Source: a virus (lineage: Duplodnaviria > Caudoviricetes). From it: a stretch of DNA of 64,000 bases. The position numbers and the translations under genes are program-made. Of this stretch, positions 1-64,000 are shown in pieces; positions within the stretch are counted from its first letter, which is position 1, and every line of letters starts with the position of its first letter. Below the pieces are notes generated by a model. That model ran no database searches. It was not told the DNA's origin and saw only the letters and a program-made list of their open reading frames with translations. Where the stretch lies: the IMG/VR virus record IMGVR_UViG_3300014208_000023, positions 364,321 through 428,320 of that record; one strand, written 5' to 3'.

Positions 1-2
1 AG

Positions 3-1226
3 AGCGGTAATTAGTGTGGATACTTTTTCGCGAACCTTCATAGAAACATCCTTGAAATCAGGATTCTCTATCGTGTCAATTACGAACGGCATCATTTCGT
101 CTGCCGCCTCAACTAGAGTATGTGCCCTAGCTCTCACCAAAGGCATTGCTGCTCGTAGCTTGGCCGAAGTAAAAGCGTCTTCTACCAACCCCTTTTTCTT
201 TAGGAAAGGGAGAAGCATTTTCTCATACTCGTCAGTTGATGTAAGAGCCTCACTTTTAAGATGCTCATACTGCACTGAAGTGAATTTCTTCATGTCGAAT
301 TTGCCATCGTTCTTGCCGCAATCTTCAATTGCGAAAAGATCAATCATCTGGTCAAGAGAAAATATCTCTTGATCTTTATGAGACCATCCAAATCGAACAA
401 GGTAATTAAGAATTGCGTGTGGAGTAAATCCCATCTCTCTAAACTCTGCGACCGACACTGAGCCATCTCGCTTTGAGAGTTTTCCACCGGCCGCGTTCAG
501 AAGCATTGGGAGGTGACAATATATCGGACGCTCTAGTTTTAGAGCATCAGCAATCATTACCTGTTGCGGAGTATTTTTAAGATGATCTGACCCGCGGATA
601 ACGTGAGTAATATTGTCGATGACAAGATCATCAATGCAATTGGCAAAATTGAATAGCGGGATTTCGCTGTGCCGGAGGATAACAAAATCATAGTTCTCCT
701 TATTTGGAACGCTTCTTTTACCAAAAGCAACGTCCTCGTAATCGGTGGTTCCTTCGGTTGGAGCCTTGAATCGGATTACGAATGGCTTATCTAGGCGCTC
801 TTTAATATCCCTACATGTACCGGGATATTTGAATGGATGCTTTGGATTCTTTGCCATGGCCTCGTCTCTGGCCTTGGTAAGCTCCTCCTCGGTGCAATAA
901 CACCTATAAGCGTCTCCCTGCTCAAGTAGCTGCTCTGCATACTTTTTGTATGTAGGAAGCCGCTCCATTTGCGTATATGCCCCTGCTGGACAATTATCAG
1001 TTCCCCATCCCATTGTAGGAGTGAGTCCAAGCCAGTTTAGCTCTGATAGAATCTTTTCAGCACCCTGATCCACTACTCTTGCGGTATCAGTATCCTCAAT
1101 ACGAAGGACGAAATCAGCGTCATACTTACGAGAGAATAGGTAGTTGAAAAGAAACGTCTTGGCATTTCCTACGTGAAGGGTGCCAGAGGGTGATGGGGCG
1201 CAACGCACTCGGAATTTTTTCGACAT
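3..1226 (-). CDS. gltX: Glutamyl-tRNA synthetase (3' end runs off window)
   Basis: Manual translation from ATG at 1226: MSKKFRVRCAPSPSGTLHVGNAKTFLFNY (HIGH-type motif), LRIEDTD, HLPMLLNAAGGKLSKRDG (KMSKS-type motif), LVRARAHTLVE. Open to position 3, so absent from the ORF track. Confidence 0.95.
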   Translation of the reverse strand, partial: MSKKFRVRCAPSPSGTLHVGNAKTFLFNYLFSRKYDADFVLRIEDTDTARVVDQGAEKILSELNWLGLTPTMGWGTDNCPAGAYTQMERLPTYKKYAEQLLEQGDAYRCYCTEEELTKARDEAMAKNPKHPFKYPGTCRDIKERLDKPFVIRFKAPTEGTTDYEDVAFGKRSVPNKENYDFVILRHSEIPLFNFANCIDDLVIDNITHVIRGSDHLKNTPQQVMIADALKLERPIYCHLPMLLNAAGGKLSKRDGSVSVAEFREMGFTPHAILNYLVRFGWSHKDQEIFSLDQMIDLFAIEDCGKNDGKFDMKKFTSVQYEHLKSEALTSTDEYEKMLLPFLKKKGLVEDAFTSAKLRAAMPLVRARAHTLVEAADEMMPFVIDTIENPDFKDVSMKVREKVSTLITA

Positions 1227-1227
1227 A

Positions 1228-1494
1228 TCAGGCCTCTGCTACTATTGAGGTGGCAGTATCTTTTTTAGCTGGCGTAACTTGCTCTTTGCTCTTAATGAAC
1301 GAACAAATCAAGTCATTATCTGAAGCATTCAACTTCAGGTCAGTAGTTGCTCTAACGATCTTTTTCTCAATCGTGTCAAACATAAATTTTCCGGTAGTAT
1401 CGAAATCAGTTAATGATAACTGAATCAATTCTTTTGTCTTTTGTTTTGCATTCAAAACACAAAGCCCATTGCTTAAAAAGCATCTTGTTGTCAT
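1228..1494 (-). CDS. hypothetical protein
   Basis: 88 aa ORF, stop 1 nt from gltX start; start uncertain. Confidence 0.65.
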   Translation of the reverse strand: MTTRCFLSNGLCVLNAKQKTKELIQLSLTDFDTTGKFMFDTIEKKIVRATTDLKLNASDNDLICSFIKSKEQVTPAKKDTATSIVAEA

Positions 1495-1505
1495 TATTTT
1501 GCCTA

Positions 1506-1832
1506 TTAGTTAAGGTGTTTTGGCTCAATAGTAACTGGTTTAAAGTTACTTCCGGCCCAAACCGAATCATATGAAAAACTGGTTATTATTATGGAATAAT
1601 ACTTGGCATGAATATCGGTTAGGGCTGCCGTCACTTCATCATAGATATCGGTAGATCGAACGTCTAGCCTGTCTAGTTGAAGAGATATGAGCGCCCCATC
1701 ATACTCATCTGAGCGCATCGTAATGGTGCCTTGCCTAGCTGCCGGAGCAACTGAATAGCCACGCATAATTAGCTTATGCACTAGGTCTTTTTCGTATGAC
1801 CCTGTTGAAGTAGTTATATGTAGGTGGAACAT
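1506..1832 (-). CDS. hypothetical protein
   Basis: 108 aa ORF in tightly packed operon. Confidence 0.7.
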   Translation of the reverse strand: MFHLHITTSTGSYEKDLVHKLIMRGYSVAPAARQGTITMRSDEYDGALISLQLDRLDVRSTDIYDEVTAALTDIHAKYYSIIITSFSYDSVWAGSNFKPVTIEPKHLN

Positions 1833-1833
1833 A

Positions 1834-2856
1834 TCAACAATACGTCTGGTATTCTTCGGCTTCAGAATAGTTAGTGGTTTTTGCTTTCTTTAGATCTTCC
1901 AGAATAGCAACATGATTATTAGTTACTGCTTGTCCAGTAGTTCCTTCGGAAGCAACTATAGAAAATCCTTTTCTAGCTGTTTTCAGAAAACGCTTGTAGG
2001 CGGCCATGGGAGAGATTTTGAAGAATAGACAAATTCTTTTGATCTCGACCATCAACTCTTCCTGCTCACAAATGCGATCTGGAATCGTACCATCCTCTGT
2101 TTCAAAATCTGAATAGCCGGTTCTCTTATAAACCTTACCGCTTATTGTGTAGTAGCGCTCAAGGCTATCATAGGTCAGATGAATTTGTAGTCGCTCTGAC
2201 GCCTTGCCATATTGCGAACTAGAGCCGCCGACATATCCTGAGTTATAAGACGTAACGCTAGTCACATCTGAAAACCAGACAATAAATGTGAAGTCAGAGT
2301 AGCGTCTATCTTTGGACGTTCCAGAGAACGCGCTAACGGCTTTTAGCTTGCGAAAATGAAAGTCTTCGGTATCCTTAACTTTAGAGGTCGGAATTGCGTA
2401 TAGGAATTTTCTAACTTCTTCTGGCTCCACTTTAGTAAGCTCCTGCTTAATCGGTTCATGCTTAATTGGCTGATACCCAGAACTTGAATTTTTCACTACC
2501 GAATCTGCAACACGAACATTGGCTTCTTCTATGTGCCTGTTCTCAATGTGCATTCCGATATGGCGTGTCAAATAGTCCTGCCTCACGTCATGTGGGCAGA
2601 AATTACATTTGACAAATAGGGCCTTTGCGTCAGGAGAGTTCATTGTTTTATTTACCGTATCATTGTTTGATTCTGATAACTTTATTCGTTCTAGTAGGGC
2701 TAATGGATCCGTAATTTGGCTGGAGGCAATCTTGTATAGATGCTCCTCGTCTCTCCATGCTTTTGGCATGGAATCAGTTCCGGCTAGCCACGTATTGGAT
2801 CTATGGCTGCAATGAAAATATGACGAACATATAGGACAGCGGTTTTTTGTAATCAT
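1834..2856 (-). CDS. Zn-finger-containing hypothetical protein
   Basis: 340 aa; CPICSSYFHCSH and C2H2-like CNFC-x11-HIGMH. Confidence 0.75.
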   Translation of the reverse strand: MITKNRCPICSSYFHCSHRSNTWLAGTDSMPKAWRDEEHLYKIASSQITDPLALLERIKLSESNNDTVNKTMNSPDAKALFVKCNFCPHDVRQDYLTRHIGMHIENRHIEEANVRVADSVVKNSSSGYQPIKHEPIKQELTKVEPEEVRKFLYAIPTSKVKDTEDFHFRKLKAVSAFSGTSKDRRYSDFTFIVWFSDVTSVTSYNSGYVGGSSSQYGKASERLQIHLTYDSLERYYTISGKVYKRTGYSDFETEDGTIPDRICEQEELMVEIKRICLFFKISPMAAYKRFLKTARKGFSIVASEGTTGQAVTNNHVAILEDLKKAKTTNYSEAEEYQTYC

Positions 2857-2895
2857 ATTCTTATATGCACCATTCGTGACATCAACGGCAGAGAA

Positions 2896-3108
2896 TCAAG
2901 AGTGTCCGACGCCAGAACACGACTGCTTATAAGCCTTAATGAAAAGCTCCGCAGACTCATATGTAATGCTATGAACCATTGATTCTTTAATGAAGAGACC
3001 GAACCTTGAATCAAGCTTCATTGCGTTTAGAATGCATGTGCGGCTTGGCTTTGAGGTGAAAAACTTTTCTTTTTCACAAAAATCTAGAATGATATCAGTT
3101 CGTAGCAT
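2896..3108 (-). CDS. hypothetical protein
   Basis: 70 aa ORF. Confidence 0.6.
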   Translation of the reverse strand: MLRTDIILDFCEKEKFFTSKPSRTCILNAMKLDSRFGLFIKESMVHSITYESAELFIKAYKQSCSGVGHS

Positions 3109-3110
3109 AA

Positions 3111-3299
3111 TTACGCTCCTTCTTTTTCTTCGTTTTCAACGGACTCGACCGGATCCTGGCCGTTTTTACGGCAAGATGGGCAGTTATCCTCTAGATATTT
3201 CTGGCGCCTATCTTTGTCTGGATCAAGAACTTTTTTACCGCAATGCCTACAAATCACCGTATAGCAATAATCTATAGTTTTTTTAAGAAGGTGATTCAT
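3111..3299 (-). CDS. small Zn-ribbon protein
   Basis: CRHC...CPSC motifs. Confidence 0.65.
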   Translation of the reverse strand: MNHLLKKTIDYCYTVICRHCGKKVLDPDKDRRQKYLEDNCPSCRKNGQDPVESVENEEKEGA

Positions 3300-3303
3300 T
3301 GTA

Positions 3304-3615
3304 TTAGTTATCTTTCACAAGAGAGTGCTCTTGAATATCGTGAATTAAACATGGGCCAATCATAGGTTCCGCCCACTTCTCGTATCTTTTAATTAGCTCT
3401 TTTAAATCCGCAATGGTTGGCTTATTTAGCCCATCAATAAAATCATCAAGCTCTTTTGAGCTTGGACAATCTTTTTGATTAATGTAGTCATTTTTGACAT
3501 TACGAATTAAAACCTTGACTTCATCTAAAAGAAAAGGTGCAACTTTTTCTTCTTTGTGAAAGCCATGACTGGATACTAGTCCAGCATTTTTTCTGAAGTT
3601 AAGATACAAAAACAT
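3304..3615 (-). CDS. hypothetical protein
   Basis: 103 aa ORF, tight packing. Confidence 0.65.
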   Translation of the reverse strand: MFLYLNFRKNAGLVSSHGFHKEEKVAPFLLDEVKVLIRNVKNDYINQKDCPSSKELDDFIDGLNKPTIADLKELIKRYEKWAEPMIGPCLIHDIQEHSLVKDN

Positions 3616-3617
3616 TT

Positions 3618-5279
3618 TTATCCTATGAATTTATGAAACTTATTTTTCTTACAGAAAGCCTTCCATTCCGAAGGAGAGCAATTTGCTTCCTCAAGAAGAC
3701 TCAACCAATCTGGCTGCTTGAAAATTTCCTTATCCAAGGAGTTTGCTAGCGCCAAAAGCTCAGTCAGTTTTGCTTTCTTTTTGGCCTTTGATTTAAAGCA
3801 GGTTAAAGATGGATCCATCTTCATTTCTGTTTTAATTTCTTCGATTCTATCCTTGCGAGTCTTTTCAAGCTCGACGGCAATTAATTCATTCACCTCTTTG
3901 GTGGTGAGGTTCGGATTTTCTTCCTTAATCTTAATGATTGCGTTTGCTTTGGCTAGCTGATATCTGGTGCTTTTATTTCTCTCACGGTAATCTGCGAGCG
4001 TTTTTTGCAGATTTCTAATTGGAGTTTGCTCCTGATATGCCATTCTTCTGCCCTGCTCAACTCCCATTAAGAATAGTAGGCGCATGACAACATCGAACAA
4101 AGAACGATCGTATTTTTCCTTCTCACGCTTAAGGAACTTTTCAGTAAAATGCTCTTTAGCTGGAGGAAAAATCTTCTTCTCCTGCTTGCCAAGCTCATAT
4201 CCGTTATAATCGAATTTCCATTCGTTAGCGTTTCGGATAAGACGATAACCCTTTTCTAGAATGTTCTTGAAAGGAGCAAAGACATCATTGTATAATGCAA
4301 GCTCGTCTGGCTCATCAGACCACTGCTTTACTTTATTTTTATCTTCGACTTTCTCTTCAAGTTTCTCATCAACATGACGCTCGGCCGCATTGACAATAAC
4401 AATTGGAGACGGCGCAACGCTAGACGCTTCTTGCGTAACTGGCCGCATTGGCGTATTGTTTTCTACATATTCCATAGGTTTTGCTTCATTACTCTTACTG
4501 CGAACGGAATGTTCTACCTTTGATAGCGCCGCGTCGTTAAGATAATAATATTCTTCGCCATTTGGTAGGACCACCGCCGGCCCATCTAGCCTATGGCGTT
4601 TATTATTAACGAACCATTCTTTTGTTCCGTCAAGCCAAACTCTTGCTGGACCAACAGGATTATGAATCATATCGTTGATGCGGTGAAGGTGCAGTAGCTC
4701 CTTACCCATTCTTGGGGGACTAGCCTTTAGCGCCTTGGCTCTAGCTCTCCAAAGAACTTCTGGTTCCGTAGAAGGTTTGCCCATCCAATGCCACGCCACT
4801 ATGGCTTTACCATTAATTGGAGATTTTCTCTCAATAGCGGGCCCATCTTCTCGATGTAGATTGCCCATGTAATACCATTTTGTAGTGCCGTTTATTAACG
4901 TTACTGCCGGAGCGCCTTCGCGATGAAGTTTTCCCTCGAAATACCATAGGGTATCTCCGCAGGATCTAATCACTGCTGGACCATCTGCTCTATGATTCAA
5001 GTTATTGACGTAATATTCTTTGGTGCCGCTAGCGTATTCTACGGCAGGAAGAGAATTGTCTCTATGACGTTTGCCGTGGCGCCACCATTCAGTGGAACCA
5101 TCAGCATGAATGATTGCTGGTCCGGTATCAAAATGAGTTAGTTTATCGGCATCAACGTGTCTAACGGCCGGCTTAAGGCCCGGAATGTCATATACCGAAT
5201 CGCTTGGCGTTGAGCTTCTTACGTCTTCGACCATTCCTAGACGATCTACGAAAGCGGATAGTGACATTCCCTTGTTCAT
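3618..5279 (-). CDS. HR(E/D)DGPA-repeat protein with C-terminal coiled domain
   Basis: Repeated HRADGPA/HREGAPA/HREDGPA/HRLDGPA beta-hairpin units common in large phages and giant viruses. Confidence 0.8.
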   Translation of the reverse strand: MNKGMSLSAFVDRLGMVEDVRSSTPSDSVYDIPGLKPAVRHVDADKLTHFDTGPAIIHADGSTEWWRHGKRHRDNSLPAVEYASGTKEYYVNNLNHRADGPAVIRSCGDTLWYFEGKLHREGAPAVTLINGTTKWYYMGNLHREDGPAIERKSPINGKAIVAWHWMGKPSTEPEVLWRARAKALKASPPRMGKELLHLHRINDMIHNPVGPARVWLDGTKEWFVNNKRHRLDGPAVVLPNGEEYYYLNDAALSKVEHSVRSKSNEAKPMEYVENNTPMRPVTQEASSVAPSPIVIVNAAERHVDEKLEEKVEDKNKVKQWSDEPDELALYNDVFAPFKNILEKGYRLIRNANEWKFDYNGYELGKQEKKIFPPAKEHFTEKFLKREKEKYDRSLFDVVMRLLFLMGVEQGRRMAYQEQTPIRNLQKTLADYRERNKSTRYQLAKANAIIKIKEENPNLTTKEVNELIAVELEKTRKDRIEEIKTEMKMDPSLTCFKSKAKKKAKLTELLALANSLDKEIFKQPDWLSLLEEANCSPSEWKAFCKKNKFHKFIG

Positions 5280-5539
5280 CGGCGTCTATTTCTCTCAAGA
5301 TTTTTGAGCGCATTAATTAGCAGTGATGTCTTTTTTACTTTTGCAGACAACTCTTCTGGAGTTAGCTTATCGAGAACGGCATAGTATTTATTCTGACCGT
5401 TTTCTGTTTGAGCATACTGAAGTGTAGTAGTTACTCCGCTGAATGTCTCTTGAGAGAGAGCGGTTCCGTATTCTTTTCGGAACTTCTCGTCTATATCCAA
5501 GGCCAACTCATAGGATCTATTGAATAAACTTTCAACCAT
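5276..5539 (-). CDS. hypothetical protein
   Basis: 87 aa, ATGA overlap with next gene. Confidence 0.7.
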   Translation of the reverse strand: MVESLFNRSYELALDIDEKFRKEYGTALSQETFSGVTTTLQYAQTENGQNKYYAVLDKLTPEELSAKVKKTSLLINALKNLERNRRR

Positions 5540-5560
5540 TATAGTTTCTTTCTATTAAAT

Positions 5561-5634
5561 TGGTGACCGACCCAGGGCACGAATCTGGATTACCTTACCG
5601 AAGTAAAGCGTTCTAATCATTAAACTAGTCGGCC
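5561..5634 (-). ncRNA. tRNA-Glu-like RNA with UUCG tetraloop anticodon arm, copy 1 (CCA encoded)
   Basis: GGCCGAC TA GTTT AATGATTA GAAC G CTTTAC TTCG GTAAGG TAAT CCAGA TTCGTGC CCTGG GTCGGTC A CCA. Confidence 0.85.
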
Positions 5635-5635
5635 G

Positions 5636-5709
5636 CAGTGACCCTCCCAGGGAACGAGCCTGGATTACCTTACCGAAATAAAGTGTTCTATTCATTAAAC
5701 TAGAGGGCC
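5636..5709 (-). ncRNA. tRNA-Glu-like UUCG RNA, copy 2
   Basis: GGCCCTC...CTTTAT TTCG GTAAGG TAAT CCAGG CTCGTTC CCTGG GAGGGTC A CTG; 1 nt from copy 1. Confidence 0.85.
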
Positions 5710-5764
5710 GTAAAGCATACTTGGAACACTAGGTATGCGAGCTAATAAAATCTAAATTGTTCCT

Positions 5765-5838
5765 TGGTGACCTGTCCAGGGATCGAGTCTGGATTACCTT
5801 ACCGAAGTAAAGCGTTCTGAACATTAAACTAACAGGCC
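5765..5838 (-). ncRNA. tRNA-Glu-like UUCG RNA, copy 3 (CCA encoded)
   Basis: GGCCTGT TA GTTT AATGTTCA GAAC G CTTTAC TTCG GTAAGG TAAT CCAGA CTCGATC CCTGG ACAGGTC A CCA. Confidence 0.85.
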
Positions 5839-5847
5839 GTAACTGAA

Positions 5848-6087
5848 TTATGAATCTTTACCCCACGCCCAAATAGCCCTAACATACATTACCATTATGA
5901 AAATGGACATAACAACCAATGCCATAGAGTGGGTCATTAGTCCCCACGCTACCCACATTGATTCTGCAATCAATGCGATATAGAAACCAACCTTCTTTTT
6001 ATCTCCAATTAAAGAGAGTGCGATAAGTAGAAGTATGCAGCCGCCCCAAGAAAGAATGTTTGGAACGGTGAAAATTGAATTAAACAT
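5848..6087 (-). CDS. small multi-pass membrane protein (PnuC/SWEET-like fragment)
   Basis: 79 aa, three hydrophobic segments with W/G pattern. Confidence 0.65.
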   Translation of the reverse strand: MFNSIFTVPNILSWGGCILLLIALSLIGDKKKVGFYIALIAESMWVAWGLMTHSMALVVMSIFIMVMYVRAIWAWGKDS

Positions 6088-6110
6088 ATTTGCCTTTAAC
6101 TAATTGTTAG

Positions 6111-6183
6111 TTGGGGATATAGGACTCGAACCTATAACTCGCGGATTCAAAGCCCGCTACTCTGCCAGTTGAGTTAATCCCCA
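6111..6183 (-). tRNA. tRNA-Gln(UUG)
   Basis: TGGGGAT/ATCCCCA acceptor (U1-A72), GCGGG CT TTG AA TCCGC, T-loop TTCGAGT. Confidence 0.92.
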
Positions 6184-6284
6184 ATAAGAGGAAATGCATC
6201 ACTTAGTGATTGAGGATTTGATCCCTTAACAATTCCAATGCTACATTTTTATAGGTTTATATAGCGAACCATTTGTGTGCAAAT

Positions 6285-6450
6285 CGGTTTTGGAGGCCGA
6301 TCTGCACTTTTTACTGGTTTTGCAGGCCAACCAGCCAACCTAGATCGGGCTCCACTACTTTATCGCTCTGGTCCTTTTTGGTAGAGTTTAGGTGCTTCAT
6401 TGCCCTCTTTGTTTGTATTCCGAACCAGAGAAGCAGGCCTCCAAAAACGG
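6285..6450 (-). ncRNA. candidate structured ncRNA (multi-branched, about 165 nt)
   Basis: 11-bp closing helix 6288-6298/6436-6446 plus inner helices 6366-6374/6422-6430 and 6314-6319/6329-6334; strand assumed from neighbours. Confidence 0.5.
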
Positions 6451-6495
6451 ACATCTGCCTTACGCTTTGAGTCCGCCCGTTGGAGCGTAAAAACA

Positions 6496-6569
6496 TAGTG
6501 ACCTGTCCAGGGAACGAGCCTGGATTTCCTTACCGAAATAAAGCGTTCTGATCATTAAACTAACAGGCC
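6496..6569 (-). ncRNA. tRNA-Glu-like UUCG RNA, copy 4
   Basis: GGCCTGT...CTTTAT TTCG GTAAGG AAAT CCAGG CTCGTTC CCTGG ACAGGTC A CTA. Confidence 0.85.
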
Positions 6570-6576
6570 TAAATTG

Positions 6577-6762
6577 TTATCCGATAACCACGTACTCTTT
6601 GCCATTAGCAATTTCTTCACAAGTCCCGCCCTTGGTGTAAGGGTTTCCCATTGGTGTCACTCCGGTGCATATGGATGCGTCTTCGGAATCTGCCGAATAC
6701 GTGATGACTAGTGCGTCTTGGTTACACTTCAAGAGCTTTGCAACAATTTCTGATACTTTCAT
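6577..6762 (-). CDS. hypothetical protein between tRNA-like copies 4 and 5
   Basis: 61 aa, MKVSEIVAKLLKCNQDA phage-type N-terminus. Confidence 0.65.
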   Translation of the reverse strand: MKVSEIVAKLLKCNQDALVITYSADSEDASICTGVTPMGNPYTKGGTCEEIANGKEYVVIG

Positions 6763-6792
6763 TTTTTTTCTTTTCTTTCATTTTAGTAGCGT

Positions 6793-6866
6793 TAGTGATC
6801 CTCCCAGGGAATGAGCCTGGATTACCTTACCGAAATAAAGTGTTCTATTCATTAAACTAGAGGACC
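6793..6866 (-). ncRNA. tRNA-Glu-like UUCG RNA, copy 5
   Basis: GGTCCTC/GAGGATC acceptor (compensatory U3-A70), CTTTAT TTCG GTAAGG. Confidence 0.85.
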
Positions 6867-7171
6867 TAAAGATTTATTTCCTCAATGATGGTGAGGTTGT
6901 TATTTTCTTTTTTATAGAGAAGAAGGCTGTTAGCATTGATTTTTTCATTAAGAAAAAGAAGCTTAATTTTCTCACATGTAAGCTTGAATTTCAAAATTAA
7001 GAAATATTCATTTGCAAGAATGTTAATGTTATTTTCTTGCAACAGTCTTTCTAAGTCAAGATTATTGTTTTGGCGAGTGTCAGTTGTTAGGGAAGATTTG
7101 TAACGACTTATAAAGTCGCGCGCGGCTTCTAACGTGTATTCTCCAGTGAAAAATGGTCTATATAAAATCAT
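6866..7171 (-). CDS. hypothetical protein between copies 5 and 6
   Basis: 101 aa, AT-rich; shares TLEAAxx(F/W)I motif with 7254-7574. Confidence 0.7.
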   Translation of the reverse strand: MILYRPFFTGEYTLEAARDFISRYKSSLTTDTRQNNNLDLERLLQENNINILANEYFLILKFKLTCEKIKLLFLNEKINANSLLLYKKENNNLTIIEEINL

Positions 7172-7176
7172 GTTTT

Positions 7177-7249
7177 TAGTGACCCGTCCAGGGATCGAAT
7201 CTGGATTACCTTACCGAAGTAAAGTGTTCTGGCATTAAACTAACGGGCC
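7177..7249 (-). ncRNA. tRNA-Glu-like UUCG RNA, copy 6
   Basis: GGCCCGT TA GTTT AATGCCA GAAC A CTTTAC TTCG GTAAGG TAAT CCAGA TTCGATC CCTGG ACGGGTC A CTA. Confidence 0.85.
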
Positions 7250-7253
7250 GTAA

Positions 7254-7574
7254 TTATATCTTAAATTCTTTTACTATTTCAACTTCTAGGCCACCAAAAG
7301 GAATGCGTTTGGTACGGACGATATATATCGTATCTCCCGTAATCGATTGTGCGCGGGCCAGTCTATCTAAAGCGTCACACTTTGCCGTAGCTCTAACTAT
7401 GAAGCCATAGCCAAGTGCTCCTATAGATTTAGTTGAATTAATGATTTCAGTCATAGAGGTCGCGTTGGATAACGCTGGCGCTATATTAAAATAGCCCCTA
7501 TTCTTCCTTATCCAAGATTCGGCGGCTTCTAGCGTTTTTAGTGACGATAAACTATAACTGGCATATATAAACAT
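7254..7574 (-). CDS. hypothetical protein between copies 6 and 7
   Basis: 106 aa; ATG directly follows the CCA of copy 7. Confidence 0.7.
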   Translation of the reverse strand: MFIYASYSLSSLKTLEAAESWIRKNRGYFNIAPALSNATSMTEIINSTKSIGALGYGFIVRATAKCDALDRLARAQSITGDTIYIVRTKRIPFGGLEVEIVKEFKI

Positions 7575-15657: not shown

Positions 15658-16549
15658 CTATACCTATCGTTTCATAATTGATGCCACTATCTCTATAGCT
15701 CCTATGCGAATTAGGAAGTTTCTCTAGGCTATGAAAGTAAGGGCAAATGTATTCTGTTTTTACTAACGTTGCAGACGTTGCTGAATCTATTACTGGAATT
15801 CCAGTAGCAACCTTAAGATAGTTCTTGAATAGACTAGATATTAGCTCTCTTTTTTCAGAGGAGAGACCCTTATCTTCAAGATAAAGCCTTTCTAATAGAA
15901 GCCTCATATAACCATCTTTATGTTTTACAATGCGTACTACCGCTCTTGCGGCCATTCCAGAGCCATACGTTATGGTTCTTCCGCGACGGAGCGTGTTGTC
16001 CGAAAGATAAATGATTCCGCAATATGGATCAAGTATTGATCCTGCTAAGCTGGCCGGATGACTGCTATGCCATGACATGCAAGAGGCAATCCCCCTCATG
16101 CTCATGGTCGCAATGTCCCAAGGATGGGCTGAAAATTCAACCTTCTTTCCTAGAAAGAAGTCCTTATCTTTTAGCTTTTCTTGTCTAGCAAGCTTAAACG
16201 CAGAAAATATATTATCTCTTTTGGTGCTTGAGACATATAACTCAATCGATCTAATTATTTGATAGATAATAGAGGACTGAATGGTCGTTTCATTCAGTGA
16301 CATTCCGCCATCAGGAAGGCCTATTTCATTAAATACTTTGACCACATCATTATATTTATTGACGAATAAGTATTTAACGAAATCAGGTAAATGAAGGCGC
16401 GCATCGAAACGATTAGTGTATCTATAATCGTCGTCGTAATGATTGCGCCTAGCATTAACGGGAGCCATGTCTTCCAGCTCAAAAGACTTGCTATAAAAGA
16501 TTTCGGATAATGAATAGGTTTTATTCTCGCTGGTGGCAATGTCTTTCAT
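15647..16549 (-). CDS. WDxxxMSMRGxxSCM family protein 1
   Basis: PWDIATMSMRGIASCMSWHSSHPASLAGSILDPY. Confidence 0.8.
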   Translation of the reverse strand: MKDIATSENKTYSLSEIFYSKSFELEDMAPVNARRNHYDDDYRYTNRFDARLHLPDFVKYLFVNKYNDVVKVFNEIGLPDGGMSLNETTIQSSIIYQIIRSIELYVSSTKRDNIFSAFKLARQEKLKDKDFFLGKKVEFSAHPWDIATMSMRGIASCMSWHSSHPASLAGSILDPYCGIIYLSDNTLRRGRTITYGSGMAARAVVRIVKHKDGYMRLLLERLYLEDKGLSSEKRELISSLFKNYLKVATGIPVIDSATSATLVKTEYICPYFHSLEKLPNSHRSYRDSGINYETIGIDDK

Positions 16550-16561
16550 TAAATGAAGACC

Positions 16562-16756
16562 TCAGCCTACCGATGCCTGAACCACAATTCCTTTTTCTAG
16601 CTCAATCTTGACGCGATTCATGTTCATCATCATGTCAGACATGAGAACCTCATCATCACGACGAGTTACCTGAACCTCAAAACCTTTTGTAGCTTCGTTA
16701 GCCGCCGATTCGGTCATACCGACAAGGGACTTAATCAAATCTTCTGATAGCATCAT
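16562..16756 (-). CDS. small protein resembling peptidase inhibitor I78 fold
   Basis: LVGM...VTRRDD...MMMNMNRVKIELEKGIVVQASVG pattern; family call tentative. Confidence 0.45.
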   Translation of the reverse strand: MMLSEDLIKSLVGMTESAANEATKGFEVQVTRRDDEVLMSDMMMNMNRVKIELEKGIVVQASVG

Positions 16757-16814
16757 AACCTCGAAATTAAGAATAAGAAATCCGGCCCATTCAAAAGAAT
16801 GGGCCGGGTTGGTG

Positions 16815-17012
16815 TCAGCGCAGAACGACGATCGCCAATAGGACGGTAAAGACCATAAGCGCAACCATCATGCCATACTTCCAGAGTAGAGCGCGAAGCT
16901 GAGCCTTGACGAGCTTGTAGAAAAGCTCCACAAGCCTACCGCCCCACAGCTTAACGAGTTTCCATACAAGTGCCAACATATTAGTAACCTTTCTTGAAAA
17001 GGCAAGGCTCAT
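16815..17012 (-). CDS. small membrane protein
   Basis: 65 aa, C-terminal TM helix. Confidence 0.6.
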   Translation of the reverse strand: MSLAFSRKVTNMLALVWKLVKLWGGRLVELFYKLVKAQLRALLWKYGMMVALMVFTVLLAIVVLR

Positions 17013-17040
17013 TTATAGTCCTGCCGCTATTGGTGATATA

Positions 17041-18075
17041 TCAGCCGCCAGCGCTCTTGGAGCGGCGGGCAGGAGGAGCAACAACTTCCTCCTCTTCTTC
17101 CTCAGAAGACTCGACAATGCGAGGCTTGCTGGCCTCCTCTGCCGGTAGAGCCTGAAGCGCTCCGGTTAGAACTGGAAGAAAGCTCTCCATGGCAGCGCCA
17201 ACGATCGCATTTCCAGCAACGGCCATACCGTTGATTCGGAACTCTTCCGAAAGCTTCTGAATGCGAGGGTCATCCTTAAGGCCCGGAGCATAATTGAGAC
17301 CAAAGCCAAGCAATAGCGCAATAAGGCTATCTCCAACTTCGCTATCAAGAACCTCCTTGAGCATGGTCATATGCTCGGACTTTCCGCCCTTGCTCTCGAA
17401 AAGCTTGACTACTCCGACCTTTACGCCGTTCGTAATCTGCGTGCCGGCGACTCGGTAAGCAGCTTCCTTCGCATCGCCCTTAACCATCTCAACGATCTTA
17501 TTTGACATTGTATTTTCCTTTGTTCGAGTTTTAGAGTCTAGAGAATTTTTGTGAAAGTGTAAGTTTGTATTAGAACTGCAAATGAATCTTCGCTTATCAA
17601 CGTTGGGAATATTAAGTTTTGCAATCTCATCCCTAACTGACTGGCCCATATCTTTCAGAAGATAGCCGTACTTATTATCATCAAGCATTATGATCGATGA
17701 ATGACCAAAGATATTTGTATTCACTACTGTAGCAAATAGCTTTTCATCTTTACTCACTTCATTGGATAATAGTCTAGAGTCAGGTATAAAATTAGATTCA
17801 TTGATAGTGAAACTAACTTTGGCTCCACACTTTACAATCTCGGACGGCGAGAATACTAAAGTAGGTCCGCCATCTATCTCATTTACTAGATGAGTAAATC
17901 GTATGGCTTTCCAATCTTTATTTTTGTTTCTCGTAATAACGAGCGATGACTTATACTTACCGTCAGTAAGTGACGTTACGCGAGAATTAATTTCGCCTAA
18001 AACATACTCGTCATCTAGCGAAATATATACTTGAAGAGGCAAAGGCCTTCTAGCATCACAACCGGTTTTGATCAT
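17041..18075 (-). CDS. AAYRV-domain family protein D (internal in-frame start at 17508)
   Basis: DAKEAAYRVAGTQI...LSEEFRINGMAVAGN; poly-Glu tail. Confidence 0.8.
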   Translation of the reverse strand: MIKTGCDARRPLPLQVYISLDDEYVLGEINSRVTSLTDGKYKSSLVITRNKNKDWKAIRFTHLVNEIDGGPTLVFSPSEIVKCGAKVSFTINESNFIPDSRLLSNEVSKDEKLFATVVNTNIFGHSSIIMLDDNKYGYLLKDMGQSVRDEIAKLNIPNVDKRRFICSSNTNLHFHKNSLDSKTRTKENTMSNKIVEMVKGDAKEAAYRVAGTQITNGVKVGVVKLFESKGGKSEHMTMLKEVLDSEVGDSLIALLLGFGLNYAPGLKDDPRIQKLSEEFRINGMAVAGNAIVGAAMESFLPVLTGALQALPAEEASKPRIVESSEEEEEEVVAPPARRSKSAGG

Positions 18076-18094
18076 CGCCGCCTCGCTTGTTTAG

Positions 18095-18123
18095 AAGATA
18101 GGTCGCCGGTCGCGCGGTGTCAA
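18095..18123 (-). promoter_or_regulatory. sigma70-type promoter
   Basis: TTGACA-17-TATCTT. Confidence 0.75.
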
Positions 18124-18289
18124 GGGCCAGGGCGACGAAGGCGCTATTCCCTGGCATTAGACGTACTCGCCGGCCAGTCATCGGTGCCGGCCTGCAAAAT
18201 AAACGCCTGAATTGAAGTTGCGAGGCTCGCTACGTCAAGAGATAGATTATCAAATAATATCGTTCTTGCGAAGAGAAACTAAAGAACGC

Positions 18290-18314
18290 TGACTGGCCTC
18301 CATTAGGCCAGTCA
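18290..18314. terminator. perfect 10-bp hairpin, probable terminator
   Basis: TGACTGGCCT-CCATT-AGGCCAGTCA at the end of an operon; U-tract weak. Confidence 0.5.
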
Positions 18315-18353
18315 ATGTATCATTTAGCCTCTTTCTCTCTTCAGGAGAGAGAT

Positions 18354-18497
18354 TCACTGCTTCTGCTCTAACTCAGAGAGATTTTCGGGCTCTGTAGTCT
18401 CATCTACGAGCTTCTTGTTAAAGACCTTGTTCTTTAGGTAAATCGCTCCAAGAACAAAACAACATAGAACTGAATAGCCGATCATTTTATCACGCAT
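18354..18497 (-). CDS. small membrane protein
   Basis: Likely start MRDKMIG overlapping upstream stop. Confidence 0.55.
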   Translation of the reverse strand: MRDKMIGYSVLCCFVLGAIYLKNKVFNKKLVDETTEPENLSELEQKQ

Positions 18498-18723
18498 TAC
18501 GAGCTCCTTTTCCAGCAGTTTTCTTGTCATTACAGTCCGCACAAATCCACTTCATGGGAGATTCAACGCGAACCGATACGGTGGCGAATCCTTCTTTGCG
18601 AGCGTTTTCAGACGCCTCTCCAGCATCGATTCCAGGCTTCTTTAGTTGAGCCCCGCAGTAATCGCAAAGGCAGGTCCAAGTATGAGTTTTCCAAGCCGGA
18701 GCATTAAATTGTCGAATTGCCAT
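18490..18723 (-). CDS. small Zn-finger protein
   Basis: CDYC...CADC. Confidence 0.7.
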   Translation of the reverse strand: MAIRQFNAPAWKTHTWTCLCDYCGAQLKKPGIDAGEASENARKEGFATVSVRVESPMKWICADCNDKKTAGKGARNA

Positions 18724-18889
18724 TTTGTTTTCCTTACCGAACTATATCTAGAACACACAATAGAACAAGAATTGATGTAGATGATAGAACCAATGCTGAA
18801 AATATATCAGCTAACTTTTTATCCGGCTCATTTCTGACGGCAAAAAAAGAAATAATTCCAATCCATATAACAATAAGTATCATACTACA

Positions 18890-19432
18890 CTATTTTGGTG
18901 AATCGCAAAGCGCACATTCTTTTTCTTTGTTATGAAAGGAATGGTCGCATGAACCTTGTAAAAACTTTATTGCCGCGATTCCAGCCTTATCTAGGGTATC
19001 TCCTTTGCCGAACTTATCAGCAAACTTCTCTAATGAGGTTAGGGCTTTGGACATCTTGCGACCCTTAACAATATCTCTAAAAATCGGTTCAAGATAGGAA
19101 CGATTATCAAGATAATATTGGACATATCCATTATTATAAATGATGGCAGGGCCGTCTTCTCTATGATACTGGCCATTCTGCATCCAATATTGGTTGCCTT
19201 CGGCAGTAATTACTGCTGGGCCACCTTCTCTATGTTGGCGACCTTTTAGCCACCACTCTTTAGAGCCGTTAGCATATTCCAACGCTGGCCCGTCTTCTCT
19301 ATGAAGTCTTCCGACTATCGAGTATTTGATTGTTCCGGCAGCATCTACCGTTCTAACTGGAACTATTGGAGCTTTGACTACTGGCTTCTCTTTTTTTGGT
19401 TTAAGAATTTTAGACATTAAGATTACTTTCAA
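18890..19432 (-). CDS. HREDGPA-repeat protein
   Basis: Three HREDGPA/HREGGPA units; C-terminal CDH...CALC. Confidence 0.8.
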   Translation of the reverse strand: MKVILMSKILKPKKEKPVVKAPIVPVRTVDAAGTIKYSIVGRLHREDGPALEYANGSKEWWLKGRQHREGGPAVITAEGNQYWMQNGQYHREDGPAIIYNNGYVQYYLDNRSYLEPIFRDIVKGRKMSKALTSLEKFADKFGKGDTLDKAGIAAIKFLQGSCDHSFHNKEKECALCDSPK

Positions 19433-19560
19433 ATAAGAATAAGAATAAGTATAGCAAAGATTGTTACCACATCACAAGTGTCGGATTCAGAGACGCCCCA
19501 CCAACGCGCTCTAGCCTTAGCCGACAAGGCCTTCCATCTAAAATGGAAGTTACCAACTGG

Positions 19561-21285
19561 TCACTTACCTAGCGTATTCTTGGCAACCCAAAGGCAGGCT
19601 ACTACGTTTAGCATTGCCCAGACACGCATAATAAGAGTACCAAAGACGAATTGAGACTCACCTAGCCAAGCGGTCTGCATTAGATATGCAGCAGTTCCAA
19701 TTGCCAGACCACCAGCAAGAGCCCGGAAAACTGGACGATGGAAACCAACGGCAACCAGAGAAAATGCCGGAAGAACGTTTGCGAGAGGAAGCCAGCTATG
19801 AAGGCTAGTATGCCAAACTAGATCCCACTCTCCAAGAGGACGAGAAAGAAGCTCTCCTAGCCAACGGAAGCTGCCCATGTAATTAAGGGCTCCGACGAAC
19901 GGAAGGAAGAATAGAGCGCCTACGGATGCCACGACTGCCGCAACTCCAGCCACAATCTGCGAGCGTCCGGCAAGTAGTGTCTTGTTATTCTTCTTTAGAA
20001 CCGTAAGAAGAACGAATGCAAAGAAAGCTAGGAATCCTACCCTATAGATGATGTGCTTCATAAAGACCGATGACGTAGCACTTTCTGCGTTTAGAATGCC
20101 GGCGCCGAACTTTGAGGCATCCTGTTTTTCAACTGCACTGCCCTGAAGGATTTCTAGAACCTTATCAGGATCAGTAACTCCCTGAGACATAATTAGCGCG
20201 GCGGCGGCACTAACATGAGGGGTAGCCATTGAGGTGCCATTGAACGGAGAGAACTGTCCCTGTCCCTTACCACCCTCTGAAATAGTCTGCTGAGTGACTG
20301 CAACTCCGGGAGCCGAAATAGCCACTTCCTTGCCCCTTGAAGAGAAGGTTGCAAGATTATCGCCCTGATCCGAAGCCGAGACGGCTACGCATCCCTTGTT
20401 TGCGGCGGGATAACCAACTGAACCGCCAGAATTACCAGCGGCACACGAAAGGAAAACTCCCTTACTGTGAGCATACTTTACTGCCTTGGCTACAACGGCA
20501 CTGTCCGCGCTTGAACCAAGCGAAAGACTGATGACGTTAGCTCCATGATCGGCAGCCCAAACAATGCCTTCTGCAACTCCGGCCATTGTCCCAGAGCCAG
20601 ATGCCGAAAGAACCTTCACTGGCATAAGCCGAACACAATGCGAAAGCCCGGCGACACCAATACCATTATTGGTAACTTGAGCAACCGTTCCGGCACAATG
20701 ACTTCCATGTCCCTGGTCGTCATGCGGTGGCTGACCTGGAGAAACGAAATTGTAACCAGGAACGAATGCTGCTTCCTTTAGATCCGAAAGGACCTTGAAC
20801 CCATTCGTCTCTTCTGCCGTAATGCCGGTATCAACTACCGCAACGGTAACTCCCTGTCCGCAAGAATACTTCCATGCAGTAGGGGCGCCAACACGTTCCA
20901 TGTGCCACTGATCCTTATACTGCGGATCATTTGGAGTATAAAGAGCGTGAGCCATAAGAAGAGGCTCTGCAACTTCAACCCTAGGATCGTGAGCCATACG
21001 AGAAAGAACCTGATTCTCCATCTGAGGATCTACCATAGCAACGGCGATGTTGCCAAGATGGTGAGATTCAGGCGAATTGTCTCGGATAACAATCCCATAA
21101 TCTTTACCAAGCTGCTCGATATCGGCAGCAGTAAGGTTGTCAGCAAGGTCAAGCTCCATCTGACCCGGAACAACATCTCCAACAACGGAAGTTGGATCAA
21201 CCTCTGTTGGAAGGAAGTTGCTCTTTGGTTCGCTACAACCAATAAAAGCCATAGCAAGCAGTGGCAGAATCATTTTCATGCGCAT
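19561..21285 (-). CDS. S8 subtilase with lipoprotein-type signal and C-terminal multi-TM domain
   Basis: VAVVDTG, DDQGHGSHCAG, AAGN, NGTSMATPHV triad; N-terminal AFIGC; several C-terminal TM helices. Confidence 0.92.
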   Translation of the reverse strand: MRMKMILPLLAMAFIGCSEPKSNFLPTEVDPTSVVGDVVPGQMELDLADNLTAADIEQLGKDYGIVIRDNSPESHHLGNIAVAMVDPQMENQVLSRMAHDPRVEVAEPLLMAHALYTPNDPQYKDQWHMERVGAPTAWKYSCGQGVTVAVVDTGITAEETNGFKVLSDLKEAAFVPGYNFVSPGQPPHDDQGHGSHCAGTVAQVTNNGIGVAGLSHCVRLMPVKVLSASGSGTMAGVAEGIVWAADHGANVISLSLGSSADSAVVAKAVKYAHSKGVFLSCAAGNSGGSVGYPAANKGCVAVSASDQGDNLATFSSRGKEVAISAPGVAVTQQTISEGGKGQGQFSPFNGTSMATPHVSAAAALIMSQGVTDPDKVLEILQGSAVEKQDASKFGAGILNAESATSSVFMKHIIYRVGFLAFFAFVLLTVLKKNNKTLLAGRSQIVAGVAAVVASVGALFFLPFVGALNYMGSFRWLGELLSRPLGEWDLVWHTSLHSWLPLANVLPAFSLVAVGFHRPVFRALAGGLAIGTAAYLMQTAWLGESQFVFGTLIMRVWAMLNVVACLWVAKNTLGK

Positions 21286-21300
21286 TTTTTTATTCCTTAA

Positions 21301-21486
21301 TCAAGAGGAGTAGATTGGATTGTGAATTTCAAGCTCAAGTTTTTCAGCATAACCACGCGCCATCATATATCGCGTGACAAATGATCCGCCTGAAAGAAAT
21401 CTAAAAGCAGCCTCATCTATATCTTTACCAGTTAAGCGGCAAAAAGAATCGGCTCTGCTCAATAGAAATTTTCCAATTGGAGACAT
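21301..21486 (-). CDS. hypothetical protein
   Basis: 61 aa. Confidence 0.55.
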   Translation of the reverse strand: MSPIGKFLLSRADSFCRLTGKDIDEAAFRFLSGGSFVTRYMMARGYAEKLELEIHNPIYSS

Positions 21487-21491
21487 TTTAA

Positions 21492-21734
21492 TTACGCCTT
21501 TGTCTTGCGGCGAGTTGCTTTTGTCGCTTGGCTGATGATTGTTAGAAGAGGACCCTTGACCTTTTTACGTTCCTCTTTTTGAGCATTAATTGCTTCGCCA
21601 GCCTTGTTGGCGAACCAATCCTTGGCGGTCTGGTCTCCTGCCGCAACTAGATCGCGAGCGAACTGTTTGAGAGTTAGGCCTTTACCGCCCTTTTTAAATA
21701 GAAGCTTGATTTTAGAACTTGATTTTGCAGCCAT
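21492..21734 (-). CDS. small basic (Lys/Ala-rich) protein
   Basis: 80 aa, AAGGA SD. Confidence 0.7.
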   Translation of the reverse strand: MAAKSSSKIKLLFKKGGKGLTLKQFARDLVAAGDQTAKDWFANKAGEAINAQKEERKKVKGPLLTIISQATKATRRKTKA

Positions 21735-21742
21735 GATATTCC

Positions 21743-22132
21743 TTATAGTTTTGTGAAATCGAGAGGTATTCTATTTCCTAGCCACATAGCTAGGTTGGAG
21801 TGTTCTTCTAAAGCATTACCAGTTAATGGGTGTATCAGAACACTGAGTTCTTTATGATTTAGAATTAACAGTTGAAACACTAGGCTTATTGATTCATAAC
21901 CAATTTGAATTTGGAACATTGGTTGCGTATGAGGACCTACTAGCTCATCATGCATGCTTCCAATTCTAACATTACCACCATCTATTGTGCCGTCATCAAT
22001 TAATGATGTGAAGTATTCTCGGAGTTCAGAAGCATACTTCTGATGCGGGCGGTATGGTTTATTCCACCACCCCGATGGGTGGCCATAATATATGTGGGCA
22101 TGGAATCCAGAAATATCTTCAATGCCTCTCAA
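21743..22132 (-). CDS. DOPA 4,5-dioxygenase family protein
   Basis: FHAHIYY, VGPHTQPMFQ, LSVLIHPLTG..LEEH...MWLG. Confidence 0.88.
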   Translation of the reverse strand: MRGIEDISGFHAHIYYGHPSGWWNKPYRPHQKYASELREYFTSLIDDGTIDGGNVRIGSMHDELVGPHTQPMFQIQIGYESISLVFQLLILNHKELSVLIHPLTGNALEEHSNLAMWLGNRIPLDFTKL

Positions 22133-22491
22133 TTTGGACCCAAGAAATGAAGGATATAGGCAATAACAAGAATGATTCCTGTTCTGGCTACCGTTTCTCC
22201 GGTAGTTACCGCCAAGTCTTCTAGGGCAGTAGAGTTCTCTCTTGCTGCGGGCTCTCTAATATGATCTCCATTGTTCTTATAAACATTCACAAGAACTAGG
22301 GCCGATAGAAGCACTCCGCCCATTGCTGTCCAAAATGGAAGTCGAGGAAGTCCAAACATCGGTATGATGAACCATTTCCAAAGTTTCATTAGAGCAAAGG
22401 CTCTGCATGGATATGGTATAGCGAATAGAAGAACGAAAAGTCCTGCTTTGCTAATTGTCCGAGACATACTTTTTAGATTTTCTTTTGTCAT
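22129..22491 (-). CDS. membrane protein
   Basis: 120 aa with 3 hydrophobic segments; ATG 5 nt after tRNA-like copy 8. Confidence 0.7.
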   Translation of the reverse strand: MTKENLKSMSRTISKAGLFVLLFAIPYPCRAFALMKLWKWFIIPMFGLPRLPFWTAMGGVLLSALVLVNVYKNNGDHIREPAARENSTALEDLAVTTGETVARTGIILVIAYILHFLGPN

Positions 22492-22496
22492 TTTAC

Positions 22497-22570
22497 TAGT
22501 GACCTGTCCAGGGATCGAGTCTGGATTACCTTACCGAAGTAAAGCGTTCTGAACATTAAACTAACAGGCC
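22497..22570 (-). ncRNA. tRNA-Glu-like UUCG RNA, copy 8
   Basis: Identical to copy 3 over 76 nt (22499-22574 vs 5767-5842); ends CTA instead of CCA. Confidence 0.85.
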
Positions 22571-22708
22571 GTAATGACACTTACTTATAGTGTCGAAGCG
22601 GTTTATTTTGACGTTAATAAACAAAACGTATAGACAACCAGGCTATAACTGAGGCATATTTCATTCCAATGATGCCAGCGGAATCTTCTTATCATGGGAT
22701 GGAAAGAA

Positions 22709-22754
22709 GCAAAGATGGAAGAAAAGCAGCATAGCCATGTGGTACTGCTTTTCC
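22709..22754 (-). terminator. hairpin after tRNA-Gly, possible terminator
   Basis: GAAAAGCAG/CTGCTTTTC 9-bp stem followed by pyrimidine-rich tract on minus strand. Confidence 0.4.
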
Positions 22755-22756
22755 AG

Positions 22757-22828
22757 AGCGGGCGGACGGACTCGAACCGACAACATTCTGGTTGGAAACC
22801 AGGAACTCTACCATTGAGTTACGCCCGC
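22757..22828 (-). tRNA. tRNA-Gly(UCC)
   Basis: GCGGGCG/CGCCCGC, U73, CCTGG TT TCC AA CCAGA, TTCGAGT. Confidence 0.9.
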
Positions 22829-22833
22829 GAATA

Positions 22834-23025
22834 TTACGATTTCCTTTTAAGGATCTCTTCTGAAGCGATATTACCAATCATATTGGAAAGAACCGAATTC
22901 GTTACTAGCACTCCGCTAATGTTGGTGGCGGCCGACATTAGCGCCTTGGCCATTTCCTTAAACTCTTCGGTAGCCTTCTTGCCATCTTCAGAAAGTTGGC
23001 CTGCATCATTATAAATCTGCTTCAT
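22834..23025 (-). CDS. hypothetical protein
   Basis: 63 aa. Confidence 0.6.
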   Translation of the reverse strand: MKQIYNDAGQLSEDGKKATEEFKEMAKALMSAATNISGVLVTNSVLSNMIGNIASEEILKRKS

Positions 23026-23366
23026 ACTGGTCTTTCGGTATTAAGAGTTTTAGAGCCTAAAGATACGAGCCCAATGCCATCAGCGTCTAGCTTAAAAGCT
23101 TCTATAGCAAAAGGAGGAATTTCTTCCCTACACATTATCCAGTTTTTGAATGTTGAACACGATAATGAAAACTTCATCAAAACAATAACCTGCCTATTAG
23201 TAATCTTTACATAGGCCTTGGCCGTTTCTGGATTATCAGAAACGTATGGGTTACGATCTAGCCGCATAGTTATTGCTCCTAGCAAAAGCTTATGGAAATA
23301 ATCCATGCTAGCAAATGGCCCATTAGGATTCGCGTTCAATATGTAGCTTTGATAAAGTCGCATCAT
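23022..23366 (-). CDS. hypothetical protein
   Basis: Start revised to ATG 23366, downstream of promoter. Confidence 0.65.
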   Translation of the reverse strand: MMRLYQSYILNANPNGPFASMDYFHKLLLGAITMRLDRNPYVSDNPETAKAYVKITNRQVIVLMKFSLSCSTFKNWIMCREEIPPFAIEAFKLDADGIGLVSLGSKTLNTERPV

Positions 23367-23382
23367 CGTCTCGTCTATACAT

Positions 23383-23411
23383 AACGTAAGTCGCGATCGG
23401 CGCGCTGTCAA
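23383..23411 (-). promoter_or_regulatory. sigma70-type promoter
   Basis: TTGACA-17-TACGTT. Confidence 0.75.
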
Positions 23412-23434
23412 GGGGCAAAACGCCACGGCTGAGC

Positions 23435-23704
23435 TTACGCTCGCTCAATTGGCAGTAGCGATATGTCTATTTTGCCAGATATATTGCTATCTGTTTTAAA
23501 ATAAATGATCGATCCTTTTACCTTAACCGAGGTGCAAAGAGACCCTCCTGCCATCCTAAACATTAGAGGCTCTATTAGAGAGGCCTCTTCTATCTTGAAG
23601 ATTTTGTCTTTATGATAGAAAGAGAGAACTCCTCTAGCCGAAGCCAATTCAGTCGCGGATAGCAGGTATGATTTTTTACCTGCCTCAGCTATAAAAAAGG
23701 GCAT
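23435..23704 (-). CDS. hypothetical protein
   Basis: 89 aa. Confidence 0.6.
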   Translation of the reverse strand: MPFFIAEAGKKSYLLSATELASARGVLSFYHKDKIFKIEEASLIEPLMFRMAGGSLCTSVKVKGSIIYFKTDSNISGKIDISLLPIERA

Positions 23705-23711
23705 ATCGTCT

Positions 23712-23891
23712 CTACTCGTGAATATCTACTTCAAATAGATTTCCATTAGAATCAGTTCCAATAACTGAAAACTTCAGGCCGGTACGATCGCGAAGCTCTC
23801 GTAGAACGGTCATCAAGGCTTTATAGGCCATTGACGACTTATCGCTGATCTTCTTCGTTTCAGACTTATCGAGATGCATTGCTGGTGTCAT
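23712..23891 (-). CDS. hypothetical protein (59 aa, below ORF-track cutoff)
   Basis: MTPAMHLDKSETKK...FEVDIHE with AAGGA SD; fills gap. Confidence 0.6.
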   Translation of the reverse strand: MTPAMHLDKSETKKISDKSSMAYKALMTVLRELRDRTGLKFSVIGTDSNGNLFEVDIHE

Positions 23892-23913
23892 GTTACTATT
23901 CCTTTATAGAAGG

Positions 23914-24432
23914 TTACGGATTAAAACGAGCAGAGTGTTGTTGGTGAGTTTCCCAATTTAATATATAACGAGAAGATTGTCTGCTTCCCTTAATAATCAA
24001 ACTGTTTTCAGCATTAGACTCATTGCCGGCTTTGGTGAAGTTCATAGAACCAGTAATGATTGTTTCGTAATCAATAATCATTATCTTGTTATGGGCAATT
24101 GAATGCTTGTCGTCAAGATAGATGGTTAGTCCTTTTTCGTGCAAAGGAAACATTAGTGAGTTTGGATTGCCTAGGTTTTCTCGATCCAGGATAATCTCTA
24201 CCTTTACTCCTCGCTCAAAAGCAGATGCTAGGGCTGCTCCGATTTGAGCGTTGGTAAAACTATATGCTTGAACTAAAACACTTTTACGTGCTAGATTAAT
24301 TTCTCTAACGACCGCTTCTGCCGCTCCGCCGTTAGGTGAAAAATTAACTTCCAATGATATCTCTTCTTTTGAAGAAGAGGGCGAGCAGGCATTACAAAAA
24401 AGAATTGCCAAAGCTAGAATGGTTTTTTTCAT
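23914..24432 (-). CDS. phospholipase D-family nuclease (single HKD, Nuc-like)
   Basis: FSPNGG, VQAYSFT, AHNKIMIID, ITGSMNFT, NAEN; signal/lipobox. Confidence 0.9.
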   Translation of the reverse strand: MKKTILALAILFCNACSPSSSKEEISLEVNFSPNGGAAEAVVREINLARKSVLVQAYSFTNAQIGAALASAFERGVKVEIILDRENLGNPNSLMFPLHEKGLTIYLDDKHSIAHNKIMIIDYETIITGSMNFTKAGNESNAENSLIIKGSRQSSRYILNWETHQQHSARFNP

Positions 24433-24629
24433 TAGATTAATTCAATTTGTTTGCCAGGCATCCAGATTCTAATTGTTATGATTGACAATATGGCAATCAC
24501 TAAAAGAATTACAAAATCACTTCTATATCCTAATTGGAGGATTAGTCTATGAATAGTAAATACGGCAGCCAGAGTAACTACGATACGAGAGGCGGCCCAA
24601 TGAATCCAGCACCATATATACCCTAACAT
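24432..24629 (-). CDS. small membrane protein
   Basis: 65 aa, two TM segments. Confidence 0.55.
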   Translation of the reverse strand: MLGYIWCWIHWAASRIVVTLAAVFTIHRLILQLGYRSDFVILLVIAILSIITIRIWMPGKQIELI

Positions 24630-24631
24630 CT

Positions 24632-24659
24632 AGCATAATCACTTTCCGCGTGGTGTCAA
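24632..24659 (-). promoter_or_regulatory. possible sigma70-type promoter
   Basis: TTGACA-16-TATGCT; very close to the next ATG. Confidence 0.45.
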
Positions 24660-24727
24660 GAGTCAAACTGAATTAGTTATAGGAAACGGATGTTCAGTAT
24701 AATTTCAGATGGCGAGGCATAAAGTGC

Positions 24728-25186
24728 CTATATTAATGCGATAAAAGACTTGTAATTTAGACTTGGCTTAGGAGGGGCAAATCTCTGCCCGCCAAGCGGC
24801 TTTTCGAGGGGTTGGCTGTTATCAATTTTCTTAACAAGAATGGAGGCACCAATAGTTCTATACCTATAGTTTTCAGCAGAAGAACCTAGGTTGGTTCGTA
24901 TCTTTTCTTTAGTCTTACCAATAAGACCCGCAAACAAAGTTCCTTTAGAAGAGCCAAAATCAATTGGTAATTTTAAGATTATTCTCCTGCCGATAGAATT
25001 ATCTAGCCCATAATACGTATGAGCATCAATTATTGCTCCAACCGTAAAAACAATACCGCAGTCATCATAGCCATCATTAATCATGAATTTTTCAGAGCAA
25101 GTAACTATTGAGTTCATCCTAATGTTCATTAGGCACTTCAAGTAATTATCAAATTTTGCTTGAGTTTTGAACCCGTGACAAATCAT
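24728..25186 (-). CDS. hypothetical protein (divergent C-x6 family-like N-terminus)
   Basis: 152 aa; KCLMNIRMNS. Confidence 0.65.
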   Translation of the reverse strand: MICHGFKTQAKFDNYLKCLMNIRMNSIVTCSEKFMINDGYDDCGIVFTVGAIIDAHTYYGLDNSIGRRIILKLPIDFGSSKGTLFAGLIGKTKEKIRTNLGSSAENYRYRTIGASILVKKIDNSQPLEKPLGGQRFAPPKPSLNYKSFIALI

Positions 25187-25187
25187 T

Positions 25188-25814
25188 TTAAATCACAATC
25201 TGTGAAGTTACCGAATGCATAATGATGCCAGAAGCAGTTGCGGCATTTAGACTTCTAACCGAACCATACATATCAATATGAACTATTTCTTCACATAGAT
25301 ATTGCATCCCGGTAGTAAGACCGCAACCCTCTTCTCCAAAAATTAGAAGAGGTGGAAGGTCTCTCCTTGAGTTTTTAAACCAAGAGTAGTTGGTTAGGCT
25401 AACTGATCCTGGGATGTTGTCTATTCCAATGAATCTATATTTCCTTTTAAGATCCTTAAGATCCTCAATATTAGGAAGGAATACCACGTCCTTGTAGTGG
25501 TAAGTTCCCTGAGCCCCACGTCTATCAAACCTTTTAGCTCCAACATAAAAGATTTCTTTTACATTGAAAGCGTTTGCGTTACGAATGAACGAGCCGAAGT
25601 TTAGATCGCCTATCCAATTCTCCATACAAACGGCAAAGGGAAAGGCCGTCTCTGCTAGCTTGCTCTTTATAGTTTCAACCGTAAGAGGCTTGAAAGCATC
25701 AATGACATTGAATTTTTGAGCATCGATAAAAAATTGCTTGCCCTGTTTAATAGCTTCACTATGAAGTGGAGAGCTATCAGATAGAGCCGGCTTTGTCTTT
25801 ATCTTCTCTAGCAT
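25188..25814 (-). CDS. SpoU/TrmH-family RNA 2'-O-methyltransferase
   Basis: NFGSFIRNANAF, IFGEEGCGL, IDMYGSVRSLNAATA SPOUT motifs. Confidence 0.9.
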   Translation of the reverse strand: MLEKIKTKPALSDSSPLHSEAIKQGKQFFIDAQKFNVIDAFKPLTVETIKSKLAETAFPFAVCMENWIGDLNFGSFIRNANAFNVKEIFYVGAKRFDRRGAQGTYHYKDVVFLPNIEDLKDLKRKYRFIGIDNIPGSVSLTNYSWFKNSRRDLPPLLIFGEEGCGLTTGMQYLCEEIVHIDMYGSVRSLNAATASGIIMHSVTSQIVI

Positions 25815-25848
25815 TAGAATTCCTTTAAATGTGAGATATATAGATCAT

Positions 25849-26430
25849 ATGATGTATTTCGTCTATATAATAGAGAATAAAATTACCGGAGGATTTTACG
25901 TTGGTAAGACAAGTAATATCGATAAGCGATGGAAAAGACATTTGACCATAGCCAAGGGCTCTTCGGCTAAGTATTTGAAAGAATGTTTTTATTTGCATTC
26001 TTCCATTAGAAGACACGGCATTGATAACTTCACGATTCGAGTATCGGGTACTTACAATACCGAGCGACAAGCATTCGATAATGAAATTAGTCTCATTGCC
26101 AAGTTGAAAGCCGAAGGCTTCAAACTATATAACCTCACAAATGGAGGTGAGGGATCTTCTGGGCGGAAACACTCGGATGAGTCAAAACGTAAAATATCCT
26201 TATCGTTAATTGGCCATAAGCATACTGAGGAGGCTAAACAGAAAATAGCCGCAGCTAATGTGGGGAGCGGGCGTAATTTGGGTATTACCCGCTCCAAAGA
26301 AACTAGACAAAAAATATCATTGGGAGGAAAAGGCAATACTAATAGTTTAGGTCACAAACATTCGGAAGAATCAAAACTAAAAATGTCTATCGCCAAAAAA
26401 GCGAGAAACGCTCTGAAGCAACAGAGTTAA
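25849..26430 (+). CDS. free-standing GIY-YIG homing endonuclease with NUMOD3-like repeats
   Basis: YFVYIIEN...FYVGKT, YNLTNGGEG, repeated HSDESKRKIS units. Confidence 0.9.
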   Translation: MMYFVYIIENKITGGFYVGKTSNIDKRWKRHLTIAKGSSAKYLKECFYLHSSIRRHGIDNFTIRVSGTYNTERQAFDNEISLIAKLKAEGFKLYNLTNGGEGSSGRKHSDESKRKISLSLIGHKHTEEAKQKIAAANVGSGRNLGITRSKETRQKISLGGKGNTNSLGHKHSEESKLKMSIAKKARNALKQQS

Positions 26431-26460
26431 AAATATCTCATACCAAAGGTATGGATACAA

Positions 26461-26700
26461 TTAATCCTCGACCCACGAGTTTCCGCAGTTTGAACATTTC
26501 AAATGAAGGTGCGCTACAGTAGAGGCGCAAACCTTCTTGCCGAAGAAGATGAATCGCTTAATCCCATAGCAAAGTTTGCTTTTAGAGATTAGTGATGTCT
26601 TCGTTGTTTTACACGAAGAGCACAGAGATTTCTTATATTTAAGAGCCGCATTCCGCAGTTTTCTTTGTTCTGGTGACGGAAAGTTAATAATCTGTGCCAT
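26461..26700 (-). CDS. small Zn-ribbon protein
   Basis: CSSC...HLHLKCSNCGNSW. Confidence 0.7.
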   Translation of the reverse strand: MAQIINFPSPEQRKLRNAALKYKKSLCSSCKTTKTSLISKSKLCYGIKRFIFFGKKVCASTVAHLHLKCSNCGNSWVED

Positions 26701-26746
26701 TTGAGCGCTTTCTAAAAACTCTAGAATCGTATGATATATCTATACG

Positions 26747-27364
26747 ATGTTCTTCGTTTATCTTATAAAGAATTTTGTTAATGGAAAATTATATGTTGGC
26801 AAGACTAACGACATTAAAATCCGATGGAGACAGCATAAAAAAATTGCTGCTGGTGGCAAGGCCAAATACCCAAAAGAGTATAGCTACATACATTCGGCTA
26901 TTTCTAAATATGGAACAGAAAATTTCAAAATATCTATTTTATATAGATACGATAATGAAAATGAAGCTTTGGAAGATGAAATTTATCACATAGCTCGTTT
27001 AAAAAACGAAGGTTACGAACTATATAATCTTACGGATGGTGGGGATGGATCTTCCGGATATAAATTTTCTGAAGAAAGCAAACGAAAAATGTCCATAACT
27101 CATATTGGCATGAGACATACTGAAGAGTCTAAATGCAAAATGTCCTTAGCTCAAAAGGGCAATACCAATAATTTGGGCAAAAAACATTCGGACGAAACTA
27201 AAAAGAAAATGTCTGAATGGCAGATTGGCAAAACGCTTTCCATTGAAACGAAGAAAAAAATATCTTCAGCACATTTGGGAATGAAAGCTTCTGAAGCGAC
27301 CAAACAAAAAATGTCTCTTGCGAAGATTGGTAAATCCAATAAATCATCTTCCGGCAATTTTTGA
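26747..27364 (+). CDS. free-standing GIY-YIG homing endonuclease with NUMOD3-like repeats
   Basis: FFVYLIKN...LYVGKT, YNLTDGGDG, HSDETKKKMS repeats; paralog of 25849-26430. Confidence 0.9.
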   Translation: MFFVYLIKNFVNGKLYVGKTNDIKIRWRQHKKIAAGGKAKYPKEYSYIHSAISKYGTENFKISILYRYDNENEALEDEIYHIARLKNEGYELYNLTDGGDGSSGYKFSEESKRKMSITHIGMRHTEESKCKMSLAQKGNTNNLGKKHSDETKKKMSEWQIGKTLSIETKKKISSAHLGMKASEATKQKMSLAKIGKSNKSSSGNF

Positions 27365-29539
27365 TTGCTTTTGTTCTTCTTCTACAGAAAGAAAGTCTTC
27401 TAGACCAGAAGAATTACTTTCATCTTCGACTCTAATCTTTAGATCTTGAGTAGATGTCATGGCCTCCAAAGCAGATTTAAAAATCACTTCCATAAGTTCA
27501 TTGCCAGCGATCGTCATACCGCTAACCCTAAACTCCTTGGAAAGAGCTAGGAGTCGAAGCATATTAGCGCTTGCATCTGGACTATCTACTCCCGGAATTT
27601 GAGGAATGGCAATTCCCAGAGTGATAGCCATAGCGGCCTTGCCATATTCAGTTCCAAGAATTTCAGATAGAGCATTAGCCTTTGTAGCGCTACCATCCTT
27701 ATTCCTTAGAGAATTTACGATTGCTCCATGAGTAACTGTAAGGGCTTGCTTCGCAACGATTCTATAACCGGCCTTTTTAAGGTCGGCTTTTAGCGGAGCA
27801 TACTTATTGATGGTGAGTCCAGCGGTAGCATGTTCAGGAAACACTGCTGGCTTTGAAATTGCCGAGTTACCCTTAACACCCAACCTACGAGTATGTCCCG
27901 GAGACATTGCCCAATATCTTGAGTCTAGATTTGAATCCAAACTTGACGAATCTAGAAAAGATGAGTCCTGATAACCTTCCCATCCAAATTTTAGCTTGTC
28001 CTTAAGACGAAGGACTGGGCCGTGTTCTGTCGCTCCTACTACAATGCCCCGGCGAAGCTTGTGTGCATTTTGCACAGAAATTACGTCATCGTCATCGACG
28101 GAGACGCCAAACTCCAACTCTTCTCCTAGCCTATATCCAAGCTTGGCTAGATTGTTCCTGACAACATTGTCCTTATAAAGGAGATTGGCTTTCTTGATAT
28201 TTTCCTTCTTGAAGGACCAGAACTTCTTATTCTTACCACAATAAGTCGAATGAATAAGTTTGAAATATTCTGGGCCATATGCCTCACTCCAAGAGCCAAC
28301 AATGGAAGTGGATGGCTCAACCATTACGGAGCCGTTGAGATAGCCGGCTACTTTACCATTGCGCACGTATTTGGCGCCAACCGGATTTGTTGATGTAGGA
28401 TTGCCCAAGGCATCGCAAGCGTAACTTACGTCATCTCCAACTCTCAACCCAAGAGAACGAAGATCGCTAAAAATAGCGGAATCTTTCTTGTCGGCTTCCA
28501 TAGCCGCTGCTTTCTTGACGGCCTCCATAGCCTCTGCTTTCTTGGCTGCCTCAAGAGACAGCTTGTCCTTATGCATCTTGTATTCTGTAGCAGTTTTCAT
28601 CGCATGCTTGGTTAGACAGAATGCCATAGACTCGGTATCTTTAAACCGAGAGTGTGAGTGATCTCTCTGCAACGGCTTATAGTTAATACCTGGGGCTTTA
28701 ATGTGGCCAGCGGTATCAGTATATGCGACTAGAGGGTAATTTCCATCGTGACCGATTACGATTAGTTCTCGGTCGGGATTTGGCGCACCAGACCAATAAA
28801 CAAGGCCTCCAACTACTAGACCTTCTTTAGTGAGTCTTTCAGTAATTGCCTTGTCTTTTTCGGCCTGGGTAGCGACGGCCGGAGTAGTTGCAACTGGTAC
28901 GATTTTTGTGGCTGCAACTTCGGCTACACGTTTCGCTTCAGCTACACGTTTCGCTTCGACGCAAGTATCGAAAACAGAAGCAGAAAACTCAATATATCTG
29001 CCTGATTGAGTAAAAGACGAGTGCAGTTTTGATGAACCGTGAGATTGGGTGGCGCAATAATATCTCTCTTTCGTTGGGCCATCAATAAGAAGAACCGGAT
29101 TACCACGGCAAACTCCGGCGACGTAACCGACAATTCCATAGGAAGATTGGGAAACAATCCTTTGCCCAAGAGAAAGGCCAATTTCCTTTAGCTCCTTTAC
29201 AATTCTGGCGTCTTCCGTATCAGTAACTTTTACCGTATCTTTTGGATAAAGAGACCAAATTGCTTTTGAAGCAATATCCTTATGAAAGTCATAATGAACA
29301 TTACTTTCCGTTTGGGTACGAGAGGTTGGGAACCCTGAAAAAAGGACTAGTGCAAAGTCGTGATCACGATCATGACCGACAACAACTCCAACCGAGGACA
29401 TCCCAACAGCTTTGATCTTATCTCCAACCTTAAGGCCGGAGACTTTCAGTCGAGAATTGATGGCGTCTCCCTGAAGTCGCAATGCAAGCGACTTATCTGC
29501 ATCATTCACGGTGGTGATGGTTTCTTCCGGAGTCTTCAC
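27344..29539 (-). CDS. AAYRV-domain family protein E with five tandem SH3-like modules
   Basis: Modules GLKVGD, GLSLGQ, GLVVGG, GLRVGD, GYRLGE, then DLKKAGYRIV...SKEFRVSGMTIAGN. Confidence 0.8.
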   Translation of the reverse strand: MKTPEETITTVNDADKSLALRLQGDAINSRLKVSGLKVGDKIKAVGMSSVGVVVGHDRDHDFALVLFSGFPTSRTQTESNVHYDFHKDIASKAIWSLYPKDTVKVTDTEDARIVKELKEIGLSLGQRIVSQSSYGIVGYVAGVCRGNPVLLIDGPTKERYYCATQSHGSSKLHSSFTQSGRYIEFSASVFDTCVEAKRVAEAKRVAEVAATKIVPVATTPAVATQAEKDKAITERLTKEGLVVGGLVYWSGAPNPDRELIVIGHDGNYPLVAYTDTAGHIKAPGINYKPLQRDHSHSRFKDTESMAFCLTKHAMKTATEYKMHKDKLSLEAAKKAEAMEAVKKAAAMEADKKDSAIFSDLRSLGLRVGDDVSYACDALGNPTSTNPVGAKYVRNGKVAGYLNGSVMVEPSTSIVGSWSEAYGPEYFKLIHSTYCGKNKKFWSFKKENIKKANLLYKDNVVRNNLAKLGYRLGEELEFGVSVDDDDVISVQNAHKLRRGIVVGATEHGPVLRLKDKLKFGWEGYQDSSFLDSSSLDSNLDSRYWAMSPGHTRRLGVKGNSAISKPAVFPEHATAGLTINKYAPLKADLKKAGYRIVAKQALTVTHGAIVNSLRNKDGSATKANALSEILGTEYGKAAMAITLGIAIPQIPGVDSPDASANMLRLLALSKEFRVSGMTIAGNELMEVIFKSALEAMTSTQDLKIRVEDESNSSGLEDFLSVEEEQKQSKIAGR

Positions 29540-29548
29540 TTAAATGAC

Positions 29549-29725
29549 CTACTTTAGCTTGTTGGTTATAAACAGATAGAAAATGTATGCAAAGAAGAAT
29601 GCAAACATTGCGGCACAACATAACCAACTGATAAATTGGTAGTGCGCCGGTAAAACAATAACGCCAATTATTCCTGCTACAAAAATAATTGTAAGCAATA
29701 CATATGACCAAAATAAATCAATCAT
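29549..29725 (-). CDS. small membrane protein
   Basis: Likely start MIDLFWSY; two TM segments. Confidence 0.6.
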   Translation of the reverse strand: MIDLFWSYVLLTIIFVAGIIGVIVLPAHYQFISWLCCAAMFAFFFAYIFYLFITNKLK

Positions 29726-29966
29726 TGTCAGCCTTACTTCGCCCTCGGATAACATGCGGAGCAATACCGCCAGCCTTACCGGCAGCAACGGCTTCTTCCG
29801 AAGTGTATCGGTGAGCAACGCCAAGCTCATGCGCTTTCTTTCCGCCAAGAGCAGAGATTGCCGCCCTCTTTTCTGGAGACATTGCGGCAAATCCGCGGAG
29901 CCTTTTAGGCTTCACTGGCGCGGAAACAACGACTTCAATTTCGGCAAATTCTTCGTCATTATGCAT
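29718..29966 (-). CDS. KGG-repeat stress-induced protein (YciG/GsiB-like)
   Basis: RGFAAMSPEKRAAISALGG...AHRYTSEEAVAAGKAGG. Confidence 0.85.
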   Translation of the reverse strand: MHNDEEFAEIEVVVSAPVKPKRLRGFAAMSPEKRAAISALGGKKAHELGVAHRYTSEEAVAAGKAGGIAPHVIRGRSKADND

Positions 29967-30136
29967 TTCAAATTACCTTTGGTATTTTGCTTGTAGCCTT
30001 AGAAAACTAAGCATGCCAGACTCAAAACTAATCTGGTTCTCGTATGCCGTTACGCTTTCTGCCCATTCCAATTCATCCTGATCGACTTGAAGAGTCGGAA
30101 CGTGATAGAACCATATGAGGAAAGCAATAATTATCA

Positions 30137-30358
30137 CTAATGACCAAACATGAATCTAACGAACATTCCAACGAATGCGCAGAAACCAGATGCGATGCCC
30201 AATACAAATAGGACTAGAGATCCAGTTACAATTTTAGTTCCGGCTGAATCTGGATTTCCAGGCGTTGCTTTGTGGATAAAGTGCCCGATTACAAATGAGA
30301 CAGCACAGGTTGCAATGATGGCAGCAATTCCAAGAACAACACTTTCAAGAAAAAACAT
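30137..30358 (-). CDS. small membrane protein
   Basis: 73 aa, two TM segments. Confidence 0.65.
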   Translation of the reverse strand: MFFLESVVLGIAAIIATCAVSFVIGHFIHKATPGNPDSAGTKIVTGSLVLFVLGIASGFCAFVGMFVRFMFGH

Positions 30359-30523
30359 TTATCAAAACCTTCCGAGTAGATACTTGTCGAAGATGACAAT
30401 GGGCAATAGAAGAGGGGCGAACCAAAATAGCATCTTGCCTACTTCTCGCGTCTTCTCGTCTCGAAGCATGAGGTGATACCAGAGAACGTATGATAGCATG
30501 ACATAGTATAGCAAATACTTCAT

Positions 30524-30750
30524 TATCAGTTCTCCGTAGAAATTAATGTAACGGATTTGCTACTAGGCTCCGTTACAGCCTATCCGAATTACATCGGCAA
30601 TATTGGGGACGAATATGGAGTATTAGTCACATACCCGCCATCCCTCTGTAGCAATGTGCGGACTTAGTATAAAAAAGCCGCACAAATCATAGTTTTTATT
30701 TATCAATCTAGTTGATTTGAAGGAGGGAGAATCAATCACCCTCGGTCCTT
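30524..30750 (-). ncRNA. candidate structured 5' leader / ncRNA
   Basis: About 225 nt non-coding stretch after a promoter with four hairpins, two mutually exclusive. Confidence 0.4.
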
Positions 30751-30755
30751 CTCAT

Positions 30756-30783
30756 AACGTAAGCACGATCGGCGTGGCGTCAA
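30756..30783 (-). promoter_or_regulatory. sigma70-type promoter
   Basis: TTGACG-16-TACGTT. Confidence 0.65.
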
Positions 30784-30822
30784 GTCGGCAATGTTCGTGC
30801 CAGCGTCGAACATGGGCGCTTT

Positions 30823-31161
30823 CTATGTGGGAGCGGAACAGGTGCAAGGCTCTTTATGAAAAAGAGCGCTGGCCTTTTCGTATGCATCTTCTAAAAGTTT
30901 TAGCTGCGTATCTGATGCTATACCAGTAGATAGTATATGGTGGTCGCCCGAATTTCTCCATCTCTTGGAGCGGGTTCTTTGGATGCCAATACTAGCACAC
31001 TTTTGACGAAGGGCCCCATGCTTATAGCAACCTTCAGATATAACCGGTTGCGGCTTTGGAGTATATCTTACGATTGCTTTAGATATCTCTGATGGAGGAA
31101 GTTCCATCGTAAGCTTCTTTAAGGCATTTAATTCCTTAAGCTCTTGTAGAGATAGGCTCAT
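30823..31161 (-). CDS. hypothetical protein
   Basis: 112 aa. Confidence 0.65.
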   Translation of the reverse strand: MSLSLQELKELNALKKLTMELPPSEISKAIVRYTPKPQPVISEGCYKHGALRQKCASIGIQRTRSKRWRNSGDHHILSTGIASDTQLKLLEDAYEKASALFHKEPCTCSAPT

Positions 31162-31309
31162 ATGGCGCCCACGAATGGTTTCCTTGGAGGGCTCTTATTC
31201 TCTTTTCGCTTCCTATCCAAATTGCGAAGATAGCGGCAAGTTAGGCAATTGCAGTCTGCTCTTACCCAAATAGGAACATTATTATCGTTTAGAATTGATT
31301 TATCTTTTT

Positions 31310-31693
31310 TCATTTTACATCAAACCAGATTGGTGTAGAATCATTCCAAACACAATTATAATTAACGAATAGTTCTTCGTCCTTTTTAATTGGGCGAACT
31401 GTTTTAATTACTAACCTATTGTTAGTATGGTCTGTAGTGTATTGGCAATTTGATTTATAGGAATGGTTATAAAGAGAGCCCCAACCTAATGCTATTGCCA
31501 TCTTCTTGCCTGAAGAACCCCACTGAAAAACATAATTAGACATCTTTGTCTTTAAGATGTTTTCCACTTCTTTTACTGGAAAAACGATCATTGGAGAAAT
31601 TTCAACAATGATGCCTTTTTTTATAGGCTCTTTAGTGAAGACTCCCCTTCCTCGTTTGGGGGATTTTTTAATATGAAGATATGGCTTAATCAT
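31310..31693 (-). CDS. SET-domain protein (lysine methyltransferase fold)
   Basis: GRGVFT, LYNHSYKSN, IKKDEELFVNY. Confidence 0.9.
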   Translation of the reverse strand: MIKPYLHIKKSPKRGRGVFTKEPIKKGIIVEISPMIVFPVKEVENILKTKMSNYVFQWGSSGKKMAIALGWGSLYNHSYKSNCQYTTDHTNNRLVIKTVRPIKKDEELFVNYNCVWNDSTPIWFDVK

Positions 31694-32064
31694 TTCGATT
31701 CGCGTTTGGCAAAAGGAATTGCTTCTAGCTCACAAATTGCAGCCCACCGATTGAACTTTTCGGTTTCAGCCCTAGCAATTATTCCAGATAGCATTCTGAA
31801 TCCAAGTCCAAGCATGGCTGATCCGTAAATGAATAGCGCTCCCTGAAGTAATGGTAAAAAGAACGGGATCGGATAGTTATTGCCGACTAGGTAAAGAATC
31901 ATTAACATGAGGCCGCACGAAATGCCATATGAGAAAAACACCCTAAACATTAGGCTCTTATGCTGGCGGCGATGGTGTTCTACCATAATTGCTGCATTGG
32001 CATATCTAGAGGTAAAGGTATGAAGAGTATTTTGTCCGCTAAAACGTGAGGCATCCATATTCAT
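31690..32064 (-). CDS. membrane protein (start uncertain)
   Basis: Two TM segments in C-terminal part; track ORF extends into deaminase gene. Confidence 0.55.
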   Translation of the reverse strand: MNMDASRFSGQNTLHTFTSRYANAAIMVEHHRRQHKSLMFRVFFSYGISCGLMLMILYLVGNNYPIPFFLPLLQGALFIYGSAMLGLGFRMLSGIIARAETEKFNRWAAICELEAIPFAKRESK

Positions 32065-32383
32065 TAGGTCCAATAGTGTAATAAACTCTTTTAACATAAG
32101 CCCTGCGAAGAGATCGCTCGCAATCCTTACAAGGCTTGGACATTGCCCAAATACCATCCTTGGTAGTTCGAGCCACAAAGACAGTGGCTCCCCTATCAAG
32201 CTTACGACAAAGCCGACCTTCTGAATGGTGGGCCGGCGTAGGGAACTTGGGCGCTCCGTTACAAGACCTAACGATAGCTCCGTCTCCTCGGACAGCAATA
32301 CTGCCAACGCGGAAATGCCTATCGTCCTCCTTCATGTGGGAAATAACGACGGCCTCATCGAGCATTTTAGTAATACTTTTCAT
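32039..32383 (-). CDS. Zn-dependent cytidine/deoxycytidylate deaminase-fold protein
   Basis: HHSEGRL (HxE) and SKPCKDC (PCxxC), VKRVYYT. Confidence 0.85.
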   Translation of the reverse strand: MKSITKMLDEAVVISHMKEDDRHFRVGSIAVRGDGAIVRSCNGAPKFPTPAHHSEGRLCRKLDRGATVFVARTTKDGIWAMSKPCKDCERSLRRAYVKRVYYTIGPNEYGCLTF

Positions 32384-32391
32384 TTTTTAAT

Positions 32392-32463
32392 TGGTTGTCA
32401 GGTAGGGAATTGCACCCTAGCTCCAGCCCTAGATGGCTAGGAGCACAATCTAGTGCCCTGACA
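32392..32463 (-). ncRNA. tRNA-like RNA with 4-nt loop in place of anticodon (CCA encoded)
   Basis: TGTCAGG GCAC TAGATT GTGC T CCTAG CCAT CTAGG GCTGGAGC TAGGG TGCAATT CCCTA CCTGACA A CCA. Confidence 0.7.
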
Positions 32464-32469
32464 CATAGT

Positions 32470-32497
32470 ATCATAACCACCGTTGCCGTCGTGTCAA
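32470..32497 (-). promoter_or_regulatory. sigma70-type promoter with -35 inside a 12-bp inverted repeat
   Basis: TTGACA-16-TATGAT; GTTGCCGTCGTG 32482-32493 / CACGACGGCAAC 32503-32514. Confidence 0.8.
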
Positions 32498-32631
32498 GGG
32501 CCCACGACGGCAACAAGAAGCGTGCCAGCGGAATTACTTCAGATATTTTTTAGCAACATCCAAAAGCTCCCACACTATAATTCCGCAAAGCCATCCCCAT
32601 GAAAATGCTTCTGATCTAACCATCTCCCACA

Positions 32632-32883
32632 TTAGAGGACAGCCTTTAGGATGCTTTGAAGCAAAGTATCATCGCTATCTGCAATTTTTCTTACAGAAGT
32701 AAGATCGTTTTCCTCAACAGAAATCTCGTATTCCATACCGTCTGGATTGCTAGTTCCCGCCGGCCAGTCCTTACTAACTATCATCCTGGCCTCCTCCATA
32801 AGAAGAGGGTCTTCTGTATCTAAAACCTTCGCCGGCATCTGAATCCCGGCGAACCCACTACTACGCTTGACTGTAATTTTCAT
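32632..32883 (-). CDS. emfourin-like (protealysin inhibitor) protein
   Basis: MKITVKRSSGFAG...PDGMEYEISVE, immediately downstream of M4 protease. Confidence 0.75.
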   Translation of the reverse strand: MKITVKRSSGFAGIQMPAKVLDTEDPLLMEEARMIVSKDWPAGTSNPDGMEYEISVEENDLTSVRKIADSDDTLLQSILKAVL

Positions 32884-32896
32884 TTTTAGCCTTCTT

Positions 32897-33991
32897 TCAT
32901 TTAATCCCAAGCTTGTAAAAAACTCGCGTATAGGGCTTGAAGATATGGTGCGTCGGAACAACTCCAACACTCTTCCAGGCTTCGCGAACTGCCTTATACT
33001 CTACACCAGTTCCGTAAAGCTCAATGGCGGTTTGAGTAGTGGCGTCCGCCATCTCCTTGAAATTGGAGCGCTCATTAAGCTTTGGTCCGGTAAGGGTCTC
33101 ATACCAGATTTTGCCAGTCTTTTCCCAGGCATAACCGCCGATATTGATCGCCGCCTCGTGGAAGGCCTTGTTAGGAATGCCGGAGTTGATATGGACTCCA
33201 CCATTGTCGTCTCCTCCAGTGTAAAGATCCTTCATGTGGGCCGGCTGACGATCCTTGCCGATGACCTTATCGTCATAAGCAGTGCCAGGCGCTTTCATAG
33301 AACGAATACCTACTCCGTTAATCTTATCGGTGAATAGACCTTCACCGATAATCCAATTGGCTTTATCAGCAGTCTGATTGCCAACGTGCTGTTTTACCAG
33401 CGATCCGAACACGTCAGAGAAGTGTTCATTAAGGGCTCCAGACTGGCCATAATATTCCAGTCCAGCCGTGTGCTCCGTTACACCATGAGTAAGCTCGTGG
33501 GCAACAACATCTAGAATTGTGAAGGGATTGAAAATCTCACCATCACCGTCGCCATAAGTCATCGAGCGTCCATTCCAAAACGCATTGGGATACTTGTGGC
33601 CAAAATGGACTGTCGAATGAAGGTGGAATCCCTTGTTATCAATTGAGTCTCGCTTGAAAAACTTCCTGAAGAACTCGTGGGTATGGCCAGAGAAATCATA
33701 AGCCTCATCAACCTGCTTGTCGCCCTTTGACCTCGTGCCTTCTTCTCGAACTACCTTACCAGGAAGAGACTGGCGATTCTCTGCATCATAGACCGTCCTG
33801 GCAATCTGGCCAGCTCTGCTGAGATACGGATCGGTATTACGTTCGGCCTTAAACCTTCCATCTGCCGCTCCTTCATTAAGGAGGAGGCCGGGAACATCAG
33901 AAATGAGGGGCTGAATAAAAAGCTTTCCAATTTCGGCAGGGGCATTGGCGAAAATAGTGCGAGCCATATACGAAGGAATGATTAGACACAT
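32897..33991 (-). CDS. M4 metalloprotease, protealysin type
   Basis: N-terminal CLIIPSYM propeptide, NAFWNG, VAHELTHGV, GALNEHFSD, DNGGVHINSGIPN. Confidence 0.93.
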   Translation of the reverse strand: MCLIIPSYMARTIFANAPAEIGKLFIQPLISDVPGLLLNEGAADGRFKAERNTDPYLSRAGQIARTVYDAENRQSLPGKVVREEGTRSKGDKQVDEAYDFSGHTHEFFRKFFKRDSIDNKGFHLHSTVHFGHKYPNAFWNGRSMTYGDGDGEIFNPFTILDVVAHELTHGVTEHTAGLEYYGQSGALNEHFSDVFGSLVKQHVGNQTADKANWIIGEGLFTDKINGVGIRSMKAPGTAYDDKVIGKDRQPAHMKDLYTGGDDNGGVHINSGIPNKAFHEAAINIGGYAWEKTGKIWYETLTGPKLNERSNFKEMADATTQTAIELYGTGVEYKAVREAWKSVGVVPTHHIFKPYTRVFYKLGIK

Positions 33992-34023
33992 TTGATGATT
34001 TTCTTTCGGTGTGAGAGATATAT

Positions 34024-34257
34024 TCAGCGAGAAATGATTAGTCTATTGCCGTTCTTAAGTAGTCTTGTTTTGGGAGACAAGAAGTCTGAATCCCAATATA
34101 GGATCTTTGCCAATCCTTTGGGCCATGGCTTGTAAAGATCCTCTTCAAACCAAACTACCTGATAGTAGTATGAGTTAGCAGTATCCTTGAGAACATCATA
34201 GATATATCCGAACCTATGATCTTCTCTTATCTTTACTATGTCACCAACTTCATACAT
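34024..34257 (-). CDS. small SH3/KOW-like protein
   Basis: MYEVGDIVKI...FGYIYDV...YQVVWF. Confidence 0.65.
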   Translation of the reverse strand: MYEVGDIVKIREDHRFGYIYDVLKDTANSYYYQVVWFEEDLYKPWPKGLAKILYWDSDFLSPKTRLLKNGNRLIISR

Positions 34258-34400
34258 ATTAGTTATTTGACTTAAGAGCCTTAACTGACGATCTTACTAT
34301 GCGCATAATTTCTTTAACGACTATATAAATCGGCAAAACAACTACTAGAACGCAAACGCCAAAAATTCTTTGAAGAGATTCTTTAGCTGAAAGCTTCTCA

Positions 34401-34634
34401 TCATATTCTGGAAACTGATTTTTCGAGTCTTTCATTTAGTAAATCTCTATATGTTGGATTGTTTAGTAGTGGGAAAAGCCGGTCTTCAAATGCTGAAATA
34501 TGATCGGCAAGAACTTTCAATTCCTCGATTGAGGAGGGGTCAAGACTATCTTTGGACCATAGCTCTTCAAACCTATCAAGAACAAGAGGATAATTGTCAT
34601 TACATACAATTAGTGTCATTTTGACATCTAGCAT
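34401..34634 (-). CDS. HigA-antitoxin N-terminal-like protein lacking HTH
   Basis: YPLVLDRFEELW...EELKVLADHISAFEDRLFP resembles HigA N-terminus. Confidence 0.5.
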   Translation of the reverse strand: MLDVKMTLIVCNDNYPLVLDRFEELWSKDSLDPSSIEELKVLADHISAFEDRLFPLLNNPTYRDLLNERLEKSVSRI

Positions 34635-35131
34635 ATATATTTGATGTAAGCTACGTCTGGAGCAACATTTCTAAACGTTCCGTCTCTATCAGGAAGATAT
34701 TTGAATCCATTACCCTCAAAGAAGTTTCTTGCTAGAGTATTGCCCCTCAATATTCTAACCATTACTGGTTTGGCCACTGGGAATATACGCTCCGCTTCAT
34801 ATAGCAGAATTGTTCCAAGACCACTACCTCTAGCTCGTTTAGAGATGAATAGGGAATATATTTCGTTCTCTCTTGGATGGAGAGTCTCTCTGGTGGAGCC
34901 GAAAGCGCAATACCCTACGGCATAATGCTTGTCGTCGGTTGCCATAAGAATGGAGCCGCCCTGCTTAATGGTGGTTTCGGCTCGCTCGATCTGCTTCTCA
35001 AGATCGATTGACTGAAGAAATTCTTCTGATACTAGCCCTTTGTATGTGTCCTGAAAGCAGGAATACCCGATAGATGCGATGGAAGCTGCGTCATTTATAT
35101 TGGCAGGGCGTATGTTGAATAGCGTATTCAT
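34628..35131 (-). CDS. GNAT acetyltransferase
   Basis: IRPA, EIYSLFISKRARGSGLGTIL, NTLARNFFEGNGF. Confidence 0.88.
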   Translation of the reverse strand: MNTLFNIRPANINDAASIASIGYSCFQDTYKGLVSEEFLQSIDLEKQIERAETTIKQGGSILMATDDKHYAVGYCAFGSTRETLHPRENEIYSLFISKRARGSGLGTILLYEAERIFPVAKPVMVRILRGNTLARNFFEGNGFKYLPDRDGTFRNVAPDVAYIKYIC

Positions 35132-35475
35132 TATGCTTTACTTTGTTTCGGAGCCACTGAATGACCACAATGGTTACAGTCCATCTCGCGATAATTCGAG
35201 ACGGATCCGTTTTGAGGACGATTAGCTTCAGGATGAATACTGACTCGAACAGTTTCGAGTTTTTTTACTTTTTTTGGTTTATTGATCCAATCAGTAATAT
35301 TCAGCCTCAATACGTTTAAGTTTATTCCGGCCACAACAAAAATTAAAACCGGCCAAAATAGTGACCCGGCAGCTACGTCTCCCGGATGTGAAGATTTTTC
35401 AGAACCAAAAAATCCACTAAAAAGAAAACATAATAAAGATATTGCTAGATAGCCAGCTACGTAATACTTAATCAT
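35131..35475 (-). CDS. membrane protein with C-terminal CxxC
   Basis: 114 aa. Confidence 0.65.
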   Translation of the reverse strand: MIKYYVAGYLAISLLCFLFSGFFGSEKSSHPGDVAAGSLFWPVLIFVVAGINLNVLRLNITDWINKPKKVKKLETVRVSIHPEANRPQNGSVSNYREMDCNHCGHSVAPKQSKA

Positions 35476-35493
35476 TTGGATACTGCTTCACAT

Positions 35494-35522
35494 AATGTAA
35501 GGACGGACGACGCCGGGCGCAA
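35494..35522 (-). promoter_or_regulatory. sigma70-type promoter
   Basis: TTGCGC-17-TACATT. Confidence 0.65.
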
Positions 35523-35560
35523 GGGGCGGCTGGCGATTCAAGAACTATGCCAAGACACAA

Positions 35561-35824
35561 TCAGGACTCATCGAAATCTGTATCATACAAGTCGGAGTCA
35601 TCCAATGTCTTATCGTTATCGTAACCAGTTTCGCAGTAATCATACTCACAACAAGGAACTAATCTTCCTGCCTCATCGCGGTATTCAATATCTGTATCTG
35701 AATCTATATTGCACGAACAACCCCTACTAACGCAATCTTCGCAAAAATGTCGATCGCTATCTTTGCCATCGGAAGGGGTATATACCCACACCGCTAGCTG
35801 CCTACATTTGCATCTGATTTTCAT
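35561..35824 (-). CDS. Cys-rich hypothetical protein
   Basis: CKC...FCEDCVSRGCSC...PCCEY. Confidence 0.7.
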   Translation of the reverse strand: MKIRCKCRQLAVWVYTPSDGKDSDRHFCEDCVSRGCSCNIDSDTDIEYRDEAGRLVPCCEYDYCETGYDNDKTLDDSDLYDTDFDES

Positions 35825-36159
35825 TTTAGCTTAAATATCTTTACGGTTCTTATATCGCTTGGATATAAGATATATGTATATCTGTATAATTTATTATGTA
35901 TAGAATTTGCCGGAGTCATACCATAACCTATTGGATTAGATATTGGAACGCCAATAATAGGGTATGCCGGTCTTTTTGACGAAATTGAAGAATTATGAAT
36001 ATCAATTATTGGGAAATTAAATTGATGTTCCGTTAAGTCTGAAGTCGGACCGTACGAACTTGGCATGCCGTGACTATCAGTGCGTGAGACACGAAAACAT
36101 ACTCTTGCTATGTCTCCGACTTTAGCATTGAGTATGCATCCAAGAGATTTATCTTCCAT
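35821..36159 (-). CDS. C-x6-GD family protein
   Basis: GCILNAKVGD...VKIFKLK. Confidence 0.75.
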   Translation of the reverse strand: MEDKSLGCILNAKVGDIARVCFRVSRTDSHGMPSSYGPTSDLTEHQFNFPIIDIHNSSISSKRPAYPIIGVPISNPIGYGMTPANSIHNKLYRYTYILYPSDIRTVKIFKLK

Positions 36160-36487
36160 AATCGTCTTCTACCCTAACCACATCATCTAGTTGAGTTGTT
36201 GAAGCCTCAAGAACTTCGCAGTCCTCTTCGGCAATCATTCGGTGAATTGTGTTTGGAGTTATGTGAAAATTCATACCGGGCAACATCTTGATTGAATTGA
36301 TGCTATTGTCTGAATGAATTTCGAGGGTCATCTTGCCGGCATGAAGATAAACCGTCTCATCTTTCTCTTTGTGATACTGAAGAGATAATTTATGGCCCTT
36401 CTTAATGTTTAGAATCTTACCAACATATTGTTTGGTGTGGGCAAAAATAACTTCATATCCCCACGGCTTTTCTATTCTTGTCACCAT
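36149..36487 (-). CDS. cupin (mannose-6-P isomerase type II C-terminal-like)
   Basis: EKPWGYE, LSLQYHKEKDET, PNTIHRM, DDVVRVEDDYGR. Confidence 0.88.
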   Translation of the reverse strand: MVTRIEKPWGYEVIFAHTKQYVGKILNIKKGHKLSLQYHKEKDETVYLHAGKMTLEIHSDNSINSIKMLPGMNFHITPNTIHRMIAEEDCEVLEASTTQLDDVVRVEDDYGR

Positions 36488-36723
36488 ATTGCGTGTCCTA
36501 TATTTGGTTTTCTATAGATTTTATGAACTACATAAACCTCTGGATGAATTATTCTTTCTCCAAAAGGAGAAAGAACTGCCGGATAAAGTCCGGCCTGAGC
36601 GCTAAAAAGCGGGCCAACATATCGTTTGGTAACGATTTCTTTAGTTACGGCTTCAACTCCGAATCTATGCCTATACCTTATACGATCGCCTACTCTAGAA
36701 GATATTAGGCAATTAGAAATCAT
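36481..36723 (-). CDS. C-x6-GD family protein
   Basis: NCLISSRVGD...VHKIYRK. Confidence 0.7.
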   Translation of the reverse strand: MISNCLISSRVGDRIRYRHRFGVEAVTKEIVTKRYVGPLFSAQAGLYPAVLSPFGERIIHPEVYVVHKIYRKPNIGHAIW

Positions 36724-37193
36724 TATTGCTTTTTCTTACTCCAGAACATTTGGAGAATGCTACGATTAAGTATGTCGCTAACTAATCCTGGTCCGCCTAT
36801 TGTTTTTGAATAAAGAATTTCGCCTTCTATTGCTTGAATCTGAATTACGGTTCCATCTACTGGACGCTGCCATATTGATCCGCACTCCACTGTAAAAGGA
36901 TCGTTGCGGCTGAGCTTTTCATCTTCCACTCGTCTTAAATCGAATTGAAGGAACTTATACTTGGTGTCAAAATATATTGGAAGGTCCCAACTCCATTGCT
37001 TCATTGGGACTACTTTATCTTCTACGATATAGAGGTTGTTTTCTTCCGTAAGAATATTTAATATATACCTTAAAAACTCCATTCTCTCGAAGAAGTTTTC
37101 GCCTTCCAAATCCTGATATTGGACCACAATATTAGTGATATAATTTACTTCGGTCTTCTTGACTTCGTGCAGAATCTCTTCTATAAGTTTCAT
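36723..37193 (-). CDS. hypothetical protein
   Basis: 156 aa. Confidence 0.7.
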   Translation of the reverse strand: MKLIEEILHEVKKTEVNYITNIVVQYQDLEGENFFERMEFLRYILNILTEENNLYIVEDKVVPMKQWSWDLPIYFDTKYKFLQFDLRRVEDEKLSRNDPFTVECGSIWQRPVDGTVIQIQAIEGEILYSKTIGGPGLVSDILNRSILQMFWSKKKQ

Positions 37194-37420
37194 TTTTTCT
37201 TTATGATTTTAGTTGGCTTATCGAGCGTTGGGTGCAAGAGCGATCTGCTACCCTCAATATAAACAATTGGAACCGATGTTAGGTTACCTAAATCATCCCT
37301 ATATGAATCTGACCACTCAATTATGGATCCAATAAATCTCACTTCGTAAGCCGTAAAATGAACAACATCTCCTCGCACTACCTTTTTGAGGCAGGGATGT
37401 AGGCCAGGTGCGAAGTTCAT
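37190..37420 (-). CDS. C-x6-GD family protein
   Basis: PCLKKVVRGD...KIIKKK. Confidence 0.75.
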   Translation of the reverse strand: MNFAPGLHPCLKKVVRGDVVHFTAYEVRFIGSIIEWSDSYRDDLGNLTSVPIVYIEGSRSLLHPTLDKPTKIIKKK

Positions 37421-37701
37421 ACCGACAATCTCTTTATGGTTGTGTTAAAAGTTTTTGATATATCTTGTGCTGTCATATTTGCTATGAGGCTTTTCTTATA
37501 AATCTTTTTTACCTTGGAACGAACAATCATAATGTCTGGCCCACCAATTAATGGCCTACTAATAGGAAAGCATCCGGGCGCTCTAGAAATAACTATATAA
37601 TGTGCCGTATAGCCAAGATCCTTATTGGCTAGAAGCCCTAGATAATCGGTGCATAAAACAAGTATGTCACCTGGCGCTGTCGATAAAAGACACGAAATCA
37701 T
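37417..37701 (-). CDS. C-x6-GD family protein
   Basis: SCLLSTAPGD. Confidence 0.7.
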   Translation of the reverse strand: MISCLLSTAPGDILVLCTDYLGLLANKDLGYTAHYIVISRAPGCFPISRPLIGGPDIMIVRSKVKKIYKKSLIANMTAQDISKTFNTTIKRLSV

Positions 37702-37952
37702 TTTGATAGCTTCTTTATCTTTACAATATAAGATATGTGTCCAATATATATATAGACTTCATCATCACGAATTCTTACTACTGGCATATAATGCGGACTT
37801 GGTTTAGATCCGAAGCTAGGAATATGAAATCCCACTACTGGATAATCAAAAATCCGTCCCCCGTTAGGGGACTGCCAAACAATAACGTCTCCGACTTTGC
37901 AGTTATAAAGGCATTTCAACTTCTGATGGTAACCCGTATTCAATGACTTCAT
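37698..37952 (-). CDS. C-x6-GD family protein
   Basis: KCLYNCKVGD...IVKIKKLSK. Confidence 0.75.
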   Translation of the reverse strand: MKSLNTGYHQKLKCLYNCKVGDVIVWQSPNGGRIFDYPVVGFHIPSFGSKPSPHYMPVVRIRDDEVYIYIGHISYIVKIKKLSK

Positions 37953-38078
37953 ATGTACCGCCTGGGTGATCTACTTGAGATATTGTCCGTAGAGTTTCTG
38001 GTTTGGAACTATTATCGGAATTTTTCTTTGTTGAAAGAAATTTCTTAAGCTCATTCTTAAGTAGATTTTTGCGCTTAT

Positions 38079-38297
38079 TCATTTTGATTTGATGATAGTA
38101 AATTTCTTAAAGTGATACTCATTAAACAAACATTCTTGAGAAAGATAATCATCTTCCATAAACTGCTTTACTACAACATAGCGTATATTGCCACCATCAT
38201 ATACAAATCTAGTAAATACATATTTCACTTGACCGGAAGAACGCAGATCGGCAGCTATAGTATCGCCTACCTTTAGTTTTAAAAGGCACTTATGCAT
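38079..38297 (-). CDS. C-x6-GD family protein
   Basis: KCLLKLKVGD...TIIKSK. Confidence 0.75.
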   Translation of the reverse strand: MHKCLLKLKVGDTIAADLRSSGQVKYVFTRFVYDGGNIRYVVVKQFMEDDYLSQECLFNEYHFKKFTIIKSK

Positions 38298-38535
38298 TAT
38301 ACGGTGCCGGCGTAGCTTTTTTTATTCCTCGAACCAAATATTCCTCAATGGCAACCGTAGGGGCATTCCACCATTTTATGTGTGGCTCACCGCCACGAAT
38401 TGCTATTACTTCACGATCCTCAAGGGAATTTTTTTCATACGGATTTACATCGGCAGGGACAACGTATCCTCGCGAATCAAAAAGGAGAGATAGCTTATCT
38501 CCAACTTTTATTTTTGAGTAGCAGGAAGATGACAT
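38290..38535 (-). CDS. C-x6-GD family protein
   Basis: SCYSKIKVGD...RGIKKA. Confidence 0.75.
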   Translation of the reverse strand: MSSSCYSKIKVGDKLSLLFDSRGYVVPADVNPYEKNSLEDREVIAIRGGEPHIKWWNAPTVAIEEYLVRGIKKATPAPYNA

Positions 38536-38726
38536 TGTTTTTTAGCTTTAGTAATTTTTGTAACCTTAAGATAGGTCATATTATATAATATACCATTAAT
38601 GTCAAACATAAACAACTCTTCATATGAAGAAAGATATGACCTAAATATAATTTTAGGGCTACTATCTACACAAGAATTATGAATTACGTCTCCTTTAGAG
38701 AGGCGAAATAGGCATGAATGAATCAT
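38508..38726 (-). CDS. C-x6-GD family protein
   Basis: SCLFRLSKGD...VTKITKAKK. Confidence 0.75.
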   Translation of the reverse strand: MIHSCLFRLSKGDVIHNSCVDSSPKIIFRSYLSSYEELFMFDINGILYNMTYLKVTKITKAKKQCHLPATQK

Positions 38727-38978
38727 TTACTTCTTTGCCTTCTTAATTCTTAAGATCAAGTATGGCGATATCGTATAAAATATAATTTCATTTATATTAT
38801 CGCGGCTCATAGATACTGGGGCTCCGTTCCTAACTTCTATAACTGGATAGATCCCAACAGAATTTGTTACCTCTATTCCTCTGGCGCGATCGAAGGTATA
38901 GCCAATCAAAAGCCCTTCATAGCGCATTGCTATGTATAGCACATCGCCTACTTTGATATTTTTGATACAAGAGAGCAT
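38727..38978 (-). CDS. C-x6-GD family protein
   Basis: SCIKNIKVGD...ILRIKKAKK. Confidence 0.75.
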   Translation of the reverse strand: MLSCIKNIKVGDVLYIAMRYEGLLIGYTFDRARGIEVTNSVGIYPVIEVRNGAPVSMSRDNINEIIFYTISPYLILRIKKAKK

Positions 38979-39181
38979 TTAATTATTCTATCTATTCCGC
39001 CGCCTTTAGCTTTTATATATCGATCATAAAAAGTGCCAATATAATATAGCTTCGTTTCAACTGCGGTAATGGATTGTCCATTATAAATGGAATCTACTCT
39101 GAATTGCTGCCCATTGCTCCAAACAATGATGTCGCCAATCTTGCAGTTTTTGAGACAATCTCTCTTTTTAGGCTCGCTCAT
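38948..39181 (-). CDS. C-x6-GD family protein
   Basis: DCLKNCKIGD...IDRIIKC; start revised to 39181. Confidence 0.75.
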   Translation of the reverse strand: MSEPKKRDCLKNCKIGDIIVWSNGQQFRVDSIYNGQSITAVETKLYYIGTFYDRYIKAKGGGIDRIIKCSLVSKISK

Positions 39182-39426
39182 TTTTGAGTGTATTTTTTTA
39201 TACGAACAATAGACTCGTGCCATTGAGGTGTTACTAGATACCAGTAACCACCAACAACTCCTTTAGATACATATGGTAGCCATGGACTATGATCATAGCT
39301 ATAGCCAATCACATACCATATATCGGTGTGAGTTGGCGGAATTGGGTCAGGGATCCAAAAATTATTTCCATCCATAGCGATGGCTATTTCATCTCCAACT
39401 TTTATGTTCTCAAAACAAGACTTCAT
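39178..39426 (-). CDS. C-x6-GD family protein
   Basis: SCFENIKVGD...IVRIKKY. Confidence 0.75.
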   Translation of the reverse strand: MKSCFENIKVGDEIAIAMDGNNFWIPDPIPPTHTDIWYVIGYSYDHSPWLPYVSKGVVGGYWYLVTPQWHESIVRIKKYTQK

Positions 39427-39617
39427 TTTTTTGACTTAATAATCTTGCTTATAGTATGAATGTGGGAGCCGTCAAAGTATCCTCCTGGCTCTCCAGATAG
39501 AGCATGGTTTGTCCAAACTTTACCAGTAGCAGAATCATTATCTACGACTAGATATCCTCTGCCAGATTTGCAGATCAGAATATCTCCAAACTTACACTTG
39601 GCTAGACAAGACTTCAT
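39423..39617 (-). CDS. C-x6-GD family protein
   Basis: SCLAKCKFGD...ISKIIKSKK. Confidence 0.75.
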   Translation of the reverse strand: MKSCLAKCKFGDILICKSGRGYLVVDNDSATGKVWTNHALSGEPGGYFDGSHIHTISKIIKSKK

Positions 39618-39793
39618 AACGAATCATTCCCAAGCTCCCATGTCAAGAAGCTTACCATCAGAATCAAACTCGAATACGGTAACGAAACCGGAGTAGCCAC
39701 GCTCTACGGAAAGCGATTTGCTCTTTCCATCATCAGCATTAGTGTGATCAATCTTGGCTCGCTCTAACATTGCCTGTAGGGCTTGAAGGTCTG

Positions 39794-40021
39794 TCATGAT
39801 TTTCTCTTAATTATTTTAAGTATGAAAGGCGCGCTGTTTCCGGTTATAACTACGGTTCCTTCATGCCAAACATGAAGCGGCTGCGAATCTACTGTTCCGA
39901 TAGCGTGACCGAAGTAATCAGGATGCCAGCCATGTAAATAATCAGTTGTTGCCTTATAGTTTAAGGAACCAAAACAAATGATATCTCCAGCCTTAATATT
40001 TTGGAAACAATGTTTGTTCAT
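39794..40021 (-). CDS. C-x6-GD family protein
   Basis: HCFQNIKAGD...ILKIIKRKS; start revised to 40021, after tRNA-Asn. Confidence 0.75.
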   Translation of the reverse strand: MNKHCFQNIKAGDIICFGSLNYKATTDYLHGWHPDYFGHAIGTVDSQPLHVWHEGTVVITGNSAPFILKIIKRKS

Positions 40022-40025
40022 TATA

Positions 40026-40112
40026 TGGCTCACTGGGCAGGGATCGAACCTGCGTTAGGATTGCTCCGTTACGGGTTAACAGCCCGCTGCCTGGCCTCTA
40101 GGCTACCAGTGA
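40026..40112 (-). tRNA. tRNA-Asn(GUU) with long (17-nt) variable arm, CCA encoded
   Basis: TCACTGG/CCAGTGA G CCA; GCGGG CT GTT AA CCCGT; variable AACGGAGCAATCCTAAC. Confidence 0.85.
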
Positions 40113-40144
40113 TCGTATTCAGCTTTTAAGGTGCTGCAACCTAG

Positions 40145-40227
40145 TACCGATGGTCGGACTTGAACCGACAAGCTTTTTAGGGCGGAAGATTTTGAGTCTC
40201 CAGTGTTTGCCATTTCACCACATCGGC
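40145..40227 (-). tRNA. tRNA-Leu(CAA)
   Basis: GCCGATG/CATCGGT A; TGGAGA CT CAA AA TCTTCC; long variable arm. Confidence 0.9.
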
Positions 40228-40253
40228 GTACGAAACTTATATATCCTAACTTA

Positions 40254-40463
40254 TCACAATCTATGATGAGCCATTATTATGGCAATCAATCTCACCCAGA
40301 CATCATCCTCTGATCCATAACACTTACTGAACTCACGAATATTACGCCCTCCTCCTTTGCTATCGTAGCTTCCGATGTAACTGAATCTTCCAGATAACAA
40401 TAATGGCTTATATCTTTCAATCAAAGTTTTACATAACCTTGATGGCGGAGGAACTGTGCTCAT
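40254..40463 (-). CDS. C-K-T-I family protein (start uncertain)
   Basis: RLCKTLIERYKP. Confidence 0.65.
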   Translation of the reverse strand: MSTVPPPSRLCKTLIERYKPLLLSGRFSYIGSYDSKGGGRNIREFSKCYGSEDDVWVRLIAIIMAHHRL

Positions 40464-40466
40464 GTC

Positions 40467-40495
40467 AATATAATACTCATTGGCGGTTTTGTCAA
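40467..40495 (-). promoter_or_regulatory. possible sigma70-type promoter
   Basis: TTGACA-17-TATATT. Confidence 0.5.
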
Positions 40496-40517
40496 GTGGC
40501 GCGCGGTCGATTTTCAA

Positions 40518-40808
40518 TTACCAAGCATTAAAAGTAATGCGTATATAATTTGAACTCGTCACCGCTCCGCTTCCAAAATACGCATTACTTGCTGTAGATT
40601 TTTTTATTGAAATAAGATAATTATTAAATCTTGTTTCTCTTTCTTCTTTAGGGAAGATTTTACTATCGCTGAACATGGCGGACTTAAGTGTAGATTGGCC
40701 TTCTGGAAGATAGAAGCCATACCAATGGTAACATCCGACATATCTAATAGCAACTTCACCAACTCGTGGCTTGTAAAGCTTATCTATTGTTTTGCAGAAA
40801 TTGCTCAT
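40518..40808 (-). CDS. C-K-T-I family protein
   Basis: FCKTIDKLYKP...FNNYL. Confidence 0.75.
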   Translation of the reverse strand: MSNFCKTIDKLYKPRVGEVAIRYVGCYHWYGFYLPEGQSTLKSAMFSDSKIFPKEERETRFNNYLISIKKSTASNAYFGSGAVTSSNYIRITFNAW

Positions 40809-40986
40809 TGCGTTTGTTCCGATAATTCTTAACCAAGATTTTATTGAAAGCTACTTCTGCTTTTTCAAAATCTGCTTGTTTTAGAAAAAAATAATCGCTA
40901 ATATATCTTGTGGTCCCTACAAATCCACCGCTGGTAGAAAATATTATTGGGTCACAGTATTGTTTTATTTTTTTACAGTAAGTCAT
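40780..40986 (-). CDS. C-K-T-I family protein
   Basis: YCKKIKQYCDP...FNKIL. Confidence 0.75.
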   Translation of the reverse strand: MTYCKKIKQYCDPIIFSTSGGFVGTTRYISDYFFLKQADFEKAEVAFNKILVKNYRNKRNEQFLQNNR

Positions 40987-41270
40987 GTGACCGTTTTTCC
41001 ACAGGTATCACACTTCAAGCTAGAGCCTATTTGATTATAGGATCCATATACTGCACATATTGCACAGTATCTATGATAATAGGTGCTATTAGTGATGCCG
41101 CTAACTAGCCACTTATTAAAAATGGCCATTCTTTTTTCTGGGTCCGGTTCGGTGCCCAACATCACACTGTTCAGGTTGCCGGCGACAAGAAAGTAACCAA
41201 CATAACTTTTGGCTGATTTTCTTATCGAAACAATTGGGCTATATTTTTTCTTTATTGTAGCGCAGAACAT
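40983..41270 (-). CDS. C-K-T-I family protein
   Basis: FCATIKKKYSP...FNKWL. Confidence 0.75.
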   Translation of the reverse strand: MFCATIKKKYSPIVSIRKSAKSYVGYFLVAGNLNSVMLGTEPDPEKRMAIFNKWLVSGITNSTYYHRYCAICAVYGSYNQIGSSLKCDTCGKTVT

Positions 41271-41271
41271 A

Positions 41272-41520
41272 TTATGTTCCCCAAACCATCGTTCCAGATT
41301 TCATCTTGGCGTCAGCAAAAATACTCATTATTAATTCGTCTTGTTTGTAGCGTTCAATGAGCCATTTATTAAACTCTACCCTGGCATCATCTAGATTAGT
41401 TATGCTGGCCGGAGAGCGTCGGCTTTTCTCTATGCCATCGATATAATAGAAGCCATATGTTCGGCCCATTATCGATACGACTGATGGCGAGTATTTTTCT
41501 TTAATAGTTTTGCAGAACAT
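41272..41520 (-). CDS. C-K-T-I family protein
   Basis: FCKTIKEKYSP...FNKWL. Confidence 0.75.
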   Translation of the reverse strand: MFCKTIKEKYSPSVVSIMGRTYGFYYIDGIEKSRRSPASITNLDDARVEFNKWLIERYKQDELIMSIFADAKMKSGTMVWGT

Positions 41521-41711
41521 TATTTCTTCTCAAACTTATCCCAAAGATATTTTCCTATATAACACCCAGCCTCTTCCATTGAAGCTATAGTTAATGGTAA
41601 GGTTTTATACCTTTTACTATTTTCTGATGGACTATAAGAAATATAGTATGATATGGAATCCTTATGAATTGACACATCATATTTCTTAACTATAGTTTTG
41701 CAGATTGCCAT
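41520..41711 (-). CDS. C-K-T-I family protein
   Basis: ICKTIVKKYDV...IGKYL. Confidence 0.7.
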   Translation of the reverse strand: MAICKTIVKKYDVSIHKDSISYYISYSPSENSKRYKTLPLTIASMEEAGCYIGKYLWDKFEKK

Positions 41712-41717
41712 TTTATT

Positions 41718-41801
41718 TGGTGGGACGTGATTGATTCGAACAATCTTCCGTTAAAAGACCAGTTGTACAATCTGGTAGCTTGCCATCAGCCCATACGTCC
41801 C
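41718..41801 (-). tRNA. tRNA-Tyr(GUA), atypical anticodon arm, CCA encoded
   Basis: GGGACGT/ACGTCCC A CCA; CCAGA TT GTA CA ACTGG (A31.A39 mismatch, C37); long variable arm. Confidence 0.75.
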
Positions 41802-41806
41802 GTTAT

Positions 41807-42085
41807 CTAGTAATGAATGTCGTTGTCGTTGTCGTATTCGTAGTCATCAATGTCGTCATAATCATCATCATCATCATCATCTTCGTAATCTGGATCAATT
41901 TTTGAGAGCCACTTATTGAATATCTTTGTGGCATCCTCGTGCGAAAAATTCCCATAACCTATGTAGTGAGAACGCGCCCTGCCATTTAATTCGTACTCTC
42001 CGACCCAATTTGGAGTCTTGGTTTCACAAGCAGGATCACTATAAACAACTGGCCTATAGAGATCTTTAATCGTCTTGCAAAACAT
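41807..42085 (-). CDS. C-K-T-I family protein with acidic tail
   Basis: FCKTIKDLYRP...FNKWL...poly-Asp. Confidence 0.75.
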   Translation of the reverse strand: MFCKTIKDLYRPVVYSDPACETKTPNWVGEYELNGRARSHYIGYGNFSHEDATKIFNKWLSKIDPDYEDDDDDDDYDDIDDYEYDNDNDIHY

Positions 42086-42090
42086 AAGTC

Positions 42091-42420
42091 CTACTCTACT
42101 ATGCCAATCGCCTTCAATACCGTAAGAACAGTTCTAGTATTAATGCCTCTATCCAAAACAAAGACTTGGGTATCGTCGGGATGCAATTCCCCGGCATCCC
42201 ATACTTTCCTTGCCTCATCGCAGGCCTCCAGCAATTCCGTGGCTTTACTCTCGACCGACGAAGGGGCCGAGGATCCCGCGTCGTATGCTGCCTCTAGTGC
42301 TGCCTTTATGCCCCAAACACTAACGTCATGGAAGTCTAGACCATCTGACTTTTGCGTTTCAAGTGTTTCAATGTGAAGCTTGGCTTGAGCTATATTGGTT
42401 AGCGTTTCGTTTTTATTCAC
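42091..42420 (-). CDS. DUF6900-like protein
   Basis: LHIETLETQKSDGLDFHDVSVWGIKAALEAAYDAG; start likely GTG 42420. Confidence 0.75.
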   Translation of the reverse strand: MNKNETLTNIAQAKLHIETLETQKSDGLDFHDVSVWGIKAALEAAYDAGSSAPSSVESKATELLEACDEARKVWDAGELHPDDTQVFVLDRGINTRTVLTVLKAIGIVE

Positions 42421-42848
42421 TGCCTTACTTTCGGTGAAGAACGACGACGCACCATAACTTCGCACTCTGCCGATAATACGGCAGCATTTATTACATGCGC
42501 AATTTCTCTTGCCTTGTATCCGCTAGCCACATACGATTCTATGATTGGCATGATAGCATTATGGGCGGCGTCATCTATCTCTCGCGCCATGTCAGTCCAT
42601 GCTTCATTAGCTCCAAACATAGATTTGGATTGTGGCGCTGAATTGCTTACAGATATCGGCAACCATTGTTCTGGATTGCCACGATAACATTCAATAATCT
42701 TACATTTACCGAACTTTTTCTCCAACTCATCGCAAGCCAAAGAATAGTTGTAATTATACAATGTCGCTGATTTCTCTTTTTTAGAGCCAACTAATGTGAA
42801 TTTGAATCTCCAACCTATTTTCATAGTTATCCTAAAAAAGAAACTCAT
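42417..42848 (-). CDS. hypothetical protein
   Basis: 143 aa. Confidence 0.6.
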   Translation of the reverse strand: MSFFFRITMKIGWRFKFTLVGSKKEKSATLYNYNYSLACDELEKKFGKCKIIECYRGNPEQWLPISVSNSAPQSKSMFGANEAWTDMAREIDDAAHNAIMPIIESYVASGYKAREIAHVINAAVLSAECEVMVRRRSSPKVRQ

Positions 42849-43200
42849 CGTTAATATCGGCTACTACTACCGGCTCTTTCATTGCTGATGAAGCCCTATA
42901 GGTCACTCCAGTTCCAGCAGTCTTTAGGGCTATCTTACAATAGGCCTCGGTAATCAAGGAGTCAAGCCTATCAACGCACATTTTCTTATCGCCAGTAAGA
43001 TACTGCGGCTTTATCTTAGCAACGAACCTTCTTGCTCCATCTAGATAGGCCCAAGCAATCCGCATATTTTTTAGATCGAAATCATGCTGGAAATTGAGGT
43101 GGAATCCCATACATTGAGAATGATGTCCCGCTAAAACGAAAGATGCGTCCCAGAATTGGGCGCGCAACTTTTCAAGCGCTATTGGTTCAAACTTGGACAT
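42832..43200 (-). CDS. hypothetical protein
   Basis: 122 aa. Confidence 0.65.
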   Translation of the reverse strand: MSKFEPIALEKLRAQFWDASFVLAGHHSQCMGFHLNFQHDFDLKNMRIAWAYLDGARRFVAKIKPQYLTGDKKMCVDRLDSLITEAYCKIALKTAGTGVTYRASSAMKEPVVVADINDEFLF

Positions 43201-43573
43201 TTAGCAATTCTCTGGGTTGCTTATCTTTGTGAAGTGCTTCGTTTAGCTCTATGATAAGAGAGCAGTGTTTAGCTCGAAGCTCTTCTTTTTTGCTTTCGTC
43301 TTGCTCATATAGCATTGAGTCACCAATAGCATCTATCTCTTTGACGGTGGATTCATACTTTGTTCCGCCCAATAAACTATATAGGCTTTGCAAATTGACC
43401 TCATATATCACTTCATTTCTTATGAGAGAACGAAGTCGGCTCATAGAATCGGCGTCATCTTTGAACTCAAGGTCTTGCTTTTCTTTATCTGAACGACGAC
43501 TAGATAAAAAAGTTATGGCAATATTGATTGCTACGATCAACACTATTGTGATTACGAGTTGTGATGTTGTCAT
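43187..43573 (-). CDS. membrane-anchored coiled protein
   Basis: N-terminal TM helix, 128 aa. Confidence 0.7.
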   Translation of the reverse strand: MTTSQLVITIVLIVAINIAITFLSSRRSDKEKQDLEFKDDADSMSRLRSLIRNEVIYEVNLQSLYSLLGGTKYESTVKEIDAIGDSMLYEQDESKKEELRAKHCSLIIELNEALHKDKQPRELLNVQV

Positions 43574-43585
43574 TGTTTTCTTTCG

Positions 43586-43670
43586 TGGGCATGATAGGAA
43601 TCGAACCTACACGGTATTTCTACCACGAGAACCTAAATCTCGCGCGGCTGCCTGGTTACGCCACATGCCC
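43586..43670 (-). tRNA. tRNA-Leu(UAG)
   Basis: GGGCATG/CATGCCC A; GCGAGA TT TAG GT TCTCGT; long variable arm. Confidence 0.9.
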
Positions 43671-43683
43671 AAATTTTTATTCG

Positions 43684-43762
43684 TGGAGCGTGAGGGAGTC
43701 GAACCCCCTAAGCAAAAAGCAGAGATTTACAGTCTCCTGTCCGACCGTTGGACTTACACTCC
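43684..43762 (-). tRNA. tRNA-Tyr(GUA)
   Basis: GGAGTGT/ACGCTCC A; GGAGA CT GTA AA TCTCT. Confidence 0.88.
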
Positions 43763-43772
43763 TAATATTCAA

Positions 43773-44033
43773 TCACCCCTCATAGCCGTGAATATAACCA
43801 GCAACCTTATTATGCAGATACTTTGCCAATACAAAAGGCGATGAAACAACCTTATAGGTCACAATCGCTAGATAGTATAACGCTACTATCGGCCAGAACG
43901 CCGACACCATTTCTGGCGGAGGAACATCGCCGCTATAAAGGCCCCATCCCCAATCTTTATAAAGTATTGGCGTGATAACGTATGTTGTTATACCAACAAT
44001 TATATAGCCCAATATAACTTCTATTCCTAGCAT
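43773..44033 (-). CDS. small membrane protein
   Basis: 86 aa, two TM segments. Confidence 0.65.
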   Translation of the reverse strand: MLGIEVILGYIIVGITTYVITPILYKDWGWGLYSGDVPPPEMVSAFWPIVALYYLAIVTYKVVSSPFVLAKYLHNKVAGYIHGYEG

Positions 44034-44320
44034 TTTTTATACACTTTCAAAATATAAGACGGGGTGATATATGATTCGTGAATTGGGACGCAATAGTCGC
44101 CAGCAAAAGACTTATCAGATATAACATCGGAAAAGTAATACATTAATTTAATTCTGGTATATTTGGATACCGCTATTACTGGAACCGTAACTCCCTCATA
44201 TAGCAAATTATAACGGCCATCAATAATGTATCTTCGCGGCACATCATTCGAGACGCAAATCTCTATCTCATCTCCGCTATCGGCTTTGGCGGCACAAGGA
44301 TGTATTGGCATCTTAATCAA
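44027..44320 (-). CDS. C-x6-GD family protein
   Basis: PCAAKADSGD...ILKVYKK; close paralog of 45024-45320. Confidence 0.75.
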   Translation of the reverse strand: MIKMPIHPCAAKADSGDEIEICVSNDVPRRYIIDGRYNLLYEGVTVPVIAVSKYTRIKLMYYFSDVISDKSFAGDYCVPIHESYITPSYILKVYKKC

Positions 44321-45027
44321 TCTTGAGCGGCAAATTTCTTTGCAAAGCTATCTTCAACGTGTGAATCATTGAAGCCCCAATCACTCATGCTGCGGTAGGA
44401 ATGAGTCAGCCTAACAAGGCTGTCCGATCTAATAAGATCGCAACTATATGGGATTCTCTCGCTTGCTATAATTACTTTATATTTTGAATCCGCTTTGAGC
44501 TTTGATATTATCCAATCTCTGAATACTTTCATAGTATGGTTGTAGTTTGGATCCTTGTTGAGATAAATGCCGGGATTTTTGTTTCCAGTATCTTTATACA
44601 CTCTCTCAATAAATAGGGCGTATTCTTTTGTGCTATAATCATATAGCACTCTAACTAGAGAGCGGCGCCTAAAGGAAATACCGTATGGTGTCATTTCGTT
44701 ATCTGAAATATAAACCATACCAAGAAACGGATCCGTTACTGAACCGACTAGATGATCTCTATGAGAGTTTTCCCAATGCATGCAAGAACAAACTCCACGC
44801 ATTGACATTGTTGCCAGATCCCAGAAGCCAGTAATGCCGCTTGAAGTGAAGCCGATGTATGCCGGCTTACCATCAAACTCAACGTCGCATTTCTCCAGAC
44901 AATTAGGAAGCCCTATGCTGGGGAATGGCTTTTCTATCTTTGAAATCTTATTAAAGATAGCATTATCTCTAATGAAGCCGGCGGTCTTCTTAAAGGTTCT
45001 ACTATTTTTTAGATCGCTAATTTTCAT
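44317..45027 (-). CDS. WDxxxMSMRGxxSCM family protein 2
   Basis: FWDLATMSMRGVCSCMHWENSHRDHLVGSVTDPF. Confidence 0.8.
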   Translation of the reverse strand: MKISDLKNSRTFKKTAGFIRDNAIFNKISKIEKPFPSIGLPNCLEKCDVEFDGKPAYIGFTSSGITGFWDLATMSMRGVCSCMHWENSHRDHLVGSVTDPFLGMVYISDNEMTPYGISFRRRSLVRVLYDYSTKEYALFIERVYKDTGNKNPGIYLNKDPNYNHTMKVFRDWIISKLKADSKYKVIIASERIPYSCDLIRSDSLVRLTHSYRSMSDWGFNDSHVEDSFAKKFAAQD

Positions 45028-45320
45028 TGTTTGCGTATTACTTTAAGTATAATTGAGGCCGTAACAAACTTTTCATGTATCGGCAGACAGAATGGTTCGC
45101 TAATCATTTCTCCACTACAAACAACATCTTTGTAGTAGTAAGTCTCTAAATGACAATCAATATCGCCATTGACCCCAACAACGGGAACCATTACTCTTTC
45201 GGTAGAAAGTTTAAATCGACCAACAACTTTATAACGTTCTGGTCCATTAGGAGTCTCAAACTCTATCTGGTCTCCAAGCTTTGCGTTAGCAGCACAAGGA
45301 TGCGGAAGAAACTTTTTCAT
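45024..45320 (-). CDS. C-x6-GD family protein
   Basis: PCAANAKLGD...ILKVIRK. Confidence 0.75.
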   Translation of the reverse strand: MKKFLPHPCAANAKLGDQIEFETPNGPERYKVVGRFKLSTERVMVPVVGVNGDIDCHLETYYYKDVVCSGEMISEPFCLPIHEKFVTASIILKVIRKQ

Positions 45321-45321
45321 A

Positions 45322-45666
45322 TTAGTTAGTAAAGTAAATTTCTTTTACGCCCTTAAAATCGTGACCTGATTCTATGAGCCACTGATCTACTTCAAGACAA
45401 TTCTCTTGAATGAAATCTTGGAGAGATCCCTTGAACCCATTGTCTTTACACTGGTCTTTCCAGTATTCTTCCATTGATTCTTTAGTATAGGTGTCGGAAT
45501 AATCTTCTTTGCCTGATGGATCAAACTCTGACCAGTGACGATTGATCTTACTTCTATGATATGCGTCGTCCTCTCTGATACGGTCTCTAACCTCTTCGGG
45601 ACACTTGCTTAAATCAATAGTGATTGACTTTACTTTTTTGACTTTGATTATTGGTAATGTTTTCAT
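45322..45666 (-). CDS. hypothetical protein
   Basis: 114 aa, ATG directly after tRNA-Ile. Confidence 0.7.
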   Translation of the reverse strand: MKTLPIIKVKKVKSITIDLSKCPEEVRDRIREDDAYHRSKINRHWSEFDPSGKEDYSDTYTKESMEEYWKDQCKDNGFKGSLQDFIQENCLEVDQWLIESGHDFKGVKEIYFTN

Positions 45667-45669
45667 GGG

Positions 45670-45743
45670 TGGGACGTGGAGGACTCGAACCTCCGACCTT
45701 CGCCTTATCAGAGCGACTATCTAACCAACTGATATAACGTCCC
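45670..45743 (-). tRNA. tRNA-Ile(GAU)
   Basis: GGGACGT/ACGTCCC A; TCGCT CT GAT AA GGCGA; GGAGG TTCGAGT CCTCC. Confidence 0.92.
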
Positions 45744-45750
45744 TAGTAAC

Positions 45751-45820
45751 TGCTCTCGGTTGGGTTTCATACCAACATCAGCACCATTTGGTGGCGCTAC
45801 TTTGTTAAGACGACGAGAGC
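45751..45820 (-). ncRNA. degenerate/atypical tRNA-like RNA
   Basis: GCTCTCG/CGAGAGC A acceptor; AGCGCCA CCAAA TGGTGCT (7 bp + 5-nt loop); GTTGG TATGAAAC CCAAC T-like arm. Confidence 0.6.
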
Positions 45821-45826
45821 ATATCT

Positions 45827-46261
45827 TTATTGTTCTTTAATCCAAGCTCTAGGTATTCTTTCCGTTGGCTTACCGAAAAATACTAATGAAGCAGAGAATG
45901 AGTTCTTCATCGGTGAATATGAATGAATCACTTCCTTGCGACAAATATATGGTATGAACGGATATCTTATGTGTTTACTTATAACCTGAACTGCACTTTG
46001 GCCGTCCCTAAAAATATCTAGGCGCTCTTTGTCAGTAGAGGACCTGCAGCGATAGATTGGAATTGATCCATCAACTTCCTTGAATCTATACTCAACGAAT
46101 CGACCCCATAACGGTAGAGATATAAACCATGTTCTATGGTCGTGTGGATCGCTTCTGTCCGGTCGATTAGAGGCCCAGGTATGAAGTCTTAATCTTGCGC
46201 CATTCTTAAACTGATGTATAAGGCGTACCACGAATCCATTAGGATGATTAGTAACATTCAT
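45827..46261 (-). CDS. cupin-fold protein (cysteine dioxygenase-like)
   Basis: LRLHTW...DPHDH...GRFVE...VIHS. Confidence 0.7.
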   Translation of the reverse strand: MNVTNHPNGFVVRLIHQFKNGARLRLHTWASNRPDRSDPHDHRTWFISLPLWGRFVEYRFKEVDGSIPIYRCRSSTDKERLDIFRDGQSAVQVISKHIRYPFIPYICRKEVIHSYSPMKNSFSASLVFFGKPTERIPRAWIKEQ

Positions 46262-46283
46262 CGTTTATGATATATCATCAATT

Positions 46284-46475
46284 ATGGCCGAACGAATTAC
46301 TTCATGCCCAGAATGCAAAAATAGATTTCCTGATGTTATCGAGGTTCATAACCCAGAAACAACTGATATGAATTGTAGAGTAACCTTTAAGTGTGATGAA
46401 TGTCAGCACACCTGGGAAGGATTAGACTCATCCCCGCACTATAAAGAAATGCGGGAACGAGGCTATATCATATGA
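46284..46475 (+). CDS. small Zn-ribbon protein (antisense orientation)
   Basis: CPEC...FKCDECQHTW; fills gap between divergent and convergent neighbours. Confidence 0.75.
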   Translation: MAERITSCPECKNRFPDVIEVHNPETTDMNCRVTFKCDECQHTWEGLDSSPHYKEMRERGYII

Positions 46476-46478
46476 ATC

Positions 46479-46811
46479 TCAGGTCTTAAGAAGCTTGGTG
46501 AGCTTCATGGCGAGCATCTGATTGCCCGCCAGCTTAAGCTTACCGCTGAAGAACATTCCCATAGCCTTGCCGGGATCCGACATGAGGGCCTGAAAATTTT
46601 CAGATGAGATCGTGATGGTGCAGTCCGCTTTGCCCTGGCCCGCCTTAACGGAAGGCCCCTTTGAGGTCGCGTCAATAAACCACTCTCCCTCTCCGGTAAC
46701 ATTTACCTGAAAGCTAGCATTAACCTCACGAACTTCCTTCGACTTGGAAGCTAGGGCGGCGGGAAGGGTGGTTTCAAATAGCTCACGAATGTTCATTTTT
46801 TTTTTATTCAC
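46479..46811 (-). CDS. SCP2 sterol/lipid-binding domain protein
   Basis: FQVNVTGEGEWFID...ADCTITIS...MGMFFSGKLKLAGNQMLAMKL. Confidence 0.9.
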   Translation of the reverse strand: MNKKKMNIRELFETTLPAALASKSKEVREVNASFQVNVTGEGEWFIDATSKGPSVKAGQGKADCTITISSENFQALMSDPGKAMGMFFSGKLKLAGNQMLAMKLTKLLKT

Positions 46812-46863
46812 TTTGTTGAAAGAGTGTGGTTAATTGTCTTTATAAAAGATAAGCAGGCTATAT

Positions 46864-47160
46864 TTATACTGTATTTTCCATAGCGGCACGATCAAGAGCG
46901 GCGCTTAATTTGCCCTTTATTACTAAAGCAGAAGTCCATCTTGCGAGTCTTTTTACTACATCAAGATCGATATTAAGCTGCAAGCTTTCTGCCAAAAACC
47001 ATTCGCCAGTAAGAATGGAAAATGGAGCATCATCTCTGCAATATAGTTTGCCGTCTTCGCCCATCCCCCATTGCCATTCTGAATGGAGCGAATAGGTTCT
47101 CTTACGGAACTTTGCTCCGTATTCTGGGTCTTTAAGAACGGCTACTATATTAGTTTTCAT
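46864..47160 (-). CDS. hypothetical protein
   Basis: 98 aa. Confidence 0.65.
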   Translation of the reverse strand: MKTNIVAVLKDPEYGAKFRKRTYSLHSEWQWGMGEDGKLYCRDDAPFSILTGEWFLAESLQLNIDLDVVKRLARWTSALVIKGKLSAALDRAAMENTV

Positions 47161-47390
47161 CTGAAATACTTGGGGTCGTTAGCTTCAACTGCCCCCATTA
47201 GAAGAGATACGTGACGCTGGCAAGTTATGATTGCTTTGGATAGACCAAAGAACGCTTGCTCTTGAGAGGTGCCTACAAATTTTGGAAGCTTGGACTTAAT
47301 TACCTCAAGCTCATTTAGCTTTGATTCAGCCTTCTCAAGAAGATCATAAACATTTTCTACTTTTACTTTTGAATCAATCGTTGAGGCCAT
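47157..47390 (-). CDS. hypothetical coiled protein
   Basis: 77 aa. Confidence 0.65.
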   Translation of the reverse strand: MASTIDSKVKVENVYDLLEKAESKLNELEVIKSKLPKFVGTSQEQAFFGLSKAIITCQRHVSLLMGAVEANDPKYFR

Positions 47391-47570
47391 ACTAAAAATT
47401 CCTTTAGTTTTTGGGAAGCGGCATTCCTATGCCGCCTTCTATATTTGAAATAGCTTCTTCAAGACGAAGTTTAGTGTCAGCATCTTCAGTCTCAGCAAGC
47501 TCACGAAAGTATTTCGTTACATCTTGTTCTAGAAGATACCTGCGCCCCATCATAGTAATGAATTTGATAT

Positions 47571-48032
47571 TCATTCTTTTGAATGAGTATCAGCCTCAAC
47601 TACTTCGGTTTTCTTCTTGGCAAAAGTCTTGTGAAAGAAACGAAGAGTCTTATCGGCTGCCGGAATGATCGTTTCATTCATAGCCTTATTGACTACCGGC
47701 TTTACCGTCTCGACTGCTTTGGTGGCTGCTGGAATGATATTCTTATTGATCATTCTGCTTATAACTGAACCCTTCATGGCTTTAATCGCTTTCTCTGTTT
47801 GTCGGCGTTCAACATGCTGATACGCCATTTTGTTTTCCTGATAAGCCGCCTCAAGATTTGAGAGCGTCGTATCATACTCTGCACTATGCAAAGTATCCGT
47901 TTGAAGAATCTGTAGCAGTCCAACTACCTGCTTGACGTAAGGTAGATCCTTATCGTTGAAATGATGGTAAGGCTTAAGCATCCAATACTCAAGAGAATTG
48001 AGTGCCGACTTCATTTCTGCATTTACCAACAT
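47571..48032 (-). CDS. hypothetical protein
   Basis: 153 aa. Confidence 0.65.
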   Translation of the reverse strand: MLVNAEMKSALNSLEYWMLKPYHHFNDKDLPYVKQVVGLLQILQTDTLHSAEYDTTLSNLEAAYQENKMAYQHVERRQTEKAIKAMKGSVISRMINKNIIPAATKAVETVKPVVNKAMNETIIPAADKTLRFFHKTFAKKKTEVVEADTHSKE

Positions 48033-48247
48033 AAATAAAACTTTCTGCTCTCTTCTAATTCTTGCTGTCTGTTAAAGATTTCAACTTGCTTGCCGGCCAG
48101 ATCACAATCTTTCGATATGAGCAACCAGTTTTCAATGTCAGAGTAAGGTCCCATATCGCCATTTAATAGAATGGCGCCACAAGAAACGCACTCTTTATAT
48201 GCGTCTCCAAAACATGGAATCTCTGCTCCGTATTTATGTTCCTTCAT
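48023..48247 (-). CDS. small Zn-binding hypothetical protein
   Basis: HKY...ECVSCG; start revised to ATG 48247. Confidence 0.65.
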   Translation of the reverse strand: MKEHKYGAEIPCFGDAYKECVSCGAILLNGDMGPYSDIENWLLISKDCDLAGKQVEIFNRQQELEESRKFYLCW

Positions 48248-48255
48248 CTTAAACC

Positions 48256-48283
48256 AATATAAGCACTGTCGTTGCGTTGTCAA
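48256..48283 (-). promoter_or_regulatory. sigma70-type promoter
   Basis: TTGACA-16-TATATT. Confidence 0.7.
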
Positions 48284-48565
48284 GCTCTGCCGTAACGAAG
48301 TTCAGCAGAAAATTAATTACCAACCATCTACTAACCGAGCGAGCGGGTTCCGTTTAGATATACCGAATAGAGAGACCTCTATGCTTTTGTAGGCGTCTTT
48401 TATCTGTTGTGCTCTATCATGTTCTTTATTTTGATAGCAACCGTTCTCAATTTAATGAGGAGGCCATTGGAATACACGGCAGGAAGATTGGAAATGCCTT
48501 ATTGTAGCGATAGATTACTCTACAATATCCGATACATCAAGGGGCTGGCTGGACCCCTGTAGTCT

Positions 48566-49405
48566 TCAATTAGCTTCCTTACAACACCTACCGCCAATTT
48601 CGTAGAATGCAAATGATTCATTATGAACTGTGGTCATAGGACGGCACCTATTCCTAGCGCCCATAGCCCAATGTCCGCCCTTCTCTCCGCTCTTATACGG
48701 AGAGCCAGAAGAGTTGATTACGCTTTCATCAACATTACCAGTCATATCATATACTCCGAAAGGAGAGACGCACCCTGGCTTTGAACCAGAAGGAACTCTT
48801 TGTGAGAGTCTATCAACTTCTGCCTGACGAGTAGCCGGATTAGATAGCTTGCCGCCATCAAACGCTCGCCATGCATTGTCAATGTTGCATGTTCCAGGGT
48901 CTCTATTCAGGCCGTAAGGATACGGTAGGGCATCTTCGCCTTCGCAAGCAAACTCCCACTCAACATCCTTGCAAAGTCTTTTACCTTCTGCGGCACACTT
49001 GACGGCCATCTCATTCCAAGTAACCATAACCTCCGGAATTGCTCCGAGCTTATTTGGATACTCGAACTTATCAATACAAAAGCTCATTGCCTTCTTTTGT
49101 TTTGATAGGCATTTGGTGGGCGCAAACTCTAGACACCTTACCTTGCCATTAACATTGATTACTTTCTCGTCCCACTTAAGACAAGTCTGCTCTACAACGG
49201 GGCAGTAGTTTCCGCTAACAAGAACCATATCATCAGGGCAGAAGTTAGGTGGCGCCCATCCAACAACTACCTGGCCATATGGCGATACATCAGAAATGGA
49301 TTCTGACGGTGCGCAGCTAGTTGGATTGCTGCCATTCGTTTTTGGCACAACACCATTAGAACACGCAATAACAATCGACAACAGGGCGATACCTACATAC
49401 TTCAT
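48566..49405 (-). CDS. formylglycine-generating enzyme (FGE-sulfatase) fold lipoprotein
   Basis: Lipobox IVIAC; CPDDMVLV, FCIDKFEYP, KRLCKDVEWEFAC, YPYG, GVYDMTGNVDE, GGRCC. Confidence 0.85.
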   Translation of the reverse strand: MKYVGIALLSIVIACSNGVVPKTNGSNPTSCAPSESISDVSPYGQVVVGWAPPNFCPDDMVLVSGNYCPVVEQTCLKWDEKVINVNGKVRCLEFAPTKCLSKQKKAMSFCIDKFEYPNKLGAIPEVMVTWNEMAVKCAAEGKRLCKDVEWEFACEGEDALPYPYGLNRDPGTCNIDNAWRAFDGGKLSNPATRQAEVDRLSQRVPSGSKPGCVSPFGVYDMTGNVDESVINSSGSPYKSGEKGGHWAMGARNRCRPMTTVHNESFAFYEIGGRCCKEAN

Positions 49406-49425
49406 AAGCTTCCAGCCTCACTTCT

Positions 49426-49782
49426 TTAGCAGCAGTCACAATATAGATTGAGTATCTTTAGAGTTTCTTTACCATCATACTCTTTGATTTGGTAATGATC
49501 ATTATCATTCATCTCCTCAATCTTTATTGAGGCACATTCTCCGTTGGCCGAATCTCCCAACTCTTCTATCGCTTGAATTAGAATGGGGTCGTGTCTTTTG
49601 ATTGCTGGCTTTGGATCTTCCAAATAAACTGTTTTCCAGTGGCAGTCATGCTTGGACTGTAGCAGGTCCAATTCTTTCTTTTTTAGAATGGCGTCGGAAT
49701 GGCCTAGCTCAATCATCCTATCAAGAACTGCGTGTGATATTCCAAATCCACCATACTTATTGTTATATGCTACTTTTTTCAT
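49426..49782 (-). CDS. conserved phage hypothetical protein
   Basis: KVAYNNKYGGFGIS...RHDPILIQAIEELG...YQIKEYDGKE. Confidence 0.75.
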   Translation of the reverse strand: MKKVAYNNKYGGFGISHAVLDRMIELGHSDAILKKKELDLLQSKHDCHWKTVYLEDPKPAIKRHDPILIQAIEELGDSANGECASIKIEEMNDNDHYQIKEYDGKETLKILNLYCDCC

Positions 49783-50036
49783 TAGATGCTATAGAATTTA
49801 AAGTGAATGATATTAAGATGCCTTACCATTATATCTCTGACAATCTTCCAGTCCCATTTTTTTCTATACCAAGGAATAGAAATGTGTTCTACATAGGCCT
49901 TTAGAAAATCTCCAAGAGGAGCGTCATGTAGGTAGCCATCTCTTTTGAAGGGCGGGCGGCCAGGTAGATTTACTATTTCGCAATCCACTTTACACGGGCC
50001 GACTTTCCATCTAGTATTTAATTCATCTAATGTCAT
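49782..50036 (-). CDS. hypothetical protein
   Basis: 84 aa. Confidence 0.6.
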   Translation of the reverse strand: MTLDELNTRWKVGPCKVDCEIVNLPGRPPFKRDGYLHDAPLGDFLKAYVEHISIPWYRKKWDWKIVRDIMVRHLNIIHFKFYSI

Positions 50037-50037
50037 T

Positions 50038-50262
50038 TTAGAAAGTTGCCCACTTCGTCATTAGTGACGGACGATGACTGCACTTATCTTTGCAGGGACC
50101 AAGAACATTGGGATTGTTTTTGGATGTTGTGCATATCCAAAAGTAATAGCACTGATCGCATATCCATCTTCCATCAACTGCCTGGGCGTGACTCAAATCC
50201 GTTCTTTCTTCGCCACTAAACACATCCAAAGTATCACAGTAGTCGCAAAATCCGTTTTTCAT
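50038..50262 (-). CDS. Cys-rich Zn-binding protein
   Basis: CDYC...WICDQC. Confidence 0.65.
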   Translation of the reverse strand: MKNGFCDYCDTLDVFSGEERTDLSHAQAVDGRWICDQCYYFWICTTSKNNPNVLGPCKDKCSHRPSLMTKWATF

Positions 50263-50600
50263 TATGTGGCGCGGCCTTTATGATTGGTTGGTTTATGGGC
50301 ACTAATTGTTTGAAACTTAATGCCGGGCGTAGTGCTCAAATGATTTCCAAGCTGGCAGGACTTACCCTTATTGAAACCACTATTGTTACGCCAGAAAGCA
50401 ATGTAGCGACTTTTATCGGACTCTGACTCAAACTTTAGAATCGTAGCTTGAGCTTGCTTACCATCGGCAGCTTGGACGCCGGCATACCTAACTGCTGGCT
50501 CGTCAGAACAATCTGGACAGTCGGTAATCAAACCTCCCGCCAATTTCTTGGCAGGAGAGTTTGGATCGAATTCCATTTGACAGTGAACGCAGATTCTCAT
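50262..50600 (-). CDS. Zn-ribbon hypothetical protein
   Basis: CVHC...CPDC. Confidence 0.7.
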   Translation of the reverse strand: MRICVHCQMEFDPNSPAKKLAGGLITDCPDCSDEPAVRYAGVQAADGKQAQATILKFESESDKSRYIAFWRNNSGFNKGKSCQLGNHLSTTPGIKFQTISAHKPTNHKGRAT

Positions 50601-50604
50601 TCTA

Positions 50605-50952
50605 TTAGTATGAGCAGTGGCATTGCATAACGGATACAGACTCTACAACGCGGGACTCGGCCATAGAGCAATTATACTCATTAAGAGCTTCTTGCTGACA
50701 GCGCTTATAGCGGGAGAGCGAGCCCGGGGAATTGTGATACTTGTCACACAGGAAGGTGCAGCAAAGCGCTGGTACAGTCTGTTGTAGGCGGAGGACGGGG
50801 CACCTTTCCGGCATATCGGTCACTGGTTCTGGCGGTCTTGGAGACGGAGGTGCAGGGCTGCATCCAGCGTATCCACAATATGCTACAAGCAGAGCGGAAG
50901 AGATTAGCGGCATTACCACATCATTGAATTTATTGTTCATGCCCAACTCCAT
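50605..50952 (-). CDS. Cys-rich putative lipoprotein
   Basis: Hydrophobic N-terminus, AGC, Pro linker, 8 C-terminal Cys. Confidence 0.6.
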   Translation of the reverse strand: MELGMNNKFNDVVMPLISSALLVAYCGYAGCSPAPPSPRPPEPVTDMPERCPVLRLQQTVPALCCTFLCDKYHNSPGSLSRYKRCQQEALNEYNCSMAESRVVESVSVMQCHCSY

Positions 50953-51025
50953 AGTTTGTGAAAGCTAGCAATACCCCAGAATAGAACTAGGGCGGCGGCC
51001 ATTACCGGAAAATAGATAATCTTTT

Positions 51026-51556
51026 TCATAGTGAATTTTTCTTATCTAGCCAATCTAGACATTCTTTGTGGTTATTGATCGCGACTTTATCTTCATTGCC
51101 ATAACTCCATATTTTATGGGAAGATGACTGTTTATCTTTTGCGCACTGATAAAAAGTAACCCAATGATTTTTGGGGGCTTCCTTACGAGTAGTGACTACA
51201 TACGGATCGGAATGATGCTCCAAACTAGTAAGGCCATACTTAATAGACAATCGTAGCTTTTCATTCTCCCTGAACCGGCGGGTAACTGCGTATCTCTTAT
51301 CAACGGATAACTTCCAATAATCTTGGATAGAGAGATCGAACTCCTTTAATGCCTCTCTCTCATCCCACATAAGAGAGGAGAGTGCGCTAGCCCAATATGC
51401 TTTGGTTGAGTTCAGTATCTTTTCAAGGTCTTTTAGAAATTGCTGGCAAGCAAGATAATTACTTGCGGTCTGCGTTCCATCTAGAAAACCTCTTTGAGAG
51501 CCGGCATTCCAAATTTCAACATCGCGACGCCAAGACTCATCAGATGGATTAATCAT
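51026..51556 (-). CDS. hypothetical protein
   Basis: 176 aa. Confidence 0.7.
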   Translation of the reverse strand: MINPSDESWRRDVEIWNAGSQRGFLDGTQTASNYLACQQFLKDLEKILNSTKAYWASALSSLMWDEREALKEFDLSIQDYWKLSVDKRYAVTRRFRENEKLRLSIKYGLTSLEHHSDPYVVTTRKEAPKNHWVTFYQCAKDKQSSSHKIWSYGNEDKVAINNHKECLDWLDKKNSL

Positions 51557-51849
51557 TATTTACTAGGCTCAGTTACTTTTGTAACAACGTTATGAAGCGC
51601 CATTTTATAGATGGCATAATTGAATCCTTCGCGATAGCCCAGATCGTATTGTGGAGCGAATGCTGCCTTAAACGCTTCGCTTTCAGAAGGTCCCTTGGTA
51701 GAAATTACCCCGTTTCTAAAGCCAATAGAAAACATCTCGCTTTTGTCTTTAAGCAATCTGGTTATCTGTTCGGCATATAGATGGTATAGATCGGTAAATC
51801 TAACGGTCATTTGGACTCGTAAATATTGTCTTGGAGAAGAGGACGGCAA
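51556..51849 (-). CDS. hypothetical protein
   Basis: 97 aa. Confidence 0.6.
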   Translation of the reverse strand: MPSSSPRQYLRVQMTVRFTDLYHLYAEQITRLLKDKSEMFSIGFRNGVISTKGPSESEAFKAAFAPQYDLGYREGFNYAIYKMALHNVVTKVTEPSK

Positions 51850-51984
51850 GGTATCGATCGCACCTTGCCGTCCAAAACATCTAGAGCATGATCAAGGGTT
51901 TCATCAGGCTCCTCATACTTTTCTCTAAAGTACGAGATAAGTCGCGCCCTCTCTTGGTTCCAGGTTTCTCTTCTCACGGTAGGA

Positions 51985-52446
51985 TCAGTATCCGACGACG
52001 CCGAGGAATTGCTTCGTGCTGGCAAGGCAGACGAATGCGACGCCATATTCGCAATCATAATCCTGATAAAGTAGTCCAATATACTTGCCATCTTGGCTCT
52101 TTGCTTCCTGGTAATCGCCGTGCTTCTCTGGCGCATTCTTAACCATATTGACAATGGTTGAGTAGTCATCCGACATTGATGACGGAGAATCGCTAACCTG
52201 AGTCTTCTTGATTGACTTCACGCCATCATCAAAAGTAACGATTGCCGAAAAGAAATCATCACCCTTGTTCTCGAAGAGAAGCTCTACGTTATAGTCACCA
52301 CCCGGAACCGGAACCTTGAGGAAGACATTGCTTCCAGAAACTTCCTTGGTGAATTTGGCGCCGACCGACTCAAGCATCTTACTAATTTTTGCAGCGGACA
52401 TGATGGACTCCGTATCGTTGTTATAATGTTGAATTGTTCTCTTCAA
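51985..52446 (-). CDS. hypothetical protein
   Basis: 153 aa. Confidence 0.6.
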   Translation of the reverse strand: MKRTIQHYNNDTESIMSAAKISKMLESVGAKFTKEVSGSNVFLKVPVPGGDYNVELLFENKGDDFFSAIVTFDDGVKSIKKTQVSDSPSSMSDDYSTIVNMVKNAPEKHGDYQEAKSQDGKYIGLLYQDYDCEYGVAFVCLASTKQFLGVVGY

Positions 52447-53074
52447 AAAGAGAGAGAACTTTTTTCTTCATAACTTTATGAAGCCCAGGATTAATAGCAA
52501 GGGCTTCTTTCATAATATTATGACGAATTCTATTGCGAGGAGTTGTCACGTCCTTGTTGGACGCATCCTCAAACCAAGTGACATCATGGCTAACGCACCA
52601 ATCAATCATATCTTGTTTGGTTGTAGTTAGAAACGGACGTAGAATCTTGGATGAGGCAGGGTTGTTATTGCTCGCGATCGGAGCAATAATCTTTGGATTG
52701 CCGTGTAACGAAGAGAAAATCCACGTTTCAGCAACATCATCTAGGTGATGGCACGTAACAATTGGTCTTCCATCAGCAACTTCCTGTAGCCAATTATAGC
52801 GTTCGTTGCGCCAGTGTTCTTCTGGAGAGAGGTCTTTTGGCTTTGTCGTAGAGCTGATATCCCCAACTTGATATGCGACTGAATTTTCAGATGCCCAATG
52901 AAAAACCGCTTCTTCCATACTATCGGCTTGAGGCGTGCCATGATTGAAATAGGCAATATCAAAACGCTTCTTTCCGCGAAAAAAGAAGTCTGCCGCAGCC
53001 ATACTATCAACTCCACCAGAGCAAGCCAGAATGAATGAGGTAGAAGATGGGATATTGAAAAGTTGTTTCAACAA
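52421..53074 (-). CDS. tilS: tRNA(Ile)-lysidine synthetase, catalytic domain only
   Basis: PP-loop SGGVDS, FNHG, RNERY, TCHHLDDVAET, LRPFL, WFEDASN, RNRIRH; 217 aa. Confidence 0.88.
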   Translation of the reverse strand: MLKQLFNIPSSTSFILACSGGVDSMAAADFFFRGKKRFDIAYFNHGTPQADSMEEAVFHWASENSVAYQVGDISSTTKPKDLSPEEHWRNERYNWLQEVADGRPIVTCHHLDDVAETWIFSSLHGNPKIIAPIASNNNPASSKILRPFLTTTKQDMIDWCVSHDVTWFEDASNKDVTTPRNRIRHNIMKEALAINPGLHKVMKKKVLSLFEENNSTL

Positions 53075-53078
53075 GTCT

Positions 53079-53294
53079 TTAATCTCTATGAAAGAATGGA
53101 ATATACCAAGCCTGATTGATTATCGTATGCTCTATACGACAATACTGAATGCGCTTACAAGGAGTAAGGTCTCTTACGGAAGCCATGAACATTATGGCGT
53201 CTCGGAAGAAACGGAAACTTACTGGAGTGCTATAGGCTCCAAAATCATTTGCGTTGCTTTTAATGCGAAAGGTTAATGAGTATGGCCTACTCAT
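53079..53294 (-). CDS. hypothetical protein
   Basis: 71 aa. Confidence 0.6.
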   Translation of the reverse strand: MSRPYSLTFRIKSNANDFGAYSTPVSFRFFRDAIMFMASVRDLTPCKRIQYCRIEHTIINQAWYIPFFHRD

Positions 53295-53539
53295 AGTAAG
53301 TATCTTGCTGCGATATACTCATCCTTATAGTCCTTATTAACCAATCTTACCAGAAACTTATTAAGTCCCTTGGCAATATCTTTTGGATCAATATTTTTTC
53401 TTATACCAAAATCGGCATAATCTTTATTATATGGTGCGCATCGAACACCGGCTACATGAAATATTGCCGGTAGCCCATCACCATCATGTCGGATAATGAA
53501 AGGTCCAAATCTTTTAGCTATCGATTTGCAATACATCAT
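53291..53539 (-). CDS. C-K-T-I family protein
   Basis: YCKSIAKRFGP...LNKFL. Confidence 0.75.
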   Translation of the reverse strand: MMYCKSIAKRFGPFIIRHDGDGLPAIFHVAGVRCAPYNKDYADFGIRKNIDPKDIAKGLNKFLVRLVNKDYKDEYIAARYLL

Positions 53540-53758
53540 TACCAACTGATTCTATGAAGCTCGCCATTATCGAAATGGGTTGATACTTTATATCCAGCTT
53601 CTTTTAGAAGAGCAAGAGTTTCTTGAAACTTTTACTGGCTCAACTGTAATGCTGAACTGCCTTCTTCCAACCGCCCTATTGATAGGATCCATTATCCTGA
53701 CGAAATCATCATCACCAGAAGCAAGCGCCCTGGCTTCTTTTGCGGTAAGATACGTCAT
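53539..53758 (-). pseudogene. frameshifted phage gene (or +1 recoded)
   Basis: MTYLTAKEARALA...VEPVK in frame 0, then FQETLALLKEAGYKV...HRISW-TAA in +1 frame; that TAA overlaps the next ATG. Confidence 0.55.
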
Positions 53759-54015
53759 ATATAATATTTCCGCTCAATGTCTTGATCTGACATCACGCTA
53801 ATTTTAGCGAGCCATTTATTGAATAATCTATCTATTTCCGGCTGAGGAATAAGATTATATTCTTCATCGGTCATGCCGGCTTCGCATCTATCTTTTAGAT
53901 AGGGAGCGCAAGCTTTGAGGCCGATATGGAATATCGGCATAAACTTGCCGTCAGGATGATATCTAGCAGATATCACTGGAGCAAATCTTTTCACTATTGA
54001 AGCGCAATATGTCAT
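53755..54015 (-). CDS. C-K-T-I family protein
   Basis: YCASIVKRFAP...FNKWL. Confidence 0.75.
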   Translation of the reverse strand: MTYCASIVKRFAPVISARYHPDGKFMPIFHIGLKACAPYLKDRCEAGMTDEEYNLIPQPEIDRLFNKWLAKISVMSDQDIERKYYI

Positions 54016-54031
54016 TGTTTATTTCTTATAG

Positions 54032-54107
54032 TGGGCCCACCCGGACTTGAACCGGGAACCGTCGCCTTATGAGGGCGCTGCTACTAACCAAATTGAGCTA
54101 TAGGCCC
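54032..54107 (-). tRNA. tRNA(CAU), probably Ile2 (lysidine-modified)
   Basis: GGGCCTA/TGGGCCC A with C4-G69 and C5-G68; GCGCC CT CAT AA GGCGA; tilS 1 kb away. Confidence 0.8.
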
Positions 54108-54162
54108 TAACATTACAATCTTCGCGTTACACTTCGCTACCACCTACGTCCCTTCTCCTATC

Positions 54163-54190
54163 ATCATAAGCACGGCGGCGGGCCTGTCAA
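54163..54190 (-). promoter_or_regulatory. sigma70-type promoter with -35 hexamer exactly looped by 7-bp inverted repeat
   Basis: TTGACA-16-TATGAT; GCGGGCC 54178-54184 / GGCCCGC 54191-54197. Confidence 0.8.
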
Positions 54191-54408
54191 GGCCCGCAAA
54201 AAACGTGCCACGGTCTCTATCGTCTATGGCTCGAAGTCGTCGTCCCGGTCAGCATATGTATAGTTATACTCCCCGCTATCACTGTAGCGGATACCACCAC
54301 CATCCATACTATAAGGGATACCATCAAAATCGAATTCATCAATTTCGTTTTCATCTAGAGCCTCTGTTTCTTTTTGACCAGGACCTTGTGTATTCAGCAT
54401 ATTATATC

Positions 54409-55440
54409 CTATTTGGAATCTTTGAAGTAGTGCAGGTCAGAATCTATATAACTCATATATTCAATCCCGAGGCCTTCGAGTATCGGGGTCTCTGGAATAT
54501 AATAATCATAAGAATGATTACCCGAAACAATTCGGCCAATTTTCTTATTTTTCTTTAAACGATCACGTAATGATTGCTCAAACAATTGAGTTATCTCTTC
54601 TAGAGCTTCATCCTCATCTTCTTGGTCGTGAGAGTAAGCTCCCTCAACAAACAACGAGAATTCATCTTTATTCGGTATAGCTCGACCACGTAGTCTTTGC
54701 CCAGGCCGGACCTTAATAAGCTTGGATTTATCCGATTTAACCAAACGGACAACCGACCTATATAACATCTTGGGGCCGTATGGCGTTTTCTTGCCGTCAG
54801 TAATGTATATTACTGCGGCATAAGGATCAAGCACGGAGCCAACCAGACACTTGGCATGTGAAGAATCCCACCTCATACACGACTCTATACCCCTCATACT
54901 CATTGATAGTATATCCCAAGGATCAGAACTAAATACTATTTTATAGTGTGCGCGTCCTTTTTTAATAGAAGATGCTTCTTTTAGCTTATCGCTAATAATG
55001 GCTGTATCTATACTCTTAAAATTTTTACACCAACTATAAAGTTCTGATGCAACCTTATTTATTGTATCGCCTAGTTTAAATAGGACTGTTCCTTTTTGAT
55101 CAACAATCCTAGAAAGAAGCTTATTGCTTGAGGAATAGTTGTCATAACTTTCATTTAAGACATGAGCAATTGCTGAGGCAGACAACCTCTCATCTTCTTT
55201 CAAAGCATTGAAATCAACTTCGCCATCTTCAAATTTCCAATGCAGACTATCTAATCTTGATCGTGGAGACTCTATTAGATCTGAATTGCACGCCTTAGAA
55301 AAGTTCTTAAGTCCCAACACATCAAAATGCTTGTAGATAGAGGTGCCGCCGGTCACCTTAATGTCGTTAGAAAACCATACCGGAGCTACTGTGCTGTGGG
55401 ATTTATTCTTTTTTGAAAGGCAGGATATTGGGTATTTCAT
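54409..55440 (-). CDS. WDxxxMSMRGxxSCM family protein 3
   Basis: PWDILSMSMRGIESCMRWDSSHAKCLVGSVLDPY. Confidence 0.8.
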   Translation of the reverse strand: MKYPISCLSKKNKSHSTVAPVWFSNDIKVTGGTSIYKHFDVLGLKNFSKACNSDLIESPRSRLDSLHWKFEDGEVDFNALKEDERLSASAIAHVLNESYDNYSSSNKLLSRIVDQKGTVLFKLGDTINKVASELYSWCKNFKSIDTAIISDKLKEASSIKKGRAHYKIVFSSDPWDILSMSMRGIESCMRWDSSHAKCLVGSVLDPYAAVIYITDGKKTPYGPKMLYRSVVRLVKSDKSKLIKVRPGQRLRGRAIPNKDEFSLFVEGAYSHDQEDEDEALEEITQLFEQSLRDRLKKNKKIGRIVSGNHSYDYYIPETPILEGLGIEYMSYIDSDLHYFKDSK

Positions 55441-55444
55441 ATTA

Positions 55445-55693
55445 CTAATCTAGTTTAGAGAATGCATTTACTATGGCGGCAGGCAAACTTGAACCGCAGA
55501 TTCCTTTTTCGATACTGTCAGCGTGAGAATTGATGACCGCCAAAACCTCTTCTGGCGTTGAAGGCACCCTATGATTCTCTAGGACTATCTGTAGGGCCTC
55601 GGCTTTTTGTTCGGTTGAAGTGAAAGCTTTCTTCGAGATCCTAGATAGATCGTGGTGTAGTAGCGTCCAGGTATTAGGGTTCTCCATCGACAA
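55445..55693 (-). CDS. hypothetical protein
   Basis: 82 aa. Confidence 0.65.
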   Translation of the reverse strand: MSMENPNTWTLLHHDLSRISKKAFTSTEQKAEALQIVLENHRVPSTPEEVLAVINSHADSIEKGICGSSLPAAIVNAFSKLD

Positions 55694-56045
55694 ACTCTCC
55701 CGTTTTTTCTAGCCACATATCGTTGGCTTTTTTACTGTGATGCCAATGAGGATCTGTCCAACGATCCTCTGTTTCCTTATCAAACAAAGCGACCTTTAGG
55801 CAATCTGGGCAACGATAAAGAGATCCTTTGATCACTCTATGTGAAGTTACTGTTACAATTTTTTTCGTAAAGAAAAAGAATCTTTTCTTGGTTGTAACAA
55901 TCGTTTCATTATATGATGATGGCCAACTACAAACATGAGGCGGCGGAGGAGGAATGGCAGGGATAAGCCCGACTTTTTTAACCGGAATTTTTTCTTCCAC
56001 ACCAATCATTGCCGCCTGACGATACGGAGACATTGCGACTGACAT
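55674..56045 (-). CDS. PYR/HxCSxP Zn-binding family protein
   Basis: SPYR...HVCSWP...SLYRCPDC; paralog of 56698-57063. Confidence 0.7.
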   Translation of the reverse strand: MSVAMSPYRQAAMIGVEEKIPVKKVGLIPAIPPPPPHVCSWPSSYNETIVTTKKRFFFFTKKIVTVTSHRVIKGSLYRCPDCLKVALFDKETEDRWTDPHWHHSKKANDMWLEKTGEFVDGEP

Positions 56046-56048
56046 TGC

Positions 56049-56492
56049 TTACAAATATTCTTTTGGAAGAAGGCCAAACATTAATTTGGCTCTGTTAATA
56101 GGATATGTTGCGCTACGATAGTGCTTATCGTTATCGTGATACGGAAGCTCTCTGCCAATTAAACCGAGTCCATCATTGACTTTGAATGATAGGAACCACA
56201 TTAGATTGCGAAGATACCAGCGCAAAGCGGACTTCCACCAATCAAGGCTAGAAACCTTCTCCCAATGGGCCGGATTAGAAACTGCTCCGTATCCTAGATA
56301 ACCGGAAGTAGAAACATAACCGAAGTTGCGAGCGTTATTCGCTAGGCTTCTGTATAGAAGGTGTGGCTGGTGTTTGTTTCTAACAACGTCCCCAGACTTA
56401 ATCAGCCCACCCACTTTTGCCACCATCGCACAACCCACTGCATTGCAGCTAGTAGTTTCGTGAAGAGGAAAATTGCGAGCTTTTGAAACCAA
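56049..56492 (-). CDS. hypothetical protein
   Basis: 147 aa; start uncertain. Confidence 0.6.
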   Translation of the reverse strand: MVSKARNFPLHETTSCNAVGCAMVAKVGGLIKSGDVVRNKHQPHLLYRSLANNARNFGYVSTSGYLGYGAVSNPAHWEKVSSLDWWKSALRWYLRNLMWFLSFKVNDGLGLIGRELPYHDNDKHYRSATYPINRAKLMFGLLPKEYL

Positions 56493-56512
56493 TCTTTAAT
56501 CATTGTTGTTTC

Positions 56513-56695
56513 CTATACTTGAGCTAATGGATACCAAGAATCCAGTTTTTCTATTCCGCGCTGTTCTCTTTCTGCGAGGTCGGCAAAGAATTCAAACTTT
56601 GGATCATTCTTCTTTAAAAGCTCTTTGGCTTTTAGAATGTAAGCGTGGCGAGAAGCCATCCTGATTTTACGATCTACATCAACGGCCGAATTCAT
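56513..56695 (-). CDS. hypothetical protein
   Basis: 60 aa. Confidence 0.6.
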   Translation of the reverse strand: MNSAVDVDRKIRMASRHAYILKAKELLKKNDPKFEFFADLAEREQRGIEKLDSWYPLAQV

Positions 56696-56697
56696 AA

Positions 56698-57063
56698 TTA
56701 CTTATCTCCGCCAGCCTTGAGCCATAACTCAAGGTAGTAATCGTCTTCAATCCACTTACGGGGGATTATCCGATCTGATCGGAAATTATTTGAGAATTTC
56801 CAAACTTTGCCACAAGAACATCTGTAGAGAGAGTCCATATCAAATGGGGTTCCCCTAATCCATTGCCAAAAATGGCTGTGAATTTTTGGATAAGAACATC
56901 TGTGACTCGTCCATATTTCTTTTATGGTAGTTCCGCAGCCAATGAATATGCTCCATAGGATCGGAAATATCCTCCAAGGGCTTTTGGCTTCCTTCTTAAT
57001 AAGACCAAACTTCTTTGGAGTATATACTTCAATAGCGGATTGGTTGCGATATGGAGTAATCAT
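56698..57063 (-). CDS. PYR/HxCSxP Zn-binding family protein
   Basis: TPYR...HRCSYP...SLYRCSCG. Confidence 0.7.
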   Translation of the reverse strand: MITPYRNQSAIEVYTPKKFGLIKKEAKSPWRIFPILWSIFIGCGTTIKEIWTSHRCSYPKIHSHFWQWIRGTPFDMDSLYRCSCGKVWKFSNNFRSDRIIPRKWIEDDYYLELWLKAGGDK

Positions 57064-57067
57064 TGTT

Positions 57068-57286
57068 CTATGCGAGATCCAAGTTTTCTACGTTGTTTAT
57101 TGCGCTATCAACTTCCCTTGCAAGAATCTTTTGATCTACTACTCCAAGTCCATACTTGGTATTTGTGCTTTCCCATTTATAGGCGCTAGATGCCATCCTA
57201 AATATAGATTCAAATCCAACGCGAGGATACACTGTCTGAACCTTATGTCCGTTATGTTCCATTGTCATGTGAGTTGGGCCAGCCAT
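57068..57286 (-). CDS. hypothetical protein
   Basis: Start revised to ATG 57286 with AGGAG SD. Confidence 0.65.
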   Translation of the reverse strand: MAGPTHMTMEHNGHKVQTVYPRVGFESIFRMASSAYKWESTNTKYGLGVVDQKILAREVDSAINNVENLDLA

Positions 57287-57305
57287 AGTAGTTTCTCCTA
57301 CCGTA

Positions 57306-57334
57306 AATGTAAGGACGACGCCATGCCCTGTCAA
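57306..57334 (-). promoter_or_regulatory. sigma70-type promoter
   Basis: TTGACA-17-TACATT. Confidence 0.75.
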
Positions 57335-57367
57335 GTGGGGGCGGGCGGACAAGGACCGTGCCAGCGC

Positions 57368-57616
57368 TCAGTAAAGCCCTGGATTATTTCTAGCATCACA
57401 CGAACAGGATCTGAGCTTGCCGCTATCAATAAAACTTAATCCATATCCGCCATGTTTAGTTTTATATGACCAAAACCCAGGATCAATTTCCATAGGAAAA
57501 TAAAATTTACCATCTACCCTATGATGATCTACCCTATGAATATGAACGACAAGTCTCGTGCCACAATTAGCACATAACTTATCTCCATCATCAAAATCAT
57601 TGAAACTGCTTGCCAT
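57368..57616 (-). CDS. Zn-ribbon hypothetical protein
   Basis: CANCG...CSC. Confidence 0.6.
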   Translation of the reverse strand: MASSFNDFDDGDKLCANCGTRLVVHIHRVDHHRVDGKFYFPMEIDPGFWSYKTKHGGYGLSFIDSGKLRSCSCDARNNPGLY

Positions 57617-57989
57617 TTGATACCAGTGATTGTCCGACCAAATTAATCTTTGCGTTTAGTGCATTCCAGTCACACTGATGATACACTCCCCAATAAGGAA
57701 TGAATTCATTCGGTGACATTTTTACTGCTGACGGAAACATTCCAAGCGATTCTTTGATCGTGCGAAGCCTTCGGTGGTTCTTTGTTCCATCCAACATTTC
57801 AGAATCATAAAATTTACCGCGATACTTAATGAAGGCATGCGATTCGTGAGACCAAAGCTCTACATCATTGAAAAGTTTATGCGCTATCCAAGCCCATTTA
57901 TAGCAATCACCAAAATTAATCTCCATTGGGTGGAGATGATTCGAGAAAAATTCACTGTGGATTAGGCTTGGTTGAAATGGAAGCTTCAT
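57597..57989 (-). CDS. papain/transglutaminase-like Cys-His-Asp protein (putative)
   Basis: GDCYKWA...HAFIKYRGKFYDSE. Confidence 0.55.
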   Translation of the reverse strand: MKLPFQPSLIHSEFFSNHLHPMEINFGDCYKWAWIAHKLFNDVELWSHESHAFIKYRGKFYDSEMLDGTKNHRRLRTIKESLGMFPSAVKMSPNEFIPYWGVYHQCDWNALNAKINLVGQSLVSNGKQFQ

Positions 57990-58242
57990 TACATAGTTCT
58001 AGTTTTTTAGCTCTAGATAGCTGTTTGATCTTATATTCAAGCTTGAGGGCTGACGACTTGTTATCACAAGGAAATAATTCAAGAAGCTTTACTGGAAGTC
58101 TACCTCTTGTATATCTGGCTCCCTTTCCGGCTTGGTGGGTAGCATATCTCTTGTGAATGTTATTCGTTGCCCCAGTATAAAGGGTTTCGTCAGAGCATTG
58201 AAGTATATAGACGACCCAAAGGTTTTTAGTATTAACGCACAT
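57952..58242 (-). CDS. GIY-YIG nuclease, UPF0213/YhbQ type
   Basis: WVVYILQCSDETLYTGATNN...HQAGKGARYTRGRLPV...ALKLEYKIKQL. Confidence 0.9.
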   Translation of the reverse strand: MCVNTKNLWVVYILQCSDETLYTGATNNIHKRYATHQAGKGARYTRGRLPVKLLELFPCDNKSSALKLEYKIKQLSRAKKLELCNEASISTKPNPQ

Positions 58243-58510
58243 TTATTGAAATATACTGAATCTCTTGAAGCAACTTCTCTAGGGCAACTGACTCGCTATA
58301 GTATGAGGTATGAATCTGGGTGCATCGGGCCGACCTATCAGGGTCGGTAAAAAGGATTCCCCAACACATACTTACTGGACCATCTTTAGATTCTGTATTA
58401 GATAGGGCAATCCCGGCAGATTTATATCTAGCATTACCGAATTTTCCAGATACTAGCTTTTGATTTATCTCAAAAACACATCTGTCATATAGCTCACTCT
58501 TGCGCATCAC
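58232..58510 (-). CDS. hypothetical protein
   Basis: 92 aa. Confidence 0.6.
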   Translation of the reverse strand: MMRKSELYDRCVFEINQKLVSGKFGNARYKSAGIALSNTESKDGPVSMCWGILFTDPDRSARCTQIHTSYYSESVALEKLLQEIQYISINVR

Positions 58511-58923
58511 TTATATTTTCTTTTACTCTCTGGAAGAACATCTCCAGATATTACGAAATCCAAAACGATCTGGTTTGCTTCTTTTTTTGAGTAGCCTGCC
58601 CCAAGCCATACTTCATCGTGAAAGCCAATACCGGTGCGAAGCTTCACTCCGTATGTGGTATTGTTGTGCGCGTTGATATAGATTTGTCCAGCGCGCATTC
58701 TTCCACTTGGAAGTTTGACTAGCGAACACCAACCATAATCACCACCAGATAGCGGGATGCCCTTATAGACGGTAGATACTCTAGATGCAATGTCTAGCTT
58801 TTCACGGACAATCTCTAGTTCTTGCTGTAGAGATTTAATCTTTTCTTTTATCTTCTTGTCTTGCTTGGCAAGGCAGCTCTTGATTTTATAAAGAGCAATA
58901 ATTTCTTCAGCAGAAAGATTCAT
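58507..58923 (-). CDS. hypothetical protein
   Basis: 138 aa. Confidence 0.65.
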   Translation of the reverse strand: MNLSAEEIIALYKIKSCLAKQDKKIKEKIKSLQQELEIVREKLDIASRVSTVYKGIPLSGGDYGWCSLVKLPSGRMRAGQIYINAHNNTTYGVKLRTGIGFHDEVWLGAGYSKKEANQIVLDFVISGDVLPESKRKYK

Positions 58924-58924
58924 T

Positions 58925-64000: not shown

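Follow-up and report, generated by a model that had tools for sequence, protein, structure and literature searches.

The window, a 64,000-nucleotide stretch of DNA, forms the end of a virus record that is 428,320 bp long (direct terminal repeats; 39.7% G+C). It carries eight copies, all of them within the window, of a 72-nt tRNA-shaped repeat in which a UUCG tetraloop replaces the anticodon loop. Short ORFs alternate with these tRNA-like repeats, or mimics, and their AUGs lie close behind the mimic ends. The spacer that separates mimic copy 4 from a tRNA-Gln gene is 315 nt long, compared with 1–40 nt for the other junctions between cassettes of the array. All genes, tRNAs, and tRNA-like repeats neighboring this spacer lie on the minus strand, and we therefore take the minus strand as its transcribed strand. 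The features discussed below are collected in Table 1.

The window has further contents of note. The mimics (5563-7652 and 22499-22574, minus strand) are approximately 80% identical clade-wide (L055, L057, L062, L063, L068, and L074), and their core pattern matched nothing in IMG/VR outside its own record. ORF start codons lie 1–40 nt past the mimic 3′ ends, often without a Shine-Dalgarno sequence. A full-length RtcB RNA ligase gene (61000-62217, minus strand; Pfam E = 2e-129) shares the window with the tRNAs and mimics, and a more distant relative, L060, carries an RNA ligase and a metallophosphatase adjoining GluRS. A 553-aa repeat protein (3618-5279, minus strand) has close homologs only in the megaphage clade (45–69% identity), together with hundreds of weaker matches bearing Pfam PF20530, and is the best marker for locating relatives. 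The phage also encodes, all on the minus strand, a ClpB-like AAA+ chaperone (10256-12652), a subtilase of family S8 (19561-21285), and a thermolysin-like M4 peptidase (32897-33991). Among the ARAGORN calls on the same strand are one tRNA-Asn (87 nt) and two tRNA-Tyr (80–84 nt), located at 40026-40112, 41718-41801, and 43683-43762; the tRNA-Asn is longer than usual, so that an insert or a miscall is possible.

Table 1. Positions in the window of the spacer, its flanking tRNA-shaped genes, and the elements predicted within it.
Feature	Positions	Strand	Basis or remark
Whole conserved non-coding spacer RNA, 315 nt	6184..6498	-	Copy 4 3′ end to tRNA-Gln 5′ end
Upstream tRNA-like repeat copy 4, UUCG tetraloop	6499..6569	-	Rfam tRNA model, 41.3 bits; repeat family D1
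tRNA-Gln(UUG)	6110..6183	-	ARAGORN and Rfam, 63.2 bits
61-aa ORF, judged spurious	6311..6496	-	Codon usage, homolog search, relatives
H1, ~11-bp hairpin from invariant UAUG; loop mostly invariant including GGCGGACU	6456..6495	-	87–92% paired
H2, local two-part hairpin	6419..6451	-	93–94% paired; same fold predicted in all four sequences
H3, small hairpin with invariant CCAAAAAGGA core	6365..6387	-	Helices 7-8 of the chain
H5, 6-bp hairpin CUGGUU/AACCAG of the original prediction	6313..6335	-	87.5% paired
H6, 11-bp hairpin; loop is the closing-helix 3′ strand (CCUCCAAAA)	6277..6307	-	Six pairs change on both sides
H7, 7-bp hairpin, then conserved CAUUG	6240..6265	-	Three pairs change on both sides
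H8, closing helix and two inner hairpins	6190..6236	-	100% paired; four pairs changed on both sides
Invariant CUCUUAU immediately 5′ of tRNA-Gln (all four lineages)	6184..6190	-	Leader, presumed RNase P site
Kink-turn domain, encloses H3	6346..6406	-	Both flanking helices covary; UGA and opposite-strand G-A invariant
Drum-like module: P1, kink-turn, P2, GGUU linker, P3 hairpin, A-rich tail	6309..6405	-	RF02958
First arm of the 11-bp closing helix, own lineage only	6288..6298		65% paired; 0 pairs changed on both sides
Second arm of the 11-bp closing helix, own lineage only	6436..6446		Perfect pairing with 6288-6298

Part of this spacer had been described, in the original prediction, as a candidate 165-nt multi-branched RNA in which an 11-bp helix encloses a 9-bp helix and a 6-bp hairpin. 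The pairings themselves were largely recovered. The closing helix is present as a perfect match between TTTTGGAGGCC at 6288-6298 and GGCCTCCAAAA at 6436-6446, with the span given one base off, and the 6-bp hairpin CUGGUU/AACCAG is present as well. The 9-bp helix forms in full on the minus strand, where it includes one G-U pair, and not on the plus strand, where that pair becomes a C-A mismatch; for this reason, and given the orientation of the genes, the minus strand is the relevant one. The 166-nt stretch folds on the minus strand at -54.5 kcal/mol (z = -2.9), with none of 200 shuffles folding as well, and gives z = -2.3 against shuffles on the plus strand. After regression on G+C content, it ranks 123rd among 1278 stretches of the same size, and its thermodynamic stability is thus unremarkable for this genome. 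The window contains 8 sites with perfect inverted repeats of at least 11 bp within 200 nt, compared with a mean of 3.6 in shuffles; the 11-bp inverted repeat is close to chance frequency, and the sequence features of the prediction exceed chance only weakly.

We turned to relatives to judge what is conserved. IMG/VR holds no close relative, and a clade of megaphage contigs was reached by searches with GluRS and the 553-aa protein. Within IMG/VR, searches for relatives with the 61-aa ORF, the closing-helix pattern, the mimic core, the 553-aa neighbor, and GluRS gave nothing useful, and neither did two motif patterns of the element. Several candidate matches were set aside: two IMG/VR matches of an element motif pattern fell by chance inside a G+C-rich coding region, the ClpB relatives in IMG/VR were only ~40% identical and without the element, eight metagenome matches to the mimic core were short chance matches, and two matching contigs from bacterial MAGs (Pirellulales and Tepidisphaeraceae) showed no further similarity and were likewise attributed to chance.

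Within the megaphage clade, three further lineages carry the spacer. It measures 330 nt in L063 (a 422-kb contig, identical in L064 and L067), 333 nt in L068 (a 431-kb contig from an NCBI assembly, identical in L069 and L070), and 305 nt in L055 (a 249-kb contig); by BLAST, the segments from mimic to tRNA-Gln are 78%, 74%, and 61% identical, respectively, to that of the window. The order mimic, spacer (305–333 nt), tRNA-Gln is kept in all four lineages. In the window, the predicted RNA does lie between tRNA-Gln and mimic copy 4, as had been stated. More distant GluRS-bearing contigs (L058 and L060–L062) have a different gene order and no copy of the spacer, and the contigs of L057, L073, L074, and L076 end before the element. 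A tRNA-Arg(TCG) call in L063 proved to be merely another mimic copy. A profile built from the four spacers finds a single copy per genome, with no further copy in 1.15 Mb of fetched loci plus the phage genome.

The spacer is more conserved than its protein-coding neighbors. Its first 135 nt are 82.5% identical to L063 and 84.9% to L068, compared with 80.8% to each for the tRNA-like element, 68.7% and 67.7% for the gene of the 553-aa protein and 64.9% and 57.3% for that of the 87-aa protein; counting clear orthologs only, the flanking 553-aa, 87-aa, and 79-aa genes span 57–70%. Invariant columns are not spread evenly along the spacer: they cluster in the H1 loop (GGCGGACU), a CAGAU, the kink-turn, the H3 loop (CCAAAAAGGA), the GGUU linker, and the final CUCUUAU.

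The tRNA-Gln(UUG) downstream compares differently between lineages. That of the window is 89% identical to its counterpart in L063 and ~65% identical to that in L068 (3912-3983), where a tRNA-Met follows directly after it. It seems that an exchange affected the tRNA-Gln gene and left the spacer in place.

Conservation of this kind could reflect a small protein or leader peptide. A 61-aa ORF does start from an AUG 3 nt past the tRNA-like element, as the neighboring ORFs do after their mimics, the UAUG is invariant, and an internal frame of 29 codons is shared by the window and L063 across two 3-nt indels. The frames do not persist further. A 1-nt deletion right behind the AUG shifts the frame in L063 and L068 to a stop after 11 codons, and the frame there that matches the ORF of the window is without an AUG and meets a TGA; in L055, the frame at this site stops after 30 codons. 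The internal frame, for its part, is interrupted in L068, and in L055 it lacks an AUG. Codon usage points the same way: the 61-aa ORF scores 0.006, compared with 0.11–0.17 for four neighboring small ORFs, and a score that low is found for only 1.4% of 61-codon segments taken from real genes, as against 41% of spurious ORFs that score as high. The ORF belongs to no family in Pfam or PHROGs, and a search of 1.84 billion representative proteins returned one marginal match (E = 9e-4, to a 744-aa protein). Given a frame lost in relatives, poor codon usage, and no convincing homolog, the overlapping ORFs are spurious, as had been suspected, and we regard a peptide product as extremely unlikely. Because the relatives share no ORF, on either strand, across the four lineages, the stretch is judged to be non-coding. 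By sequence comparison, then, four megaphage lineages conserve both the position and the sequence of the spacer and have no conserved reading frame in it.

The architecture originally proposed for this RNA did not survive the same comparison. Relatives retain 22–25 of its 48 pairs. In alignment A1, 62.1% of cells are paired compared with 60.5% in shuffles, a level reached by 79 of 500 shuffles, and 6 pairs are changed on both sides compared with 5.9 in shuffles. Collecting homologs, which had been suggested as a check, thus recovered a conserved spacer in three further lineages and no covariation in the closing helix. The fold also competes with local hairpins that are conserved: the 5′ strand of the closing helix falls in H2, its 3′ strand is the loop of H6, and H2 takes up both UUGGAGG, from the proposed 5′ closing strand, and CUCUGG, from the 9-bp helix. 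H3 is the third competitor, and here the substitutions are telling, since its stem CUCU/AGAG becomes UUCU/AGAA in relatives, which leaves H3 intact and breaks the 9-bp helix. The sole conserved helix of the proposed fold is the 6-bp hairpin (H5). Nor are the limits 6285-6450 those of a unit; the conserved unit is the whole 315-nt spacer.

It might be argued that the 165-nt multi-branched RNA is right for its own phage, possibly as one of two conformations. It is the minimum free energy structure of the stretch folded by itself, and the minimum free energy structure of the full spacer retains the 9-bp helix and the 6-bp hairpin. Set against the substitutions in H3, the shuffle-like pairing in relatives, and the near-chance frequency of 11-bp inverted repeats, we find this very improbable; the 11-bp and 9-bp helices are at most an alternative pairing private to one phage. 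A persuasive fold of a single sequence (11 + 9 + 6 bp) was in this case largely wrong once relatives were compared. Overall, the observations behind the original prediction are partly confirmed and its interpretation is partly supported: conserved structure does lie on the strand of the tRNA array, and the particular fold that had been put forward is not conserved.

The structure shared by the four lineages is captured best by a chain of seven or eight predicted local hairpins (H1–H8) with compensatory changes. Across the four sequences, 86.1% of cells are paired, a fraction inflated by deriving the chain block by block from three close sequences. Both sides have changed in 20 pairs (shuffles, 9.4 ± 2.2), and the chain has a covariation score of 0.283 (shuffles, 0.184); these values come from only four distinct sequences, three of them close and the fourth (L055) poorly aligned in the 3′ half. 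None of 500 shuffles reaches the paired fraction, the double-change count, or the covariation score of the chain, and when the 3′ partners were slid by 1–3 columns as a control, 34–50% of cells paired. Folded block by block, the four lineages yield the same predicted hairpins, and this holds for L055 with its differing stem sequences, where support in the 3′ half rests partly on folding each block separately. The block z-scores are all ≤0 in every lineage, with sums of -7.5 to -12.6.

Individual hairpins illustrate how pairing is maintained. The H1 stem is retained in L055, folded by itself, through changes on both sides, and pair 114-134 of H3 is C-G in the window and U-A in L063 and L068. 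The H5 stem reads AUCGGUU/AACCGAU in L063 and AUUGGUU/AACCAAU in L068. At the H6 site, a hairpin is predicted in all four lineages from different sequences (block z of -2.7 to -6.9), and at the H7 site, the stem of L055 is a different one of 6 bp. The H1 loop (GGCGGAC) could form a pseudoknot with GUCCGU just downstream in three lineages, L055 being without the partner. In the region of H8 (6184-6239 in the window), L063 (3758-3827) and L068 (3844-3911) have a 12–14-nt insert with an extra small hairpin and a CUUUCGG-type loop.

Palindromic stems could in principle serve at the DNA level, whether as operators bound by proteins, as an origin, or as a promoter that is specific to the phage and serves tRNA-Gln. 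One near-perfect palindrome of the 3′ block, ATCACT-A-AGTGAT, does not vary among the three close lineages. A scan found no sigma-70-type promoter or intrinsic terminator inside the spacer (6184-6498), and phage promoters may differ from sigma-70 sites, which weakens that negative result. However, the chain contains many G-U pairs, which place the structure on the minus strand: the conserved ones become C-A mismatches on the opposite strand or in a cruciform. In L055, moreover, the stems stay paired even where their sequence has wholly changed, a pattern expected of RNA structure rather than of a sequence-specific DNA site. A DNA element is therefore quite improbable, and a structured minus-strand RNA remains the reading we pursue below.

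At the core of the chain lies what is predicted, at the sequence level, to be a textbook kink-turn of the Kt-7 type. A C helix (6406-6402/6350-6346) and an NC helix (6396-6392/6357-6353) flank an AAU bulge with G·A/A·G pairs (6401-6397 with 6352-6351). The C, the UGA, and the G-A are invariant, and the flanking helices (helices 5 and 6 of the chain) covary. The key positions in the window are C:G at -1b:-1n, A:G at 3b:3n, and G:U at 4b:4n. The relatives keep the G·A/A·G pairs, with 3b:3n being U·G in L063 and L068 and, after realignment, A-U in L055.

This core weakly resembles the drum RNA motif (RF02958). When the core was searched alone against Rfam, drum was the top non-tRNA match, running from 6405 to 6309 (15.3 bits, E = 0.57), and in L055 it was again the top non-tRNA match, at the homologous position (17.8 bits, E = 0.38), both scores being far below the gathering score of 43 bits. 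The two matches share one register: P1, UGAA, P2, GGA, P1′, GGUU linker, P3 (corresponding to H5), and A-rich tail. L063 and L068 gave no Rfam match to drum at E ≤ 10, and a genome-wide covariance search missed the drum-like site. No rho-independent terminator follows the module in 6184-6498; H6 comes next, without a U tract. Since the scores fall so far short of 43 bits, two lineages give no match, and the terminator is missing, we describe the core as drum-like and do not assign it to the drum family.

The likeness to drum extends to several features. The drum motif, described by Weinberg et al. (2017) with a rho-independent terminator at its 3′ end (PMC5737381), has the same order of parts (4-bp P1, a kink-turn with UGAA and GGA, P2, GGUU linker, P3, and A-rich tail), and its kink-turn, which folds in Mg2+ and binds L7Ae, has key positions identical to those of the spacer: C:G, A:G, and G:U (PMC8191799). 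Both are orphan RNAs with highly conserved loops. They differ in that the spacer scores 15–18 bits against 43, with no match in two of the four lineages; in that its P2 is longer and contains H3, and the 3′ terminator is absent; and in setting, since the module of the spacer is part of a 315-nt RNA that has additional hairpins to either side of it, is flanked by tRNA-shaped elements, and belongs to a megaphage. Part of the motif's original description reports an associated neighboring protein family, said to be related to DUF3800-linked genes (PMC5737381). The phage genome has no gene for L7Ae or for a DUF3800 protein.

Comparison with other RNA families gave no assignment. In the Rfam scan, the spacer reaches no family threshold, and wider Rfam searches gave no consistent weak match. 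The absence of tRNA and tmRNA landmarks noted earlier held, with ARAGORN and Rfam finding nothing in 6184-6498, relaxed ARAGORN thresholds producing noise-level calls only, and a scan for intron-containing tRNAs at lowered thresholds finding none in the spacer. The suggested resemblances to Y RNA and 6S RNA were not borne out. Neither family gives an Rfam match at E ≤ 10; a Ro60/TROVE gene is absent from the genome and the terminal stem expected of a Y RNA is not conserved, while short hairpins in a chain make up the conserved structure, and not the long rod with a central bubble of 6S RNA.

The position of the spacer suggests how such an RNA could be made. RNase P cuts the 5′ end of tRNAs, and RNase Z or other nucleases trim the 3′ end. 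Because the spacer lacks an internal promoter and terminator and all its neighbors lie on the same strand, it would be transcribed with them as one long RNA. Its 5′ end would then be set by 3′ processing of tRNA-like copy 4 upstream and its 3′ end by RNase P cleavage at the 5′ end of tRNA-Gln, and we infer from established tRNA processing that a discrete RNA of ~315 nt with defined ends would be released. The invariance of UAUG and CUCUUAU at the two ends of the spacer and the absent promoter and terminator fit such a release.

The same features are compatible with a purely cis-acting processing spacer, which is the main rival to a trans-acting RNA. Its hairpins might order or protect cleavage by RNase P, RNase E, or RNase Z, or stabilize pre-tRNA-Gln, and the spacer would be degraded afterward. 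It does lie directly between two tRNA-shaped substrates, with the invariant UAUG (5′) and CUCUUAU (3′) beside the presumed cleavage sites, and has no promoter or terminator of its own. The strongest conservation, however, is found in internal loops far from those sites, namely the H1 loop, the kink-turn, and the H3 loop, and 315 nt with a kink-turn far exceeds what the other junctions of the array require for their 1–40 nt. We consider an exclusively cis-acting role rather unlikely.

On balance, we think it probable that the 315-nt spacer is a conserved non-coding RNA cassette of the minus strand, released by tRNA processing and acting in trans. The ~315-nt RNA would act as a protein-binding RNA and not as a messenger, riboswitch, or terminator. 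Protein binding and a role in trans are suggested by the kink-turn together with the loops that do not vary, and this is the weakest step of the proposal; the candidate partners L7Ae, Ro60, and DUF3800 proteins are none of them encoded by the phage. A more ambitious version holds that this is a megaphage-specific, drum-related kink-turn RNA, excised from a tRNA-punctuated transcript by the tRNA-processing enzymes of the host, that serves as a protein-binding decoy or scaffold in the conflict between phage and host over tRNAs and RNA-targeting defenses. This elaboration is a long shot; if true, it would place the orphan drum RNA class in a functional context for the first time.

The spacer matters beyond this locus. 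Very large phages carry many tRNAs, and here an array of anticodon-less mimics also punctuates the gene cassettes; the spacer is the sole cassette of that array with a conserved structured RNA in place of a protein gene. If released and stable, it would be a new phage RNA with ends made by tRNA-processing enzymes. Its kink-turn core may link it to drum, a widespread bacterial RNA that has been without a known function since 2017, and a phage context with defined ends would make questions about the function of both the spacer and drum testable.

Among known systems, the stable RNAs species 1 and 2 of phage T4 (rnaD and rnaC) offer a comparable setting. They are small non-coding RNAs of unknown function encoded on the same strand within a cluster of phage tRNA genes, and they are matured from a common precursor by tRNA-processing enzymes. 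The spacer likewise lies within a tRNA array, on the same strand, in all four lineages, and maturation of that kind is what we propose for it. The T4 RNAs are shorter (about 120–140 nt); we know of no kink-turn in them and of no flanks formed by anticodon-less tRNA mimics. Spacer RNAs of tRNA operons and the MALAT1/mascRNA type resemble the proposed RNA in having an end made by RNase P or RNase Z at an adjacent tRNA or tRNA-like structure, and a released spacer of the tRNA-operon type can act in trans. The former are short and poorly structured, the latter are eukaryotic long non-coding RNAs, and to our knowledge none shares sequence or fold with the 315-nt spacer. GOLLD and ROOL, neither of which has an Rfam match in the spacer, are structured non-coding RNAs often found beside tRNA genes and in phages or prophages, and possibly co-transcribed with tRNAs (PMC5737381); they are much larger, at about 580–800 nt, and have unrelated architectures. 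The spacer is most aptly regarded as a new structured RNA cassette, kin to the tRNA-linked stable RNAs of phages and built around a predicted drum-like kink-turn core.

Follow-up and report, generated by a model that had tools for sequence, protein, structure and literature searches.

A non-decoding, tRNA-shaped element at the predicted 5' end of a phage deaminase operon transcript

Non-decoding mimics of the tRNA top half that lie within a longer transcript are a known kind of RNA. mascRNA and menRNA, from the ends of MALAT1 and NEAT1, are small tRNA-like folds with a shortened, non-decoding anticodon arm that are excised by tRNA-end enzymes; they are eukaryotic, form the 3' terminus of a long non-coding transcript, and have their CCA added rather than encoded. 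The t-elements of plant mitochondria lie in mRNA 5' leaders, where RNase Z or RNase P cuts and CCA-tailed RNAs persist, as described by Forner et al. 2007 (PMC1920247) and, as cited therein, Hanic-Joyce et al. 1990. Coding-sequence-less (CDS-less, TLD-only) tmRNAs are listed in one account (PMC11915505) for mycobacteriophage DS6A, jakobid mitochondria and some plastids, and the same account reports the DS6A RNA as an inhibitor of host tmRNA. The phage element described here is of this general kind. New are the lack of a homologue in Rfam or the searched collections, the predicted start at a promoter, and a TLD-like layout without tmRNA identity.

The window is a 64,000-nt stretch (G000:C1:364321-428320) from a virus record of 428,320 bp that carries direct terminal repeats, and the stretch is present in DNA runs from groundwater metagenomes. 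Nearly all genes of the window are carried on the - strand, and the features of the locus, in - strand order, are as follows.

32534..32632, - strand: 32-aa small ORF (MWEMVRSEAFSWGW...), last of an upstream protease-inhibitor operon (ORF list)
32482..32514, - strand: perfect 12-bp inverted repeat, GTTGCCGTCGTG / CACGACGGCAAC, with a 9-nt spacer (sequence)
32470..32497, - strand: predicted sigma-70-type promoter TTGACA-16-TATGAT (11/12 match; conserved in relatives)
32392..32463, - strand: 72-nt tRNA-shaped element (sequence, fold, strict-frame scan, second copy at L066:504-574)
32384..32391, - strand: AU-rich 8-nt spacer AUUAAAAA from CCA to ATG, a candidate cleavage zone (sequence)
32039..32383, - strand: zinc deaminase of 114 aa, with the cytidine/dCMP deaminase fold (HxE ... 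PCxxC); the operon opens with this gene (PF00383)

The intergenic region that bears the element starts past the stop codon of the small ORF, whose protein is also conserved in three related contigs (L064, L066, L068), and 6 nt separate the promoter from the element. The deaminase ATG (32383) lies 8 nt past the CCA, as the earlier note on this DNA had stated. The spacer holds no Shine-Dalgarno sequence; this was discarded as a special trait, since a clear one is wanting in most genes of this phage (similar motifs precede about 25-38% of the long ORFs of the genome). Most tRNAs and tRNA mimics of the genome are followed by an ORF start 0-24 nt past their 3' end, and the element is arranged like the tRNA gene of a tRNA-ORF cassette. 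Across the whole genome, ARAGORN called 16 tRNA-type genes, two of them as 'tRNA-???' with a UUCG-closed anticodon arm. The phage also encodes its own full tmRNA (G000:23012-23399, 80.7 bits in a whole-genome RF00023 search) and a PolyA_pol/CCA-adding-family protein (G000:234675-235067), and neither an SmpB gene nor a Ro60 gene was found in its genome.

Analysis of the sequence and its fold revealed a tRNA-like top half. The acceptor is a perfect 7-bp helix of UGUCAGG (32463-32457) and CCUGACA (32402-32396), and an encoded A73-CCA (32395-32392) directly follows its 3' strand. A T arm with a 5-bp stem and a 7-nt loop (UAGGG-UGCAAUU-CCCUA, 32419-32403) abuts the acceptor. The lower half is remodelled: a 12-nt D region (32456-32445) is mostly unpaired, with at most 2-3 weak pairs, and a single closed 9-bp arm (32444-32420), with one bulged U, a hexaloop AUCUAG and no linkers, takes the place of both anticodon arm and variable loop. 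The three main helices hold 21 pairs, Watson-Crick throughout, and against dinucleotide shuffles the fold has a z-score of about -3. The element is therefore a non-decoding, tRNA-shaped body whose top half is truly tRNA-like.

The acceptor, A73, CCA and T arm had been read correctly in the earlier note, which had also drawn a cloverleaf with a 4-bp D stem (GCAC/GUGC) and an arm CCUAG-CCAU-CUAGG with a 4-nt loop, alongside an alternative pairing of GCUCC(U)AGC with GCUGGAGC. Both folds can be drawn in the sequence, and the alternative extends to the 9-bp arm; it is this one that is the minimum free energy (MFE) fold, at -31.4 kcal/mol against -26.8 for the cloverleaf, a gap of 4.6 kcal/mol, and the 4-nt-loop arm has a pair probability of 0. 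The cloverleaf is thus not the favoured structure, and the view of a tRNA body without a decoding loop is borne out by the folds and pair probabilities.

The element carries the marks of a tRNA top half (7-bp acceptor, discriminator, and an abutting T arm with U54, C56 and A58) and lacks those of a tRNA elbow: position 8 is G, not U8, and the D region GCACUAGAUUGU is without GG, so that the G18-G19 doublet is missing. A tRNA-like elbow is accordingly not assured. Position 55, in the T loop, is G. A canonical anticodon arm, with a 5-bp stem and a 7-nt loop, is not formed in either fold (9 bp and 6 nt in the MFE structure, 5 bp and 4 nt in the cloverleaf). Searches with the tRNA model RF00005 gave no match at E<=10 in 32200-32700, nor any at the element in the whole-genome search, where 29 bits were needed; ARAGORN made no call on the element with default settings, and at -ps80 called it only in a different, shifted frame. 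Aligned globally with the tRNAs and mimics of the genome, the element scored at best 9.0, against a shuffled-null mean of 9.1, and a model of the element (R1) found no second match in the genome. A canonical tRNA, or a pseudogene with a recognisable parent, was rejected for lack of an RF00005 match, of a similar genome tRNA and of a paralogue.

The tmRNA clan (CL00001) likewise gave no match at E<=10 around the element, and the RF00023 search of the genome was silent at the site. The G3.U70 pair within a GGGG.../...CUCCACCA acceptor is not found in the element, which has U3-A70 instead. Origin from the phage's own tmRNA was rejected, given the different T arm and acceptor there. The valine-type tRNA-like structure of tymoviruses (RF00233) reached 22.4 bits (E 0.017, gathering threshold 40), with only the T arm and ACCA aligned, and all other Rfam families gave sub-threshold noise only. 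A coding explanation, by a 49-codon ORF with a TTG start (32516-32367), was also discarded: indels within and just past the element in the second copy, described below, shift the frame, so that the ORF is out of frame there and is judged non-coding.

To assess chance, a strict frame was defined as a perfect 7-bp acceptor with an abutting perfect 5-bp T stem and 7-nt loop, followed by NCCA. It occurs at three sites in the 428-kb genome, namely tRNA-Tyr, tRNA-Asn and the element, and 0.15 times per genome in Markov-shuffled genomes. Among 17 promoter-like sites on the gene strand, only the promoter of the element is followed by a strongly structured leader from its predicted +1 (z -4.9). The element thus moderately exceeds chance. 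The T-arm pattern GGGTGCAATTCCC-N9-ACCA matched at least 120 IMG/VR contigs; of the 120 matches listed, 55 lie in (permuted) tmRNAs called by ARAGORN and 22 in ordinary tRNAs. The T arm with G55 is thus a genuine variant, because the same 13-mer sits in viral tRNAs and tmRNAs.

Compared with plant mitochondrial t-elements, the phage element shares a cloverleaf that is non-canonical, does not decode and keeps its acceptor and T arm intact, and a place in an mRNA 5' leader near the start codon; like t-elements and mascRNA-type RNAs, it would lie inside a longer transcript, given co-transcription with the operon. It differs in its phage/bacterial setting, in an encoded CCA, in a T loop that reads UGCAAUU rather than GGTTCRANYCC, and in its predicted start at the transcription start, which would make a 5' cut unnecessary; any processing is here proposed by analogy.

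The closest likeness in layout is to the TLD-only tmRNAs. RNAs of 70-94 nt among the listed IMG/VR T-arm matches (L143, L192, L085, L113 and L101) are assigned to this class because they carry GGGG.../...CUCCACCA and UCGAC, and all five have canonical tmRNA ends. The element shares with the class its size, a 7-bp acceptor, about 12 nt of stemless D region, a single closed helix, linkers of a few bases at most, the T-arm sequence and ACCA. It differs in having no G3.U70, GGGG start, UCGAC, GGAC linker or tmRNA-clan match. Since these hallmarks and a model match are missing, the element is not callable as a tmRNA derivative and is alike in shape only.

Two other mimics in the same phage, a UUCG-tetraloop family (e.g. 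window 7179-7249, 7575-7647 and 22500-22570) and a long-armed, tRNA-Leu-like anticodon-less RNA (G000:40620-40719), also keep acceptor and T arm intact and have a closed arm where the anticodon loop would be, and the UUCG copies, like the element, have an ORF start codon 0-8 nt past their 3' end. The family retains a D arm of canonical form, its T loop reads UUCGAUC, and its scores reach the tRNA-model threshold (41.6 and 39.4 bits), whereas the element is single-copy, has a degenerate D region, is predicted to start at a promoter and shows no sequence similarity to either mimic. Alignment scores with the UUCG family were 3.0-6.5 against the shuffled-null mean of 9.1, in line with the earlier claim that the two are unrelated. 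With the tymoviral structure the element shares the T arm GGGUGCAA(C/U)UCCC and the 3' ACCA, aligned at high posterior probability; it has no pseudoknotted acceptor or anticodon-like loop, and it is found in a DNA phage, in a 5' rather than 3' location.

The +1 of the promoter is predicted at 32464-32462, and U1 of the element falls on position 7 counted from the -10 box, which agrees with the earlier placement of the 5' end. A TTGACA-16-TATAAT promoter stands at the equivalent place in four related contigs (L004, L066, L067 and L068), although the flanks diverge. Promoter-like matches of 11/12 are about equally common on the two genome strands (17 versus 15), so the promoter call rests on this conservation and not on the match itself. 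No terminator was found between the element and the deaminase ATG, and because nothing separates the two, the operon mRNA would begin with the element. The inverted repeat overlaps the -35 box. It has one mismatch in its 3' arm in L066 and is absent at L004, L067 and L068; an alignment to mir-28 is incidental. The repeat may be an operator, or else the hairpin that ends the protease operon upstream.

The deaminase homologues form a graded series, and their loci were collected by exact protein look-up, a metagenome scan and the members of the 90% cluster. The 96%-identical contig carrying P0001 (sample 3300069122) starts 92 nt ahead of the ATG. Among ten relatives with 76-95% identical deaminases, the element occurs in one, L066, a wastewater phage contig that spans the element and encodes a 95% identical deaminase; the synteny of RNA and deaminase in other phages that the earlier note had looked to is therefore confined to this relative. 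The L066 copy is identical save for the loss of one C of GCUCCUAG, by which the long arm sheds its bulge and becomes a perfect helix of 9 bp that includes a U-G pair (-32.2 kcal/mol, z -3.45), and its spacer from CCA to ATG, UUUAAAAAA, has two changes relative to AUUAAAAA. Divergence from L066 is 3.2% over 32154 to 32527 (374 nt) and far higher outside. The element shows no extra conservation over its flanks: since the surrounding divergence is 3.2%, a single change in 72 nt is no sign of added constraint, and with just two near-identical copies there is no covariation.

At the nine other close loci the element is missing, in several arrangements. In L067 and L068 (deaminase 89% identical) and in L004 (80%), the TTGACA-16-TATAAT promoter is followed by 36 and 47 plain bases, respectively, between the -10 box and the ATG. 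In L064 (91%) the deaminase ATG lies about 15 nt past the small-ORF stop; a methyltransferase gene adjoins the deaminase in L065 (93%) and L061-63 (88%), and an upstream gene adjoins it in L005 (76%). The spacer and upstream context are unrelated in L069 (87%) and L006-9 (79%). The more distant L003 (53%) and L001 (47%) are also without the element. The earlier note had named a normal 7-nt anticodon loop at orthologous loci as a refutation; the comparison is moot, as no tRNA-like RNA is found there at all. Upstream of the deaminase lies a hotspot where genes are gained and lost (methyltransferase, Band_7, NUMOD3 endonuclease). Because the promoter of other relatives runs into a plain leader, or their genes leave no intergenic space, the element is a recent, lineage-specific insertion or replacement in the leader behind a conserved promoter. 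Searches by exact patterns detected no further copies in IMG/VR or GTDB genomes, blastn against phage records gave no match, and model R1 gave none on a related megaphage record (G001). On LR745208.1, a second related megaphage record, model R1 matched inside a methyltransferase ORF (fold z -0.19), and its remaining matches were an unrelated odd tRNA-like RNA in a tRNA cluster and weak noise. On the whole, the element is plausible but unproven and narrowly distributed, and any function is putative.

The reading that we tentatively prefer, while rating it somewhat short of probable, is that the element serves processing and stability in cis, as a module that tRNA-end enzymes cut off in the manner of plant mitochondrial t-elements. 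In this pathway, the element would form the first 72 nt of the deaminase-SET operon transcript, made from the conserved sigma-70-type promoter, and the tRNA-end maturation machinery of the host would take it for a tRNA. An endonuclease would cleave within the AU-rich 8-nt spacer, exonucleases would trim the end to the CCA, and either the host or the CCA-adding-family enzyme of the phage itself would repair the CCA. The products would be a stable, CCA-ended small RNA and a deaminase mRNA with a very short leader. Before cleavage, the stem from +1 would protect the 5' end of the transcript. Such a module would not be functionally tied to the deaminase. A role as a processing handle is favoured because the parts read by enzymes are intact and the decoding half is rebuilt as a closed helix, which is atypical of decay. 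On the other side, close relatives probably express the operon without the element, so that any benefit is dispensable, and no more than a simple hairpin would be needed to protect the 5' end. The absence of covariation and of extra conservation, and the missing U8 and G18-G19 doublet, also weigh against this reading.

In bacteria, mRNAs are stabilised by stem-loops at the 5' terminus, ompA being one example, and the element could accordingly be a pure 5'-terminal stabiliser or regulatory leader that stays on the mRNA and counters 5'-end-dependent decay, its likeness to tRNA being incidental. The 7-bp stem opens at the predicted +1, no more than 1-2 nucleotides being left unpaired at the 5' end, the fold is very stable, and the element in every case precedes the operon and does not stand as a gene of its own, all of which would fit. 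For this purpose, however, a four-way junction, a bona fide 7-nt T loop on an abutting stem and an exact A-CCA are excessive, and the strict frame is expected by chance only 0.15 times per genome. No other promoter of the phage is followed by a comparable 5' structure, and we consider this explanation unlikely on balance.

We judge it equally unlikely that the element has no function, whether as the remnant of a tRNA or tRNA-like gene in decay, as a by-product of recombining DNA at a hypervariable spot, or as a structure that arose by chance. Its presence in two near-identical genomes only, with nine other close relatives lacking it, its conservation at the level of its flanks and the hotspot upstream of the deaminase are all consistent with such an origin, and a chance expectation of 0.15 frames per genome is not negligible. 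Decay breaks helices, however, whereas here all pairs of the main helices are Watson-Crick and the long arm is made perfect by the sole change that the second copy shows. The exact placement on the gene strand behind a conserved promoter and the bona fide T loop also argue against it, and no similar tRNA is present as a recent source of decay.

A released RNA could instead act in trans, as a tRNA or tmRNA-TLD decoy that titrates a reader of the tRNA top half or elbow; candidate targets are SmpB, EF-Tu, a tRNA-targeting defence nuclease or toxin, or a modification enzyme. The layout equals that of the 70-94-nt TLD-only tmRNA-like RNAs of IMG/VR contigs, the T arm is of the commonest type in viral-contig tmRNAs among the matches listed, and high copy number would be expected from a strong promoter. 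The CDS-less tmRNA of DS6A, as reported in PMC11915505, offers a precedent, and the same phage has two other kinds of anticodon-less tRNA mimics. Set against this are the lack of a match to tmRNA or tRNA-clan models, and of the G3.U70 pair, GGGG/CUCCACCA acceptor, UCGAC D-loop motif and GGAC linker of the mini-TLDs. The phage carries its own full tmRNA, so that blocking trans-translation seems counter-productive, and it has no SmpB or Ro60 gene. A decoy role is therefore distinctly unlikely. The particular form in which a non-chargeable tmRNA-TLD look-alike or tRNA-elbow mimic, abundant from an early promoter, titrates a host factor is slightly less likely again. If this were true, the element would be a third independent anticodon-less mimic in one megaphage, which would point to mimicry of the tRNA shape as a broad, repeatedly invented phage strategy.

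Scarcely tenable is the earlier suggestion that the deaminase encoded downstream takes the RNA as partner, substrate or guide: the genes are directly adjacent, profile searches place the protein equally near TadA and dCMP deaminases, and tRNAs lie near upstream of, or clustered around, some distant homologues, but the 76-93% identical orthologues at nine other loci do without any tRNA-like element, the protein has no TadA C-terminal extension (114 aa, against 159-171 aa in solved TadA chains, with a core-only match), its nearest folds are small nucleoside deaminases, and the element has no anticodon loop to offer A34 or C. Because the deaminase evidently works without the element, it is independent of the RNA and the main support for a partnership is gone. 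The deaminase itself matches PF00383 at 31.9 bits; cyanophage dCMP deaminase and TadA were returned at similarly weak E-values, and an AlphaFold model (pLDDT 84) gave small cytidine and blasticidin-S deaminases as top Foldseek matches. Distant loci offer a faint lead: in about 5 of 54, a deaminase homologue has a normal tRNA gene some 0-100 nt upstream, and several distant homologues are inside tRNA clusters.

To return to the processing module, should the RNA prove to be excised and stable, bacterial viruses would use the tRNA-shaped mRNA punctuation known from mitochondria, and one megaphage would have evolved at least three unrelated anticodon-less tRNA mimics. Since close relatives differ only in whether the element stands behind the same promoter, they offer a natural clean comparison for mRNA ends, stability and translation. 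The locus also holds a cluster of four CTAG within 34 nt; two clusters of such density occur in the genome, against 0.5 expected, and CTAG overall is not depleted.

IMG/VR contigs matched by the T-arm and ACCA pattern of the element contain RNAs of 70-94 nt that resemble the tRNA-like domain (TLD) of tmRNA in which any mRNA-like part is absent. These TLD-only RNAs were located as follows.

L143:2351-2420, minus strand, TLD-only RNA
L192:2300-2377, minus strand, TLD-only RNA
L085:6256-6349, plus strand, TLD-only RNA
L113:2196-2276, plus strand, TLD-only RNA
L101:1379-1456, plus strand, TLD-only RNA

All five have the ends GGGG.../...CUCCACCA, a UCGAC D-loop motif, a single closed helix and the T loop UGCAAUU, and probably belong to one class with the CDS-less tmRNA reported from mycobacteriophage DS6A.

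The phage itself encodes a tmRNA, missed by ARAGORN, and a protein of the CCA-adding family. Neither SmpB nor Ro60 was found in its genome.

G000:C1:23012-23399, minus strand, tmRNA of the phage (RF00023, 80.7 bits)
G000:C1:234675-235067, minus strand, 565-aa PolyA_pol/CCA-adding-family protein

The phage tmRNA has the ends GGGGUCG.../...CGACUCCA, with G3.U70, and its CCA is not encoded.

Other tRNA-like RNAs of unusual architecture were also observed.

L087:9951-9994, plus strand, example of a 44-nt minihelix
L077:9793-9868, minus strand, 76-nt tRNA-like RNA, found likewise in L165 and L179
L071:1501-1582 (LR745208.1:175823-175904), plus strand, 82-nt tRNA-like RNA from an uncultured 485-kb phage, sited in a tRNA cluster

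The minihelix, common to seven contigs (L087, L089, L096, L100, L151, L163 and L169), corresponds to the top half of a tRNA lacking both D and anticodon arms; its sequence, GUUCCG ... UGGG-UGCAAUU-CCCA ... CGGAAC-ACCA, is preceded by a GNRA-capped hairpin. The 76-nt RNA combines a 7-bp "anticodon" stem around a loop of ~14 nt with a stemless D region and a UGCAAUU T arm. In the 82-nt RNA the D and T arms are canonical, but ~17 nt separate the two anticodon-stem strands, either as an intron or as an expanded loop. ARAGORN made no call on either the 76-nt or the 82-nt RNA.

Within the element, four CTAG palindromes lie in 34 nt (window 32417-32453), giving rise to its competing folds. One further such cluster occurs genome-wide (G000:100609-100648), and the phage genome shows no overall CTAG depletion.

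Distant homologues of the small deaminase (36-50% identity) often lie within phage tRNA gene clusters in metagenome loci (L032, L035, L044, L048, L049 and L058), with a tRNA 3' end ~0-100 nt ahead of the start codon, the tRNA being tRNA-Ile(UAU) in three cases. Comparison of loci with 80-95% identical deaminases (L004, L061-L069) with window 32384-33000 revealed a gene-flux hotspot in the interval that separates the protease-inhibitor pair from the deaminase, where a methyltransferase, a Band_7 protein, a NUMOD3 homing endonuclease and small ORFs are gained or lost.

In relatives, a putative sigma-54 promoter perfectly matching the consensus TGGCACG-N4-TTGCA lies ~20 nt 5' of the sigma-70-type promoter preceding the deaminase, and is kept across three diverged loci.

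L067:1405-1421, sigma-54 consensus sequence match
L068:133-149, sigma-54 consensus sequence match
L004:2616-2632, sigma-54 consensus sequence match

At window 32527-32509 the spacing of this site is disrupted by three additional bases (TGGCACGCTTCTTGTTGCC), and in the 12-bp inverted repeat its TTGCC makes up the 5' arm.

In window 40026-54107 as well as genome-wide, the majority of this phage's tRNAs and tRNA mimics are followed by an ORF start codon 0-24 nt beyond the 3' end, as in ACC-C-ATG after tRNA-Ile and ACCA-ATG after one of the anticodon-less mimics with a UUCG-closed arm. An SD-like motif is present in just ~25-38% of long ORFs of the phage.

Follow-up and report, generated by a model that had tools for sequence, protein, structure and literature searches.

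The uncultured phage analysed here, with a genome of 428 kb, and its relatives retain a small protein that has not been described before, in 20 to 30 copies that are old and each conserved in their own right. It is well supported that these copies form an old multigene family specific to this phage clade, each product being basic and 64-125 amino acids long, and the protein probably folds as a tiny beta-barrel, one end of which is constant and bears a cysteine while the body varies. As judged from sequence comparisons, this is an ancient and slowly evolving family under purifying selection and not an actively hypermutating library.

Members and arrangement of the family

The window, a stretch of 64,000 nucleotides that makes up the final 64 kb of the phage genome, carries 19 family genes, all on the minus strand, with 13 of them clustered at 35821-40021 (Table 1). 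The original prediction had listed 13 array frames with C-x6-GD near the N-terminus, all of which are present on the minus strand between 35821 and 40033, and the six further members that it placed at 8296, 44027, 45024, 60098, 60376 and 60668 proved to be real. Comparing a family profile with all ORFs of the genome (428,320 bp) yielded 20 members at E <= 2.6e-5, the following match having E = 0.11; the twentieth member (genome positions 342136-342597) lies outside the window, 22 kb upstream. A search for C.{6}GD within the first 45 residues returned 23 ORFs, among them the 20 family members, which is well above the number expected from residue-shuffled ORFs (3.5 +/- 1.7, maximum 8).

Members share the N-terminal consensus M-x-S-C-[LIF]-x-[NK]-x-K-x-G-D-x-[ILV]. 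In 71 non-redundant members from the phage and its relatives, C and D are invariant (71/71 each) and G is found in 69, two members having D-D, while the C-terminal [KR]-I-x-K, mostly located 1-3 residues before the protein end, shows I in 64 (V in 7) and K in 62 (R in 9). The codons at the invariant C, G, D and K differ synonymously among members, indicating that conservation acts on the protein. The middles had been described as essentially unrelated, which holds between subfamilies but not within the long one (60376, 60668, 35821, 8296 and others), which shares the extra blocks F..VVGF, PVIG.N and FKYF. Between the long and the short subfamily, the hhalign alignment extends over just the first 24 columns.

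From 40021 to 35561, 17 consecutive genes follow one another with gaps of 6 nt at most and ATGA overlaps at many junctions. The first gene of the array begins 5 nt past the 3' end of tRNA-Asn, and its true start is likely 40021 rather than the GTG at 40033, since an ORF from 40033 would overlap this tRNA. The true starts of the 38948, 60098 and 44027 genes are likely 39181, 60406 and 44311, respectively; ortholog P0023 begins at the position equivalent to 39181. A sigma-70-like match lies upstream of both tRNAs and the array, and as promoter-like sites around the array are no more numerous than in shuffled sequence, we can only suggest that the array is expressed early.

Table 1. Family genes and neighbouring features, in window coordinates
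Feature	Position	Strand	Length	Remarks
tRNA-Asn and tRNA-Leu(CAA)	40026..40227	-		immediately upstream of array
Sigma-70-like promoter match	40467..40495	-		TTGACA-17-TATATT, 11/12; consensus match only
Family member 1 of main array	39794..40021	-	75 aa	MNKHC...; profile E 1.7e-13; start from database protein P0015
Non-family acidic gene within array	39624..39797	-	57 aa	
Family member, shortest copy	39423..39617	-	64 aa	profile search
Family member	39178..39426	-	82 aa	ATGA-coupled to preceding gene; profile search
Family member	38948..39181	-	77 aa	from ATGA-coupled ATG; longest ORF extends to 39223
Family member	38727..38978	-	83 aa	profile search; AlphaFold: termini confident, middle poor
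Family member	38508..38726	-	72 aa	profile search
Family member	38290..38535	-	81 aa	profile search; dN/dS 0.11 vs L007
Family member	38079..38297	-	72 aa	profile search; dN/dS 0.27
Non-family gene within array	37903..38082	-	59 aa	dN/dS 0.18
Family member	37698..37952	-	84 aa	profile search; dN/dS 0.45, highest of six measured
Family member	37417..37701	-	94 aa	profile search; dN/dS 0.22
Family member	37190..37420	-	76 aa	profile search; dN/dS 0.10
Non-family gene within array	36723..37193	-	156 aa	no Pfam match; dN/dS 0.05
Family member	36481..36723	-	80 aa	profile search; dN/dS 0.25
Non-family small cupin within array	36149..36487	-		retained at equivalent place in close relative
Family member, final one of main array	35821..36159	-	112 aa	long subfamily; profile search
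Dispersed family member	8296..8673	-	125 aa	profile search
Dispersed family member	44027..44311	-	94 aa	from MPIHPC; 44% identity to paralog 45024
Dispersed family member	45024..45320	-	98 aa	profile search
Family member, first listed in triplet	60098..60406	-	102 aa	from MSDHKYQSC; profile search
Family member	60376..60690	-	104 aa	top profile score
Family member	60668..60967	-	99 aa	confident AlphaFold model, pLDDT 82.5
Protein with five tandem modules	27344..29539	-	731 aa	modules distant kin of family strands 1-3, without Cys

Distribution, age and selection

The family has no match in Pfam, PHROG, PDB or GenBank phages, and its relatives come exclusively from metagenomes of groundwater, wastewater and sludge. 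L003, one of these relatives, carries at least 24 copies at the equivalent locus in the order tRNA-Leu(CAA), array, GNAT and M4 peptidase, its array too beginning just past tRNA-Leu(CAA). The flanking genes of L003 and the window are 49% identical, whereas the best family matches across the two genomes reach just 24-35%; the location of the array is conserved while its gene content changes. Contigs of a second relative, which is about 90% identical, end at 35827, 39182 and 40022, continuing into other ...K-I-I-K gene ends.

In six orthologous pairs (479 codons, 77-93% identical) from the comparison with a roughly 90%-identical relative, dN/dS ranged from 0.10 to 0.45; it was 0.22 for all pairs pooled and likewise 0.22 for their variable middles, compared to 0.07 for neighbouring genes. 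These values do not support the earlier view that the genes are under diversifying selection. Nor do the paralogs fit a recent expansion, as even the two closest copies share just 58% identity, their dS being near 1, and all paralogs have dS about 1 or saturated, as expected of old copies. The complete genome encodes no reverse transcriptase and the array holds no template-like DNA repeats, in agreement with the statement that it is not evidently a DGR. Given the dN/dS of 0.22, the old paralogs and the missing reverse transcriptase, we conclude that the family is ancient and under purifying selection.

Predicted fold and tandem modules in large proteins

Structure models cover two members, 60668, modelled confidently (pTM 0.72), and 38727, one of the short members that form the bulk of the main array, whose model is weaker and of low confidence in the middle; in both models the confident regions are the conserved elements at the two termini. 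The 60668 model consists of an N-terminal helical turn bearing Cys6 followed by five strands (H5-8, E15-20, E32-39, E45-49, H65-69, E72-75, E81-87), with G-D opening strand 1, as is common in SH3-like barrels, and a mean pLDDT of 94 for residues 11-20. Strands 2-4 and their loops vary among copies. The best solved-structure matches are SH3-like barrels, namely the Esa1 knotted Tudor (Z 5.5 over 71 residues, 3.0 Å), the RDM15 Tudor (5.2), the Tip60 chromo-barrel (5.0), Spt5 KOW (4.8) and Hfq (4.6), Hfq and Lsm chains ranging from 4.1 to 4.6; these scores (Z 4.1-5.5) are too low for placement in any one family, and according to the comparison tool itself Z 4-5.5 may reflect just a common arrangement. 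Thus the SH3/KOW/Tudor-like barrel guessed originally is what the one confident model looks like, a five-stranded small barrel closest to Tudor, chromo-barrel, KOW, Sm/Hfq and PsaE, and on this model and Z 4-5.5 the subfamily that it represents is a predicted small SH3-like barrel that weakly resembles Tudor, KOW, Sm and other such barrels (Z up to 5.5).

Like the SH3-like small barrels, the predicted protein packs its five antiparallel strands into some 60-100 residues, and a helical cap at the N-terminus occurs also in the Esa1 knotted Tudor and the Sds3 capped Tudor. It shows no sequence match to the SH3-like Pfam families, from which its invariant N-terminal Cys and its [KR]-I-x-K end set it apart. 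From SH3-like topology we infer that [KR]-I-x-K forms the last strand and pairs with strand 1, beside which it lies in barrels of this type, so that Cys and the Lys-rich C-terminus would share one barrel end.

The family profile also matches five tandem modules of the 1086-aa protein P0049 (E 7.9e-10; 1.2e-14 in a second search) and three more in a neighbouring protein of 581 aa. Aligning the family with the five repeats of the 731-aa protein in the window gave an hhalign probability of 82% (E 1.1e-5); C-terminal to the modules, this protein has a hydrophobic helical 'anchor' plus an acidic tail. In the tethered modules the Cys position is occupied by T, K, R or similar, suggesting that Cys is unnecessary for the fold itself. 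It is well supported that the family represents a module in free-standing form, with Cys, and that the same phages also string this module in tandem, Cys-less, in large proteins ending in a hydrophobic anchor.

Possible functions

Based on our data we tentatively propose, as the best explanation of the whole, that this old barrel family is a set of binders with a fixed handle and variable faces that serves host takeover or counter-defence. Most likely the products would act as early-expressed binders that have one constant face and variable faces specific to each paralog. A host-type promoter would drive transcription of the array together with both tRNA genes upstream of it, and the transcript would be translated as one tightly coupled operon to give about 20 cytoplasmic proteins. 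The constant face (the Cys turn, strand 1, the last strand and the Lys tail) may contact a common partner or ligand, while the variable face of each paralog may bind a different host or phage target. Copies would be gained, lost and replaced slowly by birth and death, each then being retained by purifying selection.

Rather unlikely, in our view, is that the proteins are small barrels of Sm/Hfq, KOW or Tudor type that bind DNA or RNA, such as the surrounding phage tRNAs, the Lys-rich end contacting phosphates and the variable body setting sequence or structure preference. Sm/Hfq proteins indeed have this topology of five strands preceded by an N-terminal helix, which agrees with the Hfq and Lsm matches, arrays start directly after tRNA genes in two phages, and RtcB is also encoded in the window. 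The median pI of 9.2 (above 8 in 83% of members) points the same way, and the basic pI and Lys tail would suit nucleic-acid binding no less than protein binding, a point against the binder proposal, yet the charge resides mostly in the short C-terminal tail. Moreover, Sm, KOW, S1 and other RNA-binding Pfam families gave no match even at E up to 10, at least 20 highly different paralogs would be unusual for an RNA chaperone, and RNA-binding families of the Sm, KOW or S1 type are not known for an invariant Cys.

The Cys, invariant although homologous tethered modules manage without it, could alternatively do chemistry, which we consider improbable and which would take one of three forms: the proteins would be minimal relatives of the NlpC/P60, CHAP or LRAT thiol enzymes that serve to carry acyl groups or thiols, or a family of substrates in which a phage enzyme modifies the Cys, or subunits between which Cys bridges a metal or disulfide. 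In the 60668 model Cys opens the helical turn, as in papain-like enzymes, and an antiparallel sheet follows, as in NlpC/P60, CHAP and LRAT; shapes of these three and of DUF1287 recur weakly in three libraries (LRAT at rank 1 in AFDB clusters, E 0.037, TM 0.49; TM 0.48-0.51 in ESM Atlas; MepS at Z 4.6 in PDB), but every match is below TM 0.52. Unlike these enzymes, the family lacks a catalytic His and a profile match, Pfam NLPC_P60 finding nothing in the array (six-frame search) or in the proteins, and its Cys-to-GD spacing is 6 residues as against tens of residues in NlpC/P60. A Cys-His dyad is excluded, as no His is conserved and 9 of the 71 members, the modelled 60668 included, are His-free. 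For modification, the gene of an FGE-sulfatase-domain protein lies at 48566-49405, 9 kb away, but formylglycine enzymes recognise C-x-P-x-R, from which the family motif differs. As to bridging, the N-terminal Cys is the sole Cys in many members, for which an intramolecular metal site or disulfide is impossible.

A third reading, which we find very improbable, is that the proteins are packaged in the virion and ejected, their conserved N-terminal dozen residues being a capsid-targeting signal for small basic proteins which are otherwise unrelated and, once injected, act against host defences. The T4 IP locus encodes such small, basic and very diverse proteins, which have little in common apart from a brief motif at the N-terminus and are believed to act against host defence (PMC3012670). 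The present family is similarly small, Lys-rich and diverse, with sharing mainly in the N-terminal 12-14 residues. However, its motif is modelled as part of the fold, the K-V-G-D strand is also found in internal repeats of large proteins, where a terminal signal is impossible, and the C-terminus is conserved equally. In addition, the motif has neither a T4-type L/I-x-E cut site nor a K-x-A site, and the array resides amid tRNA and accessory genes, away from head genes.

That the array serves as a library under active hypermutation or positive selection, diversified by a DGR-like or other targeted process, is barely conceivable despite the extremely divergent middles of the paralogs and is largely refuted by the conserved orthologs, the age of the paralogs and the lack of reverse transcriptase and template repeats.

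The family, with a single Cys and no zinc ribbon, differs in fold and motifs from lineage-specific expansions of small proteins in very large phages and from the multigene families that large eukaryotic DNA viruses carry close to their genome ends, whose roles may relate to host interaction, and yet, by analogy only, all have tens of old, individually conserved tandem paralogs of one small fold in an accessory region near the genome end.

A clade-restricted family with fixed ends and variable bodies

The virus record is complete (428,320 bp, direct terminal repeats), and the window is its final 64 kb (364321-428320). The minus strand of the window carries almost all of the genes, interspersed with 11 tRNA or tRNA-like genes. 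The ORF listing of 35000-41000 contains 13 minus-strand ORFs that carry C-x6-G-D near the N-terminus and a basic [KR]-I-x-K at the other end, and a profile of 36 members sets 20 genome ORFs apart (E <= 2.6e-5; next match at E = 0.11), of which 19 are in the window and one is at genome positions 342136-342597. The array of 13 and the 19 window members noticed in the original prediction are thereby confirmed. Nor does the motif occur at chance level: among the 2,347 genome ORFs of at least 40 aa the C-x6-GD expression matches 23, against 3.5 +/- 1.7 when the residues of the ORFs are shuffled, with 22 of the 23 on the minus strand and 20 within the last 86 kb. The family accounts for ~1.3% of the coding sequence in one phage and apparently for more in a relative.

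Logos built from 71 non-redundant members of this phage and its relatives read M-x-S-C-[LIF]-x-[NK]-[ILCA]-K-[VIP]-G-D-x-[ILV] at the N-terminus, where C (71 of 71) and D never vary and 69 members have G, and hydrophobic-x-[KR]-I-x-K at the C-terminus, mostly 1-3 residues from the protein end. Many members have a single Cys, and alignment A3, that of the long subfamily, reveals the further shared blocks F..VVGF, PVIG.N and FKYF. At the invariant residues synonymous codons vary (TGT 12, TGC 8; GGA 11, GGC 7, GGT 2; GAT 14, GAC 6; AAA 7, AAG 7) and DNA-level repeats in the array are weak, being solely 36-nt stretches of 67-72% identity that code for the N-terminal motif; the conservation is therefore that of the protein and not of a DNA or RNA element.

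The array lies within 17 consecutive genes running from 40021 to 35561 at intergenic distances of 6 nt or less, many of them joined by ATGA overlaps, and includes four non-family genes (see table). The whole array stretch is also present in two groundwater metagenome runs. Upstream of two tRNAs and the array, at 40495-40467, a promoter-like site (TTGACA-17-TATATT) agrees at 11 of 12 positions, and the total of such sites in the array region is not above that of shuffled sequence. The ribosome-binding site of the first array gene has no room outside the tRNA.

Coordinates of the genes and large proteins discussed in the text
Feature	Sequence	Position	Size or score
Large tandem-module protein	window	27344-29539 (-)	731 aa
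Large tandem-module protein	L008 (metagenome sequence)	3788-5533	581 aa
Large tandem-module protein (P0049)	L008	6150-9410	1,086 aa
Small cupin, inside array	window	36149-36487	
Non-family protein, inside array	window		156 aa
Two non-family proteins, inside array	window		57 and 59 aa
GNAT gene	window	34628-35131	
M4 peptidase, thermolysin-like, accessory region	window	32897-33991	
tRNA pair at array start	window	40026-40227	
tRNA pair at array start	L003 (distant relative)	9494-9697	
ClpB/ClpC-like double-AAA ATPase with Clp_N domain, accessory region	window	10256-12652	
Subtilase, accessory region	window	19561-21285	
FGE-sulfatase (formylglycine-generating-enzyme-like) domain protein	window	48566-49405	279 aa, E 1.2e-16

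Database searches gave no name to these proteins. Ten members matched nothing in Pfam (E <= 0.1) or PHROGs (E <= 0.05), and 36 members searched against Pfam at E <= 10 had no family in common; the Pfam SH3, Tudor, KOW and LSM models in particular were matched neither by the ten (E <= 1) nor by the 36 (E <= 10). The family profile found nothing meaningful among PDB sequences, the best match (E 0.023) being one strand of an adhesin, and GenBank phages gave no match, either to the array when 50,697 of them were searched for near-identical DNA or to member 60376 by tblastn. At E <= 0.001 an exhaustive HMMER scan of 1.84 billion cluster representatives yielded only 44 proteins; those of small size come from the phage itself or are metagenomic look-alikes, and the long ones were discarded because their alignment was limited to the n-I-K-v-G-D-x-I strand of adhesin-like repeats. 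With family alignment A2, the word-indexed homolog search gave only eight proteins, since few exact words are common to the family; a related-locus search of viral contigs with the 731-aa protein or member 60668 found nothing, and a metagenome contig scan using an ortholog pair gave no confirmed locus. Our literature search likewise found no relevant description of a family of this kind. The family is thus undescribed and without an entry in Pfam, PHROGs or PDB, although families like it are familiar, this being a small barrel module that has undergone lineage-specific expansion in a huge phage. The multigene set is restricted to a clade, and its small basic proteins vary in the body but not at the ends.

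Fold of the free-standing proteins and their tethered relatives

Member 60668, modelled with the subfamily alignment A3, gave a confident prediction (pLDDT 82.5, pTM 0.72) consisting of a helix at 5-8 that holds Cys6, strands at 15-20, 32-39 and 45-49, a helix at 65-69 and strands at 72-75 and 81-87. SH3-like small beta-barrels are five-stranded, strongly bent and antiparallel, of ~60-100 residues, and the model has five strands. When it was aligned against 48,161 solved chains, the top matches were Tudor, knotted or capped Tudor, chromo-barrel, KOW, Hfq/Lsm, PsaE, CAP-Gly and BirA C-terminal domains, all of one fold class but at Z of only 4.1-5.5, a level that according to the tool's own warning may reflect a common arrangement only. 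Foldseek comparison with the PDB, viral (BFVD) and Swiss-Prot model libraries returned nothing at E <0.05. Member 38727, modelled with the 19 window paralogs as alignment, reached a pLDDT of 58 and is confident in the N-terminal 25 and C-terminal 13 residues only; a shape search with this model gave noise (Z up to 3.5). The 60668 model suggests an SH3-like barrel shape for one subfamily, and the SH3/KOW/Tudor-like fold that had been guessed is partly supported; the middle of the short member 38727 is modelled at low confidence. Alignment A3 and that of the short subfamily, A7, align by hhalign over the first 24 columns only (probability 97%), and a common fold for all members is likely as judged from the shared ends. 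A homodimer prediction for a 64-aa member with its alignment scored 0.00, which speaks neither for nor against self-association.

The same module is found without its Cys in large proteins. Five repeats excised from the 731-aa protein of the window match A3 with an hhalign probability of 82% (E 1.1e-5, 38 columns) over a region covering K-V-G-D-x-I, VVG and PV[IL], whereas the short subfamily reaches a probability of 7.5% against these repeats. In a search for longer relatives we recovered P0049, a protein from another metagenome related to the family at E 7.9e-10, in which Pro/Glu/Lys-rich linkers accompany five modules of the form L-x-N-A-K-V-G-D-x-V and the C-terminal part comprises a hydrophobic stretch and an acidic tail. 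From the N-a-K position on, each of the five modules is matched by the family profile (E 1.2e-14), which also matches three modules of the 581-aa protein adjoining P0049. These large proteins share an architecture of three to five tandem Cys-less barrel modules with Pro/Glu/Lys-rich linkers and an end made up of a Gly-rich hydrophobic stretch with an acidic tail, and could be membrane- or virion-anchored. Homology between the family and the Cys-less tandem modules of these putatively anchored proteins is shown by profile comparison. Since T, K, R or a similar residue occupies the Cys position in the tethered modules, the fold would appear to have no need of the Cys, and its invariance in the free-standing proteins would then point to a function of its own.

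Two other proteins touch on this fold. P0026, a secreted-looking metagenome protein of 357 aa, has five near-identical 60-aa repeats (S-K-I-K-I-G-D-K-V-Y-V-K-P...W-G-S-V...V-D-F), which presumably resemble SH3 repeats of the Mind-bomb/HERC2 type, and matches the family profile over strands 1-3 only. A 77-aa ORF at 34024-34257, starting M-Y-E-V-G-D-I-V-K-I, resembles a small KOW/SH3-like protein without Cys; the family profile gives it no significant score (E 2.3).

The invariant cysteine and candidate functions

Small genes of unknown function number in the hundreds in very large phages, and paralog families are the most tractable part of this dark matter because the copies reveal which positions matter. 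Here the testable features are a single invariant Cys three residues from the start, a last strand that is fixed, a body that varies and a Cys-less tandem form in large anchor-tailed proteins. Our first choice, a tentative one, is that the family constitutes a protein-binding set for host takeover or counter-defence, in which one handle, the fixed end with its Cys turn, strand 1, last strand and Lys tail, would be common to all copies, and each copy would have its own target through its variable strands and loops. If the constant end does serve as a handle, for docking or for reaction, the family would constitute a natural set of small-scaffold binders and a route to the host targets of an uncultured phage clade. 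RNA or DNA binding is ranked second and appears unlikely to us; the members are basic, with a median pI of 9.2 and a median net charge of +4, and were they plain structural or RNA-binding proteins, the family would be one more lineage-specific expansion.

The invariant N-terminal Cys is the most interesting experimental handle of the family, and chemistry or modification centred on it is the third reading, an improbable one. Weak shape matches to NlpC/P60, CHAP, LRAT or DUF1287 proteins recur in three libraries (TM 0.45-0.51), and the NlpC/P60, CHAP and LRAT enzymes have a nucleophilic Cys that starts a helix, as Cys6 does in the 60668 model. However, His is wholly absent from nine of the 71 members and no NLPC_P60 profile match was obtained in the array, which excludes a Cys-His enzyme; the six-frame search of the whole genome with this Pfam model gave one sub-threshold match elsewhere (E 0.028), and alignments A1, A2, A3 and A7 of the family contain no conserved His column. 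A bacterial lipoprotein was also considered and rejected: a signal peptide with hydrophobic core and lipobox does not precede the Cys, and there is no room for one because just 2-5 residues stand before it in 50 of the 71 members.

That these are packaged internal proteins is ranked fourth, after Cys-centred chemistry, and is more doubtful still. T4-type internal proteins carry a short conserved N-terminal peptide on diverse small proteins, as the family does in the 71-member logo, but the T4-type peptide is removable and ends in a prohead-protease site (L/I-x-E in T4), whereas the family motif has no such site. Moreover, the motif belongs to the modelled fold, where it makes up a helical turn and strand 1, and it recurs within the internal repeats of the large proteins, which argues against a packaging peptide.

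We also put forward, as a slim prospect, a phage adaptor set, in which the constant Cys/Lys end would tie the paralogs to one hub while 20-30 different bodies capture different host proteins, defence proteins possibly among them. A reactive thiolate Cys beside the Lys-rich last strand might attach each adaptor to the shared hub, of phage or host, whether covalently, by bridging a metal or through post-translational modification of its thiol. In the anchor-tailed proteins, the Cys-less tandem modules would represent this recognition system in a permanently attached form. The idea that the family supplies adaptors to a phage Clp protease was dropped because ClpP was not found in the genome, despite the ClpB/ClpC-like ATPase.

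The region of the FGE-like gene is rich in families bearing an invariant N-terminal Cys; as the C-x-P-x-R motif is absent from them, a link between the FGE-like protein and these families is speculative. Directly upstream of the array, between tRNA genes at 40518-42085, six small ORFs of 63-96 aa form a second tandem family that starts M-(x)-[FYI]-C-K-[TK]-I-x-x-x-Y-x-P and has a common F-N-K-W-L helix. It too bears an invariant Cys near the N-terminus and has no detectable relation to the C-x6-GD family (hhalign probability 0.1%).

Selection, age and turnover of the array

A relative ~90% identical in DNA occurs in wastewater and sludge runs, and a 2,390-bp contig of it, L007, is syntenic with window 36207-38591. 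Nei-Gojobori estimates of dN/dS between the two are 0.11, 0.27, 0.45, 0.22, 0.10 and 0.25 for six family genes, or 0.22 when pooled (479 codons), and by partition 0.16 for the N-terminal motif, 0.22 for the middle and 0.11 for the last strand. Two non-family neighbours pooled give 0.07, and the family genes therefore evolve ~3 times faster than their neighbours. As dN/dS is low in all partitions, the family genes are real and constrained along their full length, including the seemingly unrelated middles.

Among all paralog pairs within the window, L003 and two further sequences from relatives or metagenomes (L001 and L005) the closest is 58% identical with a dS of 1.1; the others are saturated, and dN/dS is below 1 wherever measurable. 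The family is old and under purifying selection and is not a library diversifying now, so that the diversifying selection originally proposed finds no support in the ortholog or middle values. The accompanying view that the array is not evidently a DGR stands: no reverse transcriptase was found (complete genome searched with PF00078 at E <= 0.01), nor a template/variable repeat pair in the array DNA, the 36-nt motif-coding repeats alone being present. An array under active diversification is essentially excluded.

The distant relative L003 has at least 24 family members in the 20 kb examined of its 43-kb Logan contig, mostly in one tandem run that starts 77 nt past tRNA-Leu(CAA) and tRNA-Leu(UAA), extends up to and beyond a GNAT gene and stops before an M4 peptidase. 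The order tRNA-Leu(CAA) (with tRNA-Asn in the window), array, GNAT and M4 peptidase is common to both genomes, and in these two phages the array starts 5-77 nt from a tRNA pair of which tRNA-Leu(CAA) is one member. Window and L003 have 49% identity in the flanking GNAT and likewise in the peptidase, and the best cross-genome family matches are 24-35% identical, frequently covering the N-terminus alone. At closer range, a 4.4-kb JGI contig of a close relative has a gene order identical to that of the window array, cupin included, and contigs of the ~90% relative depart from the window at 35827, 39182 and 40022, where their loose ends, translated by hand, encode other ...K-I-I-K ends. Thus the location of the array next to tRNA genes is stable between relatives while its content slowly turns over; the contig edges differ even in the ~90% relative. 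In contigs from two wastewater/sludge runs the sequence runs to 39430, continues with eight other letters and resumes at 39193, the shorter side being 39 letters, and this junction could mean that the relative has member 39178-39426 duplicated in tandem, or that the contigs were wrongly joined at the conserved gene boundary.
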